Shown piece by piece: positions 1-64,000 of a stretch of DNA of 64,000 nucleotides. The notes below the pieces were generated by a model. That model was given only the letters and a program-made list of their open reading frames with translations. It had not been told where the DNA came from and did not search any database. Positions within the stretch are counted from its first letter, which is position 1. Each line of letters opens with the position of its first letter. Where the stretch lies: assembly GCA_964455655.1 (NCBI GenBank), contig CAYVWZ010000002.1, positions 24,502 through 88,501 on the forward strand, written 5' to 3'. This DNA comes from Candidatus Woesearchaeota archaeon (GTDB lineage Archaea > Nanobdellota > Nanobdellia > SCGC-AAA011-G17 > JACPNG01). Position numbers and translations under genes: made by a program.

Positions 1-1435
1 AATACTTATCACCCTTGTTGTAGTCATACTTGCTATCTTTCCAGGACTAAGAGATCCATTAGGCTCATTAGGAGTATTAATCAAAGGATATACTGATAGC
101 TTCAAAGAGTTTAGATCAAAACCTGATTCAGTTAAAACCCAAGAAGAAGCAACAGAATTCAATAATAGAATAACTAGAATACTTGAAGGATCAGGAACTT
201 GTGAAGGATATAAAGAAGTACAAATAATTTATAGTAAAGCAAAACGCATAGGAAAACAAGAACCACCAACATGGGAAGTATGCACTCAAAACAAACAAGG
301 AAATGTCTTAACCACTGATACCAACAAATATTGCGACAAAATCTCTGATGCACCAAAACAAGAAGTTTCATACTTTAAACAATACATACAGTGTCTAATA
401 AAAGGAAGAGATAGCACCTTAGAAACTTGTCAACAAGCAGATACTGAAGCAGATAAATTCTTACAAAATAATGGGCGATACAACCCTCAATCAGTATTCG
501 CAAAAGAAAATCCTCATGAAGTGTACGTTGCTGTTGGAGATTGTTATTTTAGAATAGGGACTCAACAAAGTCTGGTAAAAGCTAAAGCCACGTATGAAAA
601 GTATCAAACTTACGCAAAAAATAATGGGGCTGTATCTAATCCAGCAACACAAAGTCAAGTACAAACGAAAATACAAGAGTTAGAACAACAAACAAATCCG
701 AACTTATGGGAAACTGTTAAGAAAGAATATCAAGGAGATCCTGAAGCAGACTTTAATAAAGCACTAGGCGATTATCGCGCTAAGAATTATGTTTTTGCTG
801 AGCAGGAATTTAAAGATCTCGTTGTGCAGTCAGCAAGTGTCAGTACTGAATCAACAGCGTTGAAACAGATTGTAGCAAATTCTGTATACTTTATCGGAAC
901 TTCTCAACGCTTACAAAATGGCGTAGACTCTCAAGCAGTATGCGATAAACTAACAACTTCAACAGACATTATTACTTTAGATTATCCTGGATCTACATTC
1001 TTATCTCAAACAGAGATGGTTGGTCCTATAAAACCACAAGCCCTTTACGAGACTGCTCACTGTTTCAAAGAACTTCCAAGTTTAGACGCACAGGAAAAAT
1101 CACAAAAATACTACATATTGCTGTTAGAATCTTTAAACTTTAATAGAGATGATCCGCTCATACAAAATGCTATAAAAGACCTTGATCCTCACTGTAATAC
1201 CATAGAACAAAACTCTGCAATGTTTGAAGATGAAGGAAATTGCTTAGCTCAAAATGATTATCTTCGTAATAAGATTCCTGCAACATCTCCTCTAAGGAAA
1301 AATTTATTCTGCTATTGGGATACTAACACACCATTCTATACTGACGGTATTTGCCAAGCATGTTCTCATATCGGTGCACCTCAAGCAGATTCTAGCTCAA
1401 CTAATTCAGATTACACTTACAATAGCGCATGCTAA
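1..1435 (+). CDS. hypothetical secreted Cys-containing protein, 5' end outside window
   Basis: Frame 2 is open from base 2 to the stop at 1433-1435 (read directly: ILITLVVVILAIFPGLRD...). The track ORF 521..1435 starts at an internal GTG. No catalytic motif recognised. Confidence 0.45.
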   Translation, partial: ILITLVVVILAIFPGLRDPLGSLGVLIKGYTDSFKEFRSKPDSVKTQEEATEFNNRITRILEGSGTCEGYKEVQIIYSKAKRIGKQEPPTWEVCTQNKQGNVLTTDTNKYCDKISDAPKQEVSYFKQYIQCLIKGRDSTLETCQQADTEADKFLQNNGRYNPQSVFAKENPHEVYVAVGDCYFRIGTQQSLVKAKATYEKYQTYAKNNGAVSNPATQSQVQTKIQELEQQTNPNLWETVKKEYQGDPEADFNKALGDYRAKNYVFAEQEFKDLVVQSASVSTESTALKQIVANSVYFIGTSQRLQNGVDSQAVCDKLTTSTDIITLDYPGSTFLSQTEMVGPIKPQALYETAHCFKELPSLDAQEKSQKYYILLLESLNFNRDDPLIQNAIKDLDPHCNTIEQNSAMFEDEGNCLAQNDYLRNKIPATSPLRKNLFCYWDTNTPFYTDGICQACSHIGAPQADSSSTNSDYTYNSAC

Positions 1436-1553
1436 GACTCAGGCGCTGGTGCAATTCTTTAAACAGTGTTTAGAGAGGAAAGCAACCATCAACATTTTTC
1501 TTGGCATATAAAGTATTACAAACTTTAGAGGAATGTCCTTCGGCCTAAAACTC

Positions 1554-1567
1554 AAAACATTTATATA
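1554..1567 (+). promoter_or_regulatory. archaeal TATA-box-like element (tttatata) about 28 nt upstream of the ATG at 1592, leaderless-type promoter
   Basis: AT-rich TTTATATA motif at 1560-1567 in the intergenic region. Spacing to the start codon is typical of archaeal leaderless transcripts. Confidence 0.3.
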
Positions 1568-1591
1568 CCACAATAGAAATAACACAACGCA

Positions 1592-2041
1592 ATGGTAAAA
1601 AAAAGGCAGAGTAAGAAAGGCCTTGAGTTAAGTATCAATACAATCATTATTCTCGTTATTGTTGTCGTTGCACTCGTAGCAATTGCAGCATTTTTCTTCG
1701 GAGGATTCGGAAAACTCACTGATAGTATCAAAAATGTCTTCTTTGGAGCAAGTGGAGGATACGATAAAACCCTAGCAATTCAAAATTGTGAAACGTATTG
1801 CGATCAATTACAAAGTCTAGGCGATAGAATAGATAGTGATGCACCAGACTCTGCATATTGTACAAGATCTTTTGATGTAGACACCAATAATGATGGAAAA
1901 GCTGACAAACGATTCTATTGCTCAGATAGTGCATCCGCTGCAGTTATAGACCAAGAACTCCCTGATTATATTACCAGTAGAGATAGCCTCGATGTAAGCT
2001 GTGGAAAACCATCTGGTGGAATTATCACTTGTACTCAATAA
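1592..2041 (+). CDS. archaeal type IV pilin-like protein (class III signal peptide), Cys-containing C-terminal domain
   Basis: N-terminus MVKKRQSKKG-LELSINTIIILVIVVVALVA has a basic stretch, a KG cleavage motif and a hydrophobic helix, as in archaeal prepilins. Confidence 0.6.
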   Translation: MVKKRQSKKGLELSINTIIILVIVVVALVAIAAFFFGGFGKLTDSIKNVFFGASGGYDKTLAIQNCETYCDQLQSLGDRIDSDAPDSAYCTRSFDVDTNNDGKADKRFYCSDSASAAVIDQELPDYITSRDSLDVSCGKPSGGIITCTQ

Positions 2042-2074
2042 GTTTTTATTCTCTTTAAGTTTACACTTCTCTTC

Positions 2075-2650
2075 ATGACATCAAAAAAAGGATCAAGTAT
2101 CATTCTTACTTTTATTATAGGACTTGTTGTTGGACTTATGGTGGTAGCATTTCTTGCCAAATTTAATCCGCTTCTCTTTAGTTTATTCCCTGGAGGAGAA
2201 GATAGTAAAGAATCATTTCAAGAAATAACAGCTAAAATTATTTCTCTTCGTTCAGGGGAAGCAGCACAATACAATCTTAGAATTGCTAAAGGAGACGTAC
2301 TTATAGGATTTAGTAAAGCACAGACAGAAAATGTTGAAAGTAATAAATTCACCTCGACAGTAATAGGACCTATTGAACGCCCTGAAACTCTTTGTCCCAT
2401 AGATCTTACTTGTATCTGTTTATGTGACTCAAAAGTAAAAGCACCAGGAACGTGTAAAACTCTTGATACACAATGCTCAAAACTCGAAGGAATAGAACGC
2501 ATAGAAGGAATTATTGTTGATGACGAAGGAAAAGAAGTAAGAAAATCACAAGACGAACTCTTTATCAAAGGAAAAGCAAATATTCTTCTCTCATTACAAT
2601 TAGGAAAAGACAATATTCTTAGTGTGAAGGTCCCTGAAAACACTTCGTAA
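2075..2650 (+). CDS. archaeal type IV pilin-like protein (class III signal peptide)
   Basis: N-terminus MTSKKG-SSIILTFIIGLVVGLMVVAF. Same operon and strand as the neighbouring pilin-like genes. Confidence 0.55.
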   Translation: MTSKKGSSIILTFIIGLVVGLMVVAFLAKFNPLLFSLFPGGEDSKESFQEITAKIISLRSGEAAQYNLRIAKGDVLIGFSKAQTENVESNKFTSTVIGPIERPETLCPIDLTCICLCDSKVKAPGTCKTLDTQCSKLEGIERIEGIIVDDEGKEVRKSQDELFIKGKANILLSLQLGKDNILSVKVPENTS

Positions 2651-2681
2651 GGCTAATAAATTAAGAATTTAGTCCATTACC

Positions 2682-3734
2682 ATGTTTAAAAAAGGAGGAT
2701 TAGGTAGTGTACTCTTTCTCGTTCTCGAACTCACATTTCTCATTCTCCTTGTAGGAGGACTTGTAAGCAAAGTCCATGATCAAGCTGAAGGAAGAACTTA
2801 CGAAAAAAAATATTTTGCAAGAGACTTCGCACTGCTCTACGACACCTTACAATTAAGCAATTATCCATTAAGTGCTGATTATCAACTCCTCAAAGACAAG
2901 TACAAACTCAACATTACACAGAAAGGAGACTATTTCTATGTCGACATAACCACATTCGGAGAATCTTTTGCGAATAGATATCCCATTATTGTACATAAAG
3001 ACTTTGTCATACCCTCAACACAATTAGGAAAAGACGGAATACAAACATTGACCATTTCTGGAAATGGACAAGTTATTGGAGTAGGACAGAGCTATGACAC
3101 AGGAGAAATAAATCCCGCACTCTTTAGTAGACAAGAAGGAACTCTAGACTACCCTGTTAAAACAACAGACAGAACAGTAACTTCCTGCTTCGGATTACGA
3201 GGAGATGCACTCAATGAAGAAAACGAACCAGAATCCATAGACTGCCACAAGAAAGGAACACACTGTGGAGTAGACTTCAGAGCAAGAAACTCAGAAAAAG
3301 CAGTAGCAGTAACAGACGGAACTATTACCGCAGTACTCTTTGGAGAAAACAATTGGGGAACAATCATATTAAGACCTGATGGTATAGACAATGTTGAATT
3401 TGTCTACTTACATTTACGAAGTTTTTGCCCAACACCAGGGACATGTATCAAAGAACAACAGCATGTAAACAAAGGAGATGAAATAGGAATTACAGGAAAT
3501 ACCGTACCCTCATGGTATAAAGGAACAATCTATCCACACCTCCATTTTGAAATGATTTATGACGAAACAAGAAATCAAAATGGAGAAATAATCTCTGATA
3601 AGAAAAAAGTAGACCCCCTTGCATCAGGATTATTTAATCTCAAAGAAATAAACTTTAAACAAGGAATAAATTGCGATTTGAATAAAGAAGCATACTCCTA
3701 CAGAGAAGATATTGAACGGGGAATCGGGCCATGA
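2682..3734 (+). CDS. M23 (LytM/lysostaphin-like) metallopeptidase domain protein with pilin-like class III signal peptide
   Basis: N-terminus MFKKGG-LGSVLFLVLELTFLILLVGG. C-terminal region has the HxxxD motif (HCGVD) and HxH motif (HLHFE) with M23-type spacing (FGLRG...HCGVDF...DGTITAV...YLHL...GNTV...PHLHFE). Confidence 0.7.
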   Translation: MFKKGGLGSVLFLVLELTFLILLVGGLVSKVHDQAEGRTYEKKYFARDFALLYDTLQLSNYPLSADYQLLKDKYKLNITQKGDYFYVDITTFGESFANRYPIIVHKDFVIPSTQLGKDGIQTLTISGNGQVIGVGQSYDTGEINPALFSRQEGTLDYPVKTTDRTVTSCFGLRGDALNEENEPESIDCHKKGTHCGVDFRARNSEKAVAVTDGTITAVLFGENNWGTIILRPDGIDNVEFVYLHLRSFCPTPGTCIKEQQHVNKGDEIGITGNTVPSWYKGTIYPHLHFEMIYDETRNQNGEIISDKKKVDPLASGLFNLKEINFKQGINCDLNKEAYSYREDIERGIGP

Positions 3735-4282
3735 GCGAGTCAGACATTCCATTCAAAGAAGGAGGAGAATGGTATTTTATTCTTTACAGACTAGGACTAG
3801 CAATAATTGTCGTTGCAATAGTGTTAGTGATGACCAGCAAGTATGAGGGAAGAGACATTGACGTAACACCATTAGAATCAGAACTCCTCCTTGATAGAGT
3901 GTATTACTCAGCAACGTGCTTTGCTGCTAACGACAACATACGAGGATATGCAGGAGAACTTGATATGGACAAATTCACTCAAGAACAACTCACTACATGC
4001 CTTCATGGACCCTTCTATATTAAAGTTGAATTACTCAACCAGAAACAAATACTCTATAATGATGAAGATCTGTATATACGCAACGAACCCTACTGCAAAT
4101 TCTCAACATTTACTTGCACAACAAGATTAGTTCCCGTACTTATTAGAAACGGAAAAATTACAACAGACACCCTCAACATCACTGTTATTATCCCAAAACA
4201 AGATAGAGACCAAACTATTGATACAAGCATTACACCCATAGAACCATCAATACCTTCAGACAAAACAACGAGGGCTGGATGA
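3731..4282 (+). CDS. hypothetical membrane-anchored protein
   Basis: ORF overlaps the previous stop (ATGA-type coupling). One TM helix (FILYRLGLAIIVVAIVLVM). Confidence 0.45.
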   Translation: MSESDIPFKEGGEWYFILYRLGLAIIVVAIVLVMTSKYEGRDIDVTPLESELLLDRVYYSATCFAANDNIRGYAGELDMDKFTQEQLTTCLHGPFYIKVELLNQKQILYNDEDLYIRNEPYCKFSTFTCTTRLVPVLIRNGKITTDTLNITVIIPKQDRDQTIDTSITPIEPSIPSDKTTRAG

Positions 4283-4824
4283 AAAAACTCAACAAGAAAG
4301 GATTCCTTGAAGAATTCATGACCGAATTCCTAGCAGCAGTTGCAATAGTAATTATTGTGATAGTATTCGGACTCTTATTCAATTTCGCAGGAGCATTCAA
4401 AGTATTACCAGAAGTTACTCTTACTCTTGCAGAAACTGATGCAAAAATCATTCATCTTGTCTATCTCAAAACTCCCTATGAAGACGGAACCGTAAGCGAT
4501 GAACTCATTCGTATAAGCATGGAAGAAGATGAGAGAAAACAAGAAGAGAGAATAGCAAAACTCCAAGAATTCAATACAGAATTTATTAAACCCTATCCAG
4601 GAATGGTCATTAACGGACGTATTCAAACAAAAGAAGACAACATCCTTCTCAAACCAGTCTATTCTGAATCACGAGAAAAAGAACCAACACTCTTACAAAA
4701 ATCCTCTGAAAGCACTATTACTCTTCCCACACCAAAAGGAGATATTAATGTGAGTATTGGATTAGTCAATATTTACGATATCCAAATCTATAAGCCCTCA
4801 TCAGGTGAAATCAATGAACATTAA
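4279..4824 (+). CDS. archaeal type IV pilin-like protein (class III signal peptide)
   Basis: N-terminus MKKLNKKG-FLEEFMTEFLAAVAIVIIVIVFGLLF. Overlaps the neighbouring genes. Confidence 0.5.
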   Translation: MKKLNKKGFLEEFMTEFLAAVAIVIIVIVFGLLFNFAGAFKVLPEVTLTLAETDAKIIHLVYLKTPYEDGTVSDELIRISMEEDERKQEERIAKLQEFNTEFIKPYPGMVINGRIQTKEDNILLKPVYSESREKEPTLLQKSSESTITLPTPKGDINVSIGLVNIYDIQIYKPSSGEINEH

Positions 4825-6250
4825 GCGAGACAAGAGAGGATTAGTATTTGGACCCTATGCTGCTGCAGCACTCCTCGGATTACTTACCTATGCACTCATT
4901 GCCTTTGTAGGAAATCCCCTTCCAACACCTCAAGAAATTGGAAGCATTCAAGCAGAACTTATCAAAAATATTGGCACAGCAGAAGCACAACATTATTATC
5001 AAGAAAAACTTGCAGAACAAAGCACAACAGAAACTCTCTACTCCTTAAGCAAGACAAGCGGACTCTCACAAGAACAAATTAGACAGTGCGATAGAGGAGA
5101 TGGCATTTATGTATACAATGAACAATGCAATCCCACAAAAGCAATCCAGGAAAACTTCTTAAAAAATTTCAAACTCATCCATGATGAAAAACTAAAAAAA
5201 CAATCCATTAGCATTACCTCTTATTCTTTAGAACATAATACGCTCATAGGAACATATCGAATTATTGGAATTACAGGAGCACAACAATCTTACAACATCC
5301 AAAATAAACTTACTACAGAAAAAACACCTGGAAAAATACTTACAGCACCACCAACATATCCCGAATGTTCCCCTGGAACCTCAAGAGATCAATGCTATAA
5401 CAAACTCATTTCAGAAATAGCACAACGTTATGGAATGGATCCTCTTATGATCAAATCAATCATCAAAGTAGAATCAGCATTTAATTCAACAGCAAAATCT
5501 TCTGCAGGAGCACTAGGATTAATGCAGCTCGTTCCTTCATCAGCAATAGCAGATCTTAAAGACACAAGATACTCTGCAGGAAAGTATTGCAATGCACGAG
5601 GACTGAAAGAAGAAATTATTAATGATCCTAACCTCCTTAATGGAGACAATCCCTCTATATTCACTCCAGCAGTTAATATTGAACTAGGAACTTGCTACTA
5701 CGCATTCCTCTATGATCATTTTAATGGAGATCATCAATTAGCACTTATTGCATATAATCAAGGAGTTGGTGCAACAGAGAGAGCTCAAGGAAATCCAACC
5801 AATGCAGAAACAACAGATTACATTAACAAAGTCCTTACCGTCTATCATGCTTCTGAAAATAAAGACTTAACATTTATTACACTCACAAACCCTACACTTC
5901 CTTCTAAAATAACTGGAAGAGCTGTTGAAGAAGTAAAAGAGCAAGCCCCCTCAAAAATTATAGGAAATATCTATGTTGATTATAGTTTCAATGTAAGCGT
6001 TCGCGGAACACTCGATGACTACAAAAATATTTACGAAACTACGCAAGAAAAAGGAAACTGCCTCCTCGGAGATAATCCTCAATCATGCTACCATAATGAA
6101 CACGGTTATACATGGAAAGTTACGATGAGGGAGGGATATCCATTAATTACTGTTATAACCTCTACAAGAGATCCATTACACCCATCGCGAGAACCTGTAA
6201 CCATAACATTCTATGCAGATCCTCAATGGTTAAAAAATCCTAATCCTTAA
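4805..6250 (+). CDS. lytic transglycosylase (SLT/GH23 lysozyme-like domain) protein, N-terminal membrane anchor
   Basis: SLT signature YGMDPLMIKSIIKVESAFNSTAKSSAGALGLMQLVP...ALIAYNQGVGA with the catalytic ES. Confidence 0.7.
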   Translation: MKSMNIKRDKRGLVFGPYAAAALLGLLTYALIAFVGNPLPTPQEIGSIQAELIKNIGTAEAQHYYQEKLAEQSTTETLYSLSKTSGLSQEQIRQCDRGDGIYVYNEQCNPTKAIQENFLKNFKLIHDEKLKKQSISITSYSLEHNTLIGTYRIIGITGAQQSYNIQNKLTTEKTPGKILTAPPTYPECSPGTSRDQCYNKLISEIAQRYGMDPLMIKSIIKVESAFNSTAKSSAGALGLMQLVPSSAIADLKDTRYSAGKYCNARGLKEEIINDPNLLNGDNPSIFTPAVNIELGTCYYAFLYDHFNGDHQLALIAYNQGVGATERAQGNPTNAETTDYINKVLTVYHASENKDLTFITLTNPTLPSKITGRAVEEVKEQAPSKIIGNIYVDYSFNVSVRGTLDDYKNIYETTQEKGNCLLGDNPQSCYHNEHGYTWKVTMREGYPLITVITSTRDPLHPSREPVTITFYADPQWLKNPNP

Positions 6251-6277
6251 AAAGAAGTTTCATACTGAGAATAAACA

Positions 6278-7696
6278 ATGCCTAAGAAAAAAAGAGGAAT
6301 ACGAGGAAAGAGAGGAGAACAGAACTTAGGAACACCTCAACGAGTAGAAATAGACTGGAAAAATCCTTTCACTTCAGCACCATCAGAACGAGAACCTATT
6401 GTTGTTCAAAATACTATTCACGCAACACTCAAAAAAGATAAGGGAATATTCGGAGACTTTGCAAAAAAACTCATACTTACAGCAATCATTGTAGCAGTGT
6501 TATTTTTCTTCTTGTTCATTTTTACCGATTGGGGTCCCTTACTCGTAACCAATGGAGGAATATATTTTCAAAAAGCAATTGCAATAGTCTCCACAACAGC
6601 TGGAGGAATTAGAACCACATTAACAAACCCTGGAGAAACATTCGGGTCATGGGATAATCCAGAAGCAACGAGACTAGGCTCAGAAGAGAGAGGAGTATTC
6701 ATAAGTTCATTTAAAGCGCAGAGAGATTATGAACAAGGACAACAAGCAGACCTTCAAGGACAAGTACTTATTAAAAATCTAAAAGATACTCGTCCAATGA
6801 GTCTTAAAGTTTCATGCTATACAAAATATACTCCCCCTGGAACAATAGAACCAGAAATTACTCCAGGACTTGTAACGATACCCTTATTTCAAAAATCAGA
6901 ACCTCTAGAATTACAAGAAATACTTGTTGATCCTGAAGCACTTACTATTCTCAAAAACGGAGGAGAATTCCAATTCGGTGTTCATTGCATTATACCAAAA
7001 GAAGCATCAGATAGTGTTGTATACACTGGAGATAATACTCTCATTACAAGAGAAGCAATATTACGTATAGACTATAGAGCACAAACACAGTCCCTACTTA
7101 AAGTTGTAACATCTCCATCTCCCTATAGCAAAGACCAACTCGATAATCTCGCACTCTCTTTACGAAATCAAGGAATTGTTTCGAGAGAGGGAAAACTCGG
7201 AGCACAAACATCAGGAGGTCCTTTAGATCTCCAGGTAGACCTTGGAATCGCACAACCACTTACACCAGGTTCATTCCCTACTGAAGGAATACAAACCATT
7301 CCACTAACTATCGGACTCACTGATAGTCAAGGATGGGAAGGACAACTTACAAGCATTTACAACATTGAAATCTTAGGATTACCAAATTTGCTGAGGATTG
7401 ATCAGGGATGTAGAGACTTTGAACGAGGAAGCGGATTGCATGGCGAGCCTGCACTAAAACAAGAAATTATCCAAGAAGTAAATGATTGCATTAAAGAATT
7501 ACAAGATGATTCAAAAGCACAATGCGCATATAATCCTAGAAGATTGCGAGAAGCATTCTCATGCCAACTAAAACTCGAAACTCTTGGAGAAACTCCAAAC
7601 GTTCAAGATATTGTTGTTGAAGCAGACTATGATTACAGTATTAGCCAAAAAGGCGGAATTAATTATCAAAAACCACGAGAGAGTAGTACTCCTTAA
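6278..7696 (+). CDS. hypothetical membrane-anchored secreted protein
   Basis: Basic N-terminus followed by a TM helix (LILTAIIVAVLFFFLFIF). No recognised domain. Confidence 0.45.
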   Translation: MPKKKRGIRGKRGEQNLGTPQRVEIDWKNPFTSAPSEREPIVVQNTIHATLKKDKGIFGDFAKKLILTAIIVAVLFFFLFIFTDWGPLLVTNGGIYFQKAIAIVSTTAGGIRTTLTNPGETFGSWDNPEATRLGSEERGVFISSFKAQRDYEQGQQADLQGQVLIKNLKDTRPMSLKVSCYTKYTPPGTIEPEITPGLVTIPLFQKSEPLELQEILVDPEALTILKNGGEFQFGVHCIIPKEASDSVVYTGDNTLITREAILRIDYRAQTQSLLKVVTSPSPYSKDQLDNLALSLRNQGIVSREGKLGAQTSGGPLDLQVDLGIAQPLTPGSFPTEGIQTIPLTIGLTDSQGWEGQLTSIYNIEILGLPNLLRIDQGCRDFERGSGLHGEPALKQEIIQEVNDCIKELQDDSKAQCAYNPRRLREAFSCQLKLETLGETPNVQDIVVEADYDYSISQKGGINYQKPRESSTP

Positions 7697-7740
7697 GATC
7701 ATAGAAATACATATAAAACATCGTCCAGGAAAATTCCATA

Positions 7741-8658
7741 ATGAAAAAGAGTGTTATTGTTATTCTTCTCGTAGCAATTCTTCTCACAGGATGTACCTTT
7801 GTTAATAATTTAACACCAACAACAAGACAAGCAGCAACAGCAGAAACACCACATAAAGGAATATCTGTACAATCAATAGGATCAGTAACAAACCAAGATA
7901 CAAATCCTGTCCCCTTAACAGAAAATTTTCCTTACACCTACGGAGCAGTTATTAGAAATTATGACCTTAATCCATTACTCGTAACCGTAAGATTAAGCGA
8001 TGGTACTGATGATGCTTATGGTGGATTAGAAGAATATGGAGAAAGCACCTTGTTTTCAGACATGATGATTGACACAGGGGAAGAACTCACTGTTGGTCCT
8101 ACAAAATTTAGTTATCGTCAAAGATCACAAAGCATCACCACATTTCCTGTACCCGTATTTCAAACCTTTGCAACTTATGACTACAGCTTAAAAACTGGTG
8201 ATGCAGTAAAAATACCCACTATACCAGAACATTGCACAAGTGGAAGAGAAAATCCAGAACGAGAAAACATCTGCGATGTTAGGATACAACCCACAGCAGG
8301 AAATAATAATGTAGCACCCATTAGAGTTGAAGATATTTCAGCAAACTTCATTCCTGAAGACGGAGCAGTATCAGCAACAGTAAGTCTGAGACTACAAAAT
8401 GTTGGCGGAGGGTACATCCCCGATTACACATTAAATCCTATAGCTGTAAATGTAGCTATTGATGGCTTTGCGCCATTCACTTGCATACCAGAGGAAATCT
8501 ACTTAAAAGAACTCTCTGCAGATGTACAATGTACATCTTATGCTACTAACCTTAAAGCAGGAAGAGCTGAACCAAAAGTACTTACAATTGCAGCAGGCTA
8601 TCGCTATGAAATAGCTACAGGACAATTAACAGGAGAAATAATCAACACAGAGGAGTAA
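7741..8658 (+). CDS. hypothetical lipoprotein
   Basis: Signal peptide with lipobox-like LLTGC (MKKSVIVILLVAILLTGC). Confidence 0.5.
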   Translation: MKKSVIVILLVAILLTGCTFVNNLTPTTRQAATAETPHKGISVQSIGSVTNQDTNPVPLTENFPYTYGAVIRNYDLNPLLVTVRLSDGTDDAYGGLEEYGESTLFSDMMIDTGEELTVGPTKFSYRQRSQSITTFPVPVFQTFATYDYSLKTGDAVKIPTIPEHCTSGRENPERENICDVRIQPTAGNNNVAPIRVEDISANFIPEDGAVSATVSLRLQNVGGGYIPDYTLNPIAVNVAIDGFAPFTCIPEEIYLKELSADVQCTSYATNLKAGRAEPKVLTIAAGYRYEIATGQLTGEIINTEE

Positions 8659-8664
8659 AATAAC

Positions 8665-9642
8665 ATGCAAGACTACAACGCAATCATAGCAAAAATAATG
8701 GAAACAACAGGAAAATCACGAGAAGAAATAGAAGCAAAAGTACAACAAAAAGTATCACAATTATCAGATCTTGTAAGCAAAGAAGGAGCAGCGCACATTG
8801 TTGCAAATGAATTCGGTGTTAAAGTCTACACCCCTGAAGTAAAACAACGATATCGCATCAATGAATTAAAACCAGGACTACGAAGCGTTGAAGTCGTCAT
8901 GAAAATCGTACAAAAATACGAAGTACGAAGTTATTCACGAGATAATAGATCAGGAAAAGTAGCATCAATACTCGCTGGCGACGAAACAGGAATGATACGA
9001 CTCGCAGTATGGGACGAAACCCTCATTAACAAAATACAACAATCAAAAGAAAATGATATTATTCTTATCGAAAATGCTTACGTCAAAGAAAATAATGGTT
9101 TCAAAGAATTACACATAGGAAATAAAGGAAGCATAGAAGTTAATCCTAAAGGAGAAAATGTTGGAACTGTAAGCGCAGCAAAGAAAGAACAAGCATCTTA
9201 CGAACAAAAAAAACTCAACTCCCTACGCCCAGGAGATAGTGCAAGAATAACAGGAACTATCGTACAATTATACGAACCACGATTCTACCAAGCATGCCCT
9301 GATTGCAGTAAGAAAGTCGTCGATGGAAAATGCCCCTCACACGGAGCAATACAGCACGTCTTTGTACCTATCTTAAACTTTGTCTTAGATGATGGAAGCG
9401 ACAATTTACGCGTAGTATGCTTTAGAGATACTGTAGAACAAGTCCTAGGCGTAGGAAAAGAACAAGTAGAAAATATTAGAAAAAATCCAGCACTATTCCA
9501 AGAATATTTACGAACCATACCAGGAAAACAATATACCATCACAGGAAAAGCAACAAAGAATGAAATGTACGACAGAGTAGAAGTCACAGCAAATACTGTA
9601 GAAGCACTAAACGTTCACGCAGCATTACAAGAATTACTCTAA
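8665..9642 (+). CDS. replication protein A (RPA)-like ssDNA-binding protein with OB fold and C4 zinc ribbon
   Basis: N-terminal helical region (EEIEAKVQQ...LVSKEGAAHIVANEFGV), an OB-fold-like segment (ILAGDETGMIRLAVWDE) and the zinc ribbon CPDCSKKVVDGKCPSHG. GGAGG-like RBS upstream. Confidence 0.6.
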   Translation: MQDYNAIIAKIMETTGKSREEIEAKVQQKVSQLSDLVSKEGAAHIVANEFGVKVYTPEVKQRYRINELKPGLRSVEVVMKIVQKYEVRSYSRDNRSGKVASILAGDETGMIRLAVWDETLINKIQQSKENDIILIENAYVKENNGFKELHIGNKGSIEVNPKGENVGTVSAAKKEQASYEQKKLNSLRPGDSARITGTIVQLYEPRFYQACPDCSKKVVDGKCPSHGAIQHVFVPILNFVLDDGSDNLRVVCFRDTVEQVLGVGKEQVENIRKNPALFQEYLRTIPGKQYTITGKATKNEMYDRVEVTANTVEALNVHAALQELL

Positions 9643-10049
9643 ACATACCTTAAGAGTATTGCTACTATTCCTGAAGTTAAGCCACAAATAACTACACCCC
9701 AAACCGTGTCAACAATAACTATTTTTGAAGACCAATTATTCAACACTGCATAATTTGTTAATTCATACACACCATAGACTACTAAACCAAGAATAGCGCC
9801 ACGCAGCGCTGCTAAAGATACTCCGCTTGAAGAACTAAATACAAACACTACTAATCCTAATGCTAGAAGAATATATACTCCTATTGTTGCAGGAATATTT
9901 GCTTTCAATGAACCATTTTCTATTCTTCCAAGAGTTCCAAGCTCTTTCTTGTAGAACTTATTCATAATCAAACCAACCCACACTAAATCAAGAATAATAA
10001 TTATGATAAAACAAAACGCAAAAATTTTTGCTCCTTCTAATAACTCCAT
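9639..10049 (-). CDS. hypothetical integral membrane protein
   Basis: 136 aa with 3-4 predicted TM helices. Confidence 0.4.
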   Translation of the reverse strand: MELLEGAKIFAFCFIIIIILDLVWVGLIMNKFYKKELGTLGRIENGSLKANIPATIGVYILLALGLVVFVFSSSSGVSLAALRGAILGLVVYGVYELTNYAVLNNWSSKIVIVDTVWGVVICGLTSGIVAILLRYV

Positions 10050-10125
10050 ACATCTCTCTGATCTCTTTTATTTTATATAGTTTTGTGTAGGAACACTTTT
10101 AAAACAATGATCCCTAGAGATTACC

Positions 10126-10371
10126 ATGAAAAAAGAACTATGGTTTAAACGAAAACTCTATGGATGGGGATGGTATCCTTCAACATGGCAGGGATGGCTT
10201 TCTACACTAGCATTTATTCTCATTGCTGTAGCTATTAGTTTTATACCAAGAAAACCAACCTTACAAGATTATATTCTTACTTTTGTTCTTCCACTCATTG
10301 TTCTTATTGGAATTTACCTTTTCATTTGTTATAAGAAAGGCGAATCACCAAGATGGCAATGGGGTGCTTAA
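10126..10371 (+). CDS. small hypothetical membrane protein
   Basis: 81 aa with two hydrophobic helices. Confidence 0.35.
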   Translation: MKKELWFKRKLYGWGWYPSTWQGWLSTLAFILIAVAISFIPRKPTLQDYILTFVLPLIVLIGIYLFICYKKGESPRWQWGA

Positions 10372-10374
10372 TCA

Positions 10375-10830
10375 TTGATGTACTACACCCACCTCTTAGT
10401 GGGCATTTTTGTTAGCGTTCTCGCAATAAAACTCTTTGAACTAAGTCATCCTCTATGGTTTGTTATAGCAGTATTATTCGGGAGCATCTTTGTTGATATC
10501 GACGAAACACAGAGCTTCATTGGACGAAGAACAAAACCCTTATCATGGATCATCAAAGCATTGTTTGGACATAGAGGATTATTCCACAGCGTATTCATGG
10601 CAGCTGCAATAGCCTATGGATGGTATTATTTTATAGGAATAGAAGTAGCTCTAGGATTTTTAGCAGGATATGTAGGGCATTTACTCTCAGATGGGATTAC
10701 ACAGGGAGGAGTAAGAATATTTTATCCTTTAAGCACGTACGAAATAAGAGGATTTGTGCGTGTTGGAGGAATATTTGAAGCATTTCTCTTTATTGGCATT
10801 GCAATCGTTACTCTCATCTTGATTATTTAG
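10375..10830 (+). CDS. membrane-bound metal-dependent hydrolase family protein (YdjM/DUF457-like)
   Basis: His/Asp-containing TM segments (HLLVGIF...DIDE...FGHRGLFHS...HLLSDG). Confidence 0.45.
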   Translation: MMYYTHLLVGIFVSVLAIKLFELSHPLWFVIAVLFGSIFVDIDETQSFIGRRTKPLSWIIKALFGHRGLFHSVFMAAAIAYGWYYFIGIEVALGFLAGYVGHLLSDGITQGGVRIFYPLSTYEIRGFVRVGGIFEAFLFIGIAIVTLILII

Positions 10831-10870
10831 TACACGAATGTTTATATGAAAGTTATGCCCCCTATAATTT

Positions 10871-11173
10871 ATGAGAGGCTCTCGACTCGCCATACTTTCC
10901 TTTGGCTTGGCTAGTTTAGTAAACTGCACCGTTCATACAACTACTCAAGATTATCTGTATCAATATAATATGAAACTTCCTCCTACTACTTGTACAAGAT
11001 TAAGCCACAAAATATATACTCCTCTTGAGCCATCACCAGAACACGCGAGCAATCCTCAAAGAGAAACTGATACACAACCAAAGACTCGTGTTGATGAGTA
11101 TACTCTTGAATTTTGCGTGCCTGAACTAACAGATTATGAAACTTATGATTCTTCGAGAAAGCCAGAAATCTAG
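10871..11173 (+). CDS. hypothetical protein (weak)
   Basis: 100-aa ORF in a slightly GC-elevated stretch. No motif recognised. Confidence 0.15.
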   Translation: MRGSRLAILSFGLASLVNCTVHTTTQDYLYQYNMKLPPTTCTRLSHKIYTPLEPSPEHASNPQRETDTQPKTRVDEYTLEFCVPELTDYETYDSSRKPEI

Positions 11174-11225
11174 AATTATATTTTTTAGTAGATAGATTAA
11201 TGTCACATTGCCAAGTGCACACAGT

Positions 11226-11244
11226 GCTTATAAATCGTATAAGC
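11226..11244 (+). promoter_or_regulatory. perfect hairpin/palindrome GCTTATA-AATCG-TATAAGC containing a TATA-like TTATAAA
   Basis: Inverted repeat seen directly in the intergenic region upstream of the radA unit. Confidence 0.3.
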
Positions 11245-11281
11245 TGTATAGACACTAGTTAGCCAAAAACTAACACCTCAT

Positions 11282-11301
11282 TGAAACAAAAACCGAAAGG
11301 A
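11282..11301 (+). repeat. 20-nt direct repeat tgaaacaaaaaccgaaagga (copy 1), followed by a purine-rich RBS and a 14-codon mini-ORF
   Basis: Identical 20-mer seen again at 11371-11390. Confidence 0.6.
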
Positions 11302-11370
11302 AGAGGTAGGAATTCCAATGATAGTTGGAAAACCTTCAAGAATTCTTGCCATTCTTTCTTAAGGAACATA

Positions 11371-11390
11371 TGAAACAAAAACCGAAAGGA
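11371..11390 (+). repeat. 20-nt direct repeat tgaaacaaaaaccgaaagga (copy 2), followed by an RBS and the ATG at 11408
   Basis: Identical to 11282-11301. Confidence 0.6.
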
Positions 11391-11407
11391 CAAAGGAGCT
11401 GAATACC

Positions 11408-11680
11408 ATGCAAGGACAAAAACCTGTAAAAAAATATCGCTCAGGAAGTTTTGAATTAGCTTTCTGGGAAAATGAAAGAGCAGTCAATGACAGCTTAGTA
11501 ACATTCACTACCCTAAGCTTAAGCAAGAGCTTTAAGAAAAAGGGAGACGACACATGGAGATCAGAAGTCATGCACATTCGAAGAATGGACTTACCAAAAA
11601 TTTTAATCCTCCTCCAAAAAGGAATGGAAGACTTGTATCTCACCGACAACGACAGAGACGATATTGAAACGGAGGACTAA
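11408..11680 (+). CDS. small conserved protein immediately upstream of radA, possibly a PC4-like ssDNA-binding fold
   Basis: 90 aa with an AGGAG RBS. Its stop lies 3 nt before the radA ATG. The segment FELAFWENERAV...VTFTTLSLSKSFKKKGDDTWRSEVMHIRRMDLPKI loosely resembles the PC4/Sub1 C-terminal domain. Confidence 0.4.
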   Translation: MQGQKPVKKYRSGSFELAFWENERAVNDSLVTFTTLSLSKSFKKKGDDTWRSEVMHIRRMDLPKILILLQKGMEDLYLTDNDRDDIETED

Positions 11681-11683
11681 GCA

Positions 11684-12649
11684 ATGGCAAAAGAAAAAAT
11701 AGCTCTCGAAAGCGATGTTAGCGTTCAAGACTTACCAGGAGTAGGCGCAGCAACTGCAGAAAAATTAGCAGAAGCAGGATACGATAACCTCATGAGTATT
11801 GCCGTAGCAAGCCCAGGACAAATCGTAGAAGCATCAGGTGTTGGAGAAGCAGTAGCAAGAAAAATCATCAAAGCAGCACGTGATAAATTAGACATGGGAT
11901 TTGAGTCAGGAACAGCACTTCTTGAAAGAAGATTGAACATTGTTAAAATAAGCACTGGCCACAAAGATTTTGATAACTTACTTGGCGGAGGATTCGAATC
12001 AGGAAGTATTAGCGAATGCTTCGGAGAATTTGGATCAAGCAAGACACAAGTAGCACATGTCTTAGCAGTACAAGTACAAAAACCAAGAGATGGACTACCG
12101 CCCGGAAAAGCAATCTACATTGATAGCGAAGGAGCATTCAGACCAGAGAGAATAGTTCAACTCGCAAAAGGAGCAGGACTAGATCCTGAAGAAGCTCTAA
12201 AAAATATTCATGTTGCAAGAGCATTCAACAGCGACCATCAAATGCTCTTAGCAGAGAAAGCAGAAGACCTCTTGAAGAAAGATAAGACTATTAGATTGTT
12301 AGTTGTCGATAGTTTAACAAGCCACTTCAGAGCAGACTTTGTTGGACGAGGACAATTAGCAGATAGACAACAAAAACTCAACAAACACATGCACGTACTC
12401 ATGAGACTAGCAAATCAGTATAATGTATGTGTATATGTGACAAACCAAGTTATGGCAAAACCTGATATGTTCTTCGGAGATCCGACAGCAGCTATTGGTG
12501 GAAACATTGTTGGGCATAACTCTTCAACAAGAGTCTACCTCCGAAAAGGAAAGAAAGGAAGTAGAGTTGCAAGACTTATTGATAGTCCTCACCTCCAAGA
12601 TGGTGAGTGCGCATTTATGGTAACAGAAGAGGGATTAAAAGAAGTTTAA
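11684..12649 (+). CDS. radA: DNA repair and recombination protein RadA (archaeal Rad51/RecA homolog)
   Basis: N-terminal HhH region LPGVGAATAEKLAEAGY. Walker A-like GEFGSSKTQ, Walker B LLVVDS. About 320 aa. GGAGG RBS. Confidence 0.9.
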   Translation: MAKEKIALESDVSVQDLPGVGAATAEKLAEAGYDNLMSIAVASPGQIVEASGVGEAVARKIIKAARDKLDMGFESGTALLERRLNIVKISTGHKDFDNLLGGGFESGSISECFGEFGSSKTQVAHVLAVQVQKPRDGLPPGKAIYIDSEGAFRPERIVQLAKGAGLDPEEALKNIHVARAFNSDHQMLLAEKAEDLLKKDKTIRLLVVDSLTSHFRADFVGRGQLADRQQKLNKHMHVLMRLANQYNVCVYVTNQVMAKPDMFFGDPTAAIGGNIVGHNSSTRVYLRKGKKGSRVARLIDSPHLQDGECAFMVTEEGLKEV

Positions 12650-12663
12650 TCTCTTCTATTTTT

Positions 12664-13134
12664 TTATTTTATAATATACTCAATATGTTTTTCTAATTCT
12701 TTCGGTATTTCAAAACTATTTACACTATCCATTCGAGCAATTACAAAGGGAGCCCATGCTCTTTCTATAATCTTTGCAAACCAATGGTCAGGAATAGTAA
12801 TACCCGCCTTATTCTCTTGCAAGATCTCTTTTACAATCACATCCCTTTTTATTTCAAGAAGGATTACATCTTGGCTTGGAAGTTTTTTTAATGTTTTCCG
12901 AGATTCATCATTGACACGAAAGTTTGCATCAATCCACTCACGATTCGGAGCAATAATTGAGAGAGGAATGTTTGGCAGTACTTTACAAATAGTATGAACT
13001 GATTCTGCGTTACGTGCATCACACCCAAGAACATAGAACTCATTCATGCTATATGCAAAAATTTTCCCATCAATAATTTCTTCAACATAAAATTCACTCT
13101 TATCGAGAATTTCCTTTTTTGAAATAGGTTTCAT
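12664..13134 (-). CDS. YrdC/Sua5-domain protein (threonylcarbamoyl-AMP synthase family), short form
   Basis: IFAYSMNEFYVLGCDARNAESVHTICKV...LSIIAP matches the YrdC VIAYPTEAVFGVGCD...LILIAA region. Shorter than typical YrdC. Confidence 0.45.
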   Translation of the reverse strand: MKPISKKEILDKSEFYVEEIIDGKIFAYSMNEFYVLGCDARNAESVHTICKVLPNIPLSIIAPNREWIDANFRVNDESRKTLKKLPSQDVILLEIKRDVIVKEILQENKAGITIPDHWFAKIIERAWAPFVIARMDSVNSFEIPKELEKHIEYIIK

Positions 13135-13165
13135 TGTTACAACTTTTTATGTCGGGTTTAAGAAA

Positions 13166-13489
13166 TTAATGTAATGTTCTTGCTTCTGCAGGAGGCAATT
13201 TTGGGAATTGTGGAATTGCTGGCACTTTGCTATTACCCTCATCTGAATCATCTTCTGCTCCTTCATCACATGAAGGGATCTTATACAGTGGAGGGGGAAG
13301 TGGCGTTTCAGGAGGTCTTCTATTTCTAGGAATATCTGGATGTATAATCGCTTCTAAATTAGGGCTTTCTCCTAGAGGGTCCCATGGCCATGGTCTAGAA
13401 GGCTGCGCAGGCTCATTATTTGATATGATTGTGATATCGTATATAGGAGGATATCCTCTCTCATAGCCAAATGGGTTGTCAGGAATCAT
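13166..13489 (-). CDS. hypothetical proline-rich protein (uncertain)
   Basis: 107-aa Pro-rich ORF in a GC-elevated segment. A competing Ser/Gly-rich ORF sits on the opposite strand, so the coding strand is uncertain. Confidence 0.2.
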   Translation of the reverse strand: MIPDNPFGYERGYPPIYDITIISNNEPAQPSRPWPWDPLGESPNLEAIIHPDIPRNRRPPETPLPPPLYKIPSCDEGAEDDSDEGNSKVPAIPQFPKLPPAEARTLH

Positions 13490-13587
13490 GGTGCAGTTCT
13501 CAGCGGGAAGAGGAACTTCTATAAAAGAGTTATTGTCACTTTATGTAAGTAGTAACAAATGGAAAGGTTTAAAAGGCTACAAACTAC

Positions 13588-14367
13588 ATGCCAGACAAAG
13601 AGAGGAACACTATGTCAAGTAATGACCCTATAGGAATTGAACATCTTTTAGATGATAGCACAGATCCATTCATGACCGCTCATCAAACTGTCGATCGCGC
13701 TTTTGACAAACTTGCTACATTAATACCAAGAAATCTTAGAACTCAAGCATTCTCTATTTTAGCTCAAGCACGCGATGCACACGAAACACAAAGAAAAACA
13801 TATGGAGAACGACGTGTTGAAGCAATAGTTGATCCACTCACTAGAGTCTTTAACAAAAAAGGTTATCATGAAGTAGGCGATCTATGGTTAAGCGCTGCTC
13901 AAGATCTCTATAGAGAATCAGGACAACAACTTACTGGTGCTTTAAGTGTTCTAGATCTTAATTACTTTAAAAATATTAATGATAGATATGGTCACGCAGT
14001 AGGGGACGAATTACTTTCAAACGTAGGACAAGCACTTAATGAAGTTACACGATCTACAGATACACCTCTTCGAGTAAAAACACGAGAAGCAGCAGCACGC
14101 ACTGGAGGGGACGAGTTCGCAATCCTTCTTTTAGCAATACCTGTCCAAGGGCATGAAACAGTGCTCAGCAACGTACAAGACCGTATCAATAGAAGAACTG
14201 CACAATTATTTAGTCAGAGTCATCCTCAAATTTATGCTGATAACACCACTCACTTAAACGCTATTGCAAGTATGGGCAGCGCAGTCTACGGCCCTGATGG
14301 AGAAGACCTTTTTGATCTCTTTAAAGTAGCTGACAGAAATCTCTATAAAGTTAAAGCAAAGCGCTAA
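13588..14367 (+). CDS. GGDEF domain protein (putative diguanylate cyclase), no obvious sensor domain
   Basis: DPLTRVFN...LSVLDLNYFKNINDRYGHAVGDELL...RTGGDEFAILL...ADRNLYKVKA carries the GGDEF hallmarks with an intact GGDEF motif. No RxxD I-site. Confidence 0.75.
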   Translation: MPDKERNTMSSNDPIGIEHLLDDSTDPFMTAHQTVDRAFDKLATLIPRNLRTQAFSILAQARDAHETQRKTYGERRVEAIVDPLTRVFNKKGYHEVGDLWLSAAQDLYRESGQQLTGALSVLDLNYFKNINDRYGHAVGDELLSNVGQALNEVTRSTDTPLRVKTREAAARTGGDEFAILLLAIPVQGHETVLSNVQDRINRRTAQLFSQSHPQIYADNTTHLNAIASMGSAVYGPDGEDLFDLFKVADRNLYKVKAKR

Positions 14368-14403
14368 CATAACTCTTATAAAATCTCAACTCATAATAAT
14401 TTT

Positions 14404-15126
14404 GTGAACACACTGAAAGCGTTCTGGCAAGAACTCAAAGAAGACTTACGAAAGAATACTCTCGTAAAAACATTATTCTTTCTTGGGATTATCCTTATCG
14501 GACTAGCATTCTTAAACAGCTTTTTAACATTTATAACAACAGCACTAAACCTGCCCTTACGAATATTACTTCTTCTCTTCTCATTCTTCTTGGTTGTAAG
14601 TCTCATCAGAAAAAAAGGAAGAACAGTGCAGGATTATCTTATTACCATTTCAATTATTTTTATTTCACTTATTTATCCAACCATCGCACAGAACAATGAA
14701 CATCTCATAGGAAATGCAATACTCATTAGTATTACCATATTTTTAACACTAGCAATAATTATCCTATGGAACTTAGCAAAGAAAAGTACAAAAGTAAACA
14801 GAAAGAGAATATCATTTATTTCAATTATAATGTTAGTATTCTTTATTATAACACTCTACAGTTGGATATACACACTATTAATCGTAACAGGATCTGAAGG
14901 AGGACTGCGATTCGGAGGATGCGACGATTCTCTCACCATACCACCTCAGCTCAACGCAAATGAACATACTTTCTATTACAGCGCGATAACCTACACTACT
15001 GTAGGCTATGGAGACATTTGCCCACAAGGAAAGAGATTCAGAACTATTGCAGCACTAGAAGCAATAACAGGAATATTATCAATACCCACATTCTTCTATG
15101 TTATAACACGTGGAGATGAAGAATAA
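14404..15126 (+). CDS. potassium channel family protein (TVGYGD selectivity filter)
   Basis: Multiple TM helices and the pore signature TTVGYGDICP. GTG start in the track. Confidence 0.65.
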   Translation: MNTLKAFWQELKEDLRKNTLVKTLFFLGIILIGLAFLNSFLTFITTALNLPLRILLLLFSFFLVVSLIRKKGRTVQDYLITISIIFISLIYPTIAQNNEHLIGNAILISITIFLTLAIIILWNLAKKSTKVNRKRISFISIIMLVFFIITLYSWIYTLLIVTGSEGGLRFGGCDDSLTIPPQLNANEHTFYYSAITYTTVGYGDICPQGKRFRTIAALEAITGILSIPTFFYVITRGDEE

Positions 15127-15129
15127 AAA

Positions 15130-15202
15130 TGCCCCCGCTGGGATTCGAACCCAGGTCACAAGCTCCGCAAGCTCGTATTCTATCCAACTATACTACAGGG
15201 GC
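15130..15202 (-). tRNA. tRNA-Arg (anticodon GCG)
   Basis: Reverse complement GCCCCTG...GGGTTCGAATCCC...CGGGGGC-A. Acceptor stem is 7 bp and the T-arm is perfect. Anticodon loop UUGCGGA. The D-stem folds only with one mismatch. Confidence 0.75.
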
Positions 15203-15269
15203 GTCAAACTGCTTCATTTAGAGGCTTTATTAACATTATTACCCCCGCAAAACCTTTATAAAGAGCTCT

Positions 15270-15458
15270 TTGACAGGCATCCCTATGAAAACATCATACA
15301 AATCAACTGCATCCAAAATCGAAATCATCAACGATTCTGGAAGCACACGATTCAAGTGCCCAAGCTGTAAAGAAGGAGATATTGTTAGAACACTCCACGA
15401 AAGAAAGCTTGCAACAAAGTACACTTGCCCAAAATGCGGCTTTGAAGGACCAAACTAA
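15270..15458 (+). CDS. C4 zinc-ribbon protein (conserved neighbour of aEF-1beta)
   Basis: CPSC...CPKC pairs. Immediately upstream of ef1b, as in many archaea. Confidence 0.5.
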   Translation: MTGIPMKTSYKSTASKIEIINDSGSTRFKCPSCKEGDIVRTLHERKLATKYTCPKCGFEGPN

Positions 15459-15734
15459 ATGGCAGATGTCATTATCGTATTACAAGTTCGCCTTGAAAGC
15501 CCAGAAGTAGATCCTAACTCCGTAATCAAAAAAGCAAGCGAAATTCTTACCACTGGCGGAGCAAAAGTCCACGAAAGTAAAGTAGAACCACTCGCATTCG
15601 GCCTCAAACAAGTATTAATCACCTTCTCACGAGATGAAAACAAAGGATCAGTTGATGACCTTGAAGAAGAAATATCATCCCTAGACGAAGTCATGAGCAC
15701 AGAAGTTATTGGAATTAGCAGATCACTTAACTAA
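15459..15734 (+). CDS. ef1b: translation elongation factor aEF-1 beta
   Basis: About 90 aa: MADVIIVLQVRLESPEVD...LAFGLKQVLITF...SVDDLEEEISSLDEV matches the archaeal EF-1beta pattern. Confidence 0.75.
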   Translation: MADVIIVLQVRLESPEVDPNSVIKKASEILTTGGAKVHESKVEPLAFGLKQVLITFSRDENKGSVDDLEEEISSLDEVMSTEVIGISRSLN

Positions 15735-15776
15735 AACTGAGAAAAGCTTATAACTTTCTTAAAAAAATATAATTTT

Positions 15777-16235
15777 ATGATCCATAAGCACAATTTACTA
15801 GACTTTCTAAAATCACAGAAATTAATGGCCATAGCTTCAAGAGGGGATGATTTGTGGATAACTAATATATTTTATGGTGTTGATGATAACTTCAAAATAT
15901 ATTTTGTAAGCAACTCAGAAAGAAAACACAGTAAACAAATAAAAGAAAATCCAGAAGTTGCATTTTCTGTTGCGTGGTATAATCCAAAAGACCACAAAGA
16001 TAGGAAAGGAATACAGGGTCAAGGAACTTGCAGAGTGGCAACATCTGATGAAGAAATAACAAAAGGAATACAAATCCATAATGAACTATATCCGGAATTT
16101 GCAGAACGTATAGTTGTAGCTTGGATAAAAAGCAAACTAAACAATTCCCATGTATACATCATAGACCCAAAATACATCAAATACTGGGATGATAATCTAT
16201 ACGGCACTGATGGCACCGAAGAATTTAATTTTTAG
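15777..16235 (+). CDS. pyridoxamine 5'-phosphate oxidase-like FMN-binding family protein
   Basis: PNPOx/general-stress-26-like pattern (MAIASRGDDLW...YFVSNSERKHSKQIKENPEVAFSV). Confidence 0.45.
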   Translation: MIHKHNLLDFLKSQKLMAIASRGDDLWITNIFYGVDDNFKIYFVSNSERKHSKQIKENPEVAFSVAWYNPKDHKDRKGIQGQGTCRVATSDEEITKGIQIHNELYPEFAERIVVAWIKSKLNNSHVYIIDPKYIKYWDDNLYGTDGTEEFNF

Positions 16236-16944
16236 AGTATAAACACTTCTCTATAACTTTAAGATATTCTTTAGTTAATCCACCCAACCTAAAAATACCA
16301 ACCTCATTAATCCCCAGAGTTTTACACATTTCTAAATCATGACGCAATCCTTGAGGAGATAGAATAGGCTCTCTACCATTAATTCCTGGAGCAATACATC
16401 CTAAATAAATTACGAGACGATCACCATATGCATCATGCAATTGCTTAACTATATTCGTTGCATCAATAGGAATTGATTTTGTATAGACCATCTTACTCAC
16501 TTTATATCTCCCTTTAACAGAACTTACTAATCCAAGAACTTTCAACCATTTCGAAGTAGGATATTCAGCAGTATACACACCCCTATGAGCATTCAAAAAC
16601 TTTCTTAATAGTCTCTTATTATGAGAAAAATCAAATACATTCAACAACAACCACTTATTTCTTGGAAATTCAAGATCAATTAACACACGATCAGCTCTTG
16701 AAGAATCACGCAATACGCGTTTTAATATTTTAGAAGGAACAAATGGAGATAACCAATACCCCTGCTTCCTTGGAAGAATAGGCCAATACGCAAATTCAAT
16801 ATTCTTCTGAGAATATTTCTTTTCTAACATCCTAAACTGATCATAAGAATATGCAGCAACAAAGAGCATTGATTGAAATTTTATTAATCTTAATTTATTC
16901 ATATTCTCTTCTGTAGGAAACTCTTCGAAAAACATAATCTTCAT
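16225..16944 (-). CDS. hypothetical protein, co-oriented with and overlapping the GT2 gene
   Basis: 239 aa with no recognised motif. Its start overlaps the stop of the upstream glycosyltransferase by 4 nt. Confidence 0.4.
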   Translation of the reverse strand: MKIMFFEEFPTEENMNKLRLIKFQSMLFVAAYSYDQFRMLEKKYSQKNIEFAYWPILPRKQGYWLSPFVPSKILKRVLRDSSRADRVLIDLEFPRNKWLLLNVFDFSHNKRLLRKFLNAHRGVYTAEYPTSKWLKVLGLVSSVKGRYKVSKMVYTKSIPIDATNIVKQLHDAYGDRLVIYLGCIAPGINGREPILSPQGLRHDLEMCKTLGINEVGIFRLGGLTKEYLKVIEKCLYSKN

Positions 16945-17585
16945 CTAACAGCCTCATACTCTTCCTTTGAAGGAAAGAGATATTCACGAATCCAGAAAAA
17001 AATAGTTCCTATATACCCTTTTTTTTCATACCTTCTTGTCGAGGTAAACACCGGAGCGTGCACAACATAGAATTGACCAAACTTTCTCGCATTACGTAAG
17101 AACTTACCATCTTCAGCTTTTGAAATATGCTCATTAAACCCTCTTACTTTCTCAAAAATACCCTTTGAACAAAAAATAAGCCCAGCAGACGAATAACAAA
17201 ATTGAGTAACATACTTGAGAAAGAAATAAACCTCATCCTTTATTTTACCAGAATCAGAACCAGCGCGAGCAGTACCAAAACTACCACACTCTTTAATTTC
17301 TTTAAGAACATCCTTTGAAACTCTTGTATCCGCATCAAGAAATACTAACATATCATATTTTGCACTATGAGCACCAGCATTCCTCGCGCGAGAAACACCT
17401 CTCTCTTTTAACACAATAACCTTATCGGCTAATGCTCTTGCAATCTTTTCAGTCTTATCCGTACAACCATTACATACCACAATAATTTCATGAGCTACAG
17501 AAGAAGCCCTCACAGAACGAATAGTAGCATCTAAATATCCCTCTTCATTATAGGCAGGTATAATAACTGAAACCATATACCACAA
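16941..17585 (-). CDS. glycosyltransferase family 2
   Basis: VSVIIPAYNEEGYLDATIRS...VFLDADTRV is the GT2 N-terminal signature including the DxD. Confidence 0.8.
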   Translation of the reverse strand: MWYMVSVIIPAYNEEGYLDATIRSVRASSVAHEIIVVCNGCTDKTEKIARALADKVIVLKERGVSRARNAGAHSAKYDMLVFLDADTRVSKDVLKEIKECGSFGTARAGSDSGKIKDEVYFFLKYVTQFCYSSAGLIFCSKGIFEKVRGFNEHISKAEDGKFLRNARKFGQFYVVHAPVFTSTRRYEKKGYIGTIFFWIREYLFPSKEEYEAVR

Positions 17586-17617
17586 ATCTTAAAAAATCTT
17601 TATAAGGTTAATTACTC

Positions 17618-18253
17618 ATGAGCCTCCAGGACAAACTCAAAAATTTTGAAGCTATTCTTAAAGAAACTCCTCCAGAAAAACAACAAGAAAAACTCAACGA
17701 ACTCTTAGCAACATTAACACCTGAAGAACTAGAAGAACTACAAAAACAACAATGTGTAATATGCAACATTATTTCTGGAAAAACTCCTGCCCATATTATT
17801 TATCAAGATGAACACGTTATGGCAGCATTAGAAATAAACCCTGCAAGTGCTGGACATACCATTCTTTTCCCAAAGAAACACGCAAGCGTTTTTGCAACAC
17901 TACCAGAAGAAATTGTAGCACATGCATTCCTCGTAGCAAACAATATCGCAACAGCACAGTATGACATCCTAGAATCTGACGCAACAAATATCCATGTAGC
18001 AAATGGAGCAGCAGCAGGACAAAAACTACCACACGCAACCATCAACATAATCCCACGTTATGAAGGAGACGGAATAACATTCGAATGGACCTACGGAAAA
18101 CCAACACCTGATGAACTCAAGAAACTAAGCGAAAAACTCAAAGATAAAATCAAAACACCACAAAAACTTACCAAAGAAAAAGTTGTCGTACCACAAGAAC
18201 CAATAACTCCACCAGAGGACTTAGAACCAAGACCTCGAAGAAGAATTCCATAA
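17618..18253 (+). CDS. HIT-like protein with degenerate histidine triad, Pro/Glu-rich C-terminal tail
   Basis: CVICNIISGKTPAHIIYQDEHVMAALEINPASAGHTILFPKKH is the HIT fold N-terminal pattern. The triad region reads GQKLPHATINIIPR, with only one His. Confidence 0.5.
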   Translation: MSLQDKLKNFEAILKETPPEKQQEKLNELLATLTPEELEELQKQQCVICNIISGKTPAHIIYQDEHVMAALEINPASAGHTILFPKKHASVFATLPEEIVAHAFLVANNIATAQYDILESDATNIHVANGAAAGQKLPHATINIIPRYEGDGITFEWTYGKPTPDELKKLSEKLKDKIKTPQKLTKEKVVVPQEPITPPEDLEPRPRRRIP

Positions 18254-18285
18254 CACTTTAATACAAATCAAACACTCACATACTC

Positions 18286-19023
18286 ATGCAATCAAAGAGG
18301 AAGGGGCAAACAACCATATTTGTTACAGTAGGAATACTCATTCTTATTATCATTAGCATCGGAGTCTACTACAGAACAACACTCAAAGACGCAATCCTAC
18401 CACAAACAAATCCCACTACCTTTAGTGATGAAGAAGAAAACGTTAGAAACTATGTAGAAGAATGCTTCCAAGACGGATTACAAAATGCCGTATTCTTAAC
18501 ACAGAAACAATCAGGACATTTGTACATTTCAGGAGAGACCTTTAATCTACACGGCGCAGAAATACCCTACGCATACACCCAAAATGGAAGCCAAGTATTA
18601 AACTCTGAAAGTCTAGAATCACAGTTCCAACAATACCTCATACAACAACTCTTCCAATGCACCAAACCATTAAACGTTACCTTCGAACAACCTGCAACAA
18701 CCGTTACTATCGATACTGAAGGAGTAAACGCGCGACTCATTTACCCCTTTACCTTAAGCCTTGCACAATCAAACATACGAAATGATTACCCCTACACCTA
18801 CGCTATCAAAGTACCCCTCTATAGTTTTCTAAAAATAACTCAATCTGTAGCGGATGCACTCGTCAGTCAACCACAAGAATTTCCTCTAGGATTATTAGTT
18901 AGCCAAAATATCTTCAAAACAGAGACTGTCATACTTGACAACGCAACACTTATACAATTAACACCACTCAACGCAACAAATGAAACTTACATTATCGCTG
19001 TAGAAAATGGTGATACTCAATGA
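18286..19023 (+). CDS. archaeal type IV pilin-like protein (class III signal peptide RKGQ-TTIFV)
   Basis: [27 protein letters not shown]. Shares a conserved E-x-C-x-x region with the 45114 and 50411 proteins. Its stop overlaps the next start. Confidence 0.6.
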
Positions 19024-21284
19024 AAAAAACAATACTCATCGCATTACTCATTATCATCTTAAGCTCTAGCACTCTCGCTGTCGCAAACTTAGAAAACTTT
19101 GCAGCACTGACCTTTAATCAATACGGAGCAATGGGAATAGAAAAAGCAACAGGAAGTAGCGAATCAGCACAACTCATCGCAAGCTTTGTTGGAGGGGACC
19201 CAACAACAGCAGCATTAAACGCATTTCTCGCACAAGCAGGAAAGAAAGATCCCGATATAGGACAATTACAACAACTTGCAACATGCACTGTTAACCCCCT
19301 AGGATGTGCACAAAGCCAAGTATTAGAACAAACAATGAAATCATTAACACCAGAACAAGCAAAAGCAGTAAACCTCCTAAGTCAAGTCCAAGGAAATGCA
19401 CAATTAGTTGAAGCACTCTTTGAAAAAGGAGAAGAAGGAACCGCAAGTGTTACCGAAAAAGGAGATCTAATCCTTAAAGATGATAAAGGAAATATTCGTT
19501 TACGCCTACCACCAGATACAAAAATAGAACAGGATAAAGAAAATCCTAACAAATATACTTTAAATTCCATGCAAGGAAAAGAAGCGCACTTCTTAGATCA
19601 AACAATAAGTGGTGCTGAAAGCTTAACACTCACTAGAAATCCAGAATTAGGAATAGAAACCATCACCATAACAAAAGGAACCAGTATAACTTATTGTACT
19701 GAGACAGGAACAAATTGTTTAAGTAATCTTGGAGAAGGAACAATCATAACCTCTCACATTATCGATAGAGCTGATGGAAAAAAAGCTACACTTCTCGCTA
19801 GACTACAAACAAAACTTGAGAAAGATACTCCTCACATCACCATCGACGGATATACCTATGATGACCTCAAGAAAGGAGATGTCATTAACTTTGCACGCTC
19901 TGACAATGGACCTAACGAACTAAGAATGATCAGAGCAAATGACGCGTATTCTTTAATGCTCGATGACCAAAAAACAGTCTATGGAAGCTTCGCAATCACA
20001 CGAGAATCAGGAAGAGATCAATACATGACATTATTCACCGGAAGCAGACTTGATACCAACGCAGGAATACCCAATAATGATGTAAGCATTCAAACAAAAG
20101 AACCAATCTACATCAATCTCAATGCAAACAATCTCAATAACTGCGGAGAACGCTGTGCAATAAGCATTATTGGAAATAAATTAACATCAGAACAACTCTC
20201 ACCCTTAACCACTATAATAAAAAAAATTAATGGAGCAGAAGCATACAAACTGACCCAAGCATCAGGATTCACCGTATTTTTAGATAGCAATACTATAAAC
20301 TTCAAAGAGAACGCAGACGCAAGAATAGAAACACAGGGAATAGAATATCACTTCCATAACGGAATGCTCAATCCTGTAACTATAGGAGAAACAGCAATCA
20401 CAAAAAATCTCAAAAACCATCCGACCATCACCTATACTGATATGAACGGACATCAAATGTCAGCAGCACCAACTCAAAGAGGAAATGATATACTCATAGG
20501 ATTTGCTCTAGAAAATGGAGAACTACAAAACACCTTCGCAGTAGAAGAACCCCTACCTGTAGAAGAAAAAGCTATTGATGAACTCCTTGAAAGAGACCAA
20601 GTAACTGCAGAAGAAATGCCTTGGAGCCTCCCACTCGTTACAGAATATTCTTGTAAAGATGGAACAAGAGTTGTATCTAAATCTGTCCACCAACATGATT
20701 CTGTATTCACTGAAGTTGCACCACGTTATGGATACGACCCATCAATACCAAAAGTCGTAATGGATTTAGAATCAAGCGGAAGACCCACAGCATTATCCCC
20801 TCAAGGAGCATATGGACTTATGCAGATCCAAGACCCTACCATGAGAGGACTATTACGAAAACCAACAGGAGACATGTGTAACTCCCTAGGAAAAGTTCAA
20901 GACACAAAACCAGGAATTTACTGCGCATGTAAATTTGATCAATACCCACCAGTAGGAGACTCAAAAAAACTTAGAGAACAAGCAAAACCAGCAGTAGATA
21001 GAGCACTCTGCTATTTACGATACAATGAAGCTGTTTTCATAGAAAAAGGAATTCTAAAAGAAACCGATTCCCAAGAAAAGAAATTAGCATTCTCTCTTGC
21101 AGCATACAATGCAGGACCTGATAAAGTTGAAAAATATGGAGGAGTACCACCATTCAAAGAAACACAGAAATTTGTAGAATGTATAACAAACTATGCAAGT
21201 TCTGTTCAATTAGCACGCACAGACCTCTTAGCTGGACAACAAATAGCTAGTGCTAGACCACCACCAACATCATCAGGCGGTTAG
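19020..21284 (+). CDS. large secreted protein with C-terminal lytic transglycosylase (SLT) domain
   Basis: Signal peptide [25 protein letters not shown] motifs [34 protein letters not shown] and [12 protein letters not shown]. Confidence 0.7.
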
Positions 21285-22126
21285 CGTAGAATTAACAATA
21301 CAAGATTACCTAACCATAACGTTATGATCAATGCAATAAAGAACGAAGGAACAAACGGAATACCATCCTTTACAAGAACTCTTTTTACTTTTAATTTCTT
21401 TAATAAATTCATTTGCTGCTTAGAAACACCAGGTTCTTTCATTGAATAAATTAATTTACCTTTTACAATAACATCTTCAGCAATCCAATCACCCTCTGTA
21501 AGATTTTTTACTTTCAAACGCCTAAACATACACGTTGTTTCTACTGTTTTAACAAAGAGATAGAGAACAACATACCCCATAGATATTCCCCCAAGTATTA
21601 AGAATAATGTGCTATAAATAGTATTTCTCACTGCAAAACTTCCAAGAAGAAATAATACCCCTAAACCACTAAACACCTCACACTGAACTCTAACCTCTTT
21701 AAAGATTCTTTTCAGACCATTGAAGAAATGCCTATGATAACGAATAGCAAGATATATACTCCATACAATTCCATACCCTGCTCCAACAATAACTAGATTT
21801 ACTAAGAAATGAAATAAAAACCATGGTACTATAGAAATAGAACCAAACAATGCTCCAACACCCATCAATAATTTTGTGTCTCCACCACCCCATTGTCGAG
21901 AATAGTACAATCCTTCACCAATAATAGCCATTACTGCTAGACCAACTAAACCAGCAAAAAACATCATCACATCATGTTCAACAATAGCACCAATAGCTCT
22001 TATACCAAGCCCTGCAGCAATTAAACTAAAACTAATCCAATTAGGAATTTCACGACGCTCAATATCCGTTATAGAACCAGCAAATAATCCAACAAGGCCT
22101 ACAATAATAAGAATAAGCTCAATCAC
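21281..22126 (-). CDS. archaeal prepilin/preflagellin peptidase (A24 family, PibD/FlaK-like)
   Basis: Polytopic membrane protein with the two Asp motifs ([12 protein letters not shown] and GGGDTKLL, the GxGD type). Confidence 0.7.
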
Positions 22127-22431
22127 TTTCTCTTACGAGGCTTAGAACTCTTACGCTTTTTGGAAGAACGCTTTGGTTTGTCTTCAACAGCATGCTTAAT
22201 ATTTTCCGCAAACACCCTACTCTCCTGAGCAGCAGCTTTCTTTATTTTTGGCGCTTGCGTTTTTAGTTCTGCATTAATCTTATGGCCCACGCGACGTCCT
22301 TCTTGTAGAGATTCACGCGCAACATTTTTTGCAACACGACGAGCTCTCGGAGAAATTAAATGATGGATATTTCTTAATCCACGTTTTAACGTCGCGATAA
22401 CCATAAGTTCACCTCTTCTTCTCCCGCGCAA
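22123..22431 (-). CDS. hypothetical highly basic protein
   Basis: 102 aa, Lys/Arg-rich. Overlaps neighbouring genes on the same strand. Confidence 0.35.
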   Translation of the reverse strand: MRGRRRGELMVIATLKRGLRNIHHLISPRARRVAKNVARESLQEGRRVGHKINAELKTQAPKIKKAAAQESRVFAENIKHAVEDKPKRSSKKRKSSKPRKRK

Positions 22432-24070
22432 TTGAAATCATCAGGATAAACAACGTAATAATAGCCATTATTAATAAAACTATCGCTAAAATAGGAATGT
22501 TTTGATATAACGGAGGAAGCTTTGCAAGAATAACTAATGCTGCACCAACAACAAACGCCGCAATTAAAATACTGAACGTAATACGACTCGCAGAACGATC
22601 AATCTCAACACCTAACTCTTCAACTTCTGTATCATCAATTCTTATATTCACTCCCCTATTCCTAATCTGATCTAACGTTTTCTTCATATCTTGAGGAAGA
22701 TCAACTAATGCTTCAGTAACTTCCATAAATCTTTGTTGAACATTCTTTAACATTTTTCTTGATTTAATACGACGCATCATTAATTTTTCAACAAATGGTT
22801 TTGATTCTTTAACAAAATTAAATGTTGGATCAATTTCCTTACCCATACCCTCAATGGTAATAACAGCCTTCACTAACAACACAAATGAAGGTGGCAAGGT
22901 CATCTTGTACTTACGAGCTAATTCCAATAAATCATACATGACATCAGAAATAGGCATTTGTTGTAACGAAACATTATGATATTTTCCAAGTCTAAATGAC
23001 AAATCCTGATGGAATAATTCAAGATCAACATTCTGACCAACAAAACCCAAATCTTCTAAAGATGCAGCTAATAATTTGCGATCAGCATTAACCAACGCAA
23101 TAAACAATTTTTGCACACTCTTCTTCTCATCATCTTTTAATTCACCAACAATACCAAAATCTAAGTAAGCAATACGATTATCACCAATAACAAAAATATT
23201 ACCTGGATGAGGATCAGCATGGAAGAATCCTAACTCAGCAACTTGATACGTCATAGAACCAACAACATTTCTTAAAATTAATTGACGAGAAGAACGCCAC
23301 TCATTAAAATTTTTGACTTCATGTAATGATATACCATTAATGAACTCTAACACTAATACTCGCTTAGAACAATATTCAGGATAAATTCTAGGGATCTTAA
23401 CATGCTTATCACCATTATAATACTCTCCAAATCTCTGAGCATTCTTTGCTTCAACTAAGAAATTAAGCTCATTAGCAGTATAACGCTTAAACTCATCAAC
23501 AATAGCAATAGGATTAATCTGCTTACCAAACTCACTATGATTCTGAATTAATTCAGCTAAATGATGCAACAAATCAATATCAGCTTCGAAAATTTGATCA
23601 AGATTAGGACGCTGAATCTTGACAGCAACTAATTCACCCGTTACTAAACGTGCTTTGTATACCTGCGCAACAGAAGCAGAAGCAATAGGTTTCTCATCAA
23701 TAAAATCAAAAATTTTGTGAACAGGACGCTTCAGATCCTCTTCAATAATAACCTTCATTTCTTCAAAAGGAAGAGCAAGAACATTATCTTGTAATTTAGA
23801 TAACTCTTCAGAATATTCACGAGGCACTAAATCAGGACGAATAGACAATAATTGACCCAACTTTATGTACGCACCACCTAACTCCTCCATAGATAATCTT
23901 AATCGTTCAGGAAGATTCTGAGGTTTTGATGTAGAGTCAGATTTCGTCTTTGTACCAAGAGGAGAATAAAGCTTTAATTCATCAACAATCCATCCTAACT
24001 CATATTTTAAGAGAACACTAACAATCTCGCGAATACGACGAAAATCACGATATGTAGTAGTAATACTCAT
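22409..24070 (-). CDS. ABC1/UbiB-family atypical protein kinase (AarF domain)
   Basis: LGGAYIKLGQLLSIRPDLVP...ASASVAQVYKARL...VAVKIQRP...HADPHPGNI, with C-terminal TM helices. Confidence 0.85.
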   Translation of the reverse strand: MSITTTYRDFRRIREIVSVLLKYELGWIVDELKLYSPLGTKTKSDSTSKPQNLPERLRLSMEELGGAYIKLGQLLSIRPDLVPREYSEELSKLQDNVLALPFEEMKVIIEEDLKRPVHKIFDFIDEKPIASASVAQVYKARLVTGELVAVKIQRPNLDQIFEADIDLLHHLAELIQNHSEFGKQINPIAIVDEFKRYTANELNFLVEAKNAQRFGEYYNGDKHVKIPRIYPEYCSKRVLVLEFINGISLHEVKNFNEWRSSRQLILRNVVGSMTYQVAELGFFHADPHPGNIFVIGDNRIAYLDFGIVGELKDDEKKSVQKLFIALVNADRKLLAASLEDLGFVGQNVDLELFHQDLSFRLGKYHNVSLQQMPISDVMYDLLELARKYKMTLPPSFVLLVKAVITIEGMGKEIDPTFNFVKESKPFVEKLMMRRIKSRKMLKNVQQRFMEVTEALVDLPQDMKKTLDQIRNRGVNIRIDDTEVEELGVEIDRSASRITFSILIAAFVVGAALVILAKLPPLYQNIPILAIVLLIMAIITLFILMISIAREKKR

Positions 24071-24122
24071 TACTTGGGAACAGCGCAGAATCCCTTAAAA
24101 AGATTTCCACCTTCAAAACACT

Positions 24123-25190
24123 ATGATTAGTATCATTGGAGCAGGACCAGCCGGAGGATATTTAGCACAACTTCTCACACAGCAAGGAAGAGACGTAACC
24201 GTCTATGAAGAACATCAAACTATAGGAAAACCTATCCAATGCACAGGAATTATGAGTGGAATGCTTGAAGATATTATTCCTATCAAGAAAGAATATTTAG
24301 TCAACACTATTAGCAAAGTAAGAATACACTCTCCTAATGGAAAAACATTAACTTTAGATTTGAAAAGACCAAACTATATTGTAGATAGAACATTATTTGA
24401 TCAATACTTTCACAAACAAGCAAAGAAACAAGGAGCAACATACAAACTAGGATACCGATTAACAGAATTAGAACAAGGAAAAGAAATCAAATTAAAATTT
24501 AGTAACGGAACAGAAGAAAAAACAGACATCTTAGTCGGAGCTGACGGATTCAAGAGCACCGTAGCAAGACTCATTGGAGAAAAATACGAAACTATCGTAG
24601 GAATACAGGGAAGATACGAAGGAAACTTTGATCCAGATACTTTTGAAGTATATTTAGGCTATGGAACATTCGGATGGAGTGTACCAGAAAATAAGAACAT
24701 AAGCAGAATAGGACTAGGAAATTATGGACATTCTCTACCATTATTACAAGACATGACAAAAGATATGAATTTGAAGTTTATAGAATGGCAATCAGGACCA
24801 ATACCTGTCTATAATCCGTCCATGAACATACAACATGATAATATTTACTTGTTAGGAGACGCAGCAAGCCATGTTAAAGCAACTACCTTTGGCGGTATTG
24901 TATATGGATTAATGGGCGCACAAGAATTGAGTAACGTATTAGTTCAAGGTGGAAACTATCAACGACAATGCAAACAACGATTCGGAACGGACTTATTATT
25001 ATCATTATGGATGCATAGAATGATGAAGAAATTTAGCAAAGAAGACTACAATCACTTAGTAGAATTATTCTTGAAAGAAAAACCAAGAAAAATCATAGAA
25101 ACACACGAACGAGATACACCGAGCAAGTTTGTATTAAAATTAGCACTAGCAGAACCAAGATTATTATGGTATGCGAGGAAACTCTTCTAA
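24123..25190 (+). CDS. geranylgeranyl reductase family FAD-dependent oxidoreductase
   Basis: MISIIGAGPAGGYLA...VTVYEE is a Rossmann FAD motif. The CTG..GADG pattern is typical of archaeal lipid GGR. Confidence 0.7.
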   Translation: MISIIGAGPAGGYLAQLLTQQGRDVTVYEEHQTIGKPIQCTGIMSGMLEDIIPIKKEYLVNTISKVRIHSPNGKTLTLDLKRPNYIVDRTLFDQYFHKQAKKQGATYKLGYRLTELEQGKEIKLKFSNGTEEKTDILVGADGFKSTVARLIGEKYETIVGIQGRYEGNFDPDTFEVYLGYGTFGWSVPENKNISRIGLGNYGHSLPLLQDMTKDMNLKFIEWQSGPIPVYNPSMNIQHDNIYLLGDAASHVKATTFGGIVYGLMGAQELSNVLVQGGNYQRQCKQRFGTDLLLSLWMHRMMKKFSKEDYNHLVELFLKEKPRKIIETHERDTPSKFVLKLALAEPRLLWYARKLF

Positions 25191-26233
25191 AGCTTATACC
25201 TCAACAATGCAGCAATACCACCAAGACCAGATAATTGTTTACCTGCATCATGCTCTGAAGAAATAATCATTACAGAACCTTTTGTTTGCTCAACAGTTTT
25301 CATGATTAACTCCAACGGCTCAAATGTATTCTCTTCCCTCGACTTACGTAATAACTCTTCAGCAACAATTAGTTCTTTTACAGCACCTGCCATAGCAGCA
25401 CTTTCTACAGCTTTCATACCATACGCAACAGGTCCATCTTTTTGAATCTCTTTAAGAACTTCTTCCACAACTTTTGCTTCACGAATAACCCTCTCTTGTT
25501 GCAGTACTTTTCTTACCTCATCACGAGAAACGAGTTCTTGTAAACCAGATTTACCAACACTGCTTGTTGTTGCAAGAACCATCTTCTTAGAAACTTTAGG
25601 ATTTATTTTTTCAACACGTTTCAAAATTTCATCTTTCCAAAATGCTGGAGAACCAACAACAATATACTCAGGAGTTAAACGATTATCATAATCAACAATC
25701 TCTTTCGCAATCAATCCAAAAAAATCTTCGCGAATATCTTCAGACATTAATTTTTTAGCAACAGCACCAGAAATTTCTGATAACGTTTCAACTCCGAATT
25801 GTCTTAACACTCCGAATGCAGCTTCACCACGATCAGCAACAACTAATAACACTTTAGGAATATCACGAGTCGCTTCTTCAATGCGATCAACTTGGAATTG
25901 TAACCATTCTTTTTTTATGATCGTAATAATAGAACCAATCTCGATCGTAATAGACTGATACGAACCTTTAGGAATATCTTCAGTTTCTGAAACAACTTTT
26001 CCTAGAACACGTAAGCATTCCATACCAAACTCTAACTTTTCTGTTTCAATTTCTAGAGTATAAGTTTTTTTAACAACCTTTGAAGTGTCCTCACCTAATT
26101 TTACTTTACGAGAAGTTTTCCCTTTTACAACATCATGAGCATCAACAACCTGAGAAACATACCACAAATCATCAAGACTTACAATTTCTACAATGATCAC
26201 ACCATGCTTCAAATCCTTCTTAATGAGCTTCAT
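25187..26233 (-). CDS. pelA: mRNA surveillance protein Pelota (Dom34)
   Basis: MKLIKKDLKHGVIIVEIVSLDDLWYVSQVVDAHDVV matches the Pelota N-terminus. About 350 aa with eRF1-like domains. Confidence 0.8.
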   Translation of the reverse strand: MKLIKKDLKHGVIIVEIVSLDDLWYVSQVVDAHDVVKGKTSRKVKLGEDTSKVVKKTYTLEIETEKLEFGMECLRVLGKVVSETEDIPKGSYQSITIEIGSIITIIKKEWLQFQVDRIEEATRDIPKVLLVVADRGEAAFGVLRQFGVETLSEISGAVAKKLMSEDIREDFFGLIAKEIVDYDNRLTPEYIVVGSPAFWKDEILKRVEKINPKVSKKMVLATTSSVGKSGLQELVSRDEVRKVLQQERVIREAKVVEEVLKEIQKDGPVAYGMKAVESAAMAGAVKELIVAEELLRKSREENTFEPLELIMKTVEQTKGSVMIISSEHDAGKQLSGLGGIAALLRYKL

Positions 26234-26288
26234 AGACTAGGCAATCACAGCAAGGTTTATAAAGATCGGGGATGATTTTCAAGAAGTC

Positions 26289-27584
26289 ATGCTTCGTAAC
26301 AAAAAAGGTGTTGTAACTCCTACTGCTGGAACTGACATTGCAGCGCTTGTTCTTCTCATAGGACTTTTCATTGTAGCATATGTTCTTCTCCTTCCTCCCG
26401 CAGATCGTGATCAACTTCTTAAAGAAAATCCAAACTACAGAGATGGAAATGGAAGTTATGGTGATTATGGCCCCATTAACGGAATAAGTTTACTCAGCGC
26501 AATACCCGGAGAACTACATCCCTTTGAAAGAAACACTATCAAAAGAGATTTTCCACCAGCAATACTTTTCACAAGAGCAGAATCTAGCACTCTTAATTTA
26601 GCAACAGCATTAGAAGTAAAAAAATCACCCTTTAGCGAACAAACAAAGACCTACACCTTCTCAGCAGATAGACTAGAAGATATTACCGGAGCAAAACTCT
26701 ACTTCTTCATAGAAGAAGGAGACGGCACATTCTACATAGAACTTAATGGACAAACCATCTTTGAACAAGAAATAGGAAGCAACGATATCCCCATTGACAT
26801 CCCCGCAAACGCACTACGCGCAAACAATAACTTAAAGATGGGAGTGAGAGGAAGCTTATGGGAAGGATACAAACTCAAAAATGTCTACATCAAGTTTGAT
26901 AAAAACTACGCAAACACCATCGTACGAAGAAGCTTTGAACTAAGCCCAAATGAACGAAACGGCGTAGAAAGCGCAAAACTCAGTTATTATCTTAATTGTA
27001 TAAAAATAGCACAAAACGGCTACTTAACCATACTCCTCAATGATAGAATACTCAAATCAGACTTTGTTGTCTGCGATGTAGGAAAACAAACAATAGACCT
27101 ACCAAGAGAAAAACTACGAACAGGAACAAACAATCTCGAATTTAGAATAGATCAAGGAGACTATGAATTAAACGACCTTACTCTTGAAGTAAAGACAGGA
27201 CAAGCAAGCTATCCAACCTACAACTTTGAAGTTGATGATGACTACTACTTCGATATTAATACAGACTGCTTCGCAAGCTGTAGAGATAATTGTTATGATG
27301 ATTGTGGAAGCGACAACGACTGCTTCGATGTATGCCTCGATGACTGCGACGCAGAATGCTCAAGAGGAGAAGTAGTACTTGAAATACGATTCGTTAATGA
27401 TGAAGACAATAGAAGAAAGAAAGGATCAATAACTATCAATGATAATCAAATTAATTTCAATACAGACGATACACTCTACACAAGAGATATTACAGACACC
27501 ATACGAAGAGGAGATAACGTACTCAAAATAATACCCCAAAGTGATATGGAAATCGCAGATCTCAGAGTCGTGCTTATACGATAA
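26289..27584 (+). CDS. hypothetical membrane-anchored secreted protein with a compact acidic Cys-rich module
   Basis: N-terminus MLRNKKG-VVTPTAGTDIAALVLLIGLFIVAYVLLL is a possible class III signal. Internal module CFASCRDNCYDDCGSDNDCFDVCLDDCDAECS. Confidence 0.45.
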   Translation: MLRNKKGVVTPTAGTDIAALVLLIGLFIVAYVLLLPPADRDQLLKENPNYRDGNGSYGDYGPINGISLLSAIPGELHPFERNTIKRDFPPAILFTRAESSTLNLATALEVKKSPFSEQTKTYTFSADRLEDITGAKLYFFIEEGDGTFYIELNGQTIFEQEIGSNDIPIDIPANALRANNNLKMGVRGSLWEGYKLKNVYIKFDKNYANTIVRRSFELSPNERNGVESAKLSYYLNCIKIAQNGYLTILLNDRILKSDFVVCDVGKQTIDLPREKLRTGTNNLEFRIDQGDYELNDLTLEVKTGQASYPTYNFEVDDDYYFDINTDCFASCRDNCYDDCGSDNDCFDVCLDDCDAECSRGEVVLEIRFVNDEDNRRKKGSITINDNQINFNTDDTLYTRDITDTIRRGDNVLKIIPQSDMEIADLRVVLIR

Positions 27585-27638
27585 ACTTTATAAATTCCAA
27601 GACAACAAATAACATTCATTAAAAAGAGGCAAAAAACG

Positions 27639-28586
27639 GTGAAAAAAATACTCATTGCAATTTCAATAACATTACTTCTTATTCTTACTGCATGTACCAA
27701 CTCTGGAAATAGCTCATTACCAACAGGAAGATATGTTGGAGGAGATGAAGGATTAACAATCTCTTTCGTAGAAGGAGAACCACCAGAATCAGTACTCGAT
27801 GATGGACAAGAATCATTCGATATAACACTCCTTGCAGAAAATACAGGAGAAGAAGACATTGCACCAGGACAAATCATCGTCACACTCAACGGAATAGAAC
27901 AAAACGCATTCAAACTACGAAGCTTAACAGAAAGAAACGATATTGAAGTTCTCGGCGTAAAAAAACTTAGAGACAGAATACAAGACGGAGAAAGCACAGA
28001 AGTACGATTCAAAGATGCAAGCTATCAAGACCTACTACCATTTGACTTCCCCGTAGACCTACGCGCAGACGTATGCTATGAATACGGAACAACAGCAGTA
28101 GCAGACGTATGCCTCAAAAGCGAAGCAAGCGATAGAAAAGCAGATGACCAATGTGATATTGACAACGATGCTATCAATGTAGAAAACTCAGGAGCACCAG
28201 TTCATGTTGAACAATTCACTCAAAGAGCAAGAGGAAGCGAAGCAATACAATTCACCTTCGATGTTGTAAAAGTAGGAAGTGGAGACGTATTCCCCACAGG
28301 AACCTTTAGCGACTCATGCGGAATTAATTCTGATGTAGATGATCAAGTTAATGTTAATGTAGCATTCTTATCACGAAGTAATAATCCCACCATTGACTGT
28401 TCAACACTCAATGGAGACACAGGAGTTGTACGATTAATCTCAGGAAAGAAAACAGTACGCTGTACCGTAAGCACATCAGGATTACAAGACATTGCATTCG
28501 AAAGACCATTGAGAATCAAACTAGACTATGTCTACAAAGACAGCATTGAAGCAAACTTCTTAGTAGAAAGCACAGAAGACCAATAA
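27639..28586 (+). CDS. hypothetical lipoprotein
   Basis: MKKILIAISITLLLILTAC lipobox-like signal. Confidence 0.5.
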   Translation: MKKILIAISITLLLILTACTNSGNSSLPTGRYVGGDEGLTISFVEGEPPESVLDDGQESFDITLLAENTGEEDIAPGQIIVTLNGIEQNAFKLRSLTERNDIEVLGVKKLRDRIQDGESTEVRFKDASYQDLLPFDFPVDLRADVCYEYGTTAVADVCLKSEASDRKADDQCDIDNDAINVENSGAPVHVEQFTQRARGSEAIQFTFDVVKVGSGDVFPTGTFSDSCGINSDVDDQVNVNVAFLSRSNNPTIDCSTLNGDTGVVRLISGKKTVRCTVSTSGLQDIAFERPLRIKLDYVYKDSIEANFLVESTEDQ

Positions 28587-28596
28587 CTTTATTCTC

Positions 28597-29046
28597 ATGT
28601 CTCACATTAATTGGAAAAACAAGTGCTGGGTAACAACAATCTTCTTAGTACATAATAACAGAGTTCTTCTTACTTGGAATAAAAACGTTCAAACATGGAT
28701 ACCTGTAGGAGGTCACATCGATGAAGGAGAAACACCACAGGAAGCAATACGAAGAGAAGTAGCAGAAGAAACAGGATTCGAATTCGAATTTGTGTACAAC
28801 AAACCTTTGAAAGAAGGAGCAGTAGACATTGTACCCTTACATCGTGTTCATATAGACTATCCACCACATCACGGAGCACACATAAACTTCGTGTTTATAG
28901 GAAAATGCACTCAAGTTAATATGGAACAACAAGAAACTGATGAACAAGAAAAACTAAAATGGTTTACAGAAGAAGAAATACGTAATGATCCCATTATGCT
29001 CGAAAGTATACAAAATGTTGCACTCGAAGCATTAAAACAAGTTTAA
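28597..29046 (+). CDS. NUDIX hydrolase
   Basis: Nudix box GGHIDEGETPQEAIRREVAEETG. Confidence 0.85.
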   Translation: MSHINWKNKCWVTTIFLVHNNRVLLTWNKNVQTWIPVGGHIDEGETPQEAIRREVAEETGFEFEFVYNKPLKEGAVDIVPLHRVHIDYPPHHGAHINFVFIGKCTQVNMEQQETDEQEKLKWFTEEEIRNDPIMLESIQNVALEALKQV

Positions 29047-29825
29047 CCAATATATGTTGTTTCTTTCAAAGCACCACTTTCAAGCTTTGACTTTTGCTGA
29101 GACTTCAACTTTTCAAGCTTCGCAACTTTCTTACCAATCTCTTTCTCAATATCTTGGATTTCAGAATTTAGCTCTTTTAATTTCAATTTCATATTGAAAC
29201 GCGTATTTAAGATCTGAATAATAGCTCTTCCACCTTTAATACCTAAATATTGAGGATGACCAAGCGTTTCACCAAGCAACGCAACTGCTGGAAGATTCCA
29301 ACGTTCTGCAAGCCCTACGAGCAAACCCGTAACACCAACAATTGGTCCTACAACACCATAAATATCATATGCGAGCTTCTCACCCTTAAATGCTTTAATC
29401 ACTTTTTTATTATTTCCTGTAATATACACCTTAGGATCATTAGGAATCTCATTCAAACCAATACCACCTAATGTAATAATCTCCCTACACTTCATTTTTT
29501 TTAAGAAATCTAACAATACTTCACAAAATTCATAGCATGAACGCTCATCAATAGGTTGAATATCACCAATTAAGAACAAAAAATCTTGAGAACCAATCTT
29601 CTTATGATAAATCTCTATTAATGGAAGCTCAACAAGGTTGTCTTCATTTACAAATACAGCGTGAGGAAAATTATGAGACCATACTTGATAGACTTTTTCA
29701 GCACTAATATTATCAACAATAAAATCAGCAGCAATCTTTCCAACATTACCAATACCTGGTAATCCTTCAATAAGAATAGGGTTAGATATTTTCTTCTTCT
29801 TATATTCCTTAATAACAAAACTCAT
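29043..29825 (-). CDS. PAC2-family (proteasome assembly chaperone-like) protein
   Basis: LIEGLPGIGNVGKIAADFIV N-terminal signature. About 260 aa with a coiled-coil C-terminus. Confidence 0.45.
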   Translation of the reverse strand: MSFVIKEYKKKKISNPILIEGLPGIGNVGKIAADFIVDNISAEKVYQVWSHNFPHAVFVNEDNLVELPLIEIYHKKIGSQDFLFLIGDIQPIDERSCYEFCEVLLDFLKKMKCREIITLGGIGLNEIPNDPKVYITGNNKKVIKAFKGEKLAYDIYGVVGPIVGVTGLLVGLAERWNLPAVALLGETLGHPQYLGIKGGRAIIQILNTRFNMKLKLKELNSEIQDIEKEIGKKVAKLEKLKSQQKSKLESGALKETTYIG

Positions 29826-29856
29826 ATCGGTATCGAGAGAACACTCCTTATAAGTA

Positions 29857-30012
29857 TTATGCTTCTTTTAGCTTTGTAATACGTCTATATTTTCCTAAGC
29901 GATCTTCAGGAGAAAACTTAACAGGTTTGGTAGAAATAGTTATTTTTTTACAATTCGGACAGTTTTGTTTTAATGTAAATATATCACATAACTTACAATA
30001 GAGAATACTCAT
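29857..30012 (-). CDS. nop10: H/ACA ribonucleoprotein complex subunit Nop10 (51 aa; below the ORF-track cutoff)
   Basis: Own translation: MSILYCKLCDIFTLKQNCPNCKKITISTKPVKFSPEDRLGKYRRITKLKEA. It has the zinc ribbon plus the SPEDR..YRR motif, and lies directly downstream of aIF2-alpha as in the conserved archaeal cluster. Confidence 0.8.
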   Translation of the reverse strand: MSILYCKLCDIFTLKQNCPNCKKITISTKPVKFSPEDRLGKYRRITKLKEA

Positions 30013-30794
30013 CGTATAATTTCAGCAACGCCACCCTGCTTTTTCATTTCTTTAAGAATAAACTCTCCAATATCATCCATACATTTCTCAGCAGATTTAA
30101 AATCACGAGAATAAAGAACTAAACGATATTTTGGAGCACCAACATACATAATCTCCAAACGGAAATTCTTCTTCTTTGCTACTTCTTCAGCACCAATAAG
30201 AACTGACTTGATCACTTCAACACCATTACTCTTCATAGTGCTTAGTGTAACCGTACCAATAACACTGACTTCAGGAGGTTTTATTTTTTCTCTTACTGTA
30301 GAAATTAAATCAGTCTTTAATGTATCAGGAACTTGCAATTCTTTCCACTCAGTTCTTTGATCAACAAGCTCTTGGAACGCTTTTGACAATGAACCATATT
30401 TTTGAACAAGAGGAGTACCAATCTTTTTGTACATTTCTTCTATAGGGATTTTAAGTTTCTTACCTAAACCCTCAAGAATCTTTTCAGCCTTTTCTTCAAA
30501 TTGTAATTCTTCCAATTTGTCTTTGCGTTGTCCCAAATTAACACGCCTTAATGATAAGTCAATATGATTATTTTCCCTATTCACTTTGAGAACTTTACAC
30601 ACCAATTTTTTGTTTTCTTTAACAAAATCGCGAATATTCTTTACACGACCAGGAGTAACTTCAGAAATATGAATTAATCCCTCCATACCATCATATTCAT
30701 CAATAGTAACGAATACAGAATGGGGAAGAATTTTTGTAACGGTACATAAGACAAGCTCTTCTTCTTCAGGAAAACCTTTCTTTTTATACCACAT
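30009..30794 (-). CDS. eif2a: translation initiation factor aIF-2 alpha subunit
   Basis: S1 domain LVLCTVTKILPHSVFVTIDEYDGMEGLIHISEV. About 260 aa. Confidence 0.85.
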   Translation of the reverse strand: MWYKKKGFPEEEELVLCTVTKILPHSVFVTIDEYDGMEGLIHISEVTPGRVKNIRDFVKENKKLVCKVLKVNRENNHIDLSLRRVNLGQRKDKLEELQFEEKAEKILEGLGKKLKIPIEEMYKKIGTPLVQKYGSLSKAFQELVDQRTEWKELQVPDTLKTDLISTVREKIKPPEVSVIGTVTLSTMKSNGVEVIKSVLIGAEEVAKKKNFRLEIMYVGAPKYRLVLYSRDFKSAEKCMDDIGEFILKEMKKQGGVAEIIR

Positions 30795-30974
30795 TTATTC
30801 TAAGACCTCTAAAATACGCGCTTTGATTCTCGACTTACCACCAGAAGGCTCAGCAAGAACATCATTACACACGAGGCAAGGAATATTTACAGCAGTCTTT
30901 CCAAAGATAACTTGTTCGTTCTTACATTTAGCGCAACGTACACGGATGAACTTGCTCTTAGATTCAGTTGTCAT
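30795..30974 (-). CDS. rps27e: 30S ribosomal protein S27e (59 aa; below the ORF-track cutoff)
   Basis: Own translation: MTTESKSKFIRVRCAKCKNEQVIFGKTAVNIPCLVCNDVLAEPSGGKSRIKARILEVLE, with a C4 zinc ribbon. Sits upstream of eif2a as in the conserved cluster. Confidence 0.8.
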   Translation of the reverse strand: MTTESKSKFIRVRCAKCKNEQVIFGKTAVNIPCLVCNDVLAEPSGGKSRIKARILEVLE

Positions 30975-30994
30975 AGCTTCAAATCGATAAATCC

Positions 30995-31005
30995 CCTTTA
31001 AAAAG
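30995..31005 (-). promoter_or_regulatory. TATA-box-like TTTTTAAAGG about 25 nt upstream of the S27e start
   Basis: Minus strand reads ccttttTAAAgggga, followed by a short spacer and then the ATG. Confidence 0.3.
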
Positions 31006-31010
31006 GTTGC

Positions 31011-31019
31011 TCTTGAGGG
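31011..31019. repeat. 9-bp target-site duplication TCTTGAGGG (left copy)
   Basis: The identical 9-mer sits immediately outside both inverted-repeat ends (see 32306-32314). Confidence 0.6.
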
Positions 31020-31163
31020 AACCTAGTCCGGTAATATAAGGATTTGTCCGGATATAGCGCGGCCCTGTCCGGTAATTATTTTATTTTTTGTTCTTTGTCT
31101 ATTTTTTCACGTATTGCTTCAAGAACAAACTCGGCTCTACTACGATAAGCTTTCTTACTCGTT

Positions 31164-31610
31164 TTGTATGCCTTGTCAATAAGATCTATGAGTTCTGCTG
31201 GTACTTTTCATGATAGTCCTATGTTTGAAACTCTTGTTGGAACGGTTATCAATAACGGTTTTACACTAACTACCTTATTGGCTGATGCTGGTTATTCTAG
31301 TAAGAATAATTACCTTTTTTGTAATGATAATGGTATTCGTGATGTGTATATTGATTTTCCTAAACATGTTACTGGTAAAAAACCTAAGAGTGATCTTTGG
31401 AGGAAGAAGTTTGAACAGTTTAAGAATAATCATGCTTCTTGGAAAGAAATATACAGATACCGTAGTATTGTTGAAAATGTCTTCTCGAGCATTAAGATGA
31501 AGAATCTTAATTATTTACGATCAAGGAATATTATAGCACAAGATAATGAATTATTACTAAAAGCGCTCAATCATAATCTTACGATTCTTGGAAGATATTT
31601 TCATGCTTAG
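31164..31610 (+). pseudogene. IS4/IS5-superfamily (DDE, YREK) transposase, C-terminal fragment
   Basis: LLADAGY (second Asp region) and YRYRSIVENVFSSIK (Y-2-R-3-E-6-K). Only 148 aa from a TTG. In-frame stop 18 nt upstream. No N-terminal domain found in any frame. Confidence 0.55.
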
Positions 31611-32021
31611 CTTATACTTTAGTCATGATTGTATAATGATCAGATCATGATATCTGTATTTCGTGTCTAGAACGGCTGTATTATATAATTTGGGAAAAAC
31701 CTTATAAACAGGTGAAACATGGGTGCGAGTAAGAAGAGCTGATCTGCTCTTCTTCTGCAAAAAATTGAGAGTGATAAAAAATAACCTCATCTAGGGTGAT
31801 TTAGAGGTTGTTATTCTTTATCATATTTAAATCTTTTGCGGGTAAAATAGCGTGAGCTGTATTATCCTGAATAAAATGTTATTGTCACTATTTTTGACCT
31901 CATGGTATTAAGGTTAAGAGTGCTGACTCCAATCGTCAGCTCCTCCTAACACAATGTGATATCTAAAGAGTATCTAATGTTTGCCTTAACTCCTTGAGAA
32001 AAAGATTGGAGGGGGTGTAAC

Positions 32022-32165
32022 ATGACTATACCAATATTCCATAAGATAGCGATAGCAGTCTTACTTGGGGTGCTTGTTGCTTTTGGAACTTTTATGTTTT
32101 CAAAGCATAAGTGGTTGTCCCAGTTTTGTGGTATTGGAATATTCCTAGTAATACTTTTGTGGTAA
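32022..32165 (+). CDS. small hydrophobic peptide (47 aa, two TM segments), uncertain
   Basis: Strong RBS GGAGGGGGTG 5 nt before the ATG. MTIPIFHKIAIAVLLGVLVAFGTFMFSKHKWLSQFCGIGIFLVILLW. Lies inside the IS-like element. Confidence 0.25.
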   Translation: MTIPIFHKIAIAVLLGVLVAFGTFMFSKHKWLSQFCGIGIFLVILLW

Positions 32166-32305
32166 CTAGGGATATCTGAACTATGAATTAAGCACCTTTT
32201 TTTATTTGTGGTGAGACACCGCATTAGGTATCTACTGTGGTACTCATCACTTTTATACTTTTCTGAAAATATTATTCGGACGTTATGTTATTTTCGGACT
32301 AGGTT

Positions 32306-32314
32306 TCTTGAGGG
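32306..32314. repeat. 9-bp target-site duplication TCTTGAGGG (right copy)
   Basis: Identical to 31011-31019. Confidence 0.6.
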
Positions 32315-32399
32315 TTTCCACCTTTCTAAAGGACATGTTAGAATAAAGGCAATCTATAGTCTAAATCTATAAAAGGAATATGCCTTATGGGAGTGCCCA

Positions 32400-33140
32400 A
32401 TGCAAAAATCGGTGATACTGGTGATGATATTCTTAGGCACTCTTCTTATGAGCAGCATCGCTCTTGCCGCAGATCCACAATCCTTGAAATTTAACGGAAT
32501 AAATAGTTCTGTCATCATACCAGACCATAGCAGTCTAGACGTGTACCAAAATCAATTTAGTATTAGTCTATGGATTTATCCAAGAGCATTCGATAATAAT
32601 GTCTTACCAAGAATCATTGAGAAAAAAAGCGAATACATCGCAATCATGGGAGACCCAACAAATTCACGCTACAAAAAACTTGCAATGGAATTGCAAAGCC
32701 CAACAGGAAACACTGTAGAATTCTGGAGCAATAGCACCTTAAAATTAGAAACATGGCAACATGCCACCTTCGTCTATGATGGAATTAAAGGAACATGGTA
32801 CATTAATGGAATACCAACAGGAACTAAAATGCTCACGATCAAAGGAGAATGGACTGGAGAAGAACAATCCACCAAAGGATCAAAAATATATCTAGGAAGG
32901 AGAACATCAGACGTATCAAGAAACTTCTACGGAAATCTAGATGAATTACGAATTTACAATAGAATGCTCACACAAGAAGAAATAACCTCTATTTACAAAT
33001 CAGGAAGAATCAATAATCCAAGCTTAACCACTAATGGACTAGTTGTTTGGTACCCGTTTAATGAAAGCAAAGGAACAATACTCCACGACCAAGTACAGAA
33101 TTTGAACGGAAATATATCTGACGGAAAGTGGACGTACTAA
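32400..33140 (+). CDS. secreted concanavalin A-like lectin/LamG-domain protein
   Basis: Signal peptide ending ALA-ADP. LamG_3-type motifs FSISLWIYP...GNLDELRIYNRMLTQEEI. Confidence 0.6.
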   Translation: MQKSVILVMIFLGTLLMSSIALAADPQSLKFNGINSSVIIPDHSSLDVYQNQFSISLWIYPRAFDNNVLPRIIEKKSEYIAIMGDPTNSRYKKLAMELQSPTGNTVEFWSNSTLKLETWQHATFVYDGIKGTWYINGIPTGTKMLTIKGEWTGEEQSTKGSKIYLGRRTSDVSRNFYGNLDELRIYNRMLTQEEITSIYKSGRINNPSLTTNGLVVWYPFNESKGTILHDQVQNLNGNISDGKWTY

Positions 33141-33142
33141 TC

Positions 33143-33454
33143 TTATTCAAACACAGGTTTTTTCATACGGACACCGCCGTTTTGAACCATTGTTTTATTA
33201 CATTCTTTACATTTAAAACGAAGATCAACCTTCTTAGAAGACTTCGCTCCCGTACGCTTGAATTGAGAAATTGCTTTACGAGAATAACGACCCTTATTAC
33301 CAAAACCAGCCTTTCCAGAACTTCTTGCTGCAAGTCTTACTAATGATCCTTTTTTGAGAGATGAACGCTCACGTTTCTTCGCTTGAGCAACTGCCATTTC
33401 AGTATACTTTTTACAATGCTTACAATATTTTTTTGTAGTTTTTGGGATTTTCAT
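33143..33454 (-). CDS. rpl44e: 50S ribosomal protein L44e
   Basis: YCKHCKKYTEM...KGRYS...RFKCKECNKTMV carries C4 zinc-binding pairs plus a basic region. About 100 aa. Confidence 0.75.
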   Translation of the reverse strand: MKIPKTTKKYCKHCKKYTEMAVAQAKKRERSSLKKGSLVRLAARSSGKAGFGNKGRYSRKAISQFKRTGAKSSKKVDLRFKCKECNKTMVQNGGVRMKKPVFE

Positions 33455-34062
33455 ATGATTTTTGCCTTTTCCTTCTTTATTAATACATCAGCTACGGCTT
33501 TTGGAAGGGAAGCAACATCTTCTTCTTCAAAGGGACCATAGACATTGAGGTCTGTACCTACGAATTTCGGTACGGCCTGGACAAATCTCACCGTTTTTAA
33601 CTCTTTTGGTGTAACATCAGAATTAGGTTTTAAGGCCTCTCGAGAGGGTATTTTAGGCGTTTTAGCCTCTAATAAACTCATCAAAATCTCTCTTCTGAAG
33701 AGATTAAGGCTTTCTAAAACAGCAAAATAGAACTCTTTTTCGATCTCTAACATGATAGAGAGATCAACAACTTCACTCGTTCTTGACTGAAATAATGCCA
33801 AATCAATAATCTTGAACTCTCTCCTCTCATAAAATTCCCTTAGAATCCTTTGAATATTATCCAACTGTTTCTTCGTCTTAAGAGTCTCTGATGCAGTAAA
33901 CACACTAGCCTTCTTTTCTTGAGATTCCAGAATTGCCTTTTTTTCTGCTAAATACTTCGCAACTTTATCATAGAAATCTTTGTCTAATTTCACTAAACTA
34001 TTCGTTCCCTTTTCTTCACGAAGCAAATCAAATAATATTTCGTAGGTAATAACTTCACTCAT
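33451..34062 (-). CDS. GINS complex subunit Gins51-like (DNA replication)
   Basis: N-terminus YEILFDLLREEKGTNSLVKLDKDFYDKVAKYL resembles the archaeal Gins51 N-terminal helical domain. About 200 aa. Confidence 0.4.
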   Translation of the reverse strand: MSEVITYEILFDLLREEKGTNSLVKLDKDFYDKVAKYLAEKKAILESQEKKASVFTASETLKTKKQLDNIQRILREFYERREFKIIDLALFQSRTSEVVDLSIMLEIEKEFYFAVLESLNLFRREILMSLLEAKTPKIPSREALKPNSDVTPKELKTVRFVQAVPKFVGTDLNVYGPFEEEDVASLPKAVADVLIKKEKAKII

Positions 34063-34488
34063 AGGAATTTAGAAGTTCATGAACCCTATATAACCTTTCT
34101 TTCACTTGATTAGTTATATTCTCCAACAAGCCACTCCTTTCTTGAACTCTAATATATTAGCTATAAATTTAAATAGTTTTAGAATATTCTAAACACATGC
34201 CTCAAGCATTATATCGGTGGCGCTAGAACACAGCTTAATTCTTTTAGCTTGAGTAGTATTAACAACATTACCAAACATACTTTGCCAAAAAGGCAGGAGG
34301 AACTACAATGAACTTAAGAACAAAAAACCCTCTTACTTCGGAGGGAATTACAGAAAAACGATTAGCTTATTCTCGTTGGCGTTTCAATTAGAAGAGTTGA
34401 AAACCCAAAATCTTACTTCAACAATGAAGGCTCACAAAAACTTGAAGAAATTGTTGCTGTTGTAAGATCTGCTTTTGGAAAAGAACAG

Positions 34489-35001
34489 ATGGACTATCAG
34501 GACATTTATCTCCATGCAACAGTGCCCGAAATAGTTTTTCTTGCAGAAGAGCAAAACAGAGTCTTGGCTATGGCTAGCTATACATCTACAATACTATCAG
34601 GGATTCCCTCTCTTATTGTAGAAGGAGTAGCGATTACTCCTTATGCACAGGGAAAAGGAATTTTTGCTCAATTAACAGATACAGCAAGAAAAGGAGAGTC
34701 TGCAGTCTGTCTCAGAACACAAAATCCAAGAATGTATAAAGCACTGCAAAATTATTGCATTGTGACATACCCTGAAAAATCTGAAGTACCTTCTGCAATA
34801 GCAAATTTGAGATCGGCACTTGCCCAACATCTTGGATGCACCAGCGATGAGCGAGGAATAATACGCAAGTATTATGGAAGTCTTTTCTATGGGGAAGAAC
34901 CAACACATCCTCACGCAACATCCTTCTTCAAAAAAGAGTTAGGACTACATATTGAAGAAGGTGATGCACTACTCTGCGTTGGATTCGGGAGATCGCAATG
35001 A
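34489..35001 (+). CDS. GNAT family N-acetyltransferase (possibly N-terminally truncated or frameshifted)
   Basis: Motif A-like VEGVAITPYAQGKGIFAQL. Frame is open upstream to 34366 with no start codon. A separate frame carries an SD+ATG at 34308. Confidence 0.5.
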   Translation: MDYQDIYLHATVPEIVFLAEEQNRVLAMASYTSTILSGIPSLIVEGVAITPYAQGKGIFAQLTDTARKGESAVCLRTQNPRMYKALQNYCIVTYPEKSEVPSAIANLRSALAQHLGCTSDERGIIRKYYGSLFYGEEPTHPHATSFFKKELGLHIEEGDALLCVGFGRSQ

Positions 35002-35705
35002 ACCTTGCTATAGTTTATTGCATACATGGCAATGAACCCTACGGTCTGGAAGTTGTTAAAAAACTTCCAGGCATCCCTTCTTTTATAGGAAACGAACACG
35101 CACTAAAACAACATAAGAGATTTATTGACACCGATCTCAACAGATCATTTCCCGGTGATCCTTTAGGAAATCATGAAGAAAAGCTTGCACACACCTTACG
35201 TTCCCAACTAACAACATTTGAGTACGTGCTTGATTTACATTCGTCTTCAAATGAATGTCCTCTCTTCGGAATTATTACTTCCCCCTCAAAGAAAAAGATA
35301 TCCTTTGCAAAAAGATTAGGTCTTCAGCGATTAATAATTATGACCACTTCTGTTGCTAGCGGGAAGGCACTTATTGACCATGTGGACTGTGGGATTAGTC
35401 TTGAGATCGGGCCTCATACTAGAGAAGAAAACATCGACGAAGTTGTAACACATATACGCAGACTTGCCTCATCAGAACATTTTGACATTCCCCTAGAGAT
35501 ATATGAAGTATTTAAAATTATAAAGAAAGAACGATGCAACATACTTATAAAAAACTTTGAAAGAGTACATAAGGGACAACTTATTGCAAAAGATCATCTT
35601 GGAGAACAATATGCTGAGAGTGATTTCATAGCAATACTTGTTAATGAATCCGCCTATAAAGACATACTCTGTTTTGCAGCAAAGTCAACAATCTCTTATG
35701 AATGA
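34998..35705 (+). CDS. succinylglutamate desuccinylase/aspartoacylase (AstE/AspA) family zinc hydrolase
   Basis: IVYCIHGNEPYG...DLNRSFPG...DLHS match the AstE_AspA zinc-ligand pattern. Overlaps the GNAT stop. Confidence 0.6.
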   Translation: MNLAIVYCIHGNEPYGLEVVKKLPGIPSFIGNEHALKQHKRFIDTDLNRSFPGDPLGNHEEKLAHTLRSQLTTFEYVLDLHSSSNECPLFGIITSPSKKKISFAKRLGLQRLIIMTTSVASGKALIDHVDCGISLEIGPHTREENIDEVVTHIRRLASSEHFDIPLEIYEVFKIIKKERCNILIKNFERVHKGQLIAKDHLGEQYAESDFIAILVNESAYKDILCFAAKSTISYE

Positions 35706-35754
35706 ACATCAGAACAACATATTTATAAGAGAATAAGAATATCTTCCAAGAATA

Positions 35755-36336
35755 ATGGCTGCAACCATATATATTTTTCGTCATGGACAGACAACGTATA
35801 ATCGTGATGGAATTTTTACAGGCCATGTCGATGCTAAATTGACTAAGAAAGGACAAGAAGACGCAAAAATTCTTGCTGAACGCCTCAAACATAAGAAGAT
35901 CCATGTTGCATTCTGCACTAGTTTATCACGCTCACGAGATACTTTGAAAGAAATCTTGAAGTATCACCCTGAATGCAAACTTATTCTCACTGATGATCGC
36001 ATGATAGAAAGGGATTATGGAAAATTAGCTACTCAAACACACTGGGAAGTTGTTAAACATTATGGAACAGAACATTATGATTCATGGCATAGAGACTTCA
36101 AGAAACGCCCACCAAAGGGAGAATCATTCGCAGATGTTGAAAAAAGAGTACAAAACTTCTTGAAAGACCTCAAAAAATTAGCAATCAAAGAAGAATTGAA
36201 CATTGCAATCTCCGCACATGGAAATTCAATACGATTATTTAGAAAAATTATGGAAAAATTAAACGTTCATCAAACAACACAACTCGAAATTCCTTACGAT
36301 AATTTTTACGAATATCAACTTTCATCACGACGATAA
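35755..36336 (+). CDS. histidine phosphatase (phosphoglycerate mutase-like) family protein
   Basis: IYIFRHGQTTYNRDGIFTGHVDAKLTKKG is the RHG catalytic motif. Confidence 0.75.
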   Translation: MAATIYIFRHGQTTYNRDGIFTGHVDAKLTKKGQEDAKILAERLKHKKIHVAFCTSLSRSRDTLKEILKYHPECKLILTDDRMIERDYGKLATQTHWEVVKHYGTEHYDSWHRDFKKRPPKGESFADVEKRVQNFLKDLKKLAIKEELNIAISAHGNSIRLFRKIMEKLNVHQTTQLEIPYDNFYEYQLSSRR

Positions 36337-36554
36337 GAAATTTTTTCAAAAAGAATAACTTAATAAAGCATTGATACATAGAAAATCATATCATATAAAG
36401 AGGTGGAACTCATGGCTGCAAAGAAAAAGAAAGCTGCTAAGAAAAAATAATTTAGTGGCATGATTTATCTCATCCTCTTATCACAAACTCAACTCGTTTA
36501 TTTTTAATTTTTTTTAAGAAAACCATAAAAAACCATTGTTCTTTCAATTTCTTC

Positions 36555-37538
36555 ATGTACATCCTTAAAGAAAGACCAGAAGATTTCATTGTAGAAGAAG
36601 AACTAACATTAGATCTTGATCCTAAAGGAGAATATACTTACTTTATTCTTAAGAAAACGAACTGGACAACACTAGACGCGTTAGATGCTATTTCGCAGCG
36701 TTTACACGTTCCTATAAAGAGATTCAATTATTGCGGCATTAAAGATAGAAACGCAATAACCACACAGTACATCTCCGCACACCGTGTTGCAAGAGATAAA
36801 CTAGAATCCATACGCATCAAAGATATAGAAATAATTTATGTAGGAAAAGGGAACGAACGATTAAAACTAGGCCAATTAACAGGGAACAAATTCACTATTA
36901 TTGCTAGAAATCTAGATAAAATCTATAATCCTATAACCTTTGTAGAGAATTATTACGACGATCAACGATTCGCAGGAACTAACCATCTTATCGGAAGAGC
37001 ATTTGCCAAAAGAGACTGGAATGAAGCATGTGACATTCTCAAACTCAGAGTAGATAATAACGACCCTATGGGAACCCTTCGAAGAAACGTTACAAGAAAA
37101 ATGTTACAATTCTACCTTAATGCATATCAAAGCTACTTATGGAACGAAGTTGTACGAAGATATTTAGAAACACAATACCATGAAAACTGGACAGCTGATT
37201 ATCATGGAGGAATACTCGTATTTAGCAATGAACGAGTAGAAAATAAGATTGTGCCCCTACTAGGATACTTAATACAACTACGAGACGAAGACCTTAAACC
37301 CTATTATGAGACTATCATGGACGAAGAAGGAATCAAACAAGAAGTATTCTTATTCCCAGAAATGCCAGAATTACGATCTGAAGGAAATGAACGAGACATG
37401 TTCTTAGAATTAAAAGACTTCAAAATAAAATACGAAAATGATCGAGAACATAAAGGGAAAAAATTAGCAACCATGCAGTTTACCTTACCAGCTGGAAGTT
37501 ATGCAACAATGGTGCTAAAAAAATTATTTAGCCAATAA
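36555..37538 (+). CDS. truD: tRNA pseudouridine synthase TruD/Pus7
   Basis: MYILKERPEDFIVEE...YFILKKTNWTTLDALDAISQRL...FNYCGIKDRNAITTQYIS matches the TruD N-terminal and catalytic-Asp region. Confidence 0.7.
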   Translation: MYILKERPEDFIVEEELTLDLDPKGEYTYFILKKTNWTTLDALDAISQRLHVPIKRFNYCGIKDRNAITTQYISAHRVARDKLESIRIKDIEIIYVGKGNERLKLGQLTGNKFTIIARNLDKIYNPITFVENYYDDQRFAGTNHLIGRAFAKRDWNEACDILKLRVDNNDPMGTLRRNVTRKMLQFYLNAYQSYLWNEVVRRYLETQYHENWTADYHGGILVFSNERVENKIVPLLGYLIQLRDEDLKPYYETIMDEEGIKQEVFLFPEMPELRSEGNERDMFLELKDFKIKYENDREHKGKKLATMQFTLPAGSYATMVLKKLFSQ

Positions 37539-37539
37539 C

Positions 37540-37956
37540 ATGAAAACTGATGATTTTTTTGAAGCACTTAAAAGAGAACTTCCTTCATGCTCTGTAGGAA
37601 TTCAAGTACCCGCAGAATTCTATGAAGCTTGGAAACCTGACTCTAATGAACACTGCACTGAAGAGCGTATGAGGCGATTAGTTAGAGAACACTTTACAGG
37701 CCTTGATATTGTAACTGAAGGTATAGCCTCCATGAGCGGAACTGGAGTTTCTCCTGGAAGCTTTGTAGTAGGATTTCGTTCTCAGCATTTTATTTCTGTT
37801 ACAACAAATCAAAGCGATCGCGCTGTTTTAGATAATTTATCCGCTGTTGTTGCTATTTGTTATAGGGGGCATGCGGCAACACCAGAAGAGGCAACAAAAT
37901 ATGTTAGTTTCTTAAAAGCATATTTTTCAGAACCAAATGACATAACCTTTAAATAA
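37540..37956 (+). CDS. hypothetical protein
   Basis: 138 aa. Its start is adjacent to the truD stop. No motif recognised. Confidence 0.4.
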   Translation: MKTDDFFEALKRELPSCSVGIQVPAEFYEAWKPDSNEHCTEERMRRLVREHFTGLDIVTEGIASMSGTGVSPGSFVVGFRSQHFISVTTNQSDRAVLDNLSAVVAICYRGHAATPEEATKYVSFLKAYFSEPNDITFK

Positions 37957-37977
37957 CGATTTTCTAAAAAAATAGCT

Positions 37978-38547
37978 ATGAAAAAAATATTGTTAGTACT
38001 ATGCTTAGGACTATTCTTAGTAGCATGCACACCACAACCAACAACTGAAAATAATCTACTCCAAAGTTGCACTCATAAAACCCCTAATATTGTAAGCAAT
38101 GGTTTAGGAAATGATACTGAATTATTGCAACAAAGTATTATAGAAAATTTTGGACTAACACCTGAACAATATACTCTAACCTGCTTAGACGCAGACTTTA
38201 CTCGAGGAGGATATATCAAAGCTCAAGGAATTTATAACAATTCAACATTCACCCTCTCCTATGATCCAGGATTCTGTAGCTCAGGAGGATCAGACTGCGG
38301 ATGGAGCATTTCATTACAATCAGACCAAGAAGAACTCTTGAATAAAGTTCGACTACTCACCTGCCAAAAAATCTTTGATGTCCATTATCAAGATGCTGTC
38401 AACTGTGAAGGAACCATCTTTGATGCAACAAACGACACAAGAACAGCATGCATCAACGGACTGTTTGAAAGCGAAGAAAACGGAAAGAAAACCTTTAGTG
38501 TTATCCAACAATCAAACCGCTGCGATTCCTTTGCAATTCGAGGATAA
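37978..38547 (+). CDS. hypothetical lipoprotein (Cys-containing)
   Basis: MKKILLVLCLGLFLVAC lipobox. Confidence 0.5.
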   Translation: MKKILLVLCLGLFLVACTPQPTTENNLLQSCTHKTPNIVSNGLGNDTELLQQSIIENFGLTPEQYTLTCLDADFTRGGYIKAQGIYNNSTFTLSYDPGFCSSGGSDCGWSISLQSDQEELLNKVRLLTCQKIFDVHYQDAVNCEGTIFDATNDTRTACINGLFESEENGKKTFSVIQQSNRCDSFAIRG

Positions 38548-38581
38548 CAACCTTTAAAAGAATTTAGTTCTGAATAATAGA

Positions 38582-39883
38582 ATGTTTAATTTCCTCAAAG
38601 AAAAGCTCAAGAAGGCAGTAGAAAACTTCCAAGATAAAGTAGAAGAAGAAGTACCAGAGCAAGAAAGCCAAGAAGCAATAGAAGTAAAACCAGAAATTAA
38701 AGAAGAATTAAAAGAACAGAAAGAACCTCAGAAAGAAGAAACTCCTACTCTTGAAGAACCGCACGAAAAAGGATTCTTTACAAAACTTAAAGAAAAAATA
38801 ACTAAGAAACAAGAAGTAACAGAAGAAGCAAAAGAACCTATTAAAGAACTAGAAAAACCAGAACATGTTGAAGTCAAAGAAGTACAAGATACCAAAGAGA
38901 CCATCCCACCAGTAGAAGAAGTTGTAGAAGAACCCGCAAAAGAATTCGTTGAACCAGAACCAGCAAAGATCGAAGAACCCGTTCAAGAAGAAATACAAGA
39001 GAAAAAAGGATTCTTCCAATTCGTAAAAGAAAAAGTAACCACCAAAAAAATAGGAGAAGACAAATTTGAAGAATTATTCTGGGACATTGAATTAGCACTC
39101 CTTGAAAACAACGTAGCAGTAGAAGTTATAGAAAAAATCAAGAAAGACTTGAAAACAGTACTCGTAGACAAACCCATTAAGAAAAGCGACTATGACGATA
39201 TTATTTTACTTAGCTTAAAACAAAGCATCAAAGAAGTTCTTAGTATCAAACCAATAGACATCTTACAAAAAATCAAAGAGAAAAAAGAAAGACCATTTGT
39301 CATTGCCTTCATCGGAGTAAACGGAGTTGGAAAAACAACAAGCATAGCAAAAGTAGCACATTACTTAAAAAAACATAATCTCAACGTAATCATTGCAGCA
39401 GGAGACACATGGAGAGCGGGAAGCGTAGAACAACTAGAAACCTGGGCAACACGACTAAACGTCCCATTAGTCAAAGCAGCATACGGAGCAGACCCTGCAA
39501 GCATAGCATACGACGCAATAGCAATGGCAAAATCAAAACACTTAGATGTCGTATTAATAGATACTGCAGGAAGACAGCACAAAAATATCAATTTAATGAG
39601 AGAATTACAAAAAATATTGAATGTAAGTAAAGCAGACTTAACACTCTTAACCGTAGAAAGTATAGTAGGAAACGACGCAGTAGAACAAGCAGCAAACTTT
39701 GGAACAACCATCAATTTAGACGGAAGCATTTTAACAAAATCAGACATTGATGAAAAAGGCGGAGCAATATTATCCATAGCATACATCACTAAGAAACCAA
39801 TAGTCTTCTTAGGAACCGGACAAGAACTAGACAACCTAGAAATATTTGATTCAGAAAAAATCCTAGCACGATTAGGGCTATAA
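38582..39883 (+). CDS. ftsY: signal recognition particle receptor FtsY
   Basis: Acidic EK-rich N-terminal region, then an NG domain with IAFIGVNGVGKTTSIAK, DTAGR, TKSD and GTGQ. Confidence 0.9.
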   Translation: MFNFLKEKLKKAVENFQDKVEEEVPEQESQEAIEVKPEIKEELKEQKEPQKEETPTLEEPHEKGFFTKLKEKITKKQEVTEEAKEPIKELEKPEHVEVKEVQDTKETIPPVEEVVEEPAKEFVEPEPAKIEEPVQEEIQEKKGFFQFVKEKVTTKKIGEDKFEELFWDIELALLENNVAVEVIEKIKKDLKTVLVDKPIKKSDYDDIILLSLKQSIKEVLSIKPIDILQKIKEKKERPFVIAFIGVNGVGKTTSIAKVAHYLKKHNLNVIIAAGDTWRAGSVEQLETWATRLNVPLVKAAYGADPASIAYDAIAMAKSKHLDVVLIDTAGRQHKNINLMRELQKILNVSKADLTLLTVESIVGNDAVEQAANFGTTINLDGSILTKSDIDEKGGAILSIAYITKKPIVFLGTGQELDNLEIFDSEKILARLGL

Positions 39884-39913
39884 TTTTTATACTAGTACCT
39901 TTTTTATTCTTGA

Positions 39914-41200
39914 ATGCAAAAGAGGGAAAATCAAAATACGTTATTCATTCTTGTAGGAATCTTTATTGGAATCGTAATTTTAGGAGCGCTCCTCTATATT
40001 CAACCACACATCACAGGAAATGCTATTTCCGGAATAACATGTAATGATACTGATGGTGGCATAAAGCGTATCAATCTTGGAACAATCACATGGACAAATG
40101 CAGAGTATCAAACGTATACGAACACTGATTACTGTAGAAACTCTCAAACACTCTTAGAATATTACTGCTCTGGTGACAAACCTGCATCTAAAGATATCAC
40201 TTGTAACCCTAACAACAAAGCAATATGCGAACAAGGGAGATGTGTTTCTCCTCGTTACGCTTCAGGCTTTGATCCAGGGATGAAAACAGCACTCGCAGCA
40301 ACAACAGATCCTCAAAGCTCTTACTATTTTGAAAGTTGTCCTAGCAGTGCAGACAATAAATGTTATGGAACAATCCCTAATAAAGGAGGATTTTATACCA
40401 TTGGATGGGATGAACCTCTACATAATTGCACCATTAACACAGGAATGATGTACTATGAAGATCCTGGAAATCCTAATGTTTCATGCCCATTTTACTTTGA
40501 ATGGAAAAACACTACAGACAAATTAAGTGCGCACTTAACCGTAGACACTTTAAATTTTAGCAGTGGTAATACAAGAAATATCTATATAGGGCTCCAAGAA
40601 AACACTAACACTCCAAGAAACAAAAATAGCACTAAATATTTTGGTGTTAATGGAAGTAATTTTTCAAACACTCCCTACCTTTCTAACATTACAACCATCT
40701 CGTTTGATATGAGAGCAAAACTCTGCCCTGGTCCGCAAGAAGAAAATAGATTCGGAAGAATACTCTACTATGCAGGTTTAGGTGGAACAGGAAATGGTAT
40801 AACTCTTTCCTTAGACCTTCTTCAATATACTGCACCAAACCAACCTGCTGGAGCATTAGTAAAAACTGTTAACACAGAATTAGAACTCTGCAATTGCACA
40901 GACCAAAGAGCAGCAAACGTTATCCATGTAAACGGATACTATGCAGGAATACTCCCTCCTGAACAAACCATCTTTGTTGATAACACACCAACATGCTCAA
41001 CACCATTAGAAGAAGTACCATGGATCCATGTACAAATACCCATGCAACAAATGGTTCAAATCCTCATAGATCATGGCTATACTAATACCACTGCACTTGA
41101 AGGAGCAAGATACACAAGCGGAATTATTGGCGGTATAGAAACATGGGGAAGAAGTAGAGTAGAACTAGAAATTAAAGACCATACTATTTATACAAAATAA
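39914..41200 (+). CDS. hypothetical secreted/membrane-anchored protein, Cys- and Asn-rich
   Basis: N-terminal TM helix (LFILVGIFIGIVILGALLY) and many N-x-S/T sites. Confidence 0.45.
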   Translation: MQKRENQNTLFILVGIFIGIVILGALLYIQPHITGNAISGITCNDTDGGIKRINLGTITWTNAEYQTYTNTDYCRNSQTLLEYYCSGDKPASKDITCNPNNKAICEQGRCVSPRYASGFDPGMKTALAATTDPQSSYYFESCPSSADNKCYGTIPNKGGFYTIGWDEPLHNCTINTGMMYYEDPGNPNVSCPFYFEWKNTTDKLSAHLTVDTLNFSSGNTRNIYIGLQENTNTPRNKNSTKYFGVNGSNFSNTPYLSNITTISFDMRAKLCPGPQEENRFGRILYYAGLGGTGNGITLSLDLLQYTAPNQPAGALVKTVNTELELCNCTDQRAANVIHVNGYYAGILPPEQTIFVDNTPTCSTPLEEVPWIHVQIPMQQMVQILIDHGYTNTTALEGARYTSGIIGGIETWGRSRVELEIKDHTIYTK

Positions 41201-41689
41201 TTATCCTAAACTTTTAGGAAATGGACGACACTCACAATTTTTTACATGTTCTCTATGCCAAGCAATGCGCTCATCTTTTGAAGGATTCTTTTTCATAAGA
41301 TTTTTTCTATGCCAAGAATAATTTATTTTTTTTGAAAAAGTAGGACCATCAACCTTTACTGCAAACGCTTTCTTTCCTTCATCAGAAACTAAACCAAGCT
41401 TTTCTAACTCTTTGTAATATTTTACGTTTAATGAAGACCATTTACTCCCCTTTCTTCGAGGAGTAAATCTCTGAGCATACTTCTCTTCATCAATACTCTT
41501 AGCAGTGCTATCAATCCACCCAAAACATAATGCCTCTTTAACCGCATCGCTATACTCAACGCGAGACTTATTAGAATTTTTCTTGTAATACACCAACCAA
41601 ATTTCTTTTTTTGATTTATGATTTTTTTCTAACCACTTTCTCCAAGAATTACGGTCTTTTGCATAATACGTTTTTGTAATTTCCATCAA
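41201..41689 (-). CDS. YdeI/OmpD-associated family protein
   Basis: WRKWLEKNH...EALCFGWIDS...FTPRRKGS.WS is the pattern of that family. Confidence 0.45.
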   Translation of the reverse strand: MMEITKTYYAKDRNSWRKWLEKNHKSKKEIWLVYYKKNSNKSRVEYSDAVKEALCFGWIDSTAKSIDEEKYAQRFTPRRKGSKWSSLNVKYYKELEKLGLVSDEGKKAFAVKVDGPTFSKKINYSWHRKNLMKKNPSKDERIAWHREHVKNCECRPFPKSLG

Positions 41690-42213
41690 ATTTTCCTCGG
41701 ATCATAAGCCCAATGTAATAATGTTTGACGTTGCTTAGGTCTACATAGGGGCTTATTCTTACAATGTTTCTTTAATGCCGCAACATGACGGACAATTGCT
41801 TTCCATCTCTTAATTTGTCTTTCATCATCAACATGACGACGACCCATATAATATCGACAATACCATTGAAACCATCCACGAGGATCATCCTTATGTATCC
41901 AACCTTTTTCTTCCCACACTGAGCGAGAAAGACTTGCTTTTACTTTATAATAATTTAATGAAGGATCTTCATGCCACTTTGAAATTTTTGCATGCGTAAA
42001 CCATGATTTCGGAAATTCTTTAGGGATCTCATCAAAATACGCACCTCCAAACACTCCTAACTCTAACATTTGTTTCGGTGTTACTTCAGGTTTAAAATCA
42101 GGATGAAATTTTTTACCCCTAGGGGCCGTTAAAACATATGTATACTTCTTTTGAAGATAATCATTCACCACAACTTTTTTCATTTTAGTTTTCTTCCCAC
42201 TCATATTGGTCAT
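41686..42213 (-). CDS. conserved hypothetical protein
   Basis: 175 aa, Trp/Arg-rich (GWFQWYCRYYMGRRHVDDERQIKRWKA). No confident family. Confidence 0.4.
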   Translation of the reverse strand: MTNMSGKKTKMKKVVVNDYLQKKYTYVLTAPRGKKFHPDFKPEVTPKQMLELGVFGGAYFDEIPKEFPKSWFTHAKISKWHEDPSLNYYKVKASLSRSVWEEKGWIHKDDPRGWFQWYCRYYMGRRHVDDERQIKRWKAIVRHVAALKKHCKNKPLCRPKQRQTLLHWAYDPRKI

Positions 42214-42685
42214 ATACTAAATCTATCTGAGGTATTTGTATTTGGCTTACATTACCTTTAAAACTTTTGACTATTGTTACGTGAGGCTGAAGAGGGTAGG
42301 GAAGAGTATTATCTCTCTTACTAAGATGCGCTGCAATTATACCTAAGCGTTTCGGATCTGGCTCTTCTTCGAAATACCCATGGACACATTGCCTTACAGC
42401 CTCTTGAATTAAATACTCACGAAGTGCTATGATCCTCCTATCATTATGCGCTAACACTAAATCTCCCTCTCCAAATATCTGCGCTGAACATACGGTAGAG
42501 TCAACAAGTATTGGTAACGATCTTCTTAATCCTTCTTCTAAAACAGGATTTTTAAATAATGGTGACTCTCTCGAGTAAAATATTGTAGAATGATACTCTG
42601 ACTTTCTAGAAAATCCCATAGCTTCTGCATATGCACCTAACGCACTACCACTTGCTTCTGAGAGAACTAATTTGACCATAGACAT
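42185..42685 (-). CDS. 2H phosphoesterase superfamily protein (LigT/ThpR-like)
   Basis: Two H-x-T-x motifs (YHSTIFY and PHVTIVK) with appropriate spacing. Confidence 0.5.
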   Translation of the reverse strand: MSMVKLVLSEASGSALGAYAEAMGFSRKSEYHSTIFYSRESPLFKNPVLEEGLRRSLPILVDSTVCSAQIFGEGDLVLAHNDRRIIALREYLIQEAVRQCVHGYFEEEPDPKRLGIIAAHLSKRDNTLPYPLQPHVTIVKSFKGNVSQIQIPQIDLVYDQYEWEEN

Positions 42686-42737
42686 ACCAAAAAGAGCTTC
42701 CCAAGAACTTAAAAACCTTCAGTTCTGCCTAATAAAC

Positions 42738-44084
42738 ATGGTTTTAGAAAAACTTGGAGAAGGGCTCAGAAGTACCTTAAAGAAGATAGCAAGCAGTATA
42801 TTCATAGACGAAAGACTCGTAAATGAACTCATCAAAGACATCCAAAAAGCACTCTTACAAGCTGACGTTAATGTCAAATTAGTATTTGAATTAACTAACA
42901 AAATCAAAGAACGAGCGCTCCATGAAGAAGCACCACCCACATTAGATAAGAAAGAACACTTAATCAATATTGTATACGAAGAACTTGTAATATTCTTAGG
43001 TGAAGAAAAAGCAGAAATCGTTCCTGAAGGAAAGAAACCCTATATTATCATGATGGTAGGACTCTTCGGATCAGGAAAAACAACCACTACAGGAAAATTA
43101 GCAAAATATTACGCACAACGAGGTCATAAAGTAGCAACGATGGGATTAGACGTTCATCGCCCAGCAGCAATAGACCAATTAGAACAAGTAAGTAAACAAG
43201 TTGGAGTAAAATGTTTTAGTAAGAGAGGAGAAAAAGACGTAACAAAAATTTACAAGAGTTTTGAATCAGAAATAAAAAATTATGATTTATTACTTATTGA
43301 CACAGCAGGAAGAGATGCATTAAGCCAAGATTTGATTAAGGAAATTGAAACACTCAACAAAATCGCACAACCAGAACAACGATTACTCGTAATTAATGCA
43401 GACATAGGACAAGCAGCACAAGCACAAGCACAAGCATTCCACGACGCAGTGCACGTTACGGGAGTTATTATTACAAAACTAGATGGAACAGCAAAAGGAG
43501 GGGGGGCACTCACTGCATGCGCAGTAAGCGGAGCAAAAATAAGATTCATCGGAACAGGAGAAAAAGCAGAAGATCTCGAAGTATTCAACCCAAAAGGATT
43601 TGTAGGAAGACTCTTAGGAATGGGAGATCTAGAAGCACTACTAGAAAAAGCAAAACATGCAATCAGCGAAGAACAAGCAGAAGATCTAGGAAAGAAATTC
43701 TTGAAAGGAGATTACAACTTCTTAGACTTATACGAACAAACACAAGCAATGAAAAAAATGGGACCACTAACAAAAGTTCTCGACATGATACCCGGAATGG
43801 GAAATATGAATATACCGAAAGACATGCTTGAAGTACAACAAGAAAAATTAGAAAAATGGAAATATTTAATGCAATCAATGACAAAAGAAGAATTAGAAGA
43901 TCCAGAAATTATCACAACAGCAAGAATAGAGAGAATCGCAAAAGGATCAGGAAATAGTGTTGGAGAAGTAAGAGATTTATTAAAACAATATCGACAGAGC
44001 AAGAAAATGATGAAAATGATGAAAGGGAAAAATCCAGAAAAAATGTTAAAAAAATTTGGAAATATGAAAGGAATGAAATTCTAA
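42738..44084 (+). CDS. srp54: signal recognition particle protein SRP54
   Basis: MVLEKLGEGL start (the track ORF begins 22 codons earlier). NG domain MMVGLFGSGKTTTTGKLA, DTAGR. Met-rich M domain at the C-terminus. Confidence 0.9.
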   Translation: MVLEKLGEGLRSTLKKIASSIFIDERLVNELIKDIQKALLQADVNVKLVFELTNKIKERALHEEAPPTLDKKEHLINIVYEELVIFLGEEKAEIVPEGKKPYIIMMVGLFGSGKTTTTGKLAKYYAQRGHKVATMGLDVHRPAAIDQLEQVSKQVGVKCFSKRGEKDVTKIYKSFESEIKNYDLLLIDTAGRDALSQDLIKEIETLNKIAQPEQRLLVINADIGQAAQAQAQAFHDAVHVTGVIITKLDGTAKGGGALTACAVSGAKIRFIGTGEKAEDLEVFNPKGFVGRLLGMGDLEALLEKAKHAISEEQAEDLGKKFLKGDYNFLDLYEQTQAMKKMGPLTKVLDMIPGMGNMNIPKDMLEVQQEKLEKWKYLMQSMTKEELEDPEIITTARIERIAKGSGNSVGEVRDLLKQYRQSKKMMKMMKGKNPEKMLKKFGNMKGMKF

Positions 44085-44117
44085 AGTTTTATTAGTTACC
44101 TCTTACGTTGAACATAC

Positions 44118-45074
44118 ATGCGATATCGTTATGCATTATTATTTTTATTAGTATTAATTCTTATTACTGCATGTACTCGAACACCTGAACCCGGTACAAA
44201 CACAAAAGAATACACTCTCGAACACGACGGAATAACAAGAACATACCAAGTACACACTCCACCGAGTTATGATGGAACAAAAGCACTACCCGTTGTTATT
44301 TACTTACACGGTGGTGGAGGAAGCATTAAAGCAGCATATGCTGACAATAAAGATAGAGATGCTGACAAACTAGGATTTATACTTGTAGTACCAGAAGGAA
44401 CAGGATGGTTAGAACATAGAGCATTAACATGGAACTCAGGAAAATGGGCAACAGGAGATTGTTGTGGACCTGCATACAAAAACAATGTAGACGATGTCGG
44501 ATACATTTCAGCATTAATAGACGCAGTTGGAGAAAAATATACTATTGATACTAAACGCGTTTATGCCACTGGAATTTCAAATGGTGGAATGATGAGCTAT
44601 CGCTTAGCTTGCGAATTGCCAAATAAGATAGCTGCGGTTGCACCCGTTGCAGCACCAGCAATACCTGATGATTGTAACCCTTCAAGACCAATAGCCGTTA
44701 TGGATGTTCAAGGAGCATTAGATCCTTGTGTTCCTATTGATGGAGGGCCTGGTGGTGGATGCTTACCTGGAGCTAAAGAATTTACTGTACCCTCTCAAGA
44801 AGAAAGAGTTGCATTCTGGACTAAAAATAATCATTGTTCTAATCAAACAACTACAACTTACAACAAAGGAGAAGCTACCTGTGTACGTTATGAGTCATGC
44901 GATTCTAATTCAGAAGTAGATTATTGTATTATAGGAAATGGTGGACATACATGGCCAAGCGGTAATCAATACTTATCAGCAGAAAAAGTTGGCCCTGTAT
45001 CTTACGATATGAACTTCGAACAAATGTATGAATTCTTAAAAGTTCATTCAACAACACAACTTCTTATTGAGTAA
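44118..45074 (+). CDS. lipoprotein esterase, poly(3-hydroxybutyrate) depolymerase/LpqC-like alpha/beta hydrolase
   Basis: Lipobox LITAC. VVIYLHGGGGS...GFILVVPEG...YATGISNGGMMSYRLAC, with a GxSxG nucleophile elbow. Confidence 0.6.
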   Translation: MRYRYALLFLLVLILITACTRTPEPGTNTKEYTLEHDGITRTYQVHTPPSYDGTKALPVVIYLHGGGGSIKAAYADNKDRDADKLGFILVVPEGTGWLEHRALTWNSGKWATGDCCGPAYKNNVDDVGYISALIDAVGEKYTIDTKRVYATGISNGGMMSYRLACELPNKIAAVAPVAAPAIPDDCNPSRPIAVMDVQGALDPCVPIDGGPGGGCLPGAKEFTVPSQEERVAFWTKNNHCSNQTTTTYNKGEATCVRYESCDSNSEVDYCIIGNGGHTWPSGNQYLSAEKVGPVSYDMNFEQMYEFLKVHSTTQLLIE

Positions 45075-45113
45075 ACTAACAACAAACTATATAAATTACA
45101 GGCCATCAAGAAT

Positions 45114-45860
45114 TTGATCATGCATAAAAGAGGGCAAGTAACCATATTCGTTATACTAGGAATAGTAATCGTTGTTCTTGTTGCTCTTCTGTTCTTATTC
45201 CGAAGTAATCTCAATATTTCAGGCGGAGGAAAAACTCCTACCAATATCAAAGAATTCACAGAGAGTTGTGTAGACCAAGTAGGAAGAGAAGCACTCATCA
45301 AAGTAGGAATACAAGGAGGATACTATAATGTTCCAGCATCTACAACATCAGTACATAGAGAAGAACCAGCATATGGATCAATTACTATCCCCGTATGGAA
45401 TTTTGGAGCTGAATCAGAAATACCCTCACTCATCACTATTAATCAAGAAATAAATTCTTACTTCAAAGACCACTTTAACGACTGTATCAATGACTATTCC
45501 TCATACTCAAATGAAGGATGGACTGTAGAATCAGGAGAAATTAATGTAAACACCGACTTCCAAAGCGGACAAACCGTACTAGCCGCAAACTACCCTGTGA
45601 CTGCAACAAAACAAGAAGAAACAGTGACCTTCGATGCATTAACACCAATAACCATACCATGGGATTTCCTTAATACCTATGAAACAGGATCAGAAGCAGC
45701 AGCACTCTTCGGAAGACAACGAGCAATACCCGCAAATTATGTTATCTCACAGGGATATGGATTCTTAACCTTTAATCAAAATGGAACAATAATATTTAGA
45801 ATTACATCACAAAAAGACGATGAGGAGAAGAAATACGTTCTAGCCTATGCGGTTTATTAA
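45114..45860 (+). CDS. archaeal type IV pilin-like protein (class III signal peptide KRGQ-VTIFV), partner of giant surface protein
   Basis: MIMHKRGQVTIFVILGIVIVVLVALLF. Conserved TESCVDQ region. Its stop overlaps the start of 45847. Confidence 0.6.
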   Translation: MIMHKRGQVTIFVILGIVIVVLVALLFLFRSNLNISGGGKTPTNIKEFTESCVDQVGREALIKVGIQGGYYNVPASTTSVHREEPAYGSITIPVWNFGAESEIPSLITINQEINSYFKDHFNDCINDYSSYSNEGWTVESGEINVNTDFQSGQTVLAANYPVTATKQEETVTFDALTPITIPWDFLNTYETGSEAAALFGRQRAIPANYVISQGYGFLTFNQNGTIIFRITSQKDDEEKKYVLAYAVY

Positions 45861-48800
45861 ATATCTTTTATTTTTTGTACTCATTGCTCTTCTCATTCTA
45901 CCATTTGTTACCGCAGCAAGTTCATGTACTTACACCTGTGCATGCACACCTGGAGCATGTTCCTCCTATGATCCAGAAAAACAATTCAATTATGTATGTA
46001 GCGAAGACTTTTGGAGCAGCGACTGCGGAGGAGGAACCGGAACTATTGATTGGACAGAAGTAGGACCTGACCAAAACATCCCTGTAGAAGACTTAATCCT
46101 TATTCTTGAACTCCAACCAGAAGAACTCAATAATATACCAGGACCCTTAGATTCAACAACGGGAATAGACCAAAATATTGTGTTTGAAGCATTACAAGAA
46201 GCAAGCCTTATCACACCACCTATTAGAATATGGGGAACTGATGGAGTTGTTGCTGGAGATAACCTCGATGAACAACTAGACTGTACAACATTCGAAACAG
46301 GATGCTCGCTCACTTACATTAACGGAGCATACATCCTCGAAGCAGGAGGGGTAGCGTTCAATCTTAACAAACTAGGCGGAAGCACCATTAAAACACATAA
46401 TGAAGTTCCAACATTATCCATACCTGTACAACTTCTTGGAGACATTGCACCATCAGGAAGTGTTATGAGTTGTGGAGACGTACCCTTTGAAATTAATACG
46501 GGAATCCCTGAAGGATATACAAAAACAGAAGCATACGTAGCAGACATTGGTTGCGATACAAGAGAGGGACAACAAACACTCATCATTAGCGGAGGAGTTA
46601 CGATCAACGCAGCAGGATTCACCTTCGACAATAACGGAAATTCAACAGAAGGAACACTAAACCTCTTCTTAAATGGAGTAGGAGAAGGAGATGGAATATT
46701 CTTAGTTGATGGAAATATTGTCTTACAAGGAACTATTGATCAAGACTTTAGCTTAGTAAATAATTGTGTAGGATTCAAATGGGACTCACAAACACAGACA
46801 TTAAACCCATCAGCTGATCAAGCAGGAACTTGCGAAATAGATCCATTCGGAGCAGCATTTAATGTAACACTTCCTAACGGAGAAGTTGTAAGCATTATAG
46901 GAAATGCATGTGTTGTTTACGAAAACGGATATTGTCACAACTTTGCAAGCGATCAAGCATTAGACGATCCAACATGCTTATGTCAAACTGCAGCAGATCC
47001 CGGATTAGCAAATATTACAGAAGAAAATTGCGCGAAAGCAATAGGCCTTGATGAGAGTAAAGACCTTACTGAACAAGAAATGGAAGAATTATGCTCATCA
47101 AACGGCGGAATGTACTGTGCGAAACCAGAAACATATCCATCACTCTGCATGAGAAAAGTAAAAGGAAGACCAATACCAGAAGATACTTCTGCATGGGTAG
47201 CTGAAATAGAAGACAGAATTGCACAATGTGAATCAGGAAATGCATCAGTAGGATGCGAAGAAAATGGAACTATACCAACAGCAGAAAATTGTGCAGAACT
47301 TCTTGGATTACCTCCTGGATATGATAAAACCATGCAAGAAATGGTAGACTATTGTGCATCACATGGAGGGCAATACTGCCCTAATTACCAATACGATACC
47401 ATATGTTTACGAAAAGCAAAGGGAAGGCCAGTGCCAGAAGATCCATCAGCATGGAGAGCAGAAGTTGTAGGTAATGTTGACAAATGTACTGCAGGACAAA
47501 TAGTTGCATGCCCTGGCAATGAAACAATTCCACCAGGAGGTGGAGGCGGAGGACCTGGAGAAAAATCAGTAATACTCTGTAGCGAATTAGAACCAAAAGA
47601 TCAACCAGCAGCACCTAACCCTCAATATTGTTTAGCCACATTAGAATGTAAACCCGGAACTACTTGTGAAGACTCTAAAACATGTAATTGTACACAAAAA
47701 CAATGTAGAAGACTATCATCAGACGATGCACCATCACCTGACTGTTTACAATTCGCAAGAAATGCAGGAAATTCAGAAGAATACTGTGACGATGACGTAG
47801 ATTATGAAAACAAAATAAGCAGCGGAGGAAGATTCGAATTCGTACTCAAAAGCGACGGTGGAGGAACATTCTTCGTTGCAGAAGCAAGCGTAATGAAACC
47901 TGATAGCGATGGAGTTAAACGATGTCAACCATTCGGAAACTTTGGAAATAATCCACCATTCCCAACTATAGCAAAAATGACTGCAGCAGATGATGGAAAA
48001 ATAATCACTCTACCAAAATCAAGTGGCAAGTTTACCCTAGGAACTTACGGAGGAGCAATGAATGAAGGATGGCTCTGCCCAGAAGGATCCGCTAGCGGAG
48101 GAAATAATTCAAAATCATGTAACACTGACTCTGAATGTGGAAGTGGAGAAGTATGTGCATGTACAAGCGCAAGCTGTCTTGCAAATGGGACCTCACCAAC
48201 ATGTGGAAATGGAAAATGTGACAATGGAGAAACAGCAACAACATGCCCAGCAGACTGTGGAACACCACAAGTAACACCTCAATGTACACCTGGAAAGAAA
48301 GAACAATGCTTTACCAACCCAGAAGATAAGAGCTGCTTTATGCAGAGAACATGCACAAGCAATAGCACATGGGGAAGCTGTACACGAGCAGACGATGTAT
48401 GTAAATCAAGCTGCACTGATGGAATACAACTCAGTTGTCCAAGACAATATGGAGTATGCGCAGGAAGCAAACAAACATGCTCAAACTCAGCATGGCCTGG
48501 ATGTGATTATACAAAAGTTCAAGGATATGAACCATCAGAACAAAGTTGTGATAATTTAGACAATGACTGCGATGGAGTAACCGATGAAGGATGCTTATGT
48601 GGATTGGGATCTAACAGAGCATGCGGAACAGACACTGGAGCATGTCAAGCAGGAACTCAAGCATGTGTTAATGGAAAATACAATAACACCTGCGCAAGCG
48701 GAACACTACCCATACAAGAAGCATGCGGAGACGGAATTGATAATGATTGCGACGGAAGCATTGATGAAATGTGCCCATGCGGAACAACATACGGAGAAGG

Positions 48801-49794
48801 ATTCAATAGAACATGCGGACAAAACGCATGCGGAAGCGGAATACAATACTGCCAAAATAATGGAGGAGTATTACGATTTACTGAATGTGTAGGAGCACCA
48901 ATACCCACCTTTGAACGATGCGGAGATAGCATTGATAATGATTGTGACTTATCAGTTGATGAAGGATGCGGATGTGTAGAAGATCGAGCATGTGGAACAA
49001 ACCAAACAGGAGTATGTAAAGCAGGAATACAAAAATGTGGACCTAACAACCTCTATGGAACTTGCGAAGGAGCAGTATATCCTGTAACAGAAAAATGCGG
49101 AGATAAATTAGACAATGATTGCGACGGAAGCACTGATGAGAACTGTCCATGTACCACAGGAGATACAAGATCATGTAATGGCGTAGGAGTATGTAAAGGA
49201 ATTACTGTATCATGCGTCAATGGAACATTCCCCACATGTAATTATGCAAATGTAAGCAAGTACGAACGAGAAGAAGTATCATGTACTGATAAATTAGACA
49301 ATGATTGCGACAACAAAACTGACGCTGAAGACTTAAGCTGTGAAGACGATTCAAGCATTGATTGCAGCGACGGAACACCAAACAAACAATGCTCCGAAAC
49401 AAAACCAAACTACTGTGATGGAGGAAACTTAATACAGAAATGTAACACATGCCTCTGCTTATCAGGAGAACGATGCGACATTACAGGAAAATGCGTAGAA
49501 GACTACATACCACCTATCGATGAAGGAACAGATGACGGAACTACTGGCGGAACGGGAACAAGCAGATGTAATTATGATGATATTTGCGATCCAAATGAAT
49601 CATCAGTTACGTGCAGCGATTGCGAATTAACAGGTGGAACGGGAACAAGCACCGATGAAGGAACAGGAAGTACAAAACTCTTAGGAATAGCCTTACTCGT
49701 AGCAGGATTAGCCATACTTGCTGTAGCACTCATACAACGAAAGAAACCTCAAAAACCACAGGGAGGACAACAAGTTGCCAACCCCAAAAGATAA
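45847..49794 (+). CDS. giant surface protein (1315 aa) with Cys-rich DNDCDG (MopE-like putative metal-binding) repeats and C-terminal TM anchor
   Basis: Signal peptide. At least 6 repeats of CGD.(L/I)DNDCDG..DE.C. Thr/Gly linkers. C-terminal TM LLGIALLVAGLAILAVALI followed by a basic tail. Confidence 0.7.
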   Translation: MRFIKYLLFFVLIALLILPFVTAASSCTYTCACTPGACSSYDPEKQFNYVCSEDFWSSDCGGGTGTIDWTEVGPDQNIPVEDLILILELQPEELNNIPGPLDSTTGIDQNIVFEALQEASLITPPIRIWGTDGVVAGDNLDEQLDCTTFETGCSLTYINGAYILEAGGVAFNLNKLGGSTIKTHNEVPTLSIPVQLLGDIAPSGSVMSCGDVPFEINTGIPEGYTKTEAYVADIGCDTREGQQTLIISGGVTINAAGFTFDNNGNSTEGTLNLFLNGVGEGDGIFLVDGNIVLQGTIDQDFSLVNNCVGFKWDSQTQTLNPSADQAGTCEIDPFGAAFNVTLPNGEVVSIIGNACVVYENGYCHNFASDQALDDPTCLCQTAADPGLANITEENCAKAIGLDESKDLTEQEMEELCSSNGGMYCAKPETYPSLCMRKVKGRPIPEDTSAWVAEIEDRIAQCESGNASVGCEENGTIPTAENCAELLGLPPGYDKTMQEMVDYCASHGGQYCPNYQYDTICLRKAKGRPVPEDPSAWRAEVVGNVDKCTAGQIVACPGNETIPPGGGGGGPGEKSVILCSELEPKDQPAAPNPQYCLATLECKPGTTCEDSKTCNCTQKQCRRLSSDDAPSPDCLQFARNAGNSEEYCDDDVDYENKISSGGRFEFVLKSDGGGTFFVAEASVMKPDSDGVKRCQPFGNFGNNPPFPTIAKMTAADDGKIITLPKSSGKFTLGTYGGAMNEGWLCPEGSASGGNNSKSCNTDSECGSGEVCACTSASCLANGTSPTCGNGKCDNGETATTCPADCGTPQVTPQCTPGKKEQCFTNPEDKSCFMQRTCTSNSTWGSCTRADDVCKSSCTDGIQLSCPRQYGVCAGSKQTCSNSAWPGCDYTKVQGYEPSEQSCDNLDNDCDGVTDEGCLCGLGSNRACGTDTGACQAGTQACVNGKYNNTCASGTLPIQEACGDGIDNDCDGSIDEMCPCGTTYGEGFNRTCGQNACGSGIQYCQNNGGVLRFTECVGAPIPTFERCGDSIDNDCDLSVDEGCGCVEDRACGTNQTGVCKAGIQKCGPNNLYGTCEGAVYPVTEKCGDKLDNDCDGSTDENCPCTTGDTRSCNGVGVCKGITVSCVNGTFPTCNYANVSKYEREEVSCTDKLDNDCDNKTDAEDLSCEDDSSIDCSDGTPNKQCSETKPNYCDGGNLIQKCNTCLCLSGERCDITGKCVEDYIPPIDEGTDDGTTGGTGTSRCNYDDICDPNESSVTCSDCELTGGTGTSTDEGTGSTKLLGIALLVAGLAILAVALIQRKKPQKPQGGQQVANPKR

Positions 49795-50377
49795 TCCTCA
49801 AGAGAAAAAAACAGAGAAAACATCAATACTTAAAGACCCTAGCATGAAAGACATAATCCTTGGAGGAGCTCTTCTTGTATTAGGAATATTCATTCTTATT
49901 TTAGGACTAGCAGGAACATCACTTTTCCCAAAAACACTAGAAATCATATTAGCAGTACTTATCCTTGGAGGAGGAATAGGATATTCACTCTATAGATATA
50001 AACATCCTCCATTAACAGAAGAACACCAACTCGTAACATCACCAATCTCAACAATACAACAACAACTATCAGAACACAAAAATGTTTACCAACTCAATCA
50101 ATACGTATCAACATTACTCCAACGTGGAAAGAAAGAACAAGAAATAAAGAATTTATGTAAAACAGCTGGATGGAGCGAGAAAGAAGTTAGTGATGCACTT
50201 GATCGTGCAAGAAAAACAACTAAAGCAGATCCTTACAAACAAATAGAAGACTATATTACACTACAACTTGCAAAAGGAACCTCACCAGAAAATATCCAAG
50301 TAACCTTACAAAAAGCAGGCTGGAAAAAAGAAGTTATAGACACACTCATTAAAAAGAATTCTCAAAAGAAAAAGTAA
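49775..50377 (+). CDS. membrane protein with two cytoplasmic KAGW repeats (tail-domain paralog of the 50869 protein C-terminus)
   Basis: TTG start with a GGGAGG RBS; alternatively the ATG at 49844. Two TM helices. Repeats KKEQEIKNLCKTAGWSEKEVSDAL and SPENIQVTLQKAGWKKEVIDTL. Confidence 0.5.
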   Translation: MPTPKDNPQEKKTEKTSILKDPSMKDIILGGALLVLGIFILILGLAGTSLFPKTLEIILAVLILGGGIGYSLYRYKHPPLTEEHQLVTSPISTIQQQLSEHKNVYQLNQYVSTLLQRGKKEQEIKNLCKTAGWSEKEVSDALDRARKTTKADPYKQIEDYITLQLAKGTSPENIQVTLQKAGWKKEVIDTLIKKNSQKKK

Positions 50378-50410
50378 ACTTTAATAAGCATCATAGCGCC
50401 ATCACAACAT

Positions 50411-50872
50411 ATGAATAAGAGAGGTCAGGTGACTGTATTTGTTATTATCGGTATAGTCCTCATTATTATTCTTGCAATTGTTTTTGTTATACTAAGAACT
50501 CCTGCAGGAGTAAAAGCACCACAAGATACTGATGAACTTACTGAAGCATTACAAATTTGTTTAGAAGAACAACTTAGCACAGGAGTCGCACATCCCTTAT
50601 TCGCATCATTCCCCACTATAGACTTATCAAAACAATGGTTAGAAAATAATACAAAAACAAATTTCATTCAAAATTGTGCACCTATAGCAGAAAATTATCC
50701 TGGAGCAACAACAAAAGAAGAACTTATTACATCACAAGTCTTAATCCAAGGACCAGATCTTAATACTTTTGAAATTATTAGAGTAACTATTAATTTCCCC
50801 GTAACTATAACACAGGGCACTTCAACAGAACAATTGCCCGTAATCATTGCAGAGGTCTATGAACACCAATGA
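50411..50872 (+). CDS. archaeal type IV pilin-like protein (class III signal peptide KRGQ-VTVFV), partner of giant surface protein
   Basis: MNKRGQVTVFVIIGIVLIIILAIVFVIL. Conserved LQICLEEQ region. Its stop overlaps the start of 50869. Confidence 0.6.
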   Translation: MNKRGQVTVFVIIGIVLIIILAIVFVILRTPAGVKAPQDTDELTEALQICLEEQLSTGVAHPLFASFPTIDLSKQWLENNTKTNFIQNCAPIAENYPGATTKEELITSQVLIQGPDLNTFEIIRVTINFPVTITQGTSTEQLPVIIAEVYEHQ

Positions 50873-53800
50873 AAAAATTGTTTGTTTTATTCTTAATTCT
50901 TATTTTACTTTGTACTGTTATTGTTGTTGCTGAAGAATATACACCAGATGGATGCTTAAAATCTGGAGGGAACGGAGCAGAATTTTGTGATGATGAGAAA
51001 GATTATCATAAATTTATCAGTGGAGGAGGTCCTGTAACATTCCACGTCCATAGTGATGGAGGGGGAACATTCTTTATCGCAGAAGCAAGCGCAATGGAAC
51101 ACTGCCAAGACTTCGGAACATTTGACACTCCGCCATTTAAAACTGTAGCAACATTTAGCCCCTCTGAAGACGGGAAATCTATCACATTACCACCTGCAGC
51201 ATCAGGAATGTACACTCTAGGAACATACGGTGGAAATAAAAACGAGGGATATGTTTGCCCCGGTGGAAGCGGAGGCGGAGATCTTAACGGACAAGAAGGA
51301 TCTGGAAGTTCTGGAGGAAGCACTAGTGGTTCAGGCAAAAGCTCCGGAGGAACATCTGGAGGAAATGCGCCAGGCCCCGTATCAGAAGGAGTATGTTCAA
51401 AAGATGTTGATCTCGATTGTAGAAGATCAGACAAAGTAACAAGTGAAGCATGTAAATCTGCTGTAAGCCCACTCTATACATACACTGCATGTCCAAATCA
51501 AAAAGTATCAATCACCTATAACATTCAAACACTCGAATGCGGAGACGAATTAGGATTACGCATTGCAAAATATGATGGAGCAGGAGGATGGACTCCATTA
51601 GAAGATAGTAATGTTGTAAGTAATGGAGACGGAACAGGAACCGTAACCGCAACAACAAACTCCGATGCAACATTCGCAGTCATTGCAACAGGAGAATGTG
51701 TACCTCAATGTTATCAAAATGTCTATGATTATCCAGATCCTGTGCTTGGAGGAAGCAGCATCACTCTTGGAGCATGTGGCTCCGCAATACCAGCAACTGA
51801 AGAAGCAGCACAAGAAGAAACTCAAGATACAACAACAGAAACATTACCAGAAGAAACATGCTTTGAAAAATTAACACGACTCAAATCAACAGGAACTATT
51901 GGAAGCGAATTATTCTGGGAACGATGCGAAGAAAGTTGTAATGGAGAAGACTATGGTCCAACAGCAGACGCAGAACATTGCTGCGCAACAGGATGCCAAG
52001 CAGGAACTAATGAAAATCCCTACACTACACCAAGCGAAAGCTTCGCATTACCTGATTTAGATACTATTGCACCAGCACTCTTCATTATTCGAAGAGATGA
52101 GTGTAATGCAAACCAAGGAATTGTATCATCAGATCAAAAAGGGGCAGTCTGTCCAAAAGGATATCAATTTGGCGGAAGCTTCAAAATAGGAAATGAAGAA
52201 GATGGATGTAATGGAGATCAACAATACACCGGAATTGCAAAAACAAGCAATGGATACACAACAGCAACGATCACGAAAGGATGGGTAGACCTCTGCACGA
52301 AAAATCAAATAGCATACTTAACAAAAGCACGAGATGAATGTTTAGTAAAACCATTAGATGATTCAGTATCTCTTGGCGAATATGCTAAGAGCGCTCCTGA
52401 TTCAGCAGCATCACTCTATTGCCCTAAAGGAAGCGTTGTTTGCGGAGGCTCAGATTATCAAACCGTTGGTAGGGAATATTCAAGACGAGAATCATTTACT
52501 ACATTCTACTGTTGTGAAACAACATTACAACTCCAAGAATCAGAAGAAAATCTTGCAGCACCATCAGGACAACTTGCATCAGCATATTGTTCAGAAGAAA
52601 ACTCACTTGCTACAGGAGCACGATTCGGACCAAGTTATGAAGATGAAAATGAAATCGATCAACTCTTCTGCTCAAAAACACCTAAAGCACAAGTCCTCAA
52701 ATCACAAAGAACTATTTTACAATCAGAGACAGACCCTCTTGATAGGGCATCATCACTATTCTGTGAGCGTTATGGACCTGACTATGCAGTATGCGGAGGA
52801 ATTAATAATGACCAAACTGGAAGTGCACTAGACATTGGTTCGCTCTACTGTTGTCAAATTAAAGAAACTCTTACTCCTTGTAAACCTGGATATGTATTAA
52901 CAGGAACTATCAAAGTAAATAATGAAGCTAATGATCGTTGTAATGTTGATCCAACACAAGCACAAACTGAATATGGATGGACTGCTGAAGGAGCAAAAAT
53001 AATTTCAGGACATGTAGGAATATGCGTCAAGAGCAGCGAAATAGAACAACTCGATCAACCCCTTCTCGAAGTTCCTGAAAGCGTCACAACAGGAACTGTT
53101 GGCACTTTTACCCCACCAGAACATGCAATCCCTCTAGGAAGACTTACTACAACAGCAAACTATGAACAAGCAATATTCCCAACACTCTCATCAACAGAGG
53201 GAGAAGAAAACCAAGAAGCAACACTTGAATCAGGAACTATAGGATTCTATGTAAAACTAAATCATCCTCTCGTAAACTTCTGCGGATCAGCATCATTCGA
53301 TAATGGAACATGCACTGAAGAATTATGCGTCTCAACAGACGGAACATTTGCATGTAAAGCAACAACAGAAATAGAAGATGCAGTACAAGACTATTATGCA
53401 TACGTCTGTGACTTTACAGGATGCCCAAGCTCTAACTTTACAAGCGGAAATAACAAATATTATGGAACAGGAAATTATCAAATATGTTCAAGCTCAGAAG
53501 CATGCGGACTAGTAGGACCAAGCAGTGAATGTGTAGATGTAGATACTGATGGATATTGTAGTGATGTAGACTGTGATGATAATTTAATAGAAGTAAACCC
53601 TGACGCAGCAGAAATATGCGATGGAATAGACAATGATTGCGACTTAAGCATTGATGAAGACTTTGACTTAGACAATGACACCGTATCAACATGCGCAACC
53701 GTTCCAGACTGTGACGATACCAACGGAACAATATCTCCTCTTGCAGGAGAAACATGCGGAAACAGTATCGATGAAAACTGTGATGGAAACGCAACCGTAT

Positions 53801-56076
53801 GCCCAACATGCGAAAATGATGGAACAGACGAAGACTTAGACGGAGTATGTAGTAATGCAGGAGACTGCGATGATGGAAATAATACTATTTATGCAAACGC
53901 AACAGAATTCTGCGATGATGGAATAGACCAAGACTGTGATGGAAGCGACAATGCATGCCCACCAGAACCACAATGTACACCTGGAGTTTACAGAGTATGC
54001 TATCCAACACCAGAAAATAAAACTTATACGTATCACCAACAATGCGGAGAAGATCAACTATGGGGCGTATGCGAACCAGACTATCTCTTAGGAGTCCCAC
54101 CAAATGTTCCAACACCCGCATGTACTGACGGATTCCAATTAACATGCCCAAGACAACAAGGAGTATGCGCTGGAAGCGCACAAACATGCACCGGAAGCTC
54201 TTGGCCTGGATGTAGTTATGCAAATATTCCAGGATATAGCACAACAGACCTCTGCGGAGACTATCTCGATAATAATTGCGACGGAAGCGTAGACGAAAAT
54301 TGTCCATGTATTGAAGGACAAAACATTACTTGTGGAAGTAGTGTAGGCATATGCGAAGCAGGAACACAACTCTGTAAAAACGCAAAATGGCAAACATGCA
54401 CACCAAAAGTAGAAGGAACACCAGAAATATTCTTCGATCAAAAAGACAATGATTGCGATGGAGCAGTAGATGAAGGATTTGATTGCTCACAAACATTCGG
54501 AATAGGATTCAATAGAAGTTGTGGAGAAGCAAGCGGAGGAGTTTGTAAATTCGGAATACAACAATGTACTGATAAATTATTCTTAAACATGACCGTCATG
54601 GGAATATGCCAAGGAAGCGTCAACCCAGGACAAGAAATATGCGATGCTGTAGACAATGATTGTGACGGAAGCGGAGACGAAGGATGTGCATGCACCACAG
54701 GACAAAAACAATCATGCGGACTAGGAGTAGGAATATGCGGAACAGGACACCAAGACTGTATCAATAGCACATGGAGCGTATGCTTAAACGTAACACAACC
54801 ACAGACAGAGAAATGTGGAGACTTACTTGATAACGATTGCGACGGAAGCGTAGACGAAAACTGTCCATGCGCAGGAAACCAAACCAGTATCCTTTGCAGC
54901 AAACAATTAGGAGTATGCAACGGAACAAAAGCAATGTGTGTTAATGGTAAATTTGAAGATTGTAATGCAATATACGATGACCTTGATGATTACGAAGTCA
55001 TAGAACAAACTTGTAATGATAAACTCGACAACGACTGTGATAACTCAACAGATGATAATGATCCAGGACAATGTGGAGAACTAACAGGAAGCGACAAATG
55101 CAGTGACGGAACACTCGTAGGACAATGTGTCAACAGAGGAAAAGAATCAACATTCTGTAACAGCCTAGGAAACTTAGTAGAATTATGTAGTACTTGTGAT
55201 GCAGACTGTGAACCAGGAATAAGCGTTTGTAATATTAACGGAGAATGTAAAGACTTACCAACAAGAGGAACTGGAGGAACCGGAGGAACAGAAGAAGATT
55301 GTAATTATGATGGAGTCTGCGACTCATTAGAAACAACTGCATGTAGCGATTGCAGTGATACAAGTGGAGGAAGAGACACAACATCAGATAGCGGAATACC
55401 ATGGTTATGGATCATCCTAGGAATCATACTCTTAGGAATCATTGTAGGTGGTGCATACTACCTCATGAAGAGAAAAAAGAAACCAGACGACAAAAAACCA
55501 TTAACACCAACACAAATACGAACCATAGAACAACCAGCAGTAACACAACAACAACTCAAACAAACAAGACAAGAAAACGATATCAAACAATTACAAGACT
55601 ATATCACAAGAAGTTTGAAACAAGGCAAAAAACTACAAGACATCAAAGACTTATGCAAAAAAGCAGGATGGAACGATCAAGAAATTAATCAATGCCTAGG
55701 AAGCGCACAACAAGTAGTAAAGAAAAATCCAGAACAATCATTACAAGACCTAGAAAATTATGCAATAGTCTCCTTCAAAAAAGGATTACAAGACAGAGAC
55801 ATACGAAAAAAACTATTAGGAGCAGGATGGAAATCACAACTTGTTGACAAAGCAATACTTAATGCAAAAATAGACCTTGCAAGACAAACAAGCCAACAAC
55901 GACCACAACCTGTAGCTCGAAACTCCGATGAAGAAGCATATGCTGATAAGAAACTAAATGAAATGCTTGATAAAAAACCAGAAAATAAGAACTCTGGACT
56001 CAAAACAACCACCGTAGAAGGTAATCAAGAATACATACTAGATTCTAAGAAAGGCCGAAAAGCTAAAAAGAAGTAA
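50869..56076 (+). CDS. giant surface protein (1735 aa) with Cys-rich DNDCDG repeats, C-terminal TM anchor and cytoplasmic KAGW-repeat tail
   Basis: Signal peptide. N-terminal GGGTFFIAEASAME domain shared with the 45847 protein. About 9 DNDCDG-type repeats. TM WLWIILGIILLGIIVGGAYYL. Tail with KKLQDIKDLCKKAGWNDQEINQCL. Confidence 0.7.
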   Translation: MKKLFVLFLILILLCTVIVVAEEYTPDGCLKSGGNGAEFCDDEKDYHKFISGGGPVTFHVHSDGGGTFFIAEASAMEHCQDFGTFDTPPFKTVATFSPSEDGKSITLPPAASGMYTLGTYGGNKNEGYVCPGGSGGGDLNGQEGSGSSGGSTSGSGKSSGGTSGGNAPGPVSEGVCSKDVDLDCRRSDKVTSEACKSAVSPLYTYTACPNQKVSITYNIQTLECGDELGLRIAKYDGAGGWTPLEDSNVVSNGDGTGTVTATTNSDATFAVIATGECVPQCYQNVYDYPDPVLGGSSITLGACGSAIPATEEAAQEETQDTTTETLPEETCFEKLTRLKSTGTIGSELFWERCEESCNGEDYGPTADAEHCCATGCQAGTNENPYTTPSESFALPDLDTIAPALFIIRRDECNANQGIVSSDQKGAVCPKGYQFGGSFKIGNEEDGCNGDQQYTGIAKTSNGYTTATITKGWVDLCTKNQIAYLTKARDECLVKPLDDSVSLGEYAKSAPDSAASLYCPKGSVVCGGSDYQTVGREYSRRESFTTFYCCETTLQLQESEENLAAPSGQLASAYCSEENSLATGARFGPSYEDENEIDQLFCSKTPKAQVLKSQRTILQSETDPLDRASSLFCERYGPDYAVCGGINNDQTGSALDIGSLYCCQIKETLTPCKPGYVLTGTIKVNNEANDRCNVDPTQAQTEYGWTAEGAKIISGHVGICVKSSEIEQLDQPLLEVPESVTTGTVGTFTPPEHAIPLGRLTTTANYEQAIFPTLSSTEGEENQEATLESGTIGFYVKLNHPLVNFCGSASFDNGTCTEELCVSTDGTFACKATTEIEDAVQDYYAYVCDFTGCPSSNFTSGNNKYYGTGNYQICSSSEACGLVGPSSECVDVDTDGYCSDVDCDDNLIEVNPDAAEICDGIDNDCDLSIDEDFDLDNDTVSTCATVPDCDDTNGTISPLAGETCGNSIDENCDGNATVCPTCENDGTDEDLDGVCSNAGDCDDGNNTIYANATEFCDDGIDQDCDGSDNACPPEPQCTPGVYRVCYPTPENKTYTYHQQCGEDQLWGVCEPDYLLGVPPNVPTPACTDGFQLTCPRQQGVCAGSAQTCTGSSWPGCSYANIPGYSTTDLCGDYLDNNCDGSVDENCPCIEGQNITCGSSVGICEAGTQLCKNAKWQTCTPKVEGTPEIFFDQKDNDCDGAVDEGFDCSQTFGIGFNRSCGEASGGVCKFGIQQCTDKLFLNMTVMGICQGSVNPGQEICDAVDNDCDGSGDEGCACTTGQKQSCGLGVGICGTGHQDCINSTWSVCLNVTQPQTEKCGDLLDNDCDGSVDENCPCAGNQTSILCSKQLGVCNGTKAMCVNGKFEDCNAIYDDLDDYEVIEQTCNDKLDNDCDNSTDDNDPGQCGELTGSDKCSDGTLVGQCVNRGKESTFCNSLGNLVELCSTCDADCEPGISVCNINGECKDLPTRGTGGTGGTEEDCNYDGVCDSLETTACSDCSDTSGGRDTTSDSGIPWLWIILGIILLGIIVGGAYYLMKRKKKPDDKKPLTPTQIRTIEQPAVTQQQLKQTRQENDIKQLQDYITRSLKQGKKLQDIKDLCKKAGWNDQEINQCLGSAQQVVKKNPEQSLQDLENYAIVSFKKGLQDRDIRKKLLGAGWKSQLVDKAILNAKIDLARQTSQQRPQPVARNSDEEAYADKKLNEMLDKKPENKNSGLKTTTVEGNQEYILDSKKGRKAKKK

Positions 56077-56093
56077 CTTAAGCTTTCAAAGCC

Positions 56094-56687
56094 ATGATAA
56101 TCGCCCAAGGAGCAGAAGCAGTACTCAAGAAAGAAGGGAATTTACTCATAAAAGAAAGAATATCGAAATCCTACAGAATTTCTCATATTGATAATGACCT
56201 ACGAAAATCAAGAACACGAAGAGAAGCAAAAATACTAGAAAAAGTACAAGAACTCATACCCTCACCAAAAGTTCACAAAATTGATGATAAACTCATGACT
56301 ATCACTATGGACTTTATTGAAGGACAAGTTTTACGAGACTGTGTAACAAGCATTGATAAGAAGAAAATGTTCAAACTTATCGGAAAACATATCAAAAAAT
56401 TACATGATTCAAACATTATTCATGGAGACTTAACAACCTCCAACATCATTGTTAAAGATCATATCCCCTACTTTATCGATTTTGGGCTTTCTGTTGTTTC
56501 TACAAAAATAGAAGATAGAGCTGTAGACCTACACTTATTACGACAAGCACTAGAGAGCAAGCACTATGCAGTCTGGGAAGAATGCTTCGAGGCTGTTATG
56601 CAAGGATATAACCCTGATAAAGAATTTATTGAACGCTTCGAAAAAGTAGAAGGAAGAGGAAGATACAAACACAAGCAGAAGGCTTAA
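56094..56687 (+). CDS. bud32: KEOPS complex kinase Bud32 (Kae1-associated Ser/Thr kinase)
   Basis: IAQGAEAVL...LIKERISKSYR...RTRREAKIL...IIHGDLTTSNIIV...YFIDFGLS. Confidence 0.85.
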   Translation: MIIAQGAEAVLKKEGNLLIKERISKSYRISHIDNDLRKSRTRREAKILEKVQELIPSPKVHKIDDKLMTITMDFIEGQVLRDCVTSIDKKKMFKLIGKHIKKLHDSNIIHGDLTTSNIIVKDHIPYFIDFGLSVVSTKIEDRAVDLHLLRQALESKHYAVWEECFEAVMQGYNPDKEFIERFEKVEGRGRYKHKQKA

Positions 56688-56717
56688 AAAAGAAATTTTG
56701 TCCAAAACACTCATAAC

Positions 56718-56790
56718 AGCCCCGTCGTCTAGCGGCCAAGGACATCGGACTTTGGATCCGGTAACGGAGGTTCAAATCCTCCCGGGGCTA
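56718..56790 (+). tRNA. tRNA-Gln (anticodon TTG)
   Basis: AGCCCCG acceptor, D-arm GTCT/GGAC, anticodon loop CUUUGGA, T-arm GGAGGTTCAAATCCTCC, discriminator A. 73 nt cloverleaf checked by hand. Confidence 0.85.
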
Positions 56791-56800
56791 TTCATATTTC

Positions 56801-57586
56801 TTACTTTCTTGAAACTTTTAATGTATTCTTCACAATTCTTAGGACTTCGCTATGTACAATCCCATTCGTTGCAACATGCCCCCGCACAGGCTTACGATAA
56901 TCAATAATCTCTCCATAGAGATCCGTAAACTTCCCACCAGCTTCGCCTACAAGTAAATCAGGGGCAGCAGAGTCCCATACCGTTTCTCCTGCAAAGACTA
57001 TAACTTCTAATTCTCCGCAAGCCACTAACATATCAACATAGCCAATACTTCCAACGCTACCTTCAACACCACAACACTTTAAGCATTCAAGATATGTTTT
57101 TCCAAGATCATACTTTGAACCTCTCCAAAATAACACTCCAAATGGAGCCTTCTTTAAATTAGAATTTTTTGAAACATGTATTCTTTTCCCGTTAAGATAT
57201 GCTCCTTTATTTTTCTCTGCAGTAAACATACGATCTTCAAAAGGATCATAAATAACACTCATGATAGGTCTTCCCCTCTGTACTAACGCAAGCATAAACA
57301 CACATGTAGGAATGCCATGAGAAAAAGGAATCGTTCCATCAACAGGATCACAAACCCACATAAACTCTTTCTCAACAGTTTTACCATTTTCTTCACCCAC
57401 AAAACCATGATCAGGAAATCTCTTCTTAACAGCTGCACGTACCATTAACTCAATCTCTAGATCCGTTGCAGTTACTGGAGAAGTATCACCCTTCCACTCT
57501 TTTTTCATTCCTAATGAAAAATTCTCCTTCATAATCTTTCCAGCTCTACGAGCTAAAGGAATAGCAAATGTGAGATATTCTTTCAT
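56801..57586 (-). CDS. inositol monophosphatase/fructose-1,6-bisphosphatase family (SuhB-like)
   Basis: FVGEENG...WVCDPVDGT...WDSAAPDLLVGEAGG metal-binding motifs. Confidence 0.85.
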   Translation of the reverse strand: MKEYLTFAIPLARRAGKIMKENFSLGMKKEWKGDTSPVTATDLEIELMVRAAVKKRFPDHGFVGEENGKTVEKEFMWVCDPVDGTIPFSHGIPTCVFMLALVQRGRPIMSVIYDPFEDRMFTAEKNKGAYLNGKRIHVSKNSNLKKAPFGVLFWRGSKYDLGKTYLECLKCCGVEGSVGSIGYVDMLVACGELEVIVFAGETVWDSAAPDLLVGEAGGKFTDLYGEIIDYRKPVRGHVATNGIVHSEVLRIVKNTLKVSRK

Positions 57587-57626
57587 GGAAACATTACACT
57601 ATTAGAACTTTAAAAATGTTTCATGA

Positions 57627-58103
57627 TCAAACTGCAATGAAAGCATCTCTTATTGGAGAATATCTTTTTCCTCTTGGATTTGGAGAAACCAGAACTTTAA
57701 ACTCATCTCCGCCTACAATATGTCTTGCGTATGCGAATGCAAGGTTGCGCAAGAGCTCATCAACAGCTCTTCCTTCAGGAGTTTCTAATAATAGAGGCTT
57801 GTCTCGACAGCGAATTCCCAGATCCCTACCTATAAGAGTTGGATTCATAGGATCTCTCACACTAAACGTTGCACCCCACCACTCACCCCCTGGTAAAAAT
57901 GCATTAGGAGTAGACTCCGGTACTGTGTGAAATGAAACCGTATATGAACCAGGACGCGTTAATTGATCATAACTAAAAAATGGCTGATGAATACTCACCG
58001 TTCCTGGCGTAAGATTTGGGACTACTGGCCAGAAACCAAACCTTGTAACATATGCTATAGGGTCTTCTCTTGTGACTTCTTCAAGACGATTTGTGTCTAA
58101 CAT
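57627..58103 (-). CDS. hypothetical protein (GC-elevated)
   Basis: 158 aa with no recognised motif. Codon composition is less AT-rich than the neighbours. Confidence 0.35.
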   Translation of the reverse strand: MLDTNRLEEVTREDPIAYVTRFGFWPVVPNLTPGTVSIHQPFFSYDQLTRPGSYTVSFHTVPESTPNAFLPGGEWWGATFSVRDPMNPTLIGRDLGIRCRDKPLLLETPEGRAVDELLRNLAFAYARHIVGGDEFKVLVSPNPRGKRYSPIRDAFIAV

Positions 58104-58186
58104 GCGCTTTTACTAAGATTAGTTTTATTTAAGTTTTATGTTGATTTATCAGCATATTTTATAATCTCATTTATTCGTACAAACTT

Positions 58187-58540
58187 ATGACAGCAATCAA
58201 ATTCCCCTTCAATGTAAAAGAACTCTTTCAAAAGTGCTCAAAAGCTGATAAGTTTCCTCGAAATGACTTAGAAAAACAAGCAATACTCATTCTTATTCTT
58301 GAAGATTTTAAGGATAAGCACATCTATACTGAAGAAGAAGTTGGAAAAATTATAGAAAAACATTTTTCAGACTCAACAACTCTTAGAAGAGAACTTATCA
58401 ATTATGGCTACATGAAAAGAAATCCAGAAAAAGGAACATACTGGGTTGTGAAAAGAATATTAACAGAAGACGATATAAGAAATAGTACCATGCTCCGCCA
58501 ACACGCAAGACCCTACAAAGTATTATCAGAGGACAAATGA
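58187..58540 (+). CDS. DUF2087-like protein
   Basis: C-terminal LRRELINYGYMKRNPEKGTYWVV resembles the DUF2087 core. Confidence 0.4.
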   Translation: MTAIKFPFNVKELFQKCSKADKFPRNDLEKQAILILILEDFKDKHIYTEEEVGKIIEKHFSDSTTLRRELINYGYMKRNPEKGTYWVVKRILTEDDIRNSTMLRQHARPYKVLSEDK

Positions 58541-59379
58541 AATTTACTTACATGTTAGCACCATTAGAACAAACAAGCGATAATGCATTGAGAACACTCT
58601 GCTATAAGTATGGAGCTGATTTAACCTTTACAGAAATGACCAGATATGACAGCTTAGCAAAGAAAAACAAGAGCAGTTTAAGAAAAATAGAACTACACGA
58701 TCAAACACCAACACAAATACAACTCGTTGGAGGAAAAGAAGAAGCACTAAAGAAATTCTTAGCAGACTTTACACCATCAAAAGGATTCAAAGGATTCAAC
58801 CTTAATCTAGGATGCCCAAGCCCCTACGTGATTAAACAAGGAATTGGAAGCGCAATGATCAAACGCATAACAAAAGTAAACAAAATCTTAGAAATCATTC
58901 AAGAAAAATATCCATGCTCCATAAAAATGAGATTAGGAATGAATGGATATGAAAAATTTCACAAAGTATATTTGAATTTAATCAAGAGCACAAACGCAGA
59001 ATTCTATATTGTACATGCAAGACACGGAAACGAACACTACGACTCACCAGCAGATAATTCAGTCTATAAAGAATGCTTAGAAACAGGAAAAACTATTATT
59101 GCAAATGGAGATATTCTAGACAGAGACGATGTAAAAAGATTACAAAACATAGGAGTACACGGAGTAATGCTCGGAAGAGCCGCAGTATATAATCCAGGAA
59201 TCTTTCAGGTGTTAAAAGGAAAAGAGCAAATAGACTTTAAAACACTGCGAGAAGAATATTTAGCGCTTGTAGAAAAATTTCAAACACCCTATGCCTACCA
59301 ACATAATGTGTTAAGCAGACTAGGAAATATAGAAAACTTACAAAAAAAGAAATACCAACTAGACCACGTCCAAGGATAG
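58537..59379 (+). CDS. tRNA-dihydrouridine synthase (Dus) family
   Basis: MLAPLEQTSDNALRTLCYKYGADLTFTEM...NLNLGCPS...MLGRAAVYNPGIF matches the Dus TIM-barrel motifs. Confidence 0.75.
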   Translation: MKFTYMLAPLEQTSDNALRTLCYKYGADLTFTEMTRYDSLAKKNKSSLRKIELHDQTPTQIQLVGGKEEALKKFLADFTPSKGFKGFNLNLGCPSPYVIKQGIGSAMIKRITKVNKILEIIQEKYPCSIKMRLGMNGYEKFHKVYLNLIKSTNAEFYIVHARHGNEHYDSPADNSVYKECLETGKTIIANGDILDRDDVKRLQNIGVHGVMLGRAAVYNPGIFQVLKGKEQIDFKTLREEYLALVEKFQTPYAYQHNVLSRLGNIENLQKKKYQLDHVQG

Positions 59380-59528
59380 CATTGCTACACGCCTTGAAAT
59401 AGGCACAAACGAGCACTTTAGAGCCCACCACAACTCTTAAAAACCATAATTCTCAGCTGAATTCTTAGAGGATAGACCTTGCTTAGGCAAACTATACCTG
59501 GCACACAAAGCTATCTTCTCCTCACACC

Positions 59529-59984
59529 ATGGCACGAATGTATTCACGAAAGAAAGGGCAAGCAGGAAGCACCAAAGTATACAGAGCTAAAGCTCCAACA
59601 TGGTCTCAACATAATGCAAAAGAAGTAGAACAACTCATTCTCAAACTCTCCAAAAACGGATTAAGCGCAAGCCAAATAGGCGCACAACTAAGAGATATTT
59701 ACGGAGTACCTGATGTACGCTTAGTAACAGGAAAGAAAATTAGCGCAACACTAGCAGAAAACAAAGCAGCACCAGATGTTCCAGAAGACTTAATCGCACT
59801 CGTAAGAACAGAAGTAAATATTCTCAAACACAACGGAACTCACAAACACGACATGGTTGGAAATAGAGGACAACAACTCACTGAAGCAAAAATCCAACGC
59901 TTAGCATACTACTACAAAAAGAAAGGAAAATTACCAGCAGACTGGAAATTCGATCTTGAAAAAGCTAAGCTCCTCATCGGTTAA
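59529..59984 (+). CDS. rps15: 30S ribosomal protein S15 (S13e)
   Basis: MARMYSRKKGQAGS...AYYYKKKGKLPADW matches archaeal S15. Confidence 0.85.
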   Translation: MARMYSRKKGQAGSTKVYRAKAPTWSQHNAKEVEQLILKLSKNGLSASQIGAQLRDIYGVPDVRLVTGKKISATLAENKAAPDVPEDLIALVRTEVNILKHNGTHKHDMVGNRGQQLTEAKIQRLAYYYKKKGKLPADWKFDLEKAKLLIG

Positions 59985-59998
59985 GCACATTTCTTCTT

Positions 59999-61357
59999 AT
60001 GCACTCAACCGCTCAACCTATTCAAGAGGCTGTAAGCATTATTCGGAACCTGGGAACACAGAAACCATTACGAATAATCTTACCCTTATCTGTTGAGGGA
60101 TTAATCACTGCAACATTTCTTACAAAAACACTAACAGAAATCAACACCAAATTTGCATTAAGCTTTTTATCAAACATCACAGAAGACTCTTTAAAAAATT
60201 TAAGCAGAGAACATTATTATGGCGCATACTTATTTGTAGGAATAGAACCAGAACATCTTAAACACGTAGAAAAACTCGGAAAAGAAAAACCATTCATTAG
60301 CATTCATCCAACAATATCAAAAATATCAGGAGTACACATTTACGCAGAAGATGTATTCCAAGACAGCATCATTCTTACCTATTCTTTATGCAGAGAACTC
60401 TATTCAGAGATTAAGAACTTATCATACCTCCTCTTAATCTCAAGAGAGAACGCCCCCGAAGCAATATTTAACGAAGCACAAGACCACATTACTATCAAAG
60501 AAGGATTAACACTCTTTAATTCACCAACAAGACCGTTACATAAAGCACTAGAATATTCCTACAAACCCTACATTCAAGGAATAACAGGAAATGAACAAGC
60601 AGCAATAAACTTACTCGCAGAATTAAACATCCCCCTAAAACGAGCAGATGGCCTATACAAACGATTAATTGATCTAACTCATGAAGAACTAAAAATGCTT
60701 GTCACCCCAATACTCATTAATAGACTAGGAAATGAAGAAACATCAGAAAAATTATATGGAAAAATCTTATTATTAACACACGAAGAAGAAGACTCACCAT
60801 TCAAAGCATTACGAGAATATGAATCATTACTCCAATGCTGCGTTGTCTTAAATAAACCAACATTAGCAATCAGCACTTGCTTAGGAAATCCCTCATCAAA
60901 ACGAGAAGCACTACAAGTACTTACAAGTTACCATAGAGATATTATCAATGCATTAACATGGTTTGTTACAAACAGAAAAACACACCTTGTACAAGAACAT
61001 AGAGGTTACGTTATTATTACCACAGAAGAACAAGTATCCCCAACATTACTCCCCACACTTACTACCCTAATCAAAAAAACAAATCTTTATCCAGAGACAT
61101 TAATTATGATGATTGGACACGCTCTTGAAGAGCTCAACGTTATCCTTACAAGCACGCATCATCATACCCTAGAAGAACTCGAAAATATTCTTAAGACCAT
61201 AACCAAGAAAATAGGGGACTACTACCATAGCACAAACCACACCAGCTGCTCCGTGCTTATACCCCTAGAAAAAGAGGGAGAACTCCTCAAAAGCGCCCAC
61301 GAAATCCTAGCGCATTATGCCTTAGAAGAGGCTGTAGCCGTAAAGAAACCTTTATAA
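59999..61357 (+). CDS. RecJ/Cdc45-like DHH-superfamily protein with degenerate catalytic motifs (GAN/Cdc45-type)
   Basis: Position between S15 and S3Ae matches the conserved archaeal S15-RecJ-like-S3Ae synteny. Where DHH motif I/III would be expected, the sequence reads ILPLSVEGLITATFL and ISIHPT. Confidence 0.35.
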   Translation: MHSTAQPIQEAVSIIRNLGTQKPLRIILPLSVEGLITATFLTKTLTEINTKFALSFLSNITEDSLKNLSREHYYGAYLFVGIEPEHLKHVEKLGKEKPFISIHPTISKISGVHIYAEDVFQDSIILTYSLCRELYSEIKNLSYLLLISRENAPEAIFNEAQDHITIKEGLTLFNSPTRPLHKALEYSYKPYIQGITGNEQAAINLLAELNIPLKRADGLYKRLIDLTHEELKMLVTPILINRLGNEETSEKLYGKILLLTHEEEDSPFKALREYESLLQCCVVLNKPTLAISTCLGNPSSKREALQVLTSYHRDIINALTWFVTNRKTHLVQEHRGYVIITTEEQVSPTLLPTLTTLIKKTNLYPETLIMMIGHALEELNVILTSTHHHTLEELENILKTITKKIGDYYHSTNHTSCSVLIPLEKEGELLKSAHEILAHYALEEAVAVKKPL

Positions 61358-61381
61358 ACAGACCTTTGGGAAACCAATACC

Positions 61382-61936
61382 ATGGCAGTCGCTAAGAAAA
61401 AACGATGGTTTAAGATCATCGCACCACAATCATTCAGGAACAGCCTCATAGGAGAAACACCTAGCGGAGAAGCTGAAAGCCTAGTAGGAAAGAATGCATC
61501 AGTAAATGCAATGAGCCTCCTCAGCGACCCAAGAAAACAAAACTTACGACTAACATTCAAAATCAAAGAAGTACGATCAGACCAAGCACAAACAGAACTC
61601 TTACGCTACGAAATGCTCGGATCACACGTTAAAAGATTCTCAAGAAAAGGAGCAGAAAAAATAGAAGACTCCTTTGTTGCAAAAACAAAAACAGGAGAAG
61701 CAATTAGAATCAAACCAGTACTCACCACAAAATCAAAGATTGCTAATTCACTTAAGACAGCATTAAGAAAATCATTACAAGAGTTCGTAACCGCTGACCT
61801 TAAAGAAAAAAATTATGATGAATTCGTATTAGATGTTCTCAGCGCAAAAACACAGAGAGCAGCAAAAGATAACCTCAAAAAACTCTACCCTGTAGGTATT
61901 TGCGAATTCAGAAAAATAGAAAAAGTAAGCGCTTAG
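61382..61936 (+). CDS. rps3ae: 30S ribosomal protein S3Ae (S1e)
   Basis: MAVAKKKRWFKIIAPQSFRN...GKNASVNAMSLLSD, about 185 aa. GGAAAC-type RBS. Confidence 0.75.
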   Translation: MAVAKKKRWFKIIAPQSFRNSLIGETPSGEAESLVGKNASVNAMSLLSDPRKQNLRLTFKIKEVRSDQAQTELLRYEMLGSHVKRFSRKGAEKIEDSFVAKTKTGEAIRIKPVLTTKSKIANSLKTALRKSLQEFVTADLKEKNYDEFVLDVLSAKTQRAAKDNLKKLYPVGICEFRKIEKVSA

Positions 61937-61980
61937 AAATTCTTAAATATGCTTAACCTCTGAACAAACACCAAATAGAT

Positions 61981-62052
61981 GCCTCTGTAGCACAACGGTG
62001 GTGCGCCAGTTTTGTAAACTGGAGGTTGGGGGTTCAAATCCCTCCAGAGGCT
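61981..62052 (+). tRNA. tRNA-Thr (anticodon TGT)
   Basis: Acceptor GCCTCTG/CAGAGGC, D-arm GCAC/GTGC, anticodon loop UUUGUAA, T-arm GGGGGTTCAAATCCCTC. 72 nt. Confidence 0.85.
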
Positions 62053-62085
62053 TACTTTTTTATAGTTTACACTTATTACTACGAT

Positions 62086-62817
62086 ATGTTTTGGAAAAAT
62101 TGGAAAAATATTTCGGCTCAAGAGAAAGATGCTATTCTTGTTATACAGCGCGGATTTAATATTGTTAAGAAATCAATCCCTGCAAAAGAAATTGTATCAA
62201 TATATGCTAAAGGAAGCTTCCCTCGAAGACAAATGGTTAAAGGAAGCGACATTGATATTGTCGTTATCCTTAAAACTTCAAAATATATACCCTCTCTAAA
62301 TATTGTAGGGAATAGAACCTATAAAGAAAGCGATAAGATACCAATAGAGATTCGAGGATATACACTTTCTGAACTTAAGACTGGGAAACGTCTAAAAACT
62401 ATATCTAGCAGAACACCGCCAGAACTATTTGTAAAAACACTACCCTTTCATCAACTCTTATTCGGAAAAGACCTCAAAACTGAGAAACTTGTTACTTCGT
62501 CAAACCGTCAAGATCTTAAAGGAATGATCCATATTGTAGAAAAAGGATTTCTTCCTCGATATAAACAAGGAACATTCCCCTTCCACGAACTCGCAAAACA
62601 GGTTTTTTGGCTCGCAGATAACGAACTTCGTCTCAAAGGAATAACCCCACCAATTCAATGGAGAGACCTTTCTAAATTTTATGATAAAAATCATATTGTT
62701 CAAGATGCTTTGCGCTACAGAGAACAATCACAAAAGAACATTGACAAAAAAAGATTTGTTAAAAGAATAGAACTCTATTGCAAAAGCTTAAAGAATGAAT
62801 TAAATAAACTCCAATAA
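62086..62817 (+). CDS. nucleotidyltransferase (Pol-beta superfamily) domain protein
   Basis: GSFPRRQMVKGSDIDIVVIL is the NTase GS...D.D motif. The track ORF start at 62026 runs through the tRNA; the likely true start is the ATG at 62086. Confidence 0.5.
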   Translation: MFWKNWKNISAQEKDAILVIQRGFNIVKKSIPAKEIVSIYAKGSFPRRQMVKGSDIDIVVILKTSKYIPSLNIVGNRTYKESDKIPIEIRGYTLSELKTGKRLKTISSRTPPELFVKTLPFHQLLFGKDLKTEKLVTSSNRQDLKGMIHIVEKGFLPRYKQGTFPFHELAKQVFWLADNELRLKGITPPIQWRDLSKFYDKNHIVQDALRYREQSQKNIDKKRFVKRIELYCKSLKNELNKLQ

Positions 62818-63996
62818 AATAAACACGATCATTCCTAAAGAAGTTAATACACCAAACAATGCAGTAATAGAGAATTTTCCAATATTAAACGGAGCCCTAA
62901 ACTCGCCATGATTATTATTGAACTTATACCTCACTAAAATCAAACTTAAATTAACAAACGCAAACACAACAAACAATAACAAATTCGCAATCGTAGCAAC
63001 AATAGACAAATTACCAATAGTCATAAACGCAATACTCACTAACAAAACAATACCTATTGCTAAGTGAGGCGTTTTTCTTTTCTTATGAACCTTACTAAAT
63101 GCTAAAGGAAGAGAATTTCTCTTTGCCATACCATAAATCATACGAGAAGTAGTAACCATTGTCATCAGAACAGTATTTGATGTTGAGAACAGCGCAATAA
63201 TACCAATCATAACAAACATCCACGCACCAACATGGAACGCAGCAGCACTCGCTAGAGGAGCATGAGAACTTGCTAGCCCATTCCATGAAAGTAAATTAAC
63301 CGCAGCAATAGCAACCGTAACATAGAGAAGTGTTGTAATTAAAATTGCATACATCATACCTCTTGGAATAGTACGCTGAGGATTCTTTGCTTCTTCTCTT
63401 AATTTGATCATACTTTCAAAACCCATAAACGCAAAAAACACTAATGCCGCACCCTGAAGAACACCATTAAAACCAAACGGCATATCTAACAAGTTCACTT
63501 TACCAACATTTGGAATCGCAATAATAATGATAATAACTAACCCAATAAATTCAATAATCGTGCTTACAAGATTAAACCAACTTGATTCACGAATACCAAT
63601 AAAATTGATCAAACTCATAATAGCGAGCAATAGAGCAGCACCAATCCAAATAGGAACAGGAATTAATTCAGAAACATAACCACCAAAACCTAATGCAACA
63701 GTAGCAGCACTCACAATACCTGCAAGAATCATTGTAACACCAACAAAAATAGCTAGAGGTTTATTCATTGTTGAAGCAATGTAAGAATATTCGCCAGAAT
63801 CACCTTTAAACTTAGAAGATAACTCTGCATAAGATATACCTGTGAGCAGTGCAATAATTGCTGCAATCAAGAAACTTAACCATGTTGCATTACCAGCCTT
63901 ACCAGCAGCAATACCTATGAGTGCATAAATACCAGCACCTAAAATCATACCCACACCAGCAGCAACAATTTGGAATAGGCCTAATTCACGACGCAA
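62800..63996 (-). CDS. amino acid permease (APC superfamily transporter)
   Basis: At least 12 TM helices. GLFQIVAAGVGMILGAGIYALIG and FAFMGFE motifs. Its N-terminus is at the window edge and may extend beyond it. Confidence 0.75.
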   Translation of the reverse strand: MRRELGLFQIVAAGVGMILGAGIYALIGIAAGKAGNATWLSFLIAAIIALLTGISYAELSSKFKGDSGEYSYIASTMNKPLAIFVGVTMILAGIVSAATVALGFGGYVSELIPVPIWIGAALLLAIMSLINFIGIRESSWFNLVSTIIEFIGLVIIIIIAIPNVGKVNLLDMPFGFNGVLQGAALVFFAFMGFESMIKLREEAKNPQRTIPRGMMYAILITTLLYVTVAIAAVNLLSWNGLASSHAPLASAAAFHVGAWMFVMIGIIALFSTSNTVLMTMVTTSRMIYGMAKRNSLPLAFSKVHKKRKTPHLAIGIVLLVSIAFMTIGNLSIVATIANLLLFVVFAFVNLSLILVRYKFNNNHGEFRAPFNIGKFSITALFGVLTSLGMIVFILLEFI

Positions 63997-64000
63997 TGAC

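Follow-up and report, generated by a model that had tools for sequence, protein, structure and literature searches.

Murein hydrolase domains carried by pilin-like proteins at a conserved type IV filament locus in a DPANN archaeon

The 64-kb stretch of DNA analysed here (the window) contains eight tightly packed open reading frames on the plus strand between positions 1592 and 8658 (ORF1 to ORF8; Table 1), all at the positions given in the initial annotation. Successive genes are separated by 33, 31, -4, -4, -20, 27, and 44 nt, with stop/start overlaps at three junctions (ORF3/ORF4, ORF4/ORF5, and ORF5/ORF6). These genes had been described as an eight-gene operon; the genes are confirmed but its boundaries are not, as ORF1–ORF8 form only the distal portion, coding for subunits, of a conserved type IV filament locus of the pilus type (~16 kb, ~20 genes). 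The unit starts upstream of position 1592, runs through window positions 1–1435, and continues past the window edge, where the genes for a TadA/FlaI-like ATPase and a polytopic platform protein are found together with those for small membrane proteins and five further pilin-like genes. The gene at the edge, g499, is co-directional with ORF1, from which 156 nt separate it, and begins 64 nt outside the window with MRRKKVTKG followed by RIDISTIIYLLLALGVV, as read from a near-identical contig (L001/L003, 99.3% identity); its product had no match in Pfam or NCBIfam. A promoter-like element, whose TATA box TTTATATA is located 24 nt before the ORF1 ATG, may by its sequence drive a leaderless or near-leaderless ORF1–ORF8 transcript.

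Table 1. Features of the filament locus and of the second SLT module, with window coordinates.
Feature	Position	Strand	Description	Basis
g499	1..1435	+	Pilin-like, 499 aa; C-terminal 478 codons in window	Contig L001/L003
Promoter-like element	1554..1567	+	Archaeal type; BRE-like AAAACA, then TATA box TTTATATA	Sequence reading
ORF1	1592..2041	+	149 aa, candidate major pilin; MVKKRQSKKG, then LELSINTIIILVIVV; conserved cysteines	Own TATA box
ORF2	2075..2650	+	191 aa, minor pilin-like scaffold; MTSKKG, then SSIILTFIIGLVVGL	KKG + TM N-terminus
ORF3	2682..3734	+	350 aa; pilin-like N-module (aa 1–~135) and C-terminal M23 metallo-endopeptidase	
M23 catalytic domain of ORF3	3258..3566	+	aa 193–295	Pfam; alignment to LytM and 6yj1
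ORF4	3731..4282	+	183 aa, single N-terminal TM anchor	Orthologs in L002, L012, L015, L016, L017
ORF5	4279..4824	+	181 aa, minor pilin-like; MKKLNKKG, then FLEEFMTEFLAAVAIV	Leader and orthologs
ORF6	4805..6250	+	481 aa; pilin-like scaffold, SLT inserted between N-domain (aa 1–~160) and C-domain (aa 385–481)	
SLT catalytic domain of ORF6	5405..5818	+	aa 201–338; lytic transglycosylase family 1 (SLT/GH23)	
ORF7	6278..7696	+	472 aa, adhesin-like or structural	
ORF8	7741..8658	+	305 aa, lipobox protein (MKKSVIVILLVAILLTGC)	Motif reading; weak LPAM/lipoprotein matches
Second-module pilin-like protein	18286..19023	+	245 aa, leader MQSKRKG	Overlaps start of next gene
Second SLT protein	19020..21284	+	754 aa, Sec-type signal peptide, C-terminal SLT	Pfam SLT 44 bits
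A24 prepilin (class III signal) peptidase	21281..22126	-	281 aa, 8 TM, GGGD	Pfam Peptidase_A24 48.5 bits

Five of the eight proteins (ORF1, ORF2, ORF3, ORF5, and ORF6) have an N-terminus in which [KR][KR]G is followed by a hydrophobic stretch; the determinants of cleavage by archaeal SPase III are a basic residue at -2 and Gly at -1 (PMC3387779). Four class III signal peptides had been proposed, of which all four stand, but ORF6 (KRG followed by LVFG) brings the count to five. Class III-type N-termini occur in only nine of the 263 ATG-initiated ORFs that the window contains at a minimum length of 35 aa (a tenth match, a spurious 39-aa ORF, was left out), and six of these nine lie in the operon or beside the second SLT gene. 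Among the pilin-like proteins of the locus, ORF1 is the best conserved, with 58 and 53% identity to its orthologs on the related contigs L012 and L014, in which the N-terminus is nearly identical, and phmmer E-values of 1e-27 to 1e-30 against L016 and L017. Orthologs in the ORF3, ORF5, and ORF6 slots keep the K/R-G leader despite overall identities down to ~20–30%, that of ORF5 as KKG or KRG in L002, L012, L015, and L016. The L012 M23 ortholog in the ORF3 slot is without the basic leader; cleavage is therefore not obligatory for this protein, and the N-terminal helix of the M23 carrier could be a plain membrane anchor. Comparison of ORF4 across its orthologs revealed no conserved K-G leader. 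ORF2 matched DUF7287 weakly, and none of the pilin-like proteins matched any curated pilin family.

The archaeal pilin pathway proposed for these proteins is represented by the A24 peptidase and by the ATPase and platform protein encoded upstream. The peptidase gene is situated 13 kb downstream of the operon beside HIT, a position kept in L009 and L016, and its product scores 44 bits against NCBIfam FlaK, under the equivalog cutoff. The ATPase matches Pfam T2SSE (50.6 bits) and NCBIfam TadA (115 bits) and FlaI (112 bits). The adjoining platform protein (726 aa, at least 8 TM) had no match to Pfam T2SSF and shares 27% identity (E 1e-69) with the neighbour of a type IV pilus (T4P) ATPase in another archaeon. 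Between HIT and A24 lies a second, two-gene module (18286–21284), which is absent from this place in L009 and L016 and whose SLT protein is 28% identical to the SLT domain of ORF6. The pilin-like protein of this module shows weak similarity to another one encoded at 45120.

The hydrolase domains reported in the initial annotation both exceeded their Pfam thresholds. The M23 domain fused to the pilin-like ORF3 scored 47.1 bits against Peptidase_M23 (cutoff 28.7); its catalytic motifs HCGVD and HLHF are present and align to LytM, and three orthologs retain HxxxD, the His of YxHL, and HxH without change. The closest solved M23, that of PDB 6yj1 (deposited as ORF007), aligns to it as well; the structure model of ORF3 was of low confidence (pLDDT 35). 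ORF6 scored 78.9 bits against Pfam SLT (cutoff 21.3), its motifs VESAFN (containing the catalytic Glu), GLMQL, and AYNQG align to MltC, and ES, GLMQ, and AYNxG are invariant in the SLT-bearing orthologs. Neither ORF3 nor ORF6 has a recognisable peptidoglycan-binding domain. ORF7 consists of a K/R-rich cytoplasmic N-terminus, one TM segment (~aa 58–90), and an extracellular tandem β-sandwich (Ig-like) domain with six invariant Cys, and is 27–29% identical to its L012 counterpart. ORF8 corresponds to the lipoprotein noted before; its lipobox LLTGC is kept in L002, L016, and L017, and its orthologs follow ORF7 in L002, L013, L015, L016, and L017.

At least seven further metagenomic contigs carry a syntenic locus, with gene-for-gene colinearity in L012 and the same RPA-YdjM-RadA neighbours in L002, L015, L016, and L017. 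M23 and SLT occur together in the window, L002, and L012, and M23 alone in L016, and L014 carries a T4-lysozyme (GH24) domain at the C-terminus of its ORF2 ortholog, with Glu/Asp/Thr aligning to T4 lysozyme. L015 and L017 keep the scaffold proteins without any enzyme domain: their ORF3 orthologs comprise the N-module only, and the ORF6 orthologs of L015, L016, and L017 (258–269 aa) consist of the N- and C-domains, with four invariant scaffold Cys and no SLT. Since scaffolds exist with and without an enzyme and GH24 is found on the ORF2 scaffold, the hydrolase domains are modules that can be swapped on carriers of a conserved pilin-like type (“modular pilins”). The three enzyme families at the homologous loci (M23, SLT/GH23, and GH24) are unrelated and have bacterial murein as common substrate. 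Given the type IV filament locus, they are better described as hydrolase modules borne by pilin-like subunits than by the initial term “secreted hydrolases”. The operon proteins evolve fast, with 40–51% identity compared with 72–88% in neighbouring housekeeping genes, as expected of surface or interaction proteins. Two of the related contigs stem from filter fractions of 0.1 µm and 0.1–0.22 µm.

The hydrolase-free loci L015 and L017 show that wall degradation is not the primary role of the machine. They also bear on the possibility, which we regard as very improbable, that the enzymes make way for the filament through the wall polymer of the producing cell itself, in the manner of the specialised lytic transglycosylases of bacterial flagella, T3SS, T4SS, and T4P. 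Bacterial SLT-type enzymes are commonly encoded within loci of envelope-spanning machines, and ORF6 scored 64 bits against the flagellar-assembly lytic transglycosylase model NF047373, which represents the Borrelia flagellar enzyme. However, the two orthologous loci show that the domains are unneeded to build the machine, and annotation of the 64-kb window revealed no wall-synthesis (Mur-type) genes. Murein synthesis is not known from DPANN archaea, and the MurNAc-β1,4-GlcNAc bond that GH23 and GH24 enzymes cleave is absent from pseudomurein.

The contig encodes RadA, RPA, SRP54, eRF1, aIF2α, GINS51, and PAC2, and the named neighbours of RadA are all Woesearchaeota or Nanoarchaeota; by these genes, the source organism is a DPANN archaeon. 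With these markers and the same gene arrangement in independent assemblies, the contig proved archaeal and not chimeric, and in the suggested comparison with core genes the hydrolase genes fell inside the housekeeping range for GC, GC3, and codon usage. An artefact or foreign origin, whether the contig were bacterial or chimeric or carried an integrated virus or mobile element with phage-type lysins, would be in keeping with the matches of the M23 and SLT domains to phage lysin, tail, and endolysin PHROGs and with 6yj1 as nearest solved M23. Yet the PHROG matches are limited to the catalytic domains, the other six proteins match nothing, there are no viral-contig relatives and no integrase or capsid genes, and divergent genomes share the chromosomal position beside RPA and RadA. 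This origin, to which we assign only a negligible probability, is thus effectively refuted by composition, synteny, and the lack of viral relatives.

A DPANN archaeon, for which a bacterial-type wall is not expected, has wall-cutting domains built into pilin-like proteins of a pilus cluster, and this hydrolase-bearing cluster suggests an apparatus for attachment to, or breaching of, bacterial cells. We judge it somewhat more probable than all other readings taken together that a conserved Nanoarchaeota/Woesearchaeota type IV filament presents murein hydrolases on modular pilins to open bacterial walls. The leaders would be cut by the A24 peptidase, and the ATPase and platform protein would polymerise into a filament ORF1, the presumed subunit because it is best conserved and has its own TATA box. 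By analogy with bacterial modular and minor pilins, ORF2, ORF3, ORF5, and ORF6 would be placed at the tip or base with the enzymes facing outward, and the membrane-anchored Ig-like ORF7 and the lipobox protein ORF8 may serve as cell-proximal adhesin or base components. Upon bacterial contact, the sacculus would be opened locally, its glycan strands by the SLT module and its peptide cross-links by the M23 module, and the ultrasmall archaeon could thereby anchor to a bacterial host or prey or obtain access to it. Of the initially proposed attack on, or remodelling of, a bacterial wall, the enzyme domains are corroborated, whereas the attack itself is what we infer from their sequences.

The lack of wall-binding domains and the L012 M23 ortholog without a cleavable leader would also suit a bindosome-like surface display, in which the class III N-termini merely hold the enzymes in a short pseudopilus or the membrane at the surface of the archaeon itself. 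Amino sugars and amino acids would then be gained from free peptidoglycan debris (necromass, muropeptides), and no specific host would be attacked. An amino-acid permease gene inside the window and weak matches of the ATPase to BasE and of ORF1 to BasC point in the same direction, but these matches reach 49 bits against a cutoff of 1000 and 13.8 against 260, respectively. Moreover, no genes for a substrate-binding protein, an ABC transporter, or muropeptide or anhydro-MurNAc catabolism are found in or beside seven syntenic loci, and a lytic transglycosylase combined with a cross-link endopeptidase suits intact sacculi, not the harvest of soluble fragments; we consider scavenging unlikely, though the foremost of the alternatives. 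Less likely still are antibacterial weapons that kill competitors and have no part in attachment or feeding, analogous to zoocin A or a bacteria-killing haloarchaeal M23 enzyme, for which the pilus link would be a convenience of delivery or regulation. Hydrolases used as weapons are as a rule secreted freely and equipped with cell-wall-targeting domains, whereas ORF3 and ORF6 are on N-terminally anchored, machine-conserved scaffolds without a targeting domain, and in a reduced-genome DPANN archaeon dependence on other cells would be likelier than competition. In favour of a weapon, archaeal M23 bactericidal hydrolases have been demonstrated and are patchy as in an arms race (PMC12352652). The hydrolase modules are likewise patchy across the homologous loci compared here.

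Among known systems, the specialised lytic transglycosylases of bacterial trans-envelope machines (VirB1, EtgA, FlgJ, and the Borrelia flagellar enzyme) open the producer's own sacculus, and SLT comes paired with a peptidase domain in conjugation systems of Gram-positive bacteria. The locus described here resembles those of VirB1, EtgA, and FlgJ in encoding an SLT-family enzyme with a filament or secretion machine, but its producer is not expected to own a sacculus and homologous loci do without the domains. The cargo of the Sulfolobus bindosome (Bas system) consists of sugar-binding proteins feeding ABC transporters, unlike the hydrolases without a linked transporter found here, and membership in the Bas system was rejected on BasE and BasC scores far under the cutoffs. 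The precedent for the carriers, which are pilin-like by sequence, is provided by bacterial modular type IV pilins such as Streptococcus sanguinis PilB (vWA) and PilC (lectin) and by GspK with its inserted domain (Raynaud et al., 2021, PMC8179133). In both cases the carrier has a short leader that ends in Gly, a hydrophobic α1, and a grafted effector module, which is C-terminal in ORF3 and in the ORF2 ortholog of L014 but sits inside ORF6, like the inserted domain of GspK. Minor pilin genes of a type IV filament locus surround the genes concerned, and the carrier exists with or without the module. In contrast to the bacterial proteins, the leader is of the archaeal type (basic at -2, no Glu5) and the effectors are murein hydrolases (M23, GH23, GH24) and not adhesion modules; the bacterial survey relied on the bacterial pilin signature IPR012902 (PMC8179133).

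Murein hydrolases in DPANN archaea and the idea of bacterial attack are already known, and the capacity is less novel than the “little-characterised” of the initial annotation: SLT/GH23 enzymes of Woesearchaeota and Pacearchaeota were published together with the idea of a bacterial host or of predation (Castelle, 2021, PMC8204110; Vigneron, 2022, PMC9723730; for earlier sources, Rinke, 2013, and Castelle, 2015, as cited in PMC8204110). Lineage, GH23/SLT family, and bacterial-wall inference are shared with the present case, and the second SLT protein resembles this published class of large free-standing extracellular proteins of up to ~3000 aa. ORF6 differs by its size, its class III-type N-terminus, and its place inside a T4P locus, and none of the published transglycosylases of these groups is pilus-linked, M23-paired, or on a pilin-like scaffold; murein hydrolases integrated in pilus machinery were not found in the literature open to search. 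The haloarchaeal M23 enzyme “Woldo” represents peptidoglycan hydrolases shown experimentally to kill bacteria, and M23 homologs were noted in Nanoarchaeia (PLoS Biol 2025, PMC12352652). ORF3 shares with these a bacterial-type M23 domain in a murein-less archaeon, conserved catalytic residues, and patchy distribution, but they are modular, secreted soluble weapons with peptidoglycan-binding domains, whereas ORF3 has no such domain and belongs to a pilus locus. As the screen for archaeal peptidoglycan hydrolases required a wall-binding domain (PMC12352652), carrier-fused enzymes like ORF3 would probably have been missed. Hydrolase modules on pilins were not found in two papers on the bacterial T4P system of Saccharibacteria/CPR episymbionts; these ultrasmall, reduced-genome cells have been shown experimentally to find and bind their bacterial host by T4P (PMC9894109, PMC11623550), and would be the bacterial counterpart of the lifestyle suggested here.

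All eight co-directional, tightly packed genes named by the initial annotation (ORF1-ORF8) are present, with intergenic distances of 33, 31, -4, -4, -20, 27, and 44 nt, but they do not form the self-contained operon that was described. The preceding region, which extends past the 5' edge of the window, was read from a near-identical contig (L001/L003; 99.3% identity) and encodes on the same strand a secretion ATPase (Pfam T2SSE 50.6 bits, cutoff 24.9; NCBIfam TadA 115 and FlaI 112 bits, both below the equivalog cutoffs), a putative platform protein, several small membrane proteins, and then a series of genes with K/R-G leaders. Together with an A24 prepilin peptidase encoded in the window (Peptidase_A24 48.5 bits, cutoff 26.5), these genes indicate that ORF1-ORF8 are the distal half, encoding the subunits, of a type IV filament locus that appears to be complete. 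T2SSE-family ATPases were also found in two related loci from other metagenomes, L016 and L017. The 726-aa protein that follows the ATPase has 27% identity (E 1e-69) to the gene after a type IV pilus ATPase in a Thermoplasmata MAG and is highly conserved in L016, L017, and the further related locus L012, and had no match in Pfam (T2SSF included) or NCBIfam; its designation as a FlaJ/TadC-type platform is putative and based on topology, synteny, and this one distant homolog. A genome-contig search with it returned solely the distant Thermoplasmata locus, which is without hydrolases. At the sequence level, it is established that this archaeon has a type IV filament locus and that the locus is conserved.

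Coordinates of the filament locus and of further features of the window and related loci (locations without a locus name refer to the window)
Feature	Location	Strand	Description
ORF1-ORF8	1592-8658	+	Distal half of the locus
ORF3	2682-3734	+	350 aa, Peptidase_M23
ORF6	4805-6250	+	481 aa, SLT
Secretion ATPase	L003:475-2757	same as ORF1-ORF8	760 aa, T2SSE family
Putative platform protein	overlaps ATPase stop		726 aa, at least 8 predicted TM
Five upstream K/R-G leader genes			36, 294, 49, 42, 499 aa
499-aa leader gene (g499)	1-1435		Truncated ORF in the window
g36, g49, g42	L003:7051-8348		Small leader genes
RPA start	8658-8665	same as ORF8	6 nt past ORF8
GGDEF-domain protein	13588-14367; L002:12111-12842		Diguanylate cyclase-type
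Pilin-like gene and second SLT gene	18286-21284		754-aa SLT protein with a Sec signal peptide
A24 prepilin peptidase	21281-22126	-	Peptidase_A24
Membrane and lipobox proteins	26289-28586		431 and 315 aa
ConA-like protein	32400-33140		Laminin_G_3
Pilin-like genes with giant proteins	45120-49794; 50411-56076		Two units
Secreted protein	L015:1847-7261		1804 aa
RadA with intein	L015:16226-18391		721 aa
Region after RadA	L008:7489-12957; L009:7462-11929		Possible mobile island

Four class III-type leaders had been reported; those of ORF1, ORF2, ORF3, and ORF5 (K-K-G) were recovered, but the count rises to five with ORF6, whose N-terminus reads MKSMNIKRDKRG/LVFG, a basic leader ending in Gly. In all five proteins the short basic leader is followed by about 20 hydrophobic residues. 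Of the 263 ATG-initiated ORFs with 35 aa or more in the whole window, only nine real ones have such an N-terminus (a tenth pattern match, 39 aa long, is spurious), and six of these nine are located inside the ORF1-ORF8 operon or adjoin the second SLT gene. When the upstream genes, named by their length in amino acids, are included, the class III motif (short basic leader, Gly or Ala at -1, basic residue at -2, about 20 hydrophobic residues) fits ten locus proteins at the motif level (g36, g294, g42, g49, g499, ORF1, ORF2, ORF3, ORF5, and ORF6) and is kept in distant orthologs, while none of the locus subunits matches the HMMs of curated pilin families. The proteins g36, g49, and g42 consist of a KKG leader and one hydrophobic helix, nothing more, and are conserved in L012, L014, L016, and L017; with 36-49 aa they are roughly as large as Flp-type pilins and could, rather than ORF1, be the true major filament subunits. 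A TTTATATA box (1560-1567) with AAAACA in front of it is placed 24 nt upstream of the ORF1 start codon, so that ORF1-ORF8 may be a sub-operon under its own promoter. A scan for sigma-70 promoters and terminators gave no more matches than shuffling would predict, which is unsurprising in an archaeon. Downstream, the RPA gene directly follows ORF8 in the window and its orthologs in L002, L015, L016, and L017, so that a replication gene has stayed beside a surface-machine locus over deep divergence.

Leader-type genes were also observed elsewhere in the window. One (RKG/QTTIF) overlaps the start of the second, larger SLT gene, and this pair has a HIT-family gene on one side and the A24 peptidase gene on the other; as HIT directly adjoins A24 in the relatives L009 and L016, the two-gene module is a lineage-specific insertion or loss. 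Two others (KRG/QVT[IV]FVI) each overlap the start of a gene for a giant secreted protein rich in Cys. One giant has 1315 aa, 106 Cys, and a C-terminal TM, the other 1735 aa and 117 Cys; both contain MopE-type metal-binding motif repeats and share 43-52% identity over their best-aligned segments. A pilin-like gene coupled to a large surface protein thus seems to be a recurring unit in the source genome. A 431-aa protein with a KKG and TM N-terminus, followed by a 315-aa lipobox protein (LLILTAC), resembles the arrangement of ORF7, a TM protein with a tandem β-sandwich ectodomain, and ORF8; neither protein had a family match. The window and L002 also encode a GGDEF-domain protein (precomputed Pfam); domains for c-di-GMP signalling are, to our knowledge, an unusual finding in archaea.

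Both hydrolase domains proposed initially were confirmed, the M23 domain fused to the pilin-like N-terminus of ORF3 and the SLT domain of ORF6 with its catalytic Glu. ORF3 scored 47.1 bits with Pfam Peptidase_M23 (gathering cutoff 28.7; aa 193-295), and its residues H194, D198, H244, H286, and H288 are invariant across three orthologs and aligned to LytM, the zinc and catalytic motifs HCGVD and HLHF corresponding to HYGVD and HVHF of the LytM structure. ORF6 scored 78.9 bits with Pfam SLT (cutoff 21.3; aa 201-338) and has an intact ES motif; its VESAFN, GLMQL, and AYNQG segments align to MltC and Slt70 and are kept in its ortholog P0002 and in L012. We take ES (catalytic Glu), GLMQ, and AYNxG to be the motif definition in the classification of family 1 lytic transglycosylases. 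The nearest NCBIfam models, all below their equivalog cutoffs, were murein DD-endopeptidases for ORF3 and MltC- or flagellar-type lytic transglycosylases for ORF6. By score and motifs, ORF3 is assigned to Peptidase M23 and ORF6 to the family 1 lytic transglycosylases (GH23). An AF2 model of ORF3 from a two-sequence alignment reached a pLDDT of 35. ORF8 is a predicted lipoprotein, as had been suggested, with a signal peptide ending in the lipobox LLTGC, which fits [LVI][ASTVI][GAS]C; its orthologs carry LIAGC in L002, LVSAC in L016, and VISGC in L017, and the one in L015 is without a clear lipobox.

The initial annotation had allowed for domains that fail to score and for a bacterial or chimeric contig; the M23 and SLT domains both score, and the contig is archaeal. 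The window encodes RPA, RadA/Rad51 (290 bits), SRP54, FtsY, eRF1, TruD, Dus, aIF2α, GINS51, and PAC2, and every named protein among the closest RadA relatives stems from "Candidatus Woesearchaeota", "Nanoarchaeota", or "Nanoarchaeia" MAGs, which identifies the source as a DPANN archaeon. The GC content is flat at about 0.36 along the window, and a comparison with core genes placed GC, GC3, and codon usage of the hydrolase genes within the housekeeping range (codon distances of 0.09-0.12 and 0.09-0.30, respectively). This native composition, together with a gene order that is repeated in independent assemblies and in L002, a relative with an 88% identical RadA, rules out a chimeric contig. A prophage or mobile element was likewise ruled out, since matches in PHROGs are limited to the two catalytic domains and no relative of the locus proteins was found in the viral contigs searched. 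That the hydrolases are an artefact or belong to a mobile element is therefore hardly credible.

ORF3 and ORF6 have one full-length relative each among 5.8 billion clustered proteins, and word-indexed homology searches retrieved essentially one ortholog apiece. The ORF7 family comprises 18 representatives among 1.84 billion proteins, its alignment being too divergent for pattern design, and the ORF1 alignment search added only one metagenome locus, L014, which like L015 stems from Hainich well H51. The comparison draws on only eight related loci in all, several of which are fragments; L012, L015, L016, and L017 are contigs that encode ORF7 relatives. In L012 (NCBI MAG GCA_964551095.1), the genes between the platform protein and ORF7, both included, correspond one to one and in order to those of the window's locus, with identities ranging from 27% (ORF7) to 58% (ORF1) and 71% (platform C-terminus) and scores of 66.6 bits for the M23 protein and 79.8 bits for the SLT protein; its downstream context differs from that of the window. 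L015 (Hainich groundwater, 0.1 µm fraction; Nanoarchaeota by NCBI name), L016 (Tara Oceans, 0.1-0.22 µm fraction), and L017 are syntenic, with RPA, YdjM, and RadA coming after the locus as in the window. The locus is absent next to RadA in four contexts anchored by RadA of 76-77% identity (L008-L011), and this synteny is thus not universal across the wider clade. In two of these (L008 and L009; Woesearchaeota, RadA 77% identical), RadA is directly followed by a Bro-N protein, several unknown genes, and an RVT_1 reverse transcriptase, a region that may be a retroelement or mobile island. L015 encodes a RadA with an intein and a LAGLIDADG homing endonuclease domain, and has a single large secreted protein where the window's locus has the small pilin-like array including ORF1 and ORF2.

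Comparison of these loci revealed that the same gene slots are occupied with and without enzymatic domains. In the window, L002, and L012, the ORF2 slot holds the scaffold only, the ORF3 slot the scaffold with M23, and the ORF6 slot the scaffold with an inserted SLT domain. In L016, M23 in the ORF3 slot is encoded by an ORF of its own (222 aa) that shares the C-terminal tail, and the ORF6 slot contains only the scaffold (258 aa). Both slots are scaffold only in L015 (140 and 263 aa) and L017 (115 and 269 aa); no ORF2-slot protein was identified in the L015, L016, and L017 loci. In L014, whose contig ends before the ORF3 and ORF6 slots, the ORF2 ortholog (383 aa) combines the scaffold with a GH24 lysozyme: its C-terminal half scored 27.8 bits with Pfam Phage_lysozyme (cutoff 22.3) and aligns to residues 3-151 of T4 lysozyme, with equivalents of Glu11, Asp20, and Thr26 present. 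The short ORF6-slot proteins align to about residues 10-160 and 387-474 of ORF6 with four invariant Cys and are, by this alignment, the ORF6 scaffold minus the central SLT domain, and in the ORF3 slot the short proteins comprise the N-terminal module by itself. The K/R-G leader is kept in the ORF3-, ORF5-, and ORF6-slot orthologs, whose remainder has diverged to about 20-35% identity; the exception is the M23 protein of L012, which begins at about the predicted mature N-terminus. Between the window and L002, operon proteins are 40-51% identical, compared to 72-88% for neighbouring housekeeping proteins. In terms of domain scores and motifs, these data demonstrate that several pilin-like scaffolds of the locus carry murein-hydrolase modules from three unrelated families (M23, GH23, and GH24) with intact catalytic residues in some lineages. 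The coexistence of module-bearing and module-free orthologs, in effect a natural experiment, shows the enzymes to be additions to carriers of the pilin-like type.

The shared substrate of the M23, GH23, and GH24 families is bacterial murein; pseudomurein contains neither MurNAc nor the β1,4 bond cleaved by GH23 and GH24. No wall-synthesis genes were seen among the annotated genes of the 64-kb window. Remodelling of the archaeon's own wall is disfavoured because module-free orthologous loci exist, and is very improbable. In the proposed mechanism, precursors would be inserted into the membrane and the A24 peptidase would cut behind the Gly of the leader; for archaeal SPase III, the published determinants are Gly at -1 and, before it, a basic residue at -2 (PMC3387779). 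The ATPase and platform would polymerise the major subunit, for which ORF1 is the best candidate, being conserved most strongly and preceded by a TATA box of its own, and modular minor pilins would join the filament tip or stay at its base. A glycan-strand cutter and a cross-link cutter acting together are what would open an intact sacculus locally. Because of this pairing, the favoured reading, with a probability slightly better than even, is that the archaeon breaches the wall of a bacterial partner on contact in order to attach or gain access. The initial proposal of an attack on the wall of a bacterial partner or prey through the pilin pathway thus holds as regards the components (leaders, T2SSE ATPase, A24 peptidase, intact M23 and SLT motifs), but the attack itself stands only as this favoured reading. 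A more specific proposal, namely that the locus is a host-breaching organelle of a DPANN clade parasitising bacteria, in which modular minor pilins at the tip (SLT, or GH24 in some lineages, plus M23) drill the sacculus where the cells touch and the module set is swapped between lineages according to host wall chemistry, is tentative. Archaeal M23 hydrolases have been demonstrated to kill bacteria, and M23 homologs were noted in four Nanoarchaeia genomes, the screen demanding a wall-binding domain (PMC12352652); for the present locus, antibacterial competition appears improbable.

The locus links murein hydrolases physically and evolutionarily to one conserved surface machine, where the earlier literature offered stand-alone SLT genes and speculation on predation. 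It supplies defined targets for cryo-ET antibodies or tags and for recombinant modules, and the ORF1 and ORF7 families can serve as markers for metagenome mining. By implication, a search for archaeal peptidoglycan hydrolases that is restricted to proteins with a wall-binding domain would be expected to miss the carrier-fused class. We know of no bacterial host experimentally shown for DPANN of the Woesearchaeota/Pacearchaeota type. If the locus were indeed a host-breaching organelle, it would represent the first apparatus for episymbiosis or predation of an archaeon on bacteria to be defined at the molecular level, and its hydrolase complement could be read as a host-range marker.

Among known systems, the Sulfolobus bindosome (Bas) is similar in working principle, but membership was rejected: BasE scored 49 bits against a cutoff of 1000 and BasC 13.8 against 260, and no substrate-binding proteins are encoded in the locus. 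A bindosome-like display of the enzymes for scavenging wall debris, which would share this principle, is regarded as unlikely. SLT/GH23 genes have been published for Woesearchaeota and Pacearchaeota, from which bacterial hosts or "vampiristic" predation were inferred (PMC8204110, PMC9723730, PMC10936187). Compared by description, the fam00969 large SLT proteins of Castelle et al. 2021 (up to ~3000 aa, secreted, with a murein-like LT domain, specific to Woesearchaeota and Pacearchaeota) do not accommodate ORF6 with its 481 aa and pilin-like N-terminus, whereas the second SLT protein of the window may fit. The initial view of an unusual and little-characterised capacity therefore holds only in part: SLT in these lineages and bactericidal archaeal M23 enzymes were already published, but the link between enzyme and pilus is absent from these three reports and from PMC12352652, and no report of the combination was found in a non-exhaustive search. 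Bacterial modular pilins are a close precedent: an effector module is grafted on a pilin carrier and predicted to be exposed at the tip, and the pilin module of GspK is interrupted by an inserted domain; Pfam PF13385 is among their carbohydrate-binding modules (PMC8179133). The window also encodes a Sec-type secreted protein of the ConA-like lectin/glucanase superfamily (Laminin_G_3 86 bits) without a pilin-like N-terminus. The locus proteins have a leader, a hydrophobic helix, and an effector module, and their carrier also occurs alone in orthologs; modular type IV pilins are defined by a pilin module (class III signal peptide, α1 helix, and β-sheet head) fused to an effector module not specific to type IV pilus biology, and the carriers described here are pilin-like from sequence (ORF3 model at pLDDT 35). 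With the enzymes and the predation idea already known, the locus is best classed as a putative modular-pilin system of archaea whose modules are enzymes directed at murein; the bacterial "modular pilin" principle would thereby reach beyond bacteria and come to include enzymatic effectors.

What the first reader, a model, noticed from the sequence alone, without database searches (positions are those of the whole stretch)
2682..3734. M23 metallopeptidase fused to an archaeal prepilin-type signal peptide
The N-terminus MFKKGG-LGSVLFLVLELTFLILLVGG is a class III signal. The C-terminal half carries HCGVD (HxxxD) and HLHFE (HxH), with lysostaphin/LytM-type spacing. Bacterial M23 enzymes use Sec/Tat signals; targeting through the archaeal type IV pilin pathway is an unusual domain combination.
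Basis: seen in the sequence. Interest (0 to 1): 0.6.

Follow-up and report, generated by a model that had tools for sequence, protein, structure and literature searches.

The report
Cell-wall-cutting enzyme on an archaeal pilin
A tiny DPANN archaeon (Woesearchaeota) encodes a bacterial-cell-wall-cutting M23 peptidase on a pilin-like stalk, inside a conserved pilus-assembly gene cluster that also holds a pilin-like lytic transglycosylase, which suggests a pilus or surface device armed to breach bacterial walls.

Summary
Window 2682..3734 (+) is a 350-aa ORF with an intact M23 domain (Pfam E 2.7e-12; HCGVD, YLH, HLH) and the N-terminus MFKKG-GLGSVLF.

The N-terminus is a 137-residue pilin-like module, not just a signal. 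It has a 5-residue leader, with K3 and G5 invariant in 14/14 relatives. AlphaFold predicts a ~52-residue helix, a beta-sheet and a flexible linker before M23.

The gene lies in a conserved Woesearchaeal type IV filament locus: a FlaI/TadA-type ATPase, a polytopic platform-like protein, then about 12 genes nearly all starting [KR][KR]G plus a hydrophobic helix. One of these is a catalytically intact SLT transglycosylase. An A24 prepilin peptidase lies at 21281..22126.

In a distant syntenic locus the N-module lacks M23, and M23 sits on the carrier that holds SLT here. Carriers are fixed and payloads are swapped.

Best reading: a modular (pseudo)pilin that displays peptidoglycan hydrolases against bacterial walls. 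Cleavage, filament incorporation and target remain unproven. A fold search did not match the N-module to solved pilins.

This is a new variant of known kinds: modular pilins, class III-targeted enzymes and archaeal peptidoglycan hydrolases.

The parts
1..1435 (+). 3' part of a 499-aa pilin-like gene. Its start (MRRKKVTKG|RIDISTIIYLLL) lies 64 nt before the window start.
   Evidence: L002 7255..8754 is the same gene in a strain 99.3% identical to the window. The leader motif was scored.
1592..2041 (+). 149-aa pilin-like protein (MVKKRQSKKG|LELSINTIIILVIVV), a candidate major subunit.
   Evidence: The N-terminus is almost identical in L005 and recognisable in L088. There is a weak N-terminal match to bindosome BasC (E 0.042).
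2075..2650 (+). 191-aa pilin-like protein (MTSKKG|SSIILTFIIG).
   Evidence: There is a weak DUF7287 hit (E 0.029).
2682..3734 (+). The finding: a 350-aa modular pilin-like M23 metallopeptidase.
2682..2696 (+). Predicted class III leader MFKKG (residues 1-5), with the predicted prepilin-peptidase site after G5.
   Evidence: K3 and G5 are invariant in 14/14 relatives. The truncated gene call of P0003 regains MNKKG when started 5 codons upstream (the 325-aa cluster member P0079). It aligns with the archaellin leader MAKKG.
2697..3092 (+). Pilin-like carrier module (residues 6-137): hydrophobic alpha1-N (6-28), a continued helix to residue 58, then a 7-stranded beta region.
   Evidence: AlphaFold predicts H7-35, H38-58 and strands from 63 to 137, with pLDDT about 79. 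The module also occurs without M23 in P0012, P0045, P0060 and the L089 296-aa protein (hhalign probability 97.6%, E 3e-12).
3093..3143 (+). Flexible linker (residues 138-154).
   Evidence: pLDDT is below 50 for residues 140-150. This region varies in length in alignment A1.
3144..3731 (+). M23 endopeptidase module (residues 155-350). It includes H194/D198 (nt 3261-3275), H244 (3411-3413), H286/H288 (3537-3545) and a conserved C-terminal tail (SNC..N..Y.Y).
   Evidence: Pfam E 2.7e-12, Foldseek E 7e-9, motif positions, conserved tail and C169.
3731..4282 (+). 183-aa bitopic membrane protein. Its start overlaps the M23 stop codon by 4 nt.
   Evidence: It is conserved at the same position in L001, L005, L007, L088 and L089.
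4279..4824 (+). 181-aa pilin-like protein (MKKLNKKG|FLEEFMTEFLAAV).
4805..6250 (+). 481-aa pilin-like lytic transglycosylase (MKSMNIKRDKRG|LVFGPYAAAALLG). The SLT domain spans residues 201-338 and carries E222-S, GLMQ and AYNQG.
   Evidence: Pfam SLT E 2.9e-22, motifs. The KKG/KRG leader is present in the orthologues of L001, L005 and L007.
6278..7696 (+). 472-aa membrane protein of the locus, with a basic N-terminus and a transmembrane segment near residue 60. Function unknown.
   Evidence: It is conserved in L001 and L005.
7741..8658 (+). 305-aa predicted lipoprotein (MKKSVIVILLVAILLTGC). It is the last gene of the locus before the RPA gene.
   Evidence: It is conserved in L001 and L007.
21281..22126 (-). 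Prepilin (class III signal) peptidase of family A24, the candidate processing enzyme.
   Evidence: Pfam Peptidase_A24 E 1.3e-12, 48.5 bits, above the cut-off of 26.5. NCBIfam FlaK_Arch E 1.6e-11. It has 8 hydrophobic segments and a GxGD motif at residue 80.

Best explanation
The gene encodes a modular pilin-like protein of a Woesearchaeote (DPANN archaeon). Its parts are a 5-residue basic leader (MFKKG), a hydrophobic alpha1-N helix, a small helix-plus-sheet carrier module, a flexible linker and a catalytically complete M23 zinc endopeptidase. The proposed mechanism has five steps. (1) The precursor inserts into the membrane. (2) The A24 prepilin peptidase encoded at 21281..22126 removes MFKKG. 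(3) The FlaI/TadA-type ATPase and polytopic platform protein encoded just upstream of the window assemble the processed protein, through its N-terminal helix, into a type IV filament or short pseudopilus. About ten other pilin-like products of the operon assemble with it. (4) The M23 module, and the SLT transglycosylase carried on a second pilin-like carrier two genes downstream, are thereby held outside the archaeal envelope. (5) There they cut the peptide cross-links and glycan strands of bacterial peptidoglycan, for attachment to, feeding on or killing of bacteria. Shown here: the M23 and SLT domains with intact catalytic motifs, the conserved leader motif, the module architecture, the conserved operon, and the presence of the peptidase, ATPase and platform-like genes. 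Inferred: leader cleavage, incorporation into a filament, enzymatic activity, and bacterial murein as the target.
For: M23: Pfam E 2.7e-12. The LytM catalytic residues align. Foldseek matches solved M23 structures at E 7e-9. H194, D198, H244, H286 and H288 are all present.

Leader: K3 and G5 are invariant in 14/14 relatives. The leader has the same form as the archaellin MAKKG|A and as mapped archaeal sites (PMC4371748).

Architecture: AlphaFold gives a helix over residues 7-58, a beta-sheet, a disordered linker and then M23. This is the lollipop-plus-graft layout described for bacterial modular pilins (PMC8179133).

Locus: the same gene order is found in five loci whose M23 proteins are only 31-54% identical. 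The order is ATPase, then a ~700-aa polytopic protein, then small pilin-like genes, then M23, two more genes, SLT and further genes. L002 is 99.3% identical to the window. The ATPase matches TadA and FlaI models at E 2e-33 and 1e-32. The platform protein gives a sub-threshold but full-length T2SSF match (E 0.015), and its only PDB hit is PilC (E 0.51).

Leader distribution: the leader motif is in 30/45 locus genes against 5/52 other window ORFs. Sec and lipoprotein signals in the same window look different.

Processing enzyme: an A24 peptidase is in the window.

Payload swapping: the N-module occurs without M23. The M23 module occurs on a different KAQ/KGQ-leader carrier that resembles the N-terminus of the window's SLT protein.

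Target: M23 and SLT are conserved together, and both act on murein. DPANN lytic transglycosylases and archaeal M23 enzymes have been proposed or shown to act on bacteria (PMC8204110; PMC9723730; PMC12352652).
Confidence: 0.55

Rival explanations
1. Uncleaved signal-anchor. The N-terminus is simply a type II membrane anchor, with basic residues inside and one transmembrane helix. The M23 domain is tethered to the archaeon's own membrane as a surface enzyme or as an accessory part of the pilus machine. It would be comparable to bitopic PilN/PilO/GspL-type or FlaF/FlaG-type components and would not be polymerised into a filament.
For: No curated pilin model hits. No structural match of the N-module to solved pilins. 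Several locus proteins (183 aa and 472 aa) lack a clean leader motif and are probably bitopic components. Residue +1 Gly is atypical.
Against: The positive-inside rule alone does not explain the invariance of Gly5 across relatives with otherwise unconserved N-termini. The same [KR]G motif occurs on about 10 consecutive genes. A dedicated A24 peptidase is present. The predicted helix of about 52 residues followed by a sheet is pilin-like. Payload swapping between carriers fits the modular-pilin pattern.
Confidence: 0.25
2. Housekeeping or assembly role. M23 and SLT would serve the machine itself, as VirB1, PrgK, BfpH or Neisseria Mpg do in bacterial T4SS and T4P, or would remodel the archaeon's own envelope or process pilins. 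They would not attack other cells. The locus could be a relic of a bacterial system.
For: In bacteria, SLT and LytM enzymes are commonly encoded with secretion and pilus machines. The PrgK LytM domain is among the structural matches, and Mpg/NGO1686 is required for full piliation (PMC3735123, listed). The top ATPase match is a TadA 'conjugal transfer-associated' model.
Against: Archaea of this group are not known to make murein (established knowledge; not testable in 64 kb), so there is no wall of their own to open. The leaders are archaeal in type (K-G, no bacterial G|FTLIE). The locus is chromosomal, has the host's GC content, and is syntenic next to RPA and RadA genes in distant Woesearchaeota. 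This argues for long residence and selection rather than a relic. Both catalytic sites are maintained.
Confidence: 0.12
3. Ordinary Sec signal peptide. The hydrophobic segment is removed by signal peptidase I and a soluble M23 enzyme is released, like Tat- or Sec-secreted archaeal peptidoglycan hydrolases.
For: Archaeal peptidoglycan hydrolases with Sec or Tat signals exist (PMC12352652). The second SLT protein of this window (19020..21284) has a Sec-type signal.
Against: The hydrophobic stretch is about 22 residues and continues as one helix to residue 58, which is too long for a Sec h-region. No conserved AxA-type site follows it in the family alignment. The residues after the helix (F.K.FLARD.AL..DTLYLS) are the best conserved part of the N-module, so they are unlikely to be discarded.
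Confidence: 0.05

Closest known systems
Bacterial modular type IV pilins (Streptococcus sanguinis PilB and PilC; Raynaud et al. 2021, PMC8179133)
   Same: Class III leader ending in Gly, a hydrophobic alpha1-N helix, a small pilin module, a short linker and a grafted functional module not specific to pili. The gene is encoded with the pilus machinery.
   Different: The leader here is archaeal (basic, K at -2). The payload is a peptidoglycan hydrolase. In the held part of that paper's Dataset S1, M23 (IPR016047) appears once, in an irregular multi-domain protein, and SLT not at all. Incorporation into a filament has not been shown here.
[quoted passage not shown]
   Same: Non-pilin functional proteins are targeted by an archaeal class III signal and depend on a dedicated ATPase/platform locus with small pilin-like proteins (PMC3387779). 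The window's ATPase and 149-aa protein give weak BasE and BasC matches.
   Different: The payloads are lytic enzymes rather than solute-binding proteins. The taxon is DPANN rather than Sulfolobales. The matches to Bas models are far below their cut-offs, so this is not a Bas system.
Archaeal antibacterial peptidoglycan hydrolases (Woldo and Danwoldo of Halogranum salarium; Strock et al. 2025, PMC12352652)
   Same: An archaeal M23-domain enzyme whose only plausible substrate is bacterial murein. That survey recorded M23 in four Nanoarchaeia genomes.
   Different: Those enzymes have Tat or Sec signals and peptidoglycan-binding domains and are released as soluble proteins. This protein has no detected binding domain, so it falls outside that survey's 'modular PGH' definition. 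It has a prepilin-type N-module and sits in a pilus operon.
Large extracellular SLT-domain proteins of Woesearchaeota and Pacearchaeota (fam00969, AR20; PMC8204110, PMC9723730)
   Same: Same lineage and the same inferred purpose: binding or degrading bacterial walls, with a possible bacterial host or prey.
   Different: Those are very large Sec-type proteins not linked to pilus genes. The window has one such protein (19020..21284, 754 aa). The locus SLT (4805..6250) is a different, pilin-like form.
Peptidoglycan hydrolases of bacterial secretion and pilus machines (VirB1, PrgK with LytM+SLT+CHAP, BfpH, Neisseria Mpg/NGO1686)
   Same: SLT and LytM/M23 enzymes are encoded with, or required for, an ATPase-driven envelope-spanning filament machine.
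   Different: In bacteria they open the producer's own wall. Here the producer is an archaeon with no known murein, and the enzymes themselves carry the pilin-type N-terminus.
LytM and lysostaphin catalytic domain (MEROPS family M23B)
   Same: HxxxD, catalytic His and HxH motifs, and the same fold.
   Different: There is about 20% identity only. This protein has lineage-specific insertions and a conserved Cys-containing C-terminal tail. Its substrate specificity is unknown; the nearest NCBIfam models are MepM and Pgp3, far below their cut-offs.

Membership tests
Peptidase family M23 (PF01551; LytM/lysostaphin type) | Significant match to the family HMM above the curated cut-off | tested here: met
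   E 2.7e-12, 47.1 bits against a cut-off of 28.7, residues 193-295.
Peptidase family M23 (PF01551; LytM/lysostaphin type) | Zn ligands HxxxD and HxH plus the catalytic His | tested here: met
   H194, D198, H244, H286 and H288 are present. They align to LytM and ORF007.
Peptidase family M23 (PF01551; LytM/lysostaphin type) | M23 fold | tested here: met
   In the AlphaFold model the M23 region (about residues 155-350) has pLDDT mostly 82-97, with dips near 171-190 and 291-310. Foldseek against PDB gives 61 hits at E <= 1e-3; the listed top 50 are almost all M23/LytM proteins.
Peptidase family M23 (PF01551; LytM/lysostaphin type) | Endopeptidase activity on peptidoglycan cross-links | not testable with these tools
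   This needs purified protein and sacculi.
Archaeal class III (prepilin) signal peptide / type IV pilin-like protein | Short N-terminal leader with a charged residue at -2 and Gly or Ala at -1 | tested here: met
   MFKKG|G. K3 and G5 are invariant in 14/14. Compare the mapped sites KG|Q, KG|I and RA|L and the archaellin MAKKG|A.
Archaeal class III (prepilin) signal peptide / type IV pilin-like protein | About 20 hydrophobic residues right after the site, forming the start of a long alpha1 helix followed by a beta-sheet head | tested here: met
   Residues 7-28 are hydrophobic. AlphaFold predicts a helix over 7-58 with a kink at 36-37, then 7 strands.
Archaeal class III (prepilin) signal peptide / type IV pilin-like protein | Structural or sequence similarity to known pilins or archaellins, or a match to curated pilin or class III models | tested here: not met
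   There are no Pfam or NCBIfam pilin hits, even at E <= 10. The best Foldseek PDB hit is E 0.33 and is not a pilin. The profile search against PDB sequences gives only a non-significant archaellin leader match (E 0.28). Pilins are notoriously divergent, so this weakens the claim but does not exclude it.
Archaeal class III (prepilin) signal peptide / type IV pilin-like protein | Prepilin peptidase (A24) encoded by the organism | tested here: met
   Window 21281..22126 (-): PF01478 E 1.3e-12, above the cut-off. FlaK_Arch E 1.6e-11.
Archaeal class III (prepilin) signal peptide / type IV pilin-like protein | Genetic linkage to an assembly ATPase and a platform protein | tested here: met
   A T2SSE/FlaI/TadA-type ATPase and a ~700-aa polytopic protein lie upstream in L002 (99.3% identical to the window), L005 and L088. 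The platform assignment is sub-threshold only.
Archaeal class III (prepilin) signal peptide / type IV pilin-like protein | Cleavage by the prepilin peptidase and polymerisation into a filament | not testable with these tools
   This is experimental.
Modular type IV pilin (sensu Raynaud et al. 2021) | An N-terminal pilin module joined by a linker to a domain that also exists outside pilus biology, with the module able to occur on its own | tested here: met
   There is a linker at residues 138-154. The N-module occurs alone or with other C-termini in P0012, P0045, P0060 and the L089 296-aa protein. The M23 module occurs on another carrier.
'Modular PGH' as defined by Strock et al. 2025 (catalytic domain plus peptidoglycan-binding domain) | Presence of a recognised peptidoglycan-binding domain (LysM, PG_binding_1, SH3 and others) | tested here: not met
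   Pfam finds only PF01551, even at E <= 1. The protein would therefore be missed by that census.
Sulfolobus bindosome assembly (Bas) system | Matches to BasE and BasC at family level, and class III sugar-binding proteins as cargo | tested here: not met
   BasE scores 50 bits against a cut-off of 1000. BasC has E 0.042. No solute-binding proteins are in the locus.

The most novel reading that the evidence does not exclude
The locus encodes a 'lytic pilus'. In this reading, a type IV filament carries tip or shaft subunits that are themselves murein hydrolases (an M23 endopeptidase and an SLT transglycosylase on interchangeable pilin carriers). A Woesearchaeote would use it to dock onto bacteria and drill through their cell walls. 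This would be a dedicated contact-dependent apparatus for cross-domain predation, parasitism or uptake of bacterial material, possibly including DNA. It would also be concrete genetic evidence that some DPANN archaea have bacterial hosts or prey.
Probability: 0.3. Interest if true: 0.85.

Novelty: new variant of a known kind. Interest (0 to 1): 0.62.

Why it matters
Whether any DPANN archaea live on bacteria, and how, is an open question. So far the argument rests mainly on the presence of murein-degrading genes (PMC8204110, PMC9723730). Archaeal peptidoglycan hydrolases were shown to kill bacteria only in 2025, and in that survey 68% of them lacked a recognised (Sec/Tat) signal peptide (PMC12352652).

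This locus offers a specific and testable delivery route. Two complementary murein hydrolases are built onto pilin-type carriers, and both lie inside a conserved pilus-assembly operon with a cognate prepilin peptidase nearby.

It would extend the 'modular pilin' principle from adhesion to enzymatic attack, and from bacteria to archaea. It would also show why surveys based on Sec/Tat signals and peptidoglycan-binding domains miss such enzymes. Finally, it supplies defined proteins (residues 155-350 here, and the SLT domain of 4805..6250) for activity and host-range tests.

Tried and rejected
Homolog searches that gave little:
- The word-indexed search with the full protein found only the identical protein and one relative.
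- The same search with the N-module profile found 3 fragments.
- The exhaustive phmmer search was what revealed the family.

Locus searches in GTDB species genomes:
- Alignment A1 had no stretch conserved enough to search with.
- Alignment A2 matched 78 pattern sites, but none was a relative.
- The family is therefore rare or absent among species representatives. I used RadA instead to place the organism.

Structure:
- Foldseek of the N-module gave no pilin match.

Curated models:
- No pilin or class III Pfam or NCBIfam model hit any locus protein.

Platform protein:
- Only sub-threshold evidence was obtained: T2SSF E 0.015 and PilC E 0.51.

Other attempts:
- The FlaFind paper (PMC1797317) is not held, so I could not apply its exact rule.
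- The bacterial promoter/terminator scan was uninformative for an archaeon.
- The look-up of P0013 found no record, and the P0047 contig had no DNA available.

Readings considered and rejected:
- Recent horizontal transfer or a mobile element. GC content is uniform and synteny next to RPA and RadA is conserved.
- A degenerate, non-catalytic LytM factor. All five catalytic residues are present in this protein, although a few relatives (P0004, P0006, P0017) have lost one or two.
Full report
OBSERVATION. Window 2682..3734 (+) is a 350-aa ORF starting MFKKGGLGSVLFLVLELTFLILLVGG. Pfam PF01551 (Peptidase_M23) matches residues 193-295 at E 2.7e-12 and 47.1 bits, above the gathering cut-off of 28.7. 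Phmmer against PDB sequences aligns HCGVD and HLHFE with the Zn-binding HxxxD and HxH of LytM and phage ORF007. All five catalytic or ligand residues are present: H194, D198, H244, H286 and H288. An AlphaFold model built on a 15-sequence family alignment has mean pLDDT 79, mostly 82-97 across the M23 half with dips near 171-190 and 291-310. Foldseek matches it to solved M23 enzymes at E down to 7e-9: 6jmx, DipM, lysostaphin, LytM and the PrgK LytM domain.

ORGANISM. The window encodes archaeal RPA (Rep_fac-A_C), SRP54/FtsY and a DHH-CID protein, with RadA visible in related loci. RadA is up to 77% identical to Candidatus Woesearchaeota and Nanoarchaeia MAGs, and essentially all of the best 80 genome hits are labelled that way or are mislabelled bins. 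Relatives of the M23 protein are annotated 'M23 family metallopeptidase [Candidatus Woesearchaeota archaeon]'. GC content is a uniform ~0.34-0.42.

THE N-TERMINUS IS A WHOLE PILIN-LIKE MODULE. An exhaustive phmmer search of 1.84 billion representatives found only 74 hits at E <= 1e-3. About 13 of these are full-length relatives of 300-360 aa with 27-54% identity. Three proteins share only the N-terminal ~135 residues. In the N-module alignment, K3 and G5 are the only invariant positions, in 14 of 14 sequences, while the hydrophobic segment is free to vary. One apparent exception, P0003, is a truncated gene call: five codons upstream it reads MNKKG, and a 325-aa member of its cluster exists.

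This leader has the form of experimentally mapped archaeal sites (KG|Q, KG|I, KA|I, RA|L; PMC4371748). When the N-module profile is run against PDB sequences, the top match, although not significant (E 0.28), is the Pyrococcus furiosus archaellin leader MAKKG|AVGIGTLIVF. AlphaFold predicts helix 7-35 and 38-58, that is, one ~52-residue helix with a kink. Seven strands follow (63-137), then a disordered linker (140-150), then M23. This is the 'lollipop plus grafted module' layout of bacterial modular pilins (PMC8179133).

GENOMIC CONTEXT. The window begins inside the locus. Contig L002 is 99.3% identical to the window over 13.7 kb and extends 7.3 kb upstream. It shows the following order. First comes a T2SSE ATPase (Pfam E 9e-14; NCBIfam TadA E 2e-33 and FlaI E 1e-32). 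Next is a 726-aa polytopic protein whose second cytoplasmic repeat gives a full-length but sub-threshold T2SSF match (E 0.015) and whose only PDB hit is PilC (E 0.51). Then come several small membrane proteins. After these is a run of genes of 36, 294, 49, 42, 499, 149, 191, 350 (M23), 183, 181, 481 (SLT), 472 and 305 aa.

Ten of those 13 genes start with [KR][GA] followed by a hydrophobic helix. Over five related loci the figure is 30 of 45 genes, against 5 of 52 other ORFs in the window. Four of those five are themselves KRGQ- or KKG-type pilin-like genes. By contrast, Sec and lipoprotein signals in the same window run MKK-hydrophobic-...-C/A with no glycine. Genes overlap or abut on one strand (3731/3734, 4279/4282, 4805/4824), which indicates an operon.

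The same gene order, including M23 - two genes - SLT, recurs in L001, L005, L007 and L088. Their M23 proteins are 54%, 40%, 34% and 32% identical to the query by phmmer. The locus usually lies next to the RPA gene. A family A24 prepilin peptidase is encoded at 21281..22126 (-): PF01478 E 1.3e-12, above the cut-off, and FlaK_Arch E 1.6e-11.

A SECOND HYDROLASE AND PAYLOAD SWAPPING. The 481-aa protein at 4805..6250 has an SLT lytic transglycosylase domain (E 2.9e-22) with the catalytic E222-S, GLMQ and AYNQG motifs. It carries the leader MKSMNIKRDKRG|LVFGPYAAAALLG. Its orthologues in L001, L005 and L007 also carry KKG leaders.

In a more distant Woesearchaeote (L089, GCA_038884615.1) the syntenic locus, again beside RPA, is arranged differently. 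It contains the N-module as a 296-aa protein without M23 (hhalign probability 97.6%, E 3e-12; no Pfam domain). There the M23 module (Pfam E 3.7e-23) sits on a different carrier with a KAQ leader, at the position of the SLT gene. A member of that second group, P0047, matches the query's M23 module at E 2e-18. Its N-terminal region matches the N-terminus of the window's SLT protein at E 0.002. The carriers are thus stable positions in the operon and the hydrolase payloads move between them. This is the behaviour expected of modular pilins, and it is hard to reconcile with an incidental membrane anchor.

MECHANISM. Most likely (confidence about 0.55), the precursor is inserted into the membrane and its five-residue leader is removed by the A24 peptidase. 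The processed protein is then assembled through its hydrophobic alpha1-N helix, by the upstream ATPase and platform, into a type IV filament or short pseudopilus together with the other pilin-like products. This places M23 (peptide cross-links) and SLT (glycan strands) outside the archaeal envelope. Both enzymes are murein-specific and are conserved as a pair in an organism not known to make murein, so the inferred substrate is bacterial peptidoglycan. This fits earlier proposals for DPANN lytic transglycosylases (PMC8204110; PMC9723730) and the demonstration that a haloarchaeal M23 enzyme kills bacteria (PMC12352652).

Shown here: the domains, motifs, leader conservation, module architecture, operon, peptidase, ATPase and payload swapping. 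Inferred: cleavage, polymerisation, activity and target.

Rivals: an uncleaved signal-anchor or machine component (0.25), a self-directed or assembly role as in VirB1, PrgK or Mpg (0.12), and an ordinary Sec signal (0.05). The evidence for and against each is given in the Rival explanations section.

COMPARISON WITH KNOWN SYSTEMS. In architecture it works like a bacterial modular pilin (PilB and PilC of S. sanguinis). In targeting it works like the Sulfolobus bindosome cargoes, which are class III signals on non-pilin proteins with a dedicated ATPase/platform locus (PMC3387779). It is a member of peptidase family M23; all testable features are met. It is not a Bas system, since matches are far below the cut-offs. 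It also falls outside the 'modular PGH' definition of Strock et al., because no peptidoglycan-binding domain was found. That survey considered only Sec and Tat signals. In the held part of Raynaud et al.'s catalogue of 264 bacterial modular-pilin architectures, M23 occurs once, in an irregular multi-domain protein, and SLT not at all. Neither Makarova et al.'s census of archaeal type IV pili nor the DPANN papers I read mention pilin-type hydrolases. My literature searches found no description of this arrangement, but the library is incomplete.

VERDICT. Novelty: a new variant of known kinds. Each ingredient is known (modular pilins, class III-targeted enzymes, archaeal and DPANN murein hydrolases). 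What appears undescribed is their combination in a conserved Woesearchaeal type IV filament operon with two interchangeable hydrolase payloads. Interest is 0.62. A specialist would find it notable, and it makes the question 'do some DPANN attack bacteria, and how?' directly testable. Nevertheless, the key steps (cleavage, filament display, target) remain inference.

Noticed in passing
window 13588..14367 (+): A 259-aa protein with a strong GGDEF diguanylate cyclase domain (Pfam E 8.7e-28). It is also present in the sister strain L002. Cyclic-di-GMP signalling is typically bacterial and unusual in an archaeon. It lies about 5 kb downstream of the pilus-type locus.
   Followed up: no
window 18286..22126: A second small cluster of three genes. 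The first is a KGQ-leader pilin-like gene (18286..19023, MQSKRKG|QTTIFV). The second is a 754-aa SLT-domain protein with a Sec-type signal (19020..21284, Pfam SLT E 1.8e-11). The third, convergent and overlapping by 4 nt, is the A24 prepilin peptidase (21281..22126). The window therefore carries three murein hydrolases in all.
   Followed up: partly
window 45114..56076 (+): Two giant predicted surface proteins with MopE-type Cu-binding repeats: 45847..49794 (1315 aa) and 50869..56076 (1735 aa, 5 repeats, E 5.5e-32). Each is immediately preceded by a small gene with a canonical archaeal class III leader (45114..45860 MIMHKRG|QVTIFV; 50411..50872 MNKRG|QVTVFV). This pilin-plus-giant-adhesin pairing may be another filament-associated module.
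   Followed up: no
L002 5961..7258 (upstream of the window start); equivalents at L005 6280..7554: Three conserved mini-genes of 36-49 aa consist of little more than a KKG leader and one hydrophobic helix (MKKG|AFDYTSGTIVGLIIF..., MSKKG|EWYLDETGKLIIG..., MKKG|EFTFGNVVSLILIA...). Most locus proteins have an acidic residue within +1 to +6 of the predicted site, reminiscent of Glu5 of bacterial pilins.
   Followed up: partly
window 7741..8658, 27639..28586, 37978..38547, 44118..45074: Four proteins start with bacterial-style lipoprotein signals ending in a lipobox-like L-[TVA]-[GA]-C (LLTGC, LTAC, LVAC, ITAC). I did not look for a lipoprotein-processing pathway in this archaeon.
   Followed up: no
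window 26289..27584 (+) and 39914..41200 (+): Two further large proteins (431 and 428 aa) have N-terminal leader-plus-helix signals (MLRNKKG|VVTPTAG..., MQKRENQNTLFILVG...) and no Pfam domain. They are further candidate class III-targeted surface proteins outside the main locus.
   Followed up: no
L089 10001..11242 and 7846..8736 (Ca. Woesearchaeota GCA_038884615.1): In this distant syntenic locus the M23 module sits on the other carrier, and the N-module homologue carries an unknown ~155-residue C-terminal region with no Pfam match. P0045 (317 aa) likewise has the N-module with an unrelated C-terminus. These unknown payloads may be further effector domains.
   Followed up: partly

Follow-up and report, generated by a model that had tools for sequence, protein, structure and literature searches.

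A GGDEF-domain gene conserved beside a potassium channel gene in a small clade of Woesearchaeales-type archaea probably encodes a minimal diguanylate cyclase

The window (the whole 64,000-nt stretch of DNA that was analysed) carries a GGDEF gene on its plus strand, between a divergent small ORF and a K+ channel gene. The genes of this block and its flanks are as follows.

11684–12649, plus strand: RadA, the archaeal recombinase (Pfam Rad51, E 1.5e-86), the left anchor of the block and a taxonomic marker
12664–13134, minus strand: short Sua5/YrdC-like gene (Pfam PF01300, E 7.2e-10), part of the conserved block
13166–13489, minus strand: divergent small ORF of 107 aa, proline-rich and acidic, upstream of the GGDEF gene and with native codon usage
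13588–14367, plus strand: GGDEF (diguanylate cyclase-type) gene, the longest ORF being 259 aa
14404–15126, plus strand: K+ channel gene, 240 aa (Pfam Ion_trans_2, E 1.4e-10)
15130–15202, minus strand: tRNA-Arg(GCG), directly after the channel gene

The surroundings are archaeal. Genes around the GGDEF gene encode RadA, aEF-1beta, RPA, a member of the eRF1 family, aIF2alpha and GINS51, and further archaeal genes in the window specify a zinc finger protein of the HVO_2753 type, S3Ae, L44e and RecJ/GAN. The best named relatives of the RadA protein belong to Woesearchaeota, Nanoarchaeota and Nanoarchaeia (70–77% identity).

A preliminary description, made from the sequence alone, had proposed that an archaeal genome encodes a GGDEF protein which stands alone and keeps its active-site motif intact, and this was borne out for what is a DPANN archaeon. 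The ORF of 259 aa is real (ORF list), and the motifs quoted for it were all found in the translation: DPLTRVFN (residues 82–89), DLNYFKNINDRYGHAVGDELL (123–143), RTGGDEFAILL (171–181) and ADRNLYKVKA (248–257). A profile search recovered the GGDEF domain, with Pfam PF00990 matching residues 79–258 (E 8.7e-28; 97.5 bits, the cut-off being 23.8), and the protein scored 100.8 bits with NCBIfam TIGR00254 (threshold 37.4). GGDEF was the sole domain detected by Pfam; the profile search found no further domain in the N-terminal 78 residues, and there is no recognisable sensor domain, as had also been proposed. The AlphaFold2 (AF2) model (pLDDT 83.6) has helices at residues 27–45 and 48–80, and when it was compared with the PDB by Foldseek, all 50 of the matches listed were GGDEF-domain proteins, nearly all of them diguanylate cyclases (best E 5e-12). 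The parts of the protein are given below.

13666–13827, plus strand: N-terminal two-helix hairpin or stalk (residues 27–45 and 48–80; AF2 secondary structure), running into the GGDEF domain
13822–14361, plus strand: GGDEF catalytic domain (residues 79–258; profile, sequence and structure matches)
14050–14061, plus strand: R155-S-T-D158, an RxxD in the column of the canonical inhibitory site (I-site), by alignment
14062–14088, plus strand: clade-specific, basic insertion of nine residues (TPLRVKTRE) between the RxxD and the strand bearing the GGDEF motif
14104–14118, plus strand: GGDEF active-site (A-site) motif, G173–F177, by sequence, with its G, G, E and F columns invariant in the alignment described below

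The predicted architecture is about 25 disordered residues, then a two-helix stalk (residues 27–80) and then a complete GGDEF domain. The synthesis of c-di-GMP needs two GGDEF domains facing each other, each with one GTP-Mg2+. The N-terminal helices (27–80) are the presumed dimerisation element and would supply a constitutive dimer, like the stalks of DgcB, SiaD and WspR.

The true start of the gene is probably the ATG at 13612 (M9), giving a protein of 251 aa. Three short elements were noted around the two reading frames.

13568–13576, plus strand: TTTAAAAGG, a putative archaeal TATA box of the GGDEF gene, 44 nt upstream of ATG 13612
13600–13605, plus strand: GAGAGG, a presumed Shine-Dalgarno-like element 6 nt upstream of ATG 13612
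14365–14384, plus strand: TAACATAACTCTTATAAAAT, a conserved element of 20 nt overlapping the GGDEF stop codon

Corresponding signals occur at the orthologous locus L084 (see below), where the identical 9-mer TTTAAAAGG lies 49 nt upstream of the ATG of the GGDEF orthologue, and AGAGG lies 8 nt upstream of it. The channel gene is preceded by a conserved promoter-like element of its own, since TAACATAACTCTTATAAAAT includes a TATA-like box 20 nt upstream of the GTG start of that gene. In L084 and in a second orthologous locus, L092, TAACATAAYYCTTATAAAAT is found at the matching place, 20–22 nt before a GTG-AAC start; these loci are otherwise too diverged from the window for blastn, despite sharing this sequence. 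TTTAAAAGG and TAACATAACTCTTATAAAAT may act as promoter elements, to judge from their positions and conservation, and the 5' end of the GGDEF transcript is predicted near 13598.

The residues of the domain were examined column by column in an alignment of 58 GGDEF domains. The positions for metal, guanine and catalysis are occupied by the consensus residues: D123, K128, N131, D140, R171, the motif G173-G-D-E-F177 and K256. The Arg before the motif (R171) belongs, with G, G, E and F, to columns invariant in 58/58 sequences, and the consensus is also matched at D123 (58/58), N131 (58/58) and D140 (57/58). D123, N131 and D140 would be the counterparts, by motif correspondence, of D327 (metal), N335 and D344 (guanine) of PleD. 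The C-terminal phosphate-binding Lys and Arg of PleD are K442 and R446. K256 is present here (58/58 in the alignment), and the C-terminal helix stops three residues past it; the protein ends at R259, which places an Arg at +3 rather than at the usual +4. The turn that usually reads NRR is NKK. Hypr-GGDEF proteins, which are cGAMP synthases, reportedly carry Ser in place of the base-specifying Asp; here the residue at the equivalent of PleD D344 is Asp (D140), and an Asp at the guanine-specifying position favours c-di-GMP over cGAMP as the product.

The preliminary description had called the I-site absent, but at the level of the motif the RxxD (R155–D158) is present in the canonical column, with a different spacing. 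Both R155 and D158 are invariant in a four-member family alignment, and the column reads R..D in 55 of the 58 aligned domains. The canonical arrangement, with RxxD exactly 5 residues before GG[D/E]EF, is absent: 14 residues separate the D of the RxxD from GG, against 5 in 57 of the 58 domains, because of the insertion TPLRVKTRE. The orthologues also have extra residues in this loop (nine in L084 and five in L092; family alignment), and the 57 comparison sequences offer no precedent for the nine-residue insertion, which adjoins the active-site hairpin. The loop at residues 157–164 has low pLDDT in the AF2 model. The RxxD feedback site is retained, displaced nine residues from the active-site hairpin by the basic insertion, and so product inhibition may be altered; an insertion in this position could also impair or change the activity itself.

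The best match by sequence was the diguanylate cyclase tDGC of Thermotoga maritima (TM1788; 4URS/4URG/4URQ), with E 9e-16 and about 31% identity, and tDGC was also the best structural match of the AF2 model (TM-score on the target 0.79–0.82). The two proteins have in common the GGDEF motif, the RxxD and all of the nucleotide and metal positions, but tDGC has the canonical spacing of 5 between RxxD and GG and the protein described here has 14. Unlike the latter, tDGC is a bacterial protein with N-terminal membrane and sensor parts. Caulobacter DgcB (6TTR), Pseudomonas SiaD (7E6G) and the WspR stalk (3I5C) were among the top Foldseek matches; in these an N-terminal helix or coiled coil likewise leads straight into the GGDEF domain, with a total length of about 250 aa, although their stalks show no sequence similarity to the stalk found here. 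The NCBIfam model for SiaD matches residues 78–258 far under its equivalog cut-off, and with scores so far below such cut-offs the protein is no orthologue of DgcB, SiaD or WspR. SiaD is switched by a partner protein, SiaC, of which no homologue was seen here. The response-regulator cyclases of the PleD and WspR type have the same catalytic core and likewise an RxxD for product inhibition, but the archaeal protein lacks their receiver and any other recognisable input domain.

Orthologues of the gene were found at two loci from other samples, L084 (45% protein identity) and L092 (37%), the alignment beginning at residue 22 and taking in the N-terminal helices, so that the stalk region is conserved as well. 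Both had been missed by a word-indexed homologue search and were recovered through RadA synteny and an exhaustive HMMER search, in which they were the only two proteins at E ≤ 1e-30. The RadA of L084 is 88% identical to that of the window. The order in both loci is the same as in the window (Sua5-like gene, small ORF, GGDEF gene, Ion_trans_2 gene). The Sua5/YrdC-like orthologue is 45% identical in L084 and is a split copy in L092, and the place of the 107-aa ORF is taken in L084 by a proline-rich, acidic ORF of 89 aa showing no similarity to it by BLAST. Channel orthologues lie directly downstream of the GGDEF gene (63% identity in L084 and 53% in L092), and this adjacency holds in all three lineages. 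The same gene order, with orthologues that are 45% and 37% identical, suggests that the gene was inherited vertically.

Contamination has been named in print as a possible source of the GGDEF genes seen on archaeal contigs (PMC5847659, PMC10086821), and a chimeric assembly had been raised as a concern for this locus also. Three other assemblies from different sequencing runs are colinear with the window across both junctions at 99.2–99.8% identity; each encodes an identical GGDEF protein, and the gene shows zero nucleotide differences between the strains. Of the sample accessions looked for in the literature, one, JGI 3300039186, occurs in a paper on Ace Lake, Antarctica. Misassembly is very unlikely because these assemblies reproduce both junctions and the L084 and L092 orthologues stand in the same place. 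As the gene also has native codon usage, and archaeal-type TATA and Shine-Dalgarno elements in common with its orthologue, an assembly or binning artefact that joined a bacterial fragment to an archaeal contig is scarcely credible. Only a little more probable is a recent acquisition from bacteria, in which a GC-rich island would have entered the interval between RadA and aEF-1beta not long ago; the preliminary description had favoured acquisition from bacteria on grounds of composition. GGDEF domains are overwhelmingly bacterial, and the interval from RadA to aEF-1beta does vary among relatives, three of which (L085–L087) have Bro-N and reverse-transcriptase genes there. The GC elevation itself proved to be mild. 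The segment at 13.1–14.4 kb has a GC fraction of 0.394, where the window averages 0.370; 14% of segments of the same size equal or exceed it. The gene has 0.400 (z = 1.18), with 10 of 71 ORFs higher. Within the gene, the excess lies in the first codon position (GC1 0.575); GC3, at 0.232, falls short of the mean (0.265), and synonymous codon usage conforms to that of the window (log-likelihood z = 0.05). The nearest homologues had been expected to be bacterial, but the closest are the archaeal orthologues, syntenic in two diverged lineages. The bacterial GGDEF matches listed in a scan of genome contigs, dominated by the generic YGHAVGDE pattern, had 26–41% identity, the best of them coming from many phyla at 30–41%. 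Among the matches listed from 1.84 billion cluster representatives and 185,579 species genomes, the closest bacterial homologues stood at about 36–40%, and none lay above about 41%. No integrase and no tRNA-derived or other flanking repeats marking an integrated element were found. A neighbour-joining tree of GGDEF domains placed the three orthologues together as a monophyletic group with weak support (bootstrap 42/100); their tie to the pair P0269/P0394 was unsupported (2/100), and the tree pointed to no donor lineage. Recent transfer is not supported: native codons, archaeal-type expression signals and conservation together with the channel gene in three diverged lineages all speak against a recent import. 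The ultimate origin was probably an old bacterial transfer into the ancestor of the small clade, as the phyletic rarity of the gene suggests. Sequence and context together indicate that the gene truly belongs to the chromosome of a DPANN archaeon of the Woesearchaeales type, and its product is probably a minimal diguanylate cyclase.

What such a protein does must be considered together with its neighbour. The channel has about six hydrophobic segments by hydropathy and a TTVGYGD filter, and it ends about 6 residues past its last membrane helix, with no RCK or CNB domain (Pfam). The simplest guess would have the cyclase, or the nucleotide it makes, act on this adjacent channel, which has no ligand domain of its own. 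The pairing is known from three related lineages only; distant channel homologues found in a metagenome scan with a channel profile (up to about 35% identity over long matches) had no GGDEF ORF within 5 kb, as searched with a local GGDEF HMM. The c-di-GMP partner domains EAL, HD-GYP and PilZ, which the preliminary description had suggested looking for, were absent from the 64-kb window, as was MshEN (Pfam on about 70 window ORFs, and motif regular expressions), and so were c-di-GMP riboswitches, Rfam yielding three tRNAs only.

The same facts can be read in other ways. An inactive cyclase, serving as a GTP- or c-di-GMP-sensing regulatory subunit or as a scaffold, for example as the soluble gating partner of the K+ channel, would accord with a pairing kept in three lineages, with a channel so short beyond its last membrane helix and devoid of RCK and CNB domains, with the unique basic insertion beside the I-site and A-site, and with a 64-kb window containing no phosphodiesterase or receptor. 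This is unlikely, if well worth considering, for the checked catalytic residues are kept in three lineages at only 37–45% overall identity, a pattern expected under selection for catalysis. Degenerate GGDEF domains of the receptor type normally lose GGDEF or metal residues, and these are retained here. A slim chance is given to the synthesis of another cyclic dinucleotide, by a Hypr-GGDEF-like cGAMP synthase or a c-di-AMP synthase. The documented dinucleotide of archaea is c-di-AMP rather than c-di-GMP (PMC10249747), and its link to potassium homeostasis would suit a conserved K+ channel neighbour, but D140 and N131 are retained as in the guanine-specific cyclases, the Asp being common to 57 of 58 aligned canonical domains. 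Slimmer again is the prospect of an anti-virus signalling pair of cyclase and membrane effector, in the style of CBASS, Pycsar or Panoptes. The cyclase gene does adjoin a membrane-protein gene within a variable interval; against this, no PADLOC model matched the cyclase, the channel or the small ORFs at any of the three loci, housekeeping genes surround the pair, and the membrane protein is a canonical K+-selective channel (TVGYGD filter) rather than a pore-forming effector equipped to sense nucleotides. The most likely reading of the protein remains a minimal diguanylate cyclase that dimerises and is native to one small clade of Woesearchaeales. That this clade uses c-di-GMP, with the co-conserved six-helix K+ channel as its direct target and the basic insertion mediating the coupling, is a bolder proposal and a doubtful one. 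If true, it would give Archaea their first case of functional c-di-GMP signalling, and would imply a new type of receptor or a cyclase–channel complex, the channel having no known ligand-binding domain.

A c-di-GMP-gated K+ channel was not found in the literature searched. The nearest parallel is the control of potassium by c-di-AMP (DacZ in Haloferax; channels gated through RCK_C), where a cyclic dinucleotide synthase is likewise connected with K+ homeostasis in prokaryotes, archaea included (PMC10249747); DacZ, however, has the DAC fold rather than GGDEF, and the channel described here has neither RCK_C nor another known dinucleotide-binding domain. The preliminary statement that c-di-GMP signalling is essentially unknown in archaea agrees with the literature, according to which no archaeon has ever been found to contain c-di-GMP, and archaeal GGDEF genes await confirmation (PMC10249747, PMC5847659, PMC10086821). 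Earlier archaeal examples comprise Methanocella arvoryzae CAJ37382, a REC-GGDEF protein of Ca. Micrarchaeum and BLAST matches in Asgard and DPANN MAGs, those in DPANN being mentioned by Braun et al. 2021 (PMC8646023) and Galperin et al. 2018 (PMC5847659). These came without authentication, their authors warning of contamination, and are set apart here by their descriptions. The Ca. Micrarchaeum domain is described as inactivated, whereas the present protein has an intact motif and a context borne out by synteny and independent assemblies. Since GGDEF matches in DPANN MAGs are already in print (PMC8646023), the surprise is only moderate, and the gene is a well-authenticated addition to them. 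With native codons, independent assemblies, synteny in three lineages and retained catalytic residues, the locus confirms an archaeal GGDEF gene for one DPANN clade. Its product is short, soluble and easily synthesised, which allows a direct test of whether any archaeon makes c-di-GMP, and the K+ channel gene kept beside it in each lineage supplies a specific hypothesis for the output of the cyclase.

The open reading frame proposed in the preliminary description (13588–14367, + strand, 259 aa) was confirmed, and all of the quoted motifs were found in its product. Residues 79–258 match the GGDEF family PF00990 (E = 8.7e-28; 97.5 bits against a gathering score of 23.8), NCBIfam model TIGR00254 scores 100.8 bits (cut-off 37.4), and the N-terminal 78 residues match no other family, consistent with the reported lack of a sensor domain. 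In an AlphaFold2 model (pLDDT 83.6, pTM 0.76), residues 1–22 are disordered and helices 27–45 and 48–80 form a hairpin, followed by the canonical GGDEF fold, in which loop 157–164 is of low confidence. Foldseek matches in the PDB were diguanylate cyclases throughout, the best being T. maritima tDGC (4URS, 4URG; E = 5e-12, TM-score on target 0.79–0.82), with the stalk-bearing DgcB, SiaD and WspR also ranking high; a PDB sequence search agreed.

Catalytic columns were read from an alignment of 58 sequences. The consensus residue is present at D82, N89, D123, K128, N131, D132, H136 and D140, and at R171, G173, G174, D175, E176, F177, D249, Y253 and K256. The protein deviates in having NKK, not NRR, after the DxLT turn, and its chain stops three residues past K256. 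Orthologues occur at the loci of two diverged archaeal relatives, L084 and L092, the latter with GGDEY, one residue different. D140 is the predicted guanine-specifying aspartate. The Hypr subclass, which makes cGAMP, has serine at this position, and c-di-GMP is therefore the predicted product. On balance, this is probably a diguanylate cyclase that is active and belongs natively to a small woesearchaeal clade.

The inhibitory I-site was previously thought to be missing, but R155-S-T-D158 aligns with its canonical column (R..D in 55 of the 58 sequences), and this RxxD does not vary within the four-member family alignment. An insertion (TPLRVKTRE) extends the distance from Asp to GG to 14 residues; all 57 other sequences have 5. 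The insertion has 9 residues in L084 (INIRTKLRE) and 5 in L092, with a hydrophobic-R-x-K core common to all three, and is, judging by the alignment, a shared derived character of the clade.

A Pfam scan of about 70 ORFs of the window placed the gene between two archaeal information-processing genes:

11684–12649, RadA
15459–15734, aEF-1beta

Other genes of this kind are those for an HVO_2753-type zinc finger and RPA, and the window also encodes an eRF1-family protein, aIF2alpha, GINS51, PAC2, SRP54/FtsY, TruD and ribosomal proteins S3Ae, S15/S13N and L44e. The closest named RadA relatives (70–77% identity) are annotated as Candidatus Woesearchaeota, Nanoarchaeota or Nanoarchaeia; the host belongs to the DPANN radiation.

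Three further assemblies from separate sequencing runs (DRR685535, DRR404984 and DRR685533) encode an identical GGDEF protein. Their contigs align colinearly with the window (99.2%, 99.5% and 99.8% identity) and cover 3587–15141, 12806–14737 and 13384–14402, so that both junctions of the supposed GC-rich island are crossed. The gene order is also kept in the two relatives. In L084 (ERR14369873; RadA 88% identical) it is RadA, Sua5/YrdC-like (−), small ORF (−), GGDEF (243 aa) and Ion_trans_2 channel; in L092 (ERZ27258486), a third lineage, it is Sua5-like, small ORF, GGDEF (243 aa) and channel, with aEF-1beta further along. Identities to the window proteins in L084 and L092 are 45% and 37% for GGDEF and 63% and 53% for the channel; for the Sua5-like protein the L084 value is 45%, its L092 counterpart being split into two ORFs, and aEF-1beta of L092 is 58% identical. 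The suspicion of a chimeric assembly is thereby answered, misassembly or contamination being very unlikely, and it is nearly certain that this is a real gene in a real archaeal context.

Upstream of GGDEF, the small ORFs of the window (13166–13489, −) and L084 (11553–11822, −) occupy the same position and are both proline-rich with acidic tails, like composition and an RGY motif; BLAST between the two found no similarity. Among the strain-level assemblies L001–L003, the stretch holding the small ORF and GGDEF gene (13166–14367) has no nucleotide differences, against 15 in the 723 bp of the adjoining channel gene and 14 in RPA; the SNPs are clustered in a mosaic pattern. LAGLIDADG homing-endonuclease-like ORFs (1–561 and 7250–8359) lie on both sides of the L092 block. 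Another contig from the L092 sample, L093, carries RadA and stops just past it, as would fit a mobile element or intein that broke the assembly at that point.

Horizontal acquisition had been proposed from an elevated GC content. The 13.1–14.4 kb segment has a GC of 0.394, a value reached or exceeded by 14% of segments of the same size. The 71 ORFs average 0.368 (sd 0.027); the gene itself stands at 0.400 (z = 1.18) and is exceeded by ten of them, including RadA (0.408). Its excess sits in first codon positions (GC1 0.575, the window maximum) and reflects amino-acid composition; GC3 (0.232) is below the mean of 0.265, and, judged by the synonymous usage of the window, the gene's per-codon log-likelihood is average (z = 0.05). 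Searched exhaustively with HMMER, 1.84 billion cluster representatives yielded just two proteins at E ≤ 1e-30, the archaeal orthologues of L084 (P0245) and L092 (P0246). In 185,579 species genomes, the best matches among those listed were from bacteria of many phyla, at 26–41% identity. Around the gene there is no flanking repeat or integrase indicative of an inserted element, and the gene is absent from more distant relatives (RadA 76–77% identical). Typical GC3 and codon usage, the lack of a close bacterial homologue and the syntenic archaeal orthologues speak against the GC-based proposal and indicate a gene restricted to a small clade and located in a variable interval, but old and ameliorated within that clade; a recent transfer or artefact is unlikely. 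As the GGDEF family is overwhelmingly bacterial, a putative bacterial origin in the distant past is the most plausible source. In three of the more distant relatives (L085–L087, 7400–14500; RadA 77% identical), the RadA–aEF-1beta interval holds Bro-N and reverse-transcriptase (RVT_1) genes, which replace the Sua5-like/GGDEF/channel block of window 12650–15460.

Candidate expression signals of the GGDEF and channel genes are as follows:

13568–13576, putative TATA-type box TTTAAAAGG, ahead of the second in-frame ATG (13612)
13600–13605, GAGAGG element, ahead of the same ATG
14365–14384, 20-nt element TAACATAAYYCTTATAAAAT at the GGDEF stop codon (L084, 12694–12713; L092, about 2509–2528)

The L084 ATG has an identical box 49 nt before it and AGAGG 8 nt before it, and the orthologue alignment starts at residue 22 of the GGDEF protein. 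From these elements and the alignment start, we infer that translation begins at 13612, giving 251 aa. The 20-nt element is kept in all three lineages, the DNA elsewhere being too diverged for blastn, and lies 20–22 nt upstream of the channel's GTG-AAC start, which lengthens the called L092 channel ORF by 20 codons alignable with the other two channels. It resembles an archaeal promoter from which a leaderless channel mRNA would be transcribed, and may combine promoter and regulator-binding site. Adjacency and co-conservation of the two genes thus need not mean that they are co-transcribed.

The channel (240 aa) shows roughly six hydrophobic segments and a TTVGYGD selectivity filter, and its chain ends about 6 residues beyond the last helix, leaving no RCK, CNB or other ligand-binding domain. 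The hypothesis that the GGDEF protein is functionally coupled to this channel draws on an adjacency kept in three related lineages only, with flanks otherwise rearranged, and such coupling seems rather unlikely. No GGDEF gene occurs within 5 kb of distant channel homologues in JGI metagenomes, and no report of a c-di-GMP-gated K+ channel was found in the literature searched. The suggested search for EAL, HD-GYP or PilZ partners gave none among the ORFs of the 64-kb window by Pfam and motif, nor was MshEN found there. A DHH-family protein (59999–61357) matches archaeal RecJ and GAN nuclease models below their curated cut-offs, with no sign of a dinucleotide phosphodiesterase. An Rfam scan of the window gave three tRNAs and nothing else. 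Searched with PADLOC models, the cyclase, channel and small ORFs of all three loci gave no defence match. In L084, a partial P-type cation-transport ATPase (13433–14641, −) follows the K+ channel, a second ion-transport gene adjoining the block in that lineage.

Two further homologues (P0269 and P0394; 263 aa, about 35% identity, full-length coverage), which may belong to a wider family, have canonical I-site spacing. The P0269 contig (28% GC) has an adjoining HemK2/MTQ2-type methyltransferase gene matching TIGR00537 ('hemK_rel_arch'), which suggests another archaeon; its sample identifier appears in a paper on Ace Lake, Antarctica. Kinship of the two to the trio is without support in the domain tree (bootstrap 2/100 for all five, 42/100 for the trio alone). 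Galperin et al. (2018) listed one GGDEF domain from a complete archaeal genome, that of Methanocella arvoryzae, as well as a REC-GGDEF of Ca. Micrarchaeum that is inactivated, with a warning about contamination (PMC5847659); Braun et al. (2021) mentioned >300 BLAST hits, many from Asgard and DPANN MAGs (PMC8646023), and for Römling (2022) such proteins on archaeal contigs call for confirmation (PMC10086821). The present gene accordingly adds to earlier sightings, as a well-authenticated example with predicted catalytic competence, a clade-specific structural variation and a conserved genomic partner. That c-di-GMP signalling is essentially unknown in archaea holds, a 2023 review recording detection of c-di-GMP in no archaeon (PMC10249747).

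Bacterial-type murein-hydrolase genes (one Peptidase_M23, two SLT lytic-transglycosylase) lie at 2682–6250 and 19020–21284, and the first cluster is kept in L084. Such genes are common in DPANN genomes and may hint at interaction with bacteria. Two giant ORFs (45847–49794 and 50869–56076; 1315 and 1735 aa) with MopE-type Cu-binding repeats, probably surface proteins, account for the raised GC (0.40–0.44) at 46–55 kb. The listed ORF 15110–15370 is almost certainly spurious: it overlaps an opposite-strand tRNA-Arg(GCG) (15130–15202), and its codon usage is aberrant (GC3 0.52). A 148-aa ORF (31164–31610) matches the DDE_Tnp_1 transposase in its C-terminal part only, suggesting an IS remnant. A perfect 20-nt direct repeat, TGAAACAAAAACCGAAAGGA, occurs at 11282–11301 and 11371–11390 (89 nt apart), upstream of and partly inside the region before a small gene (11408–11680) that itself precedes RadA.
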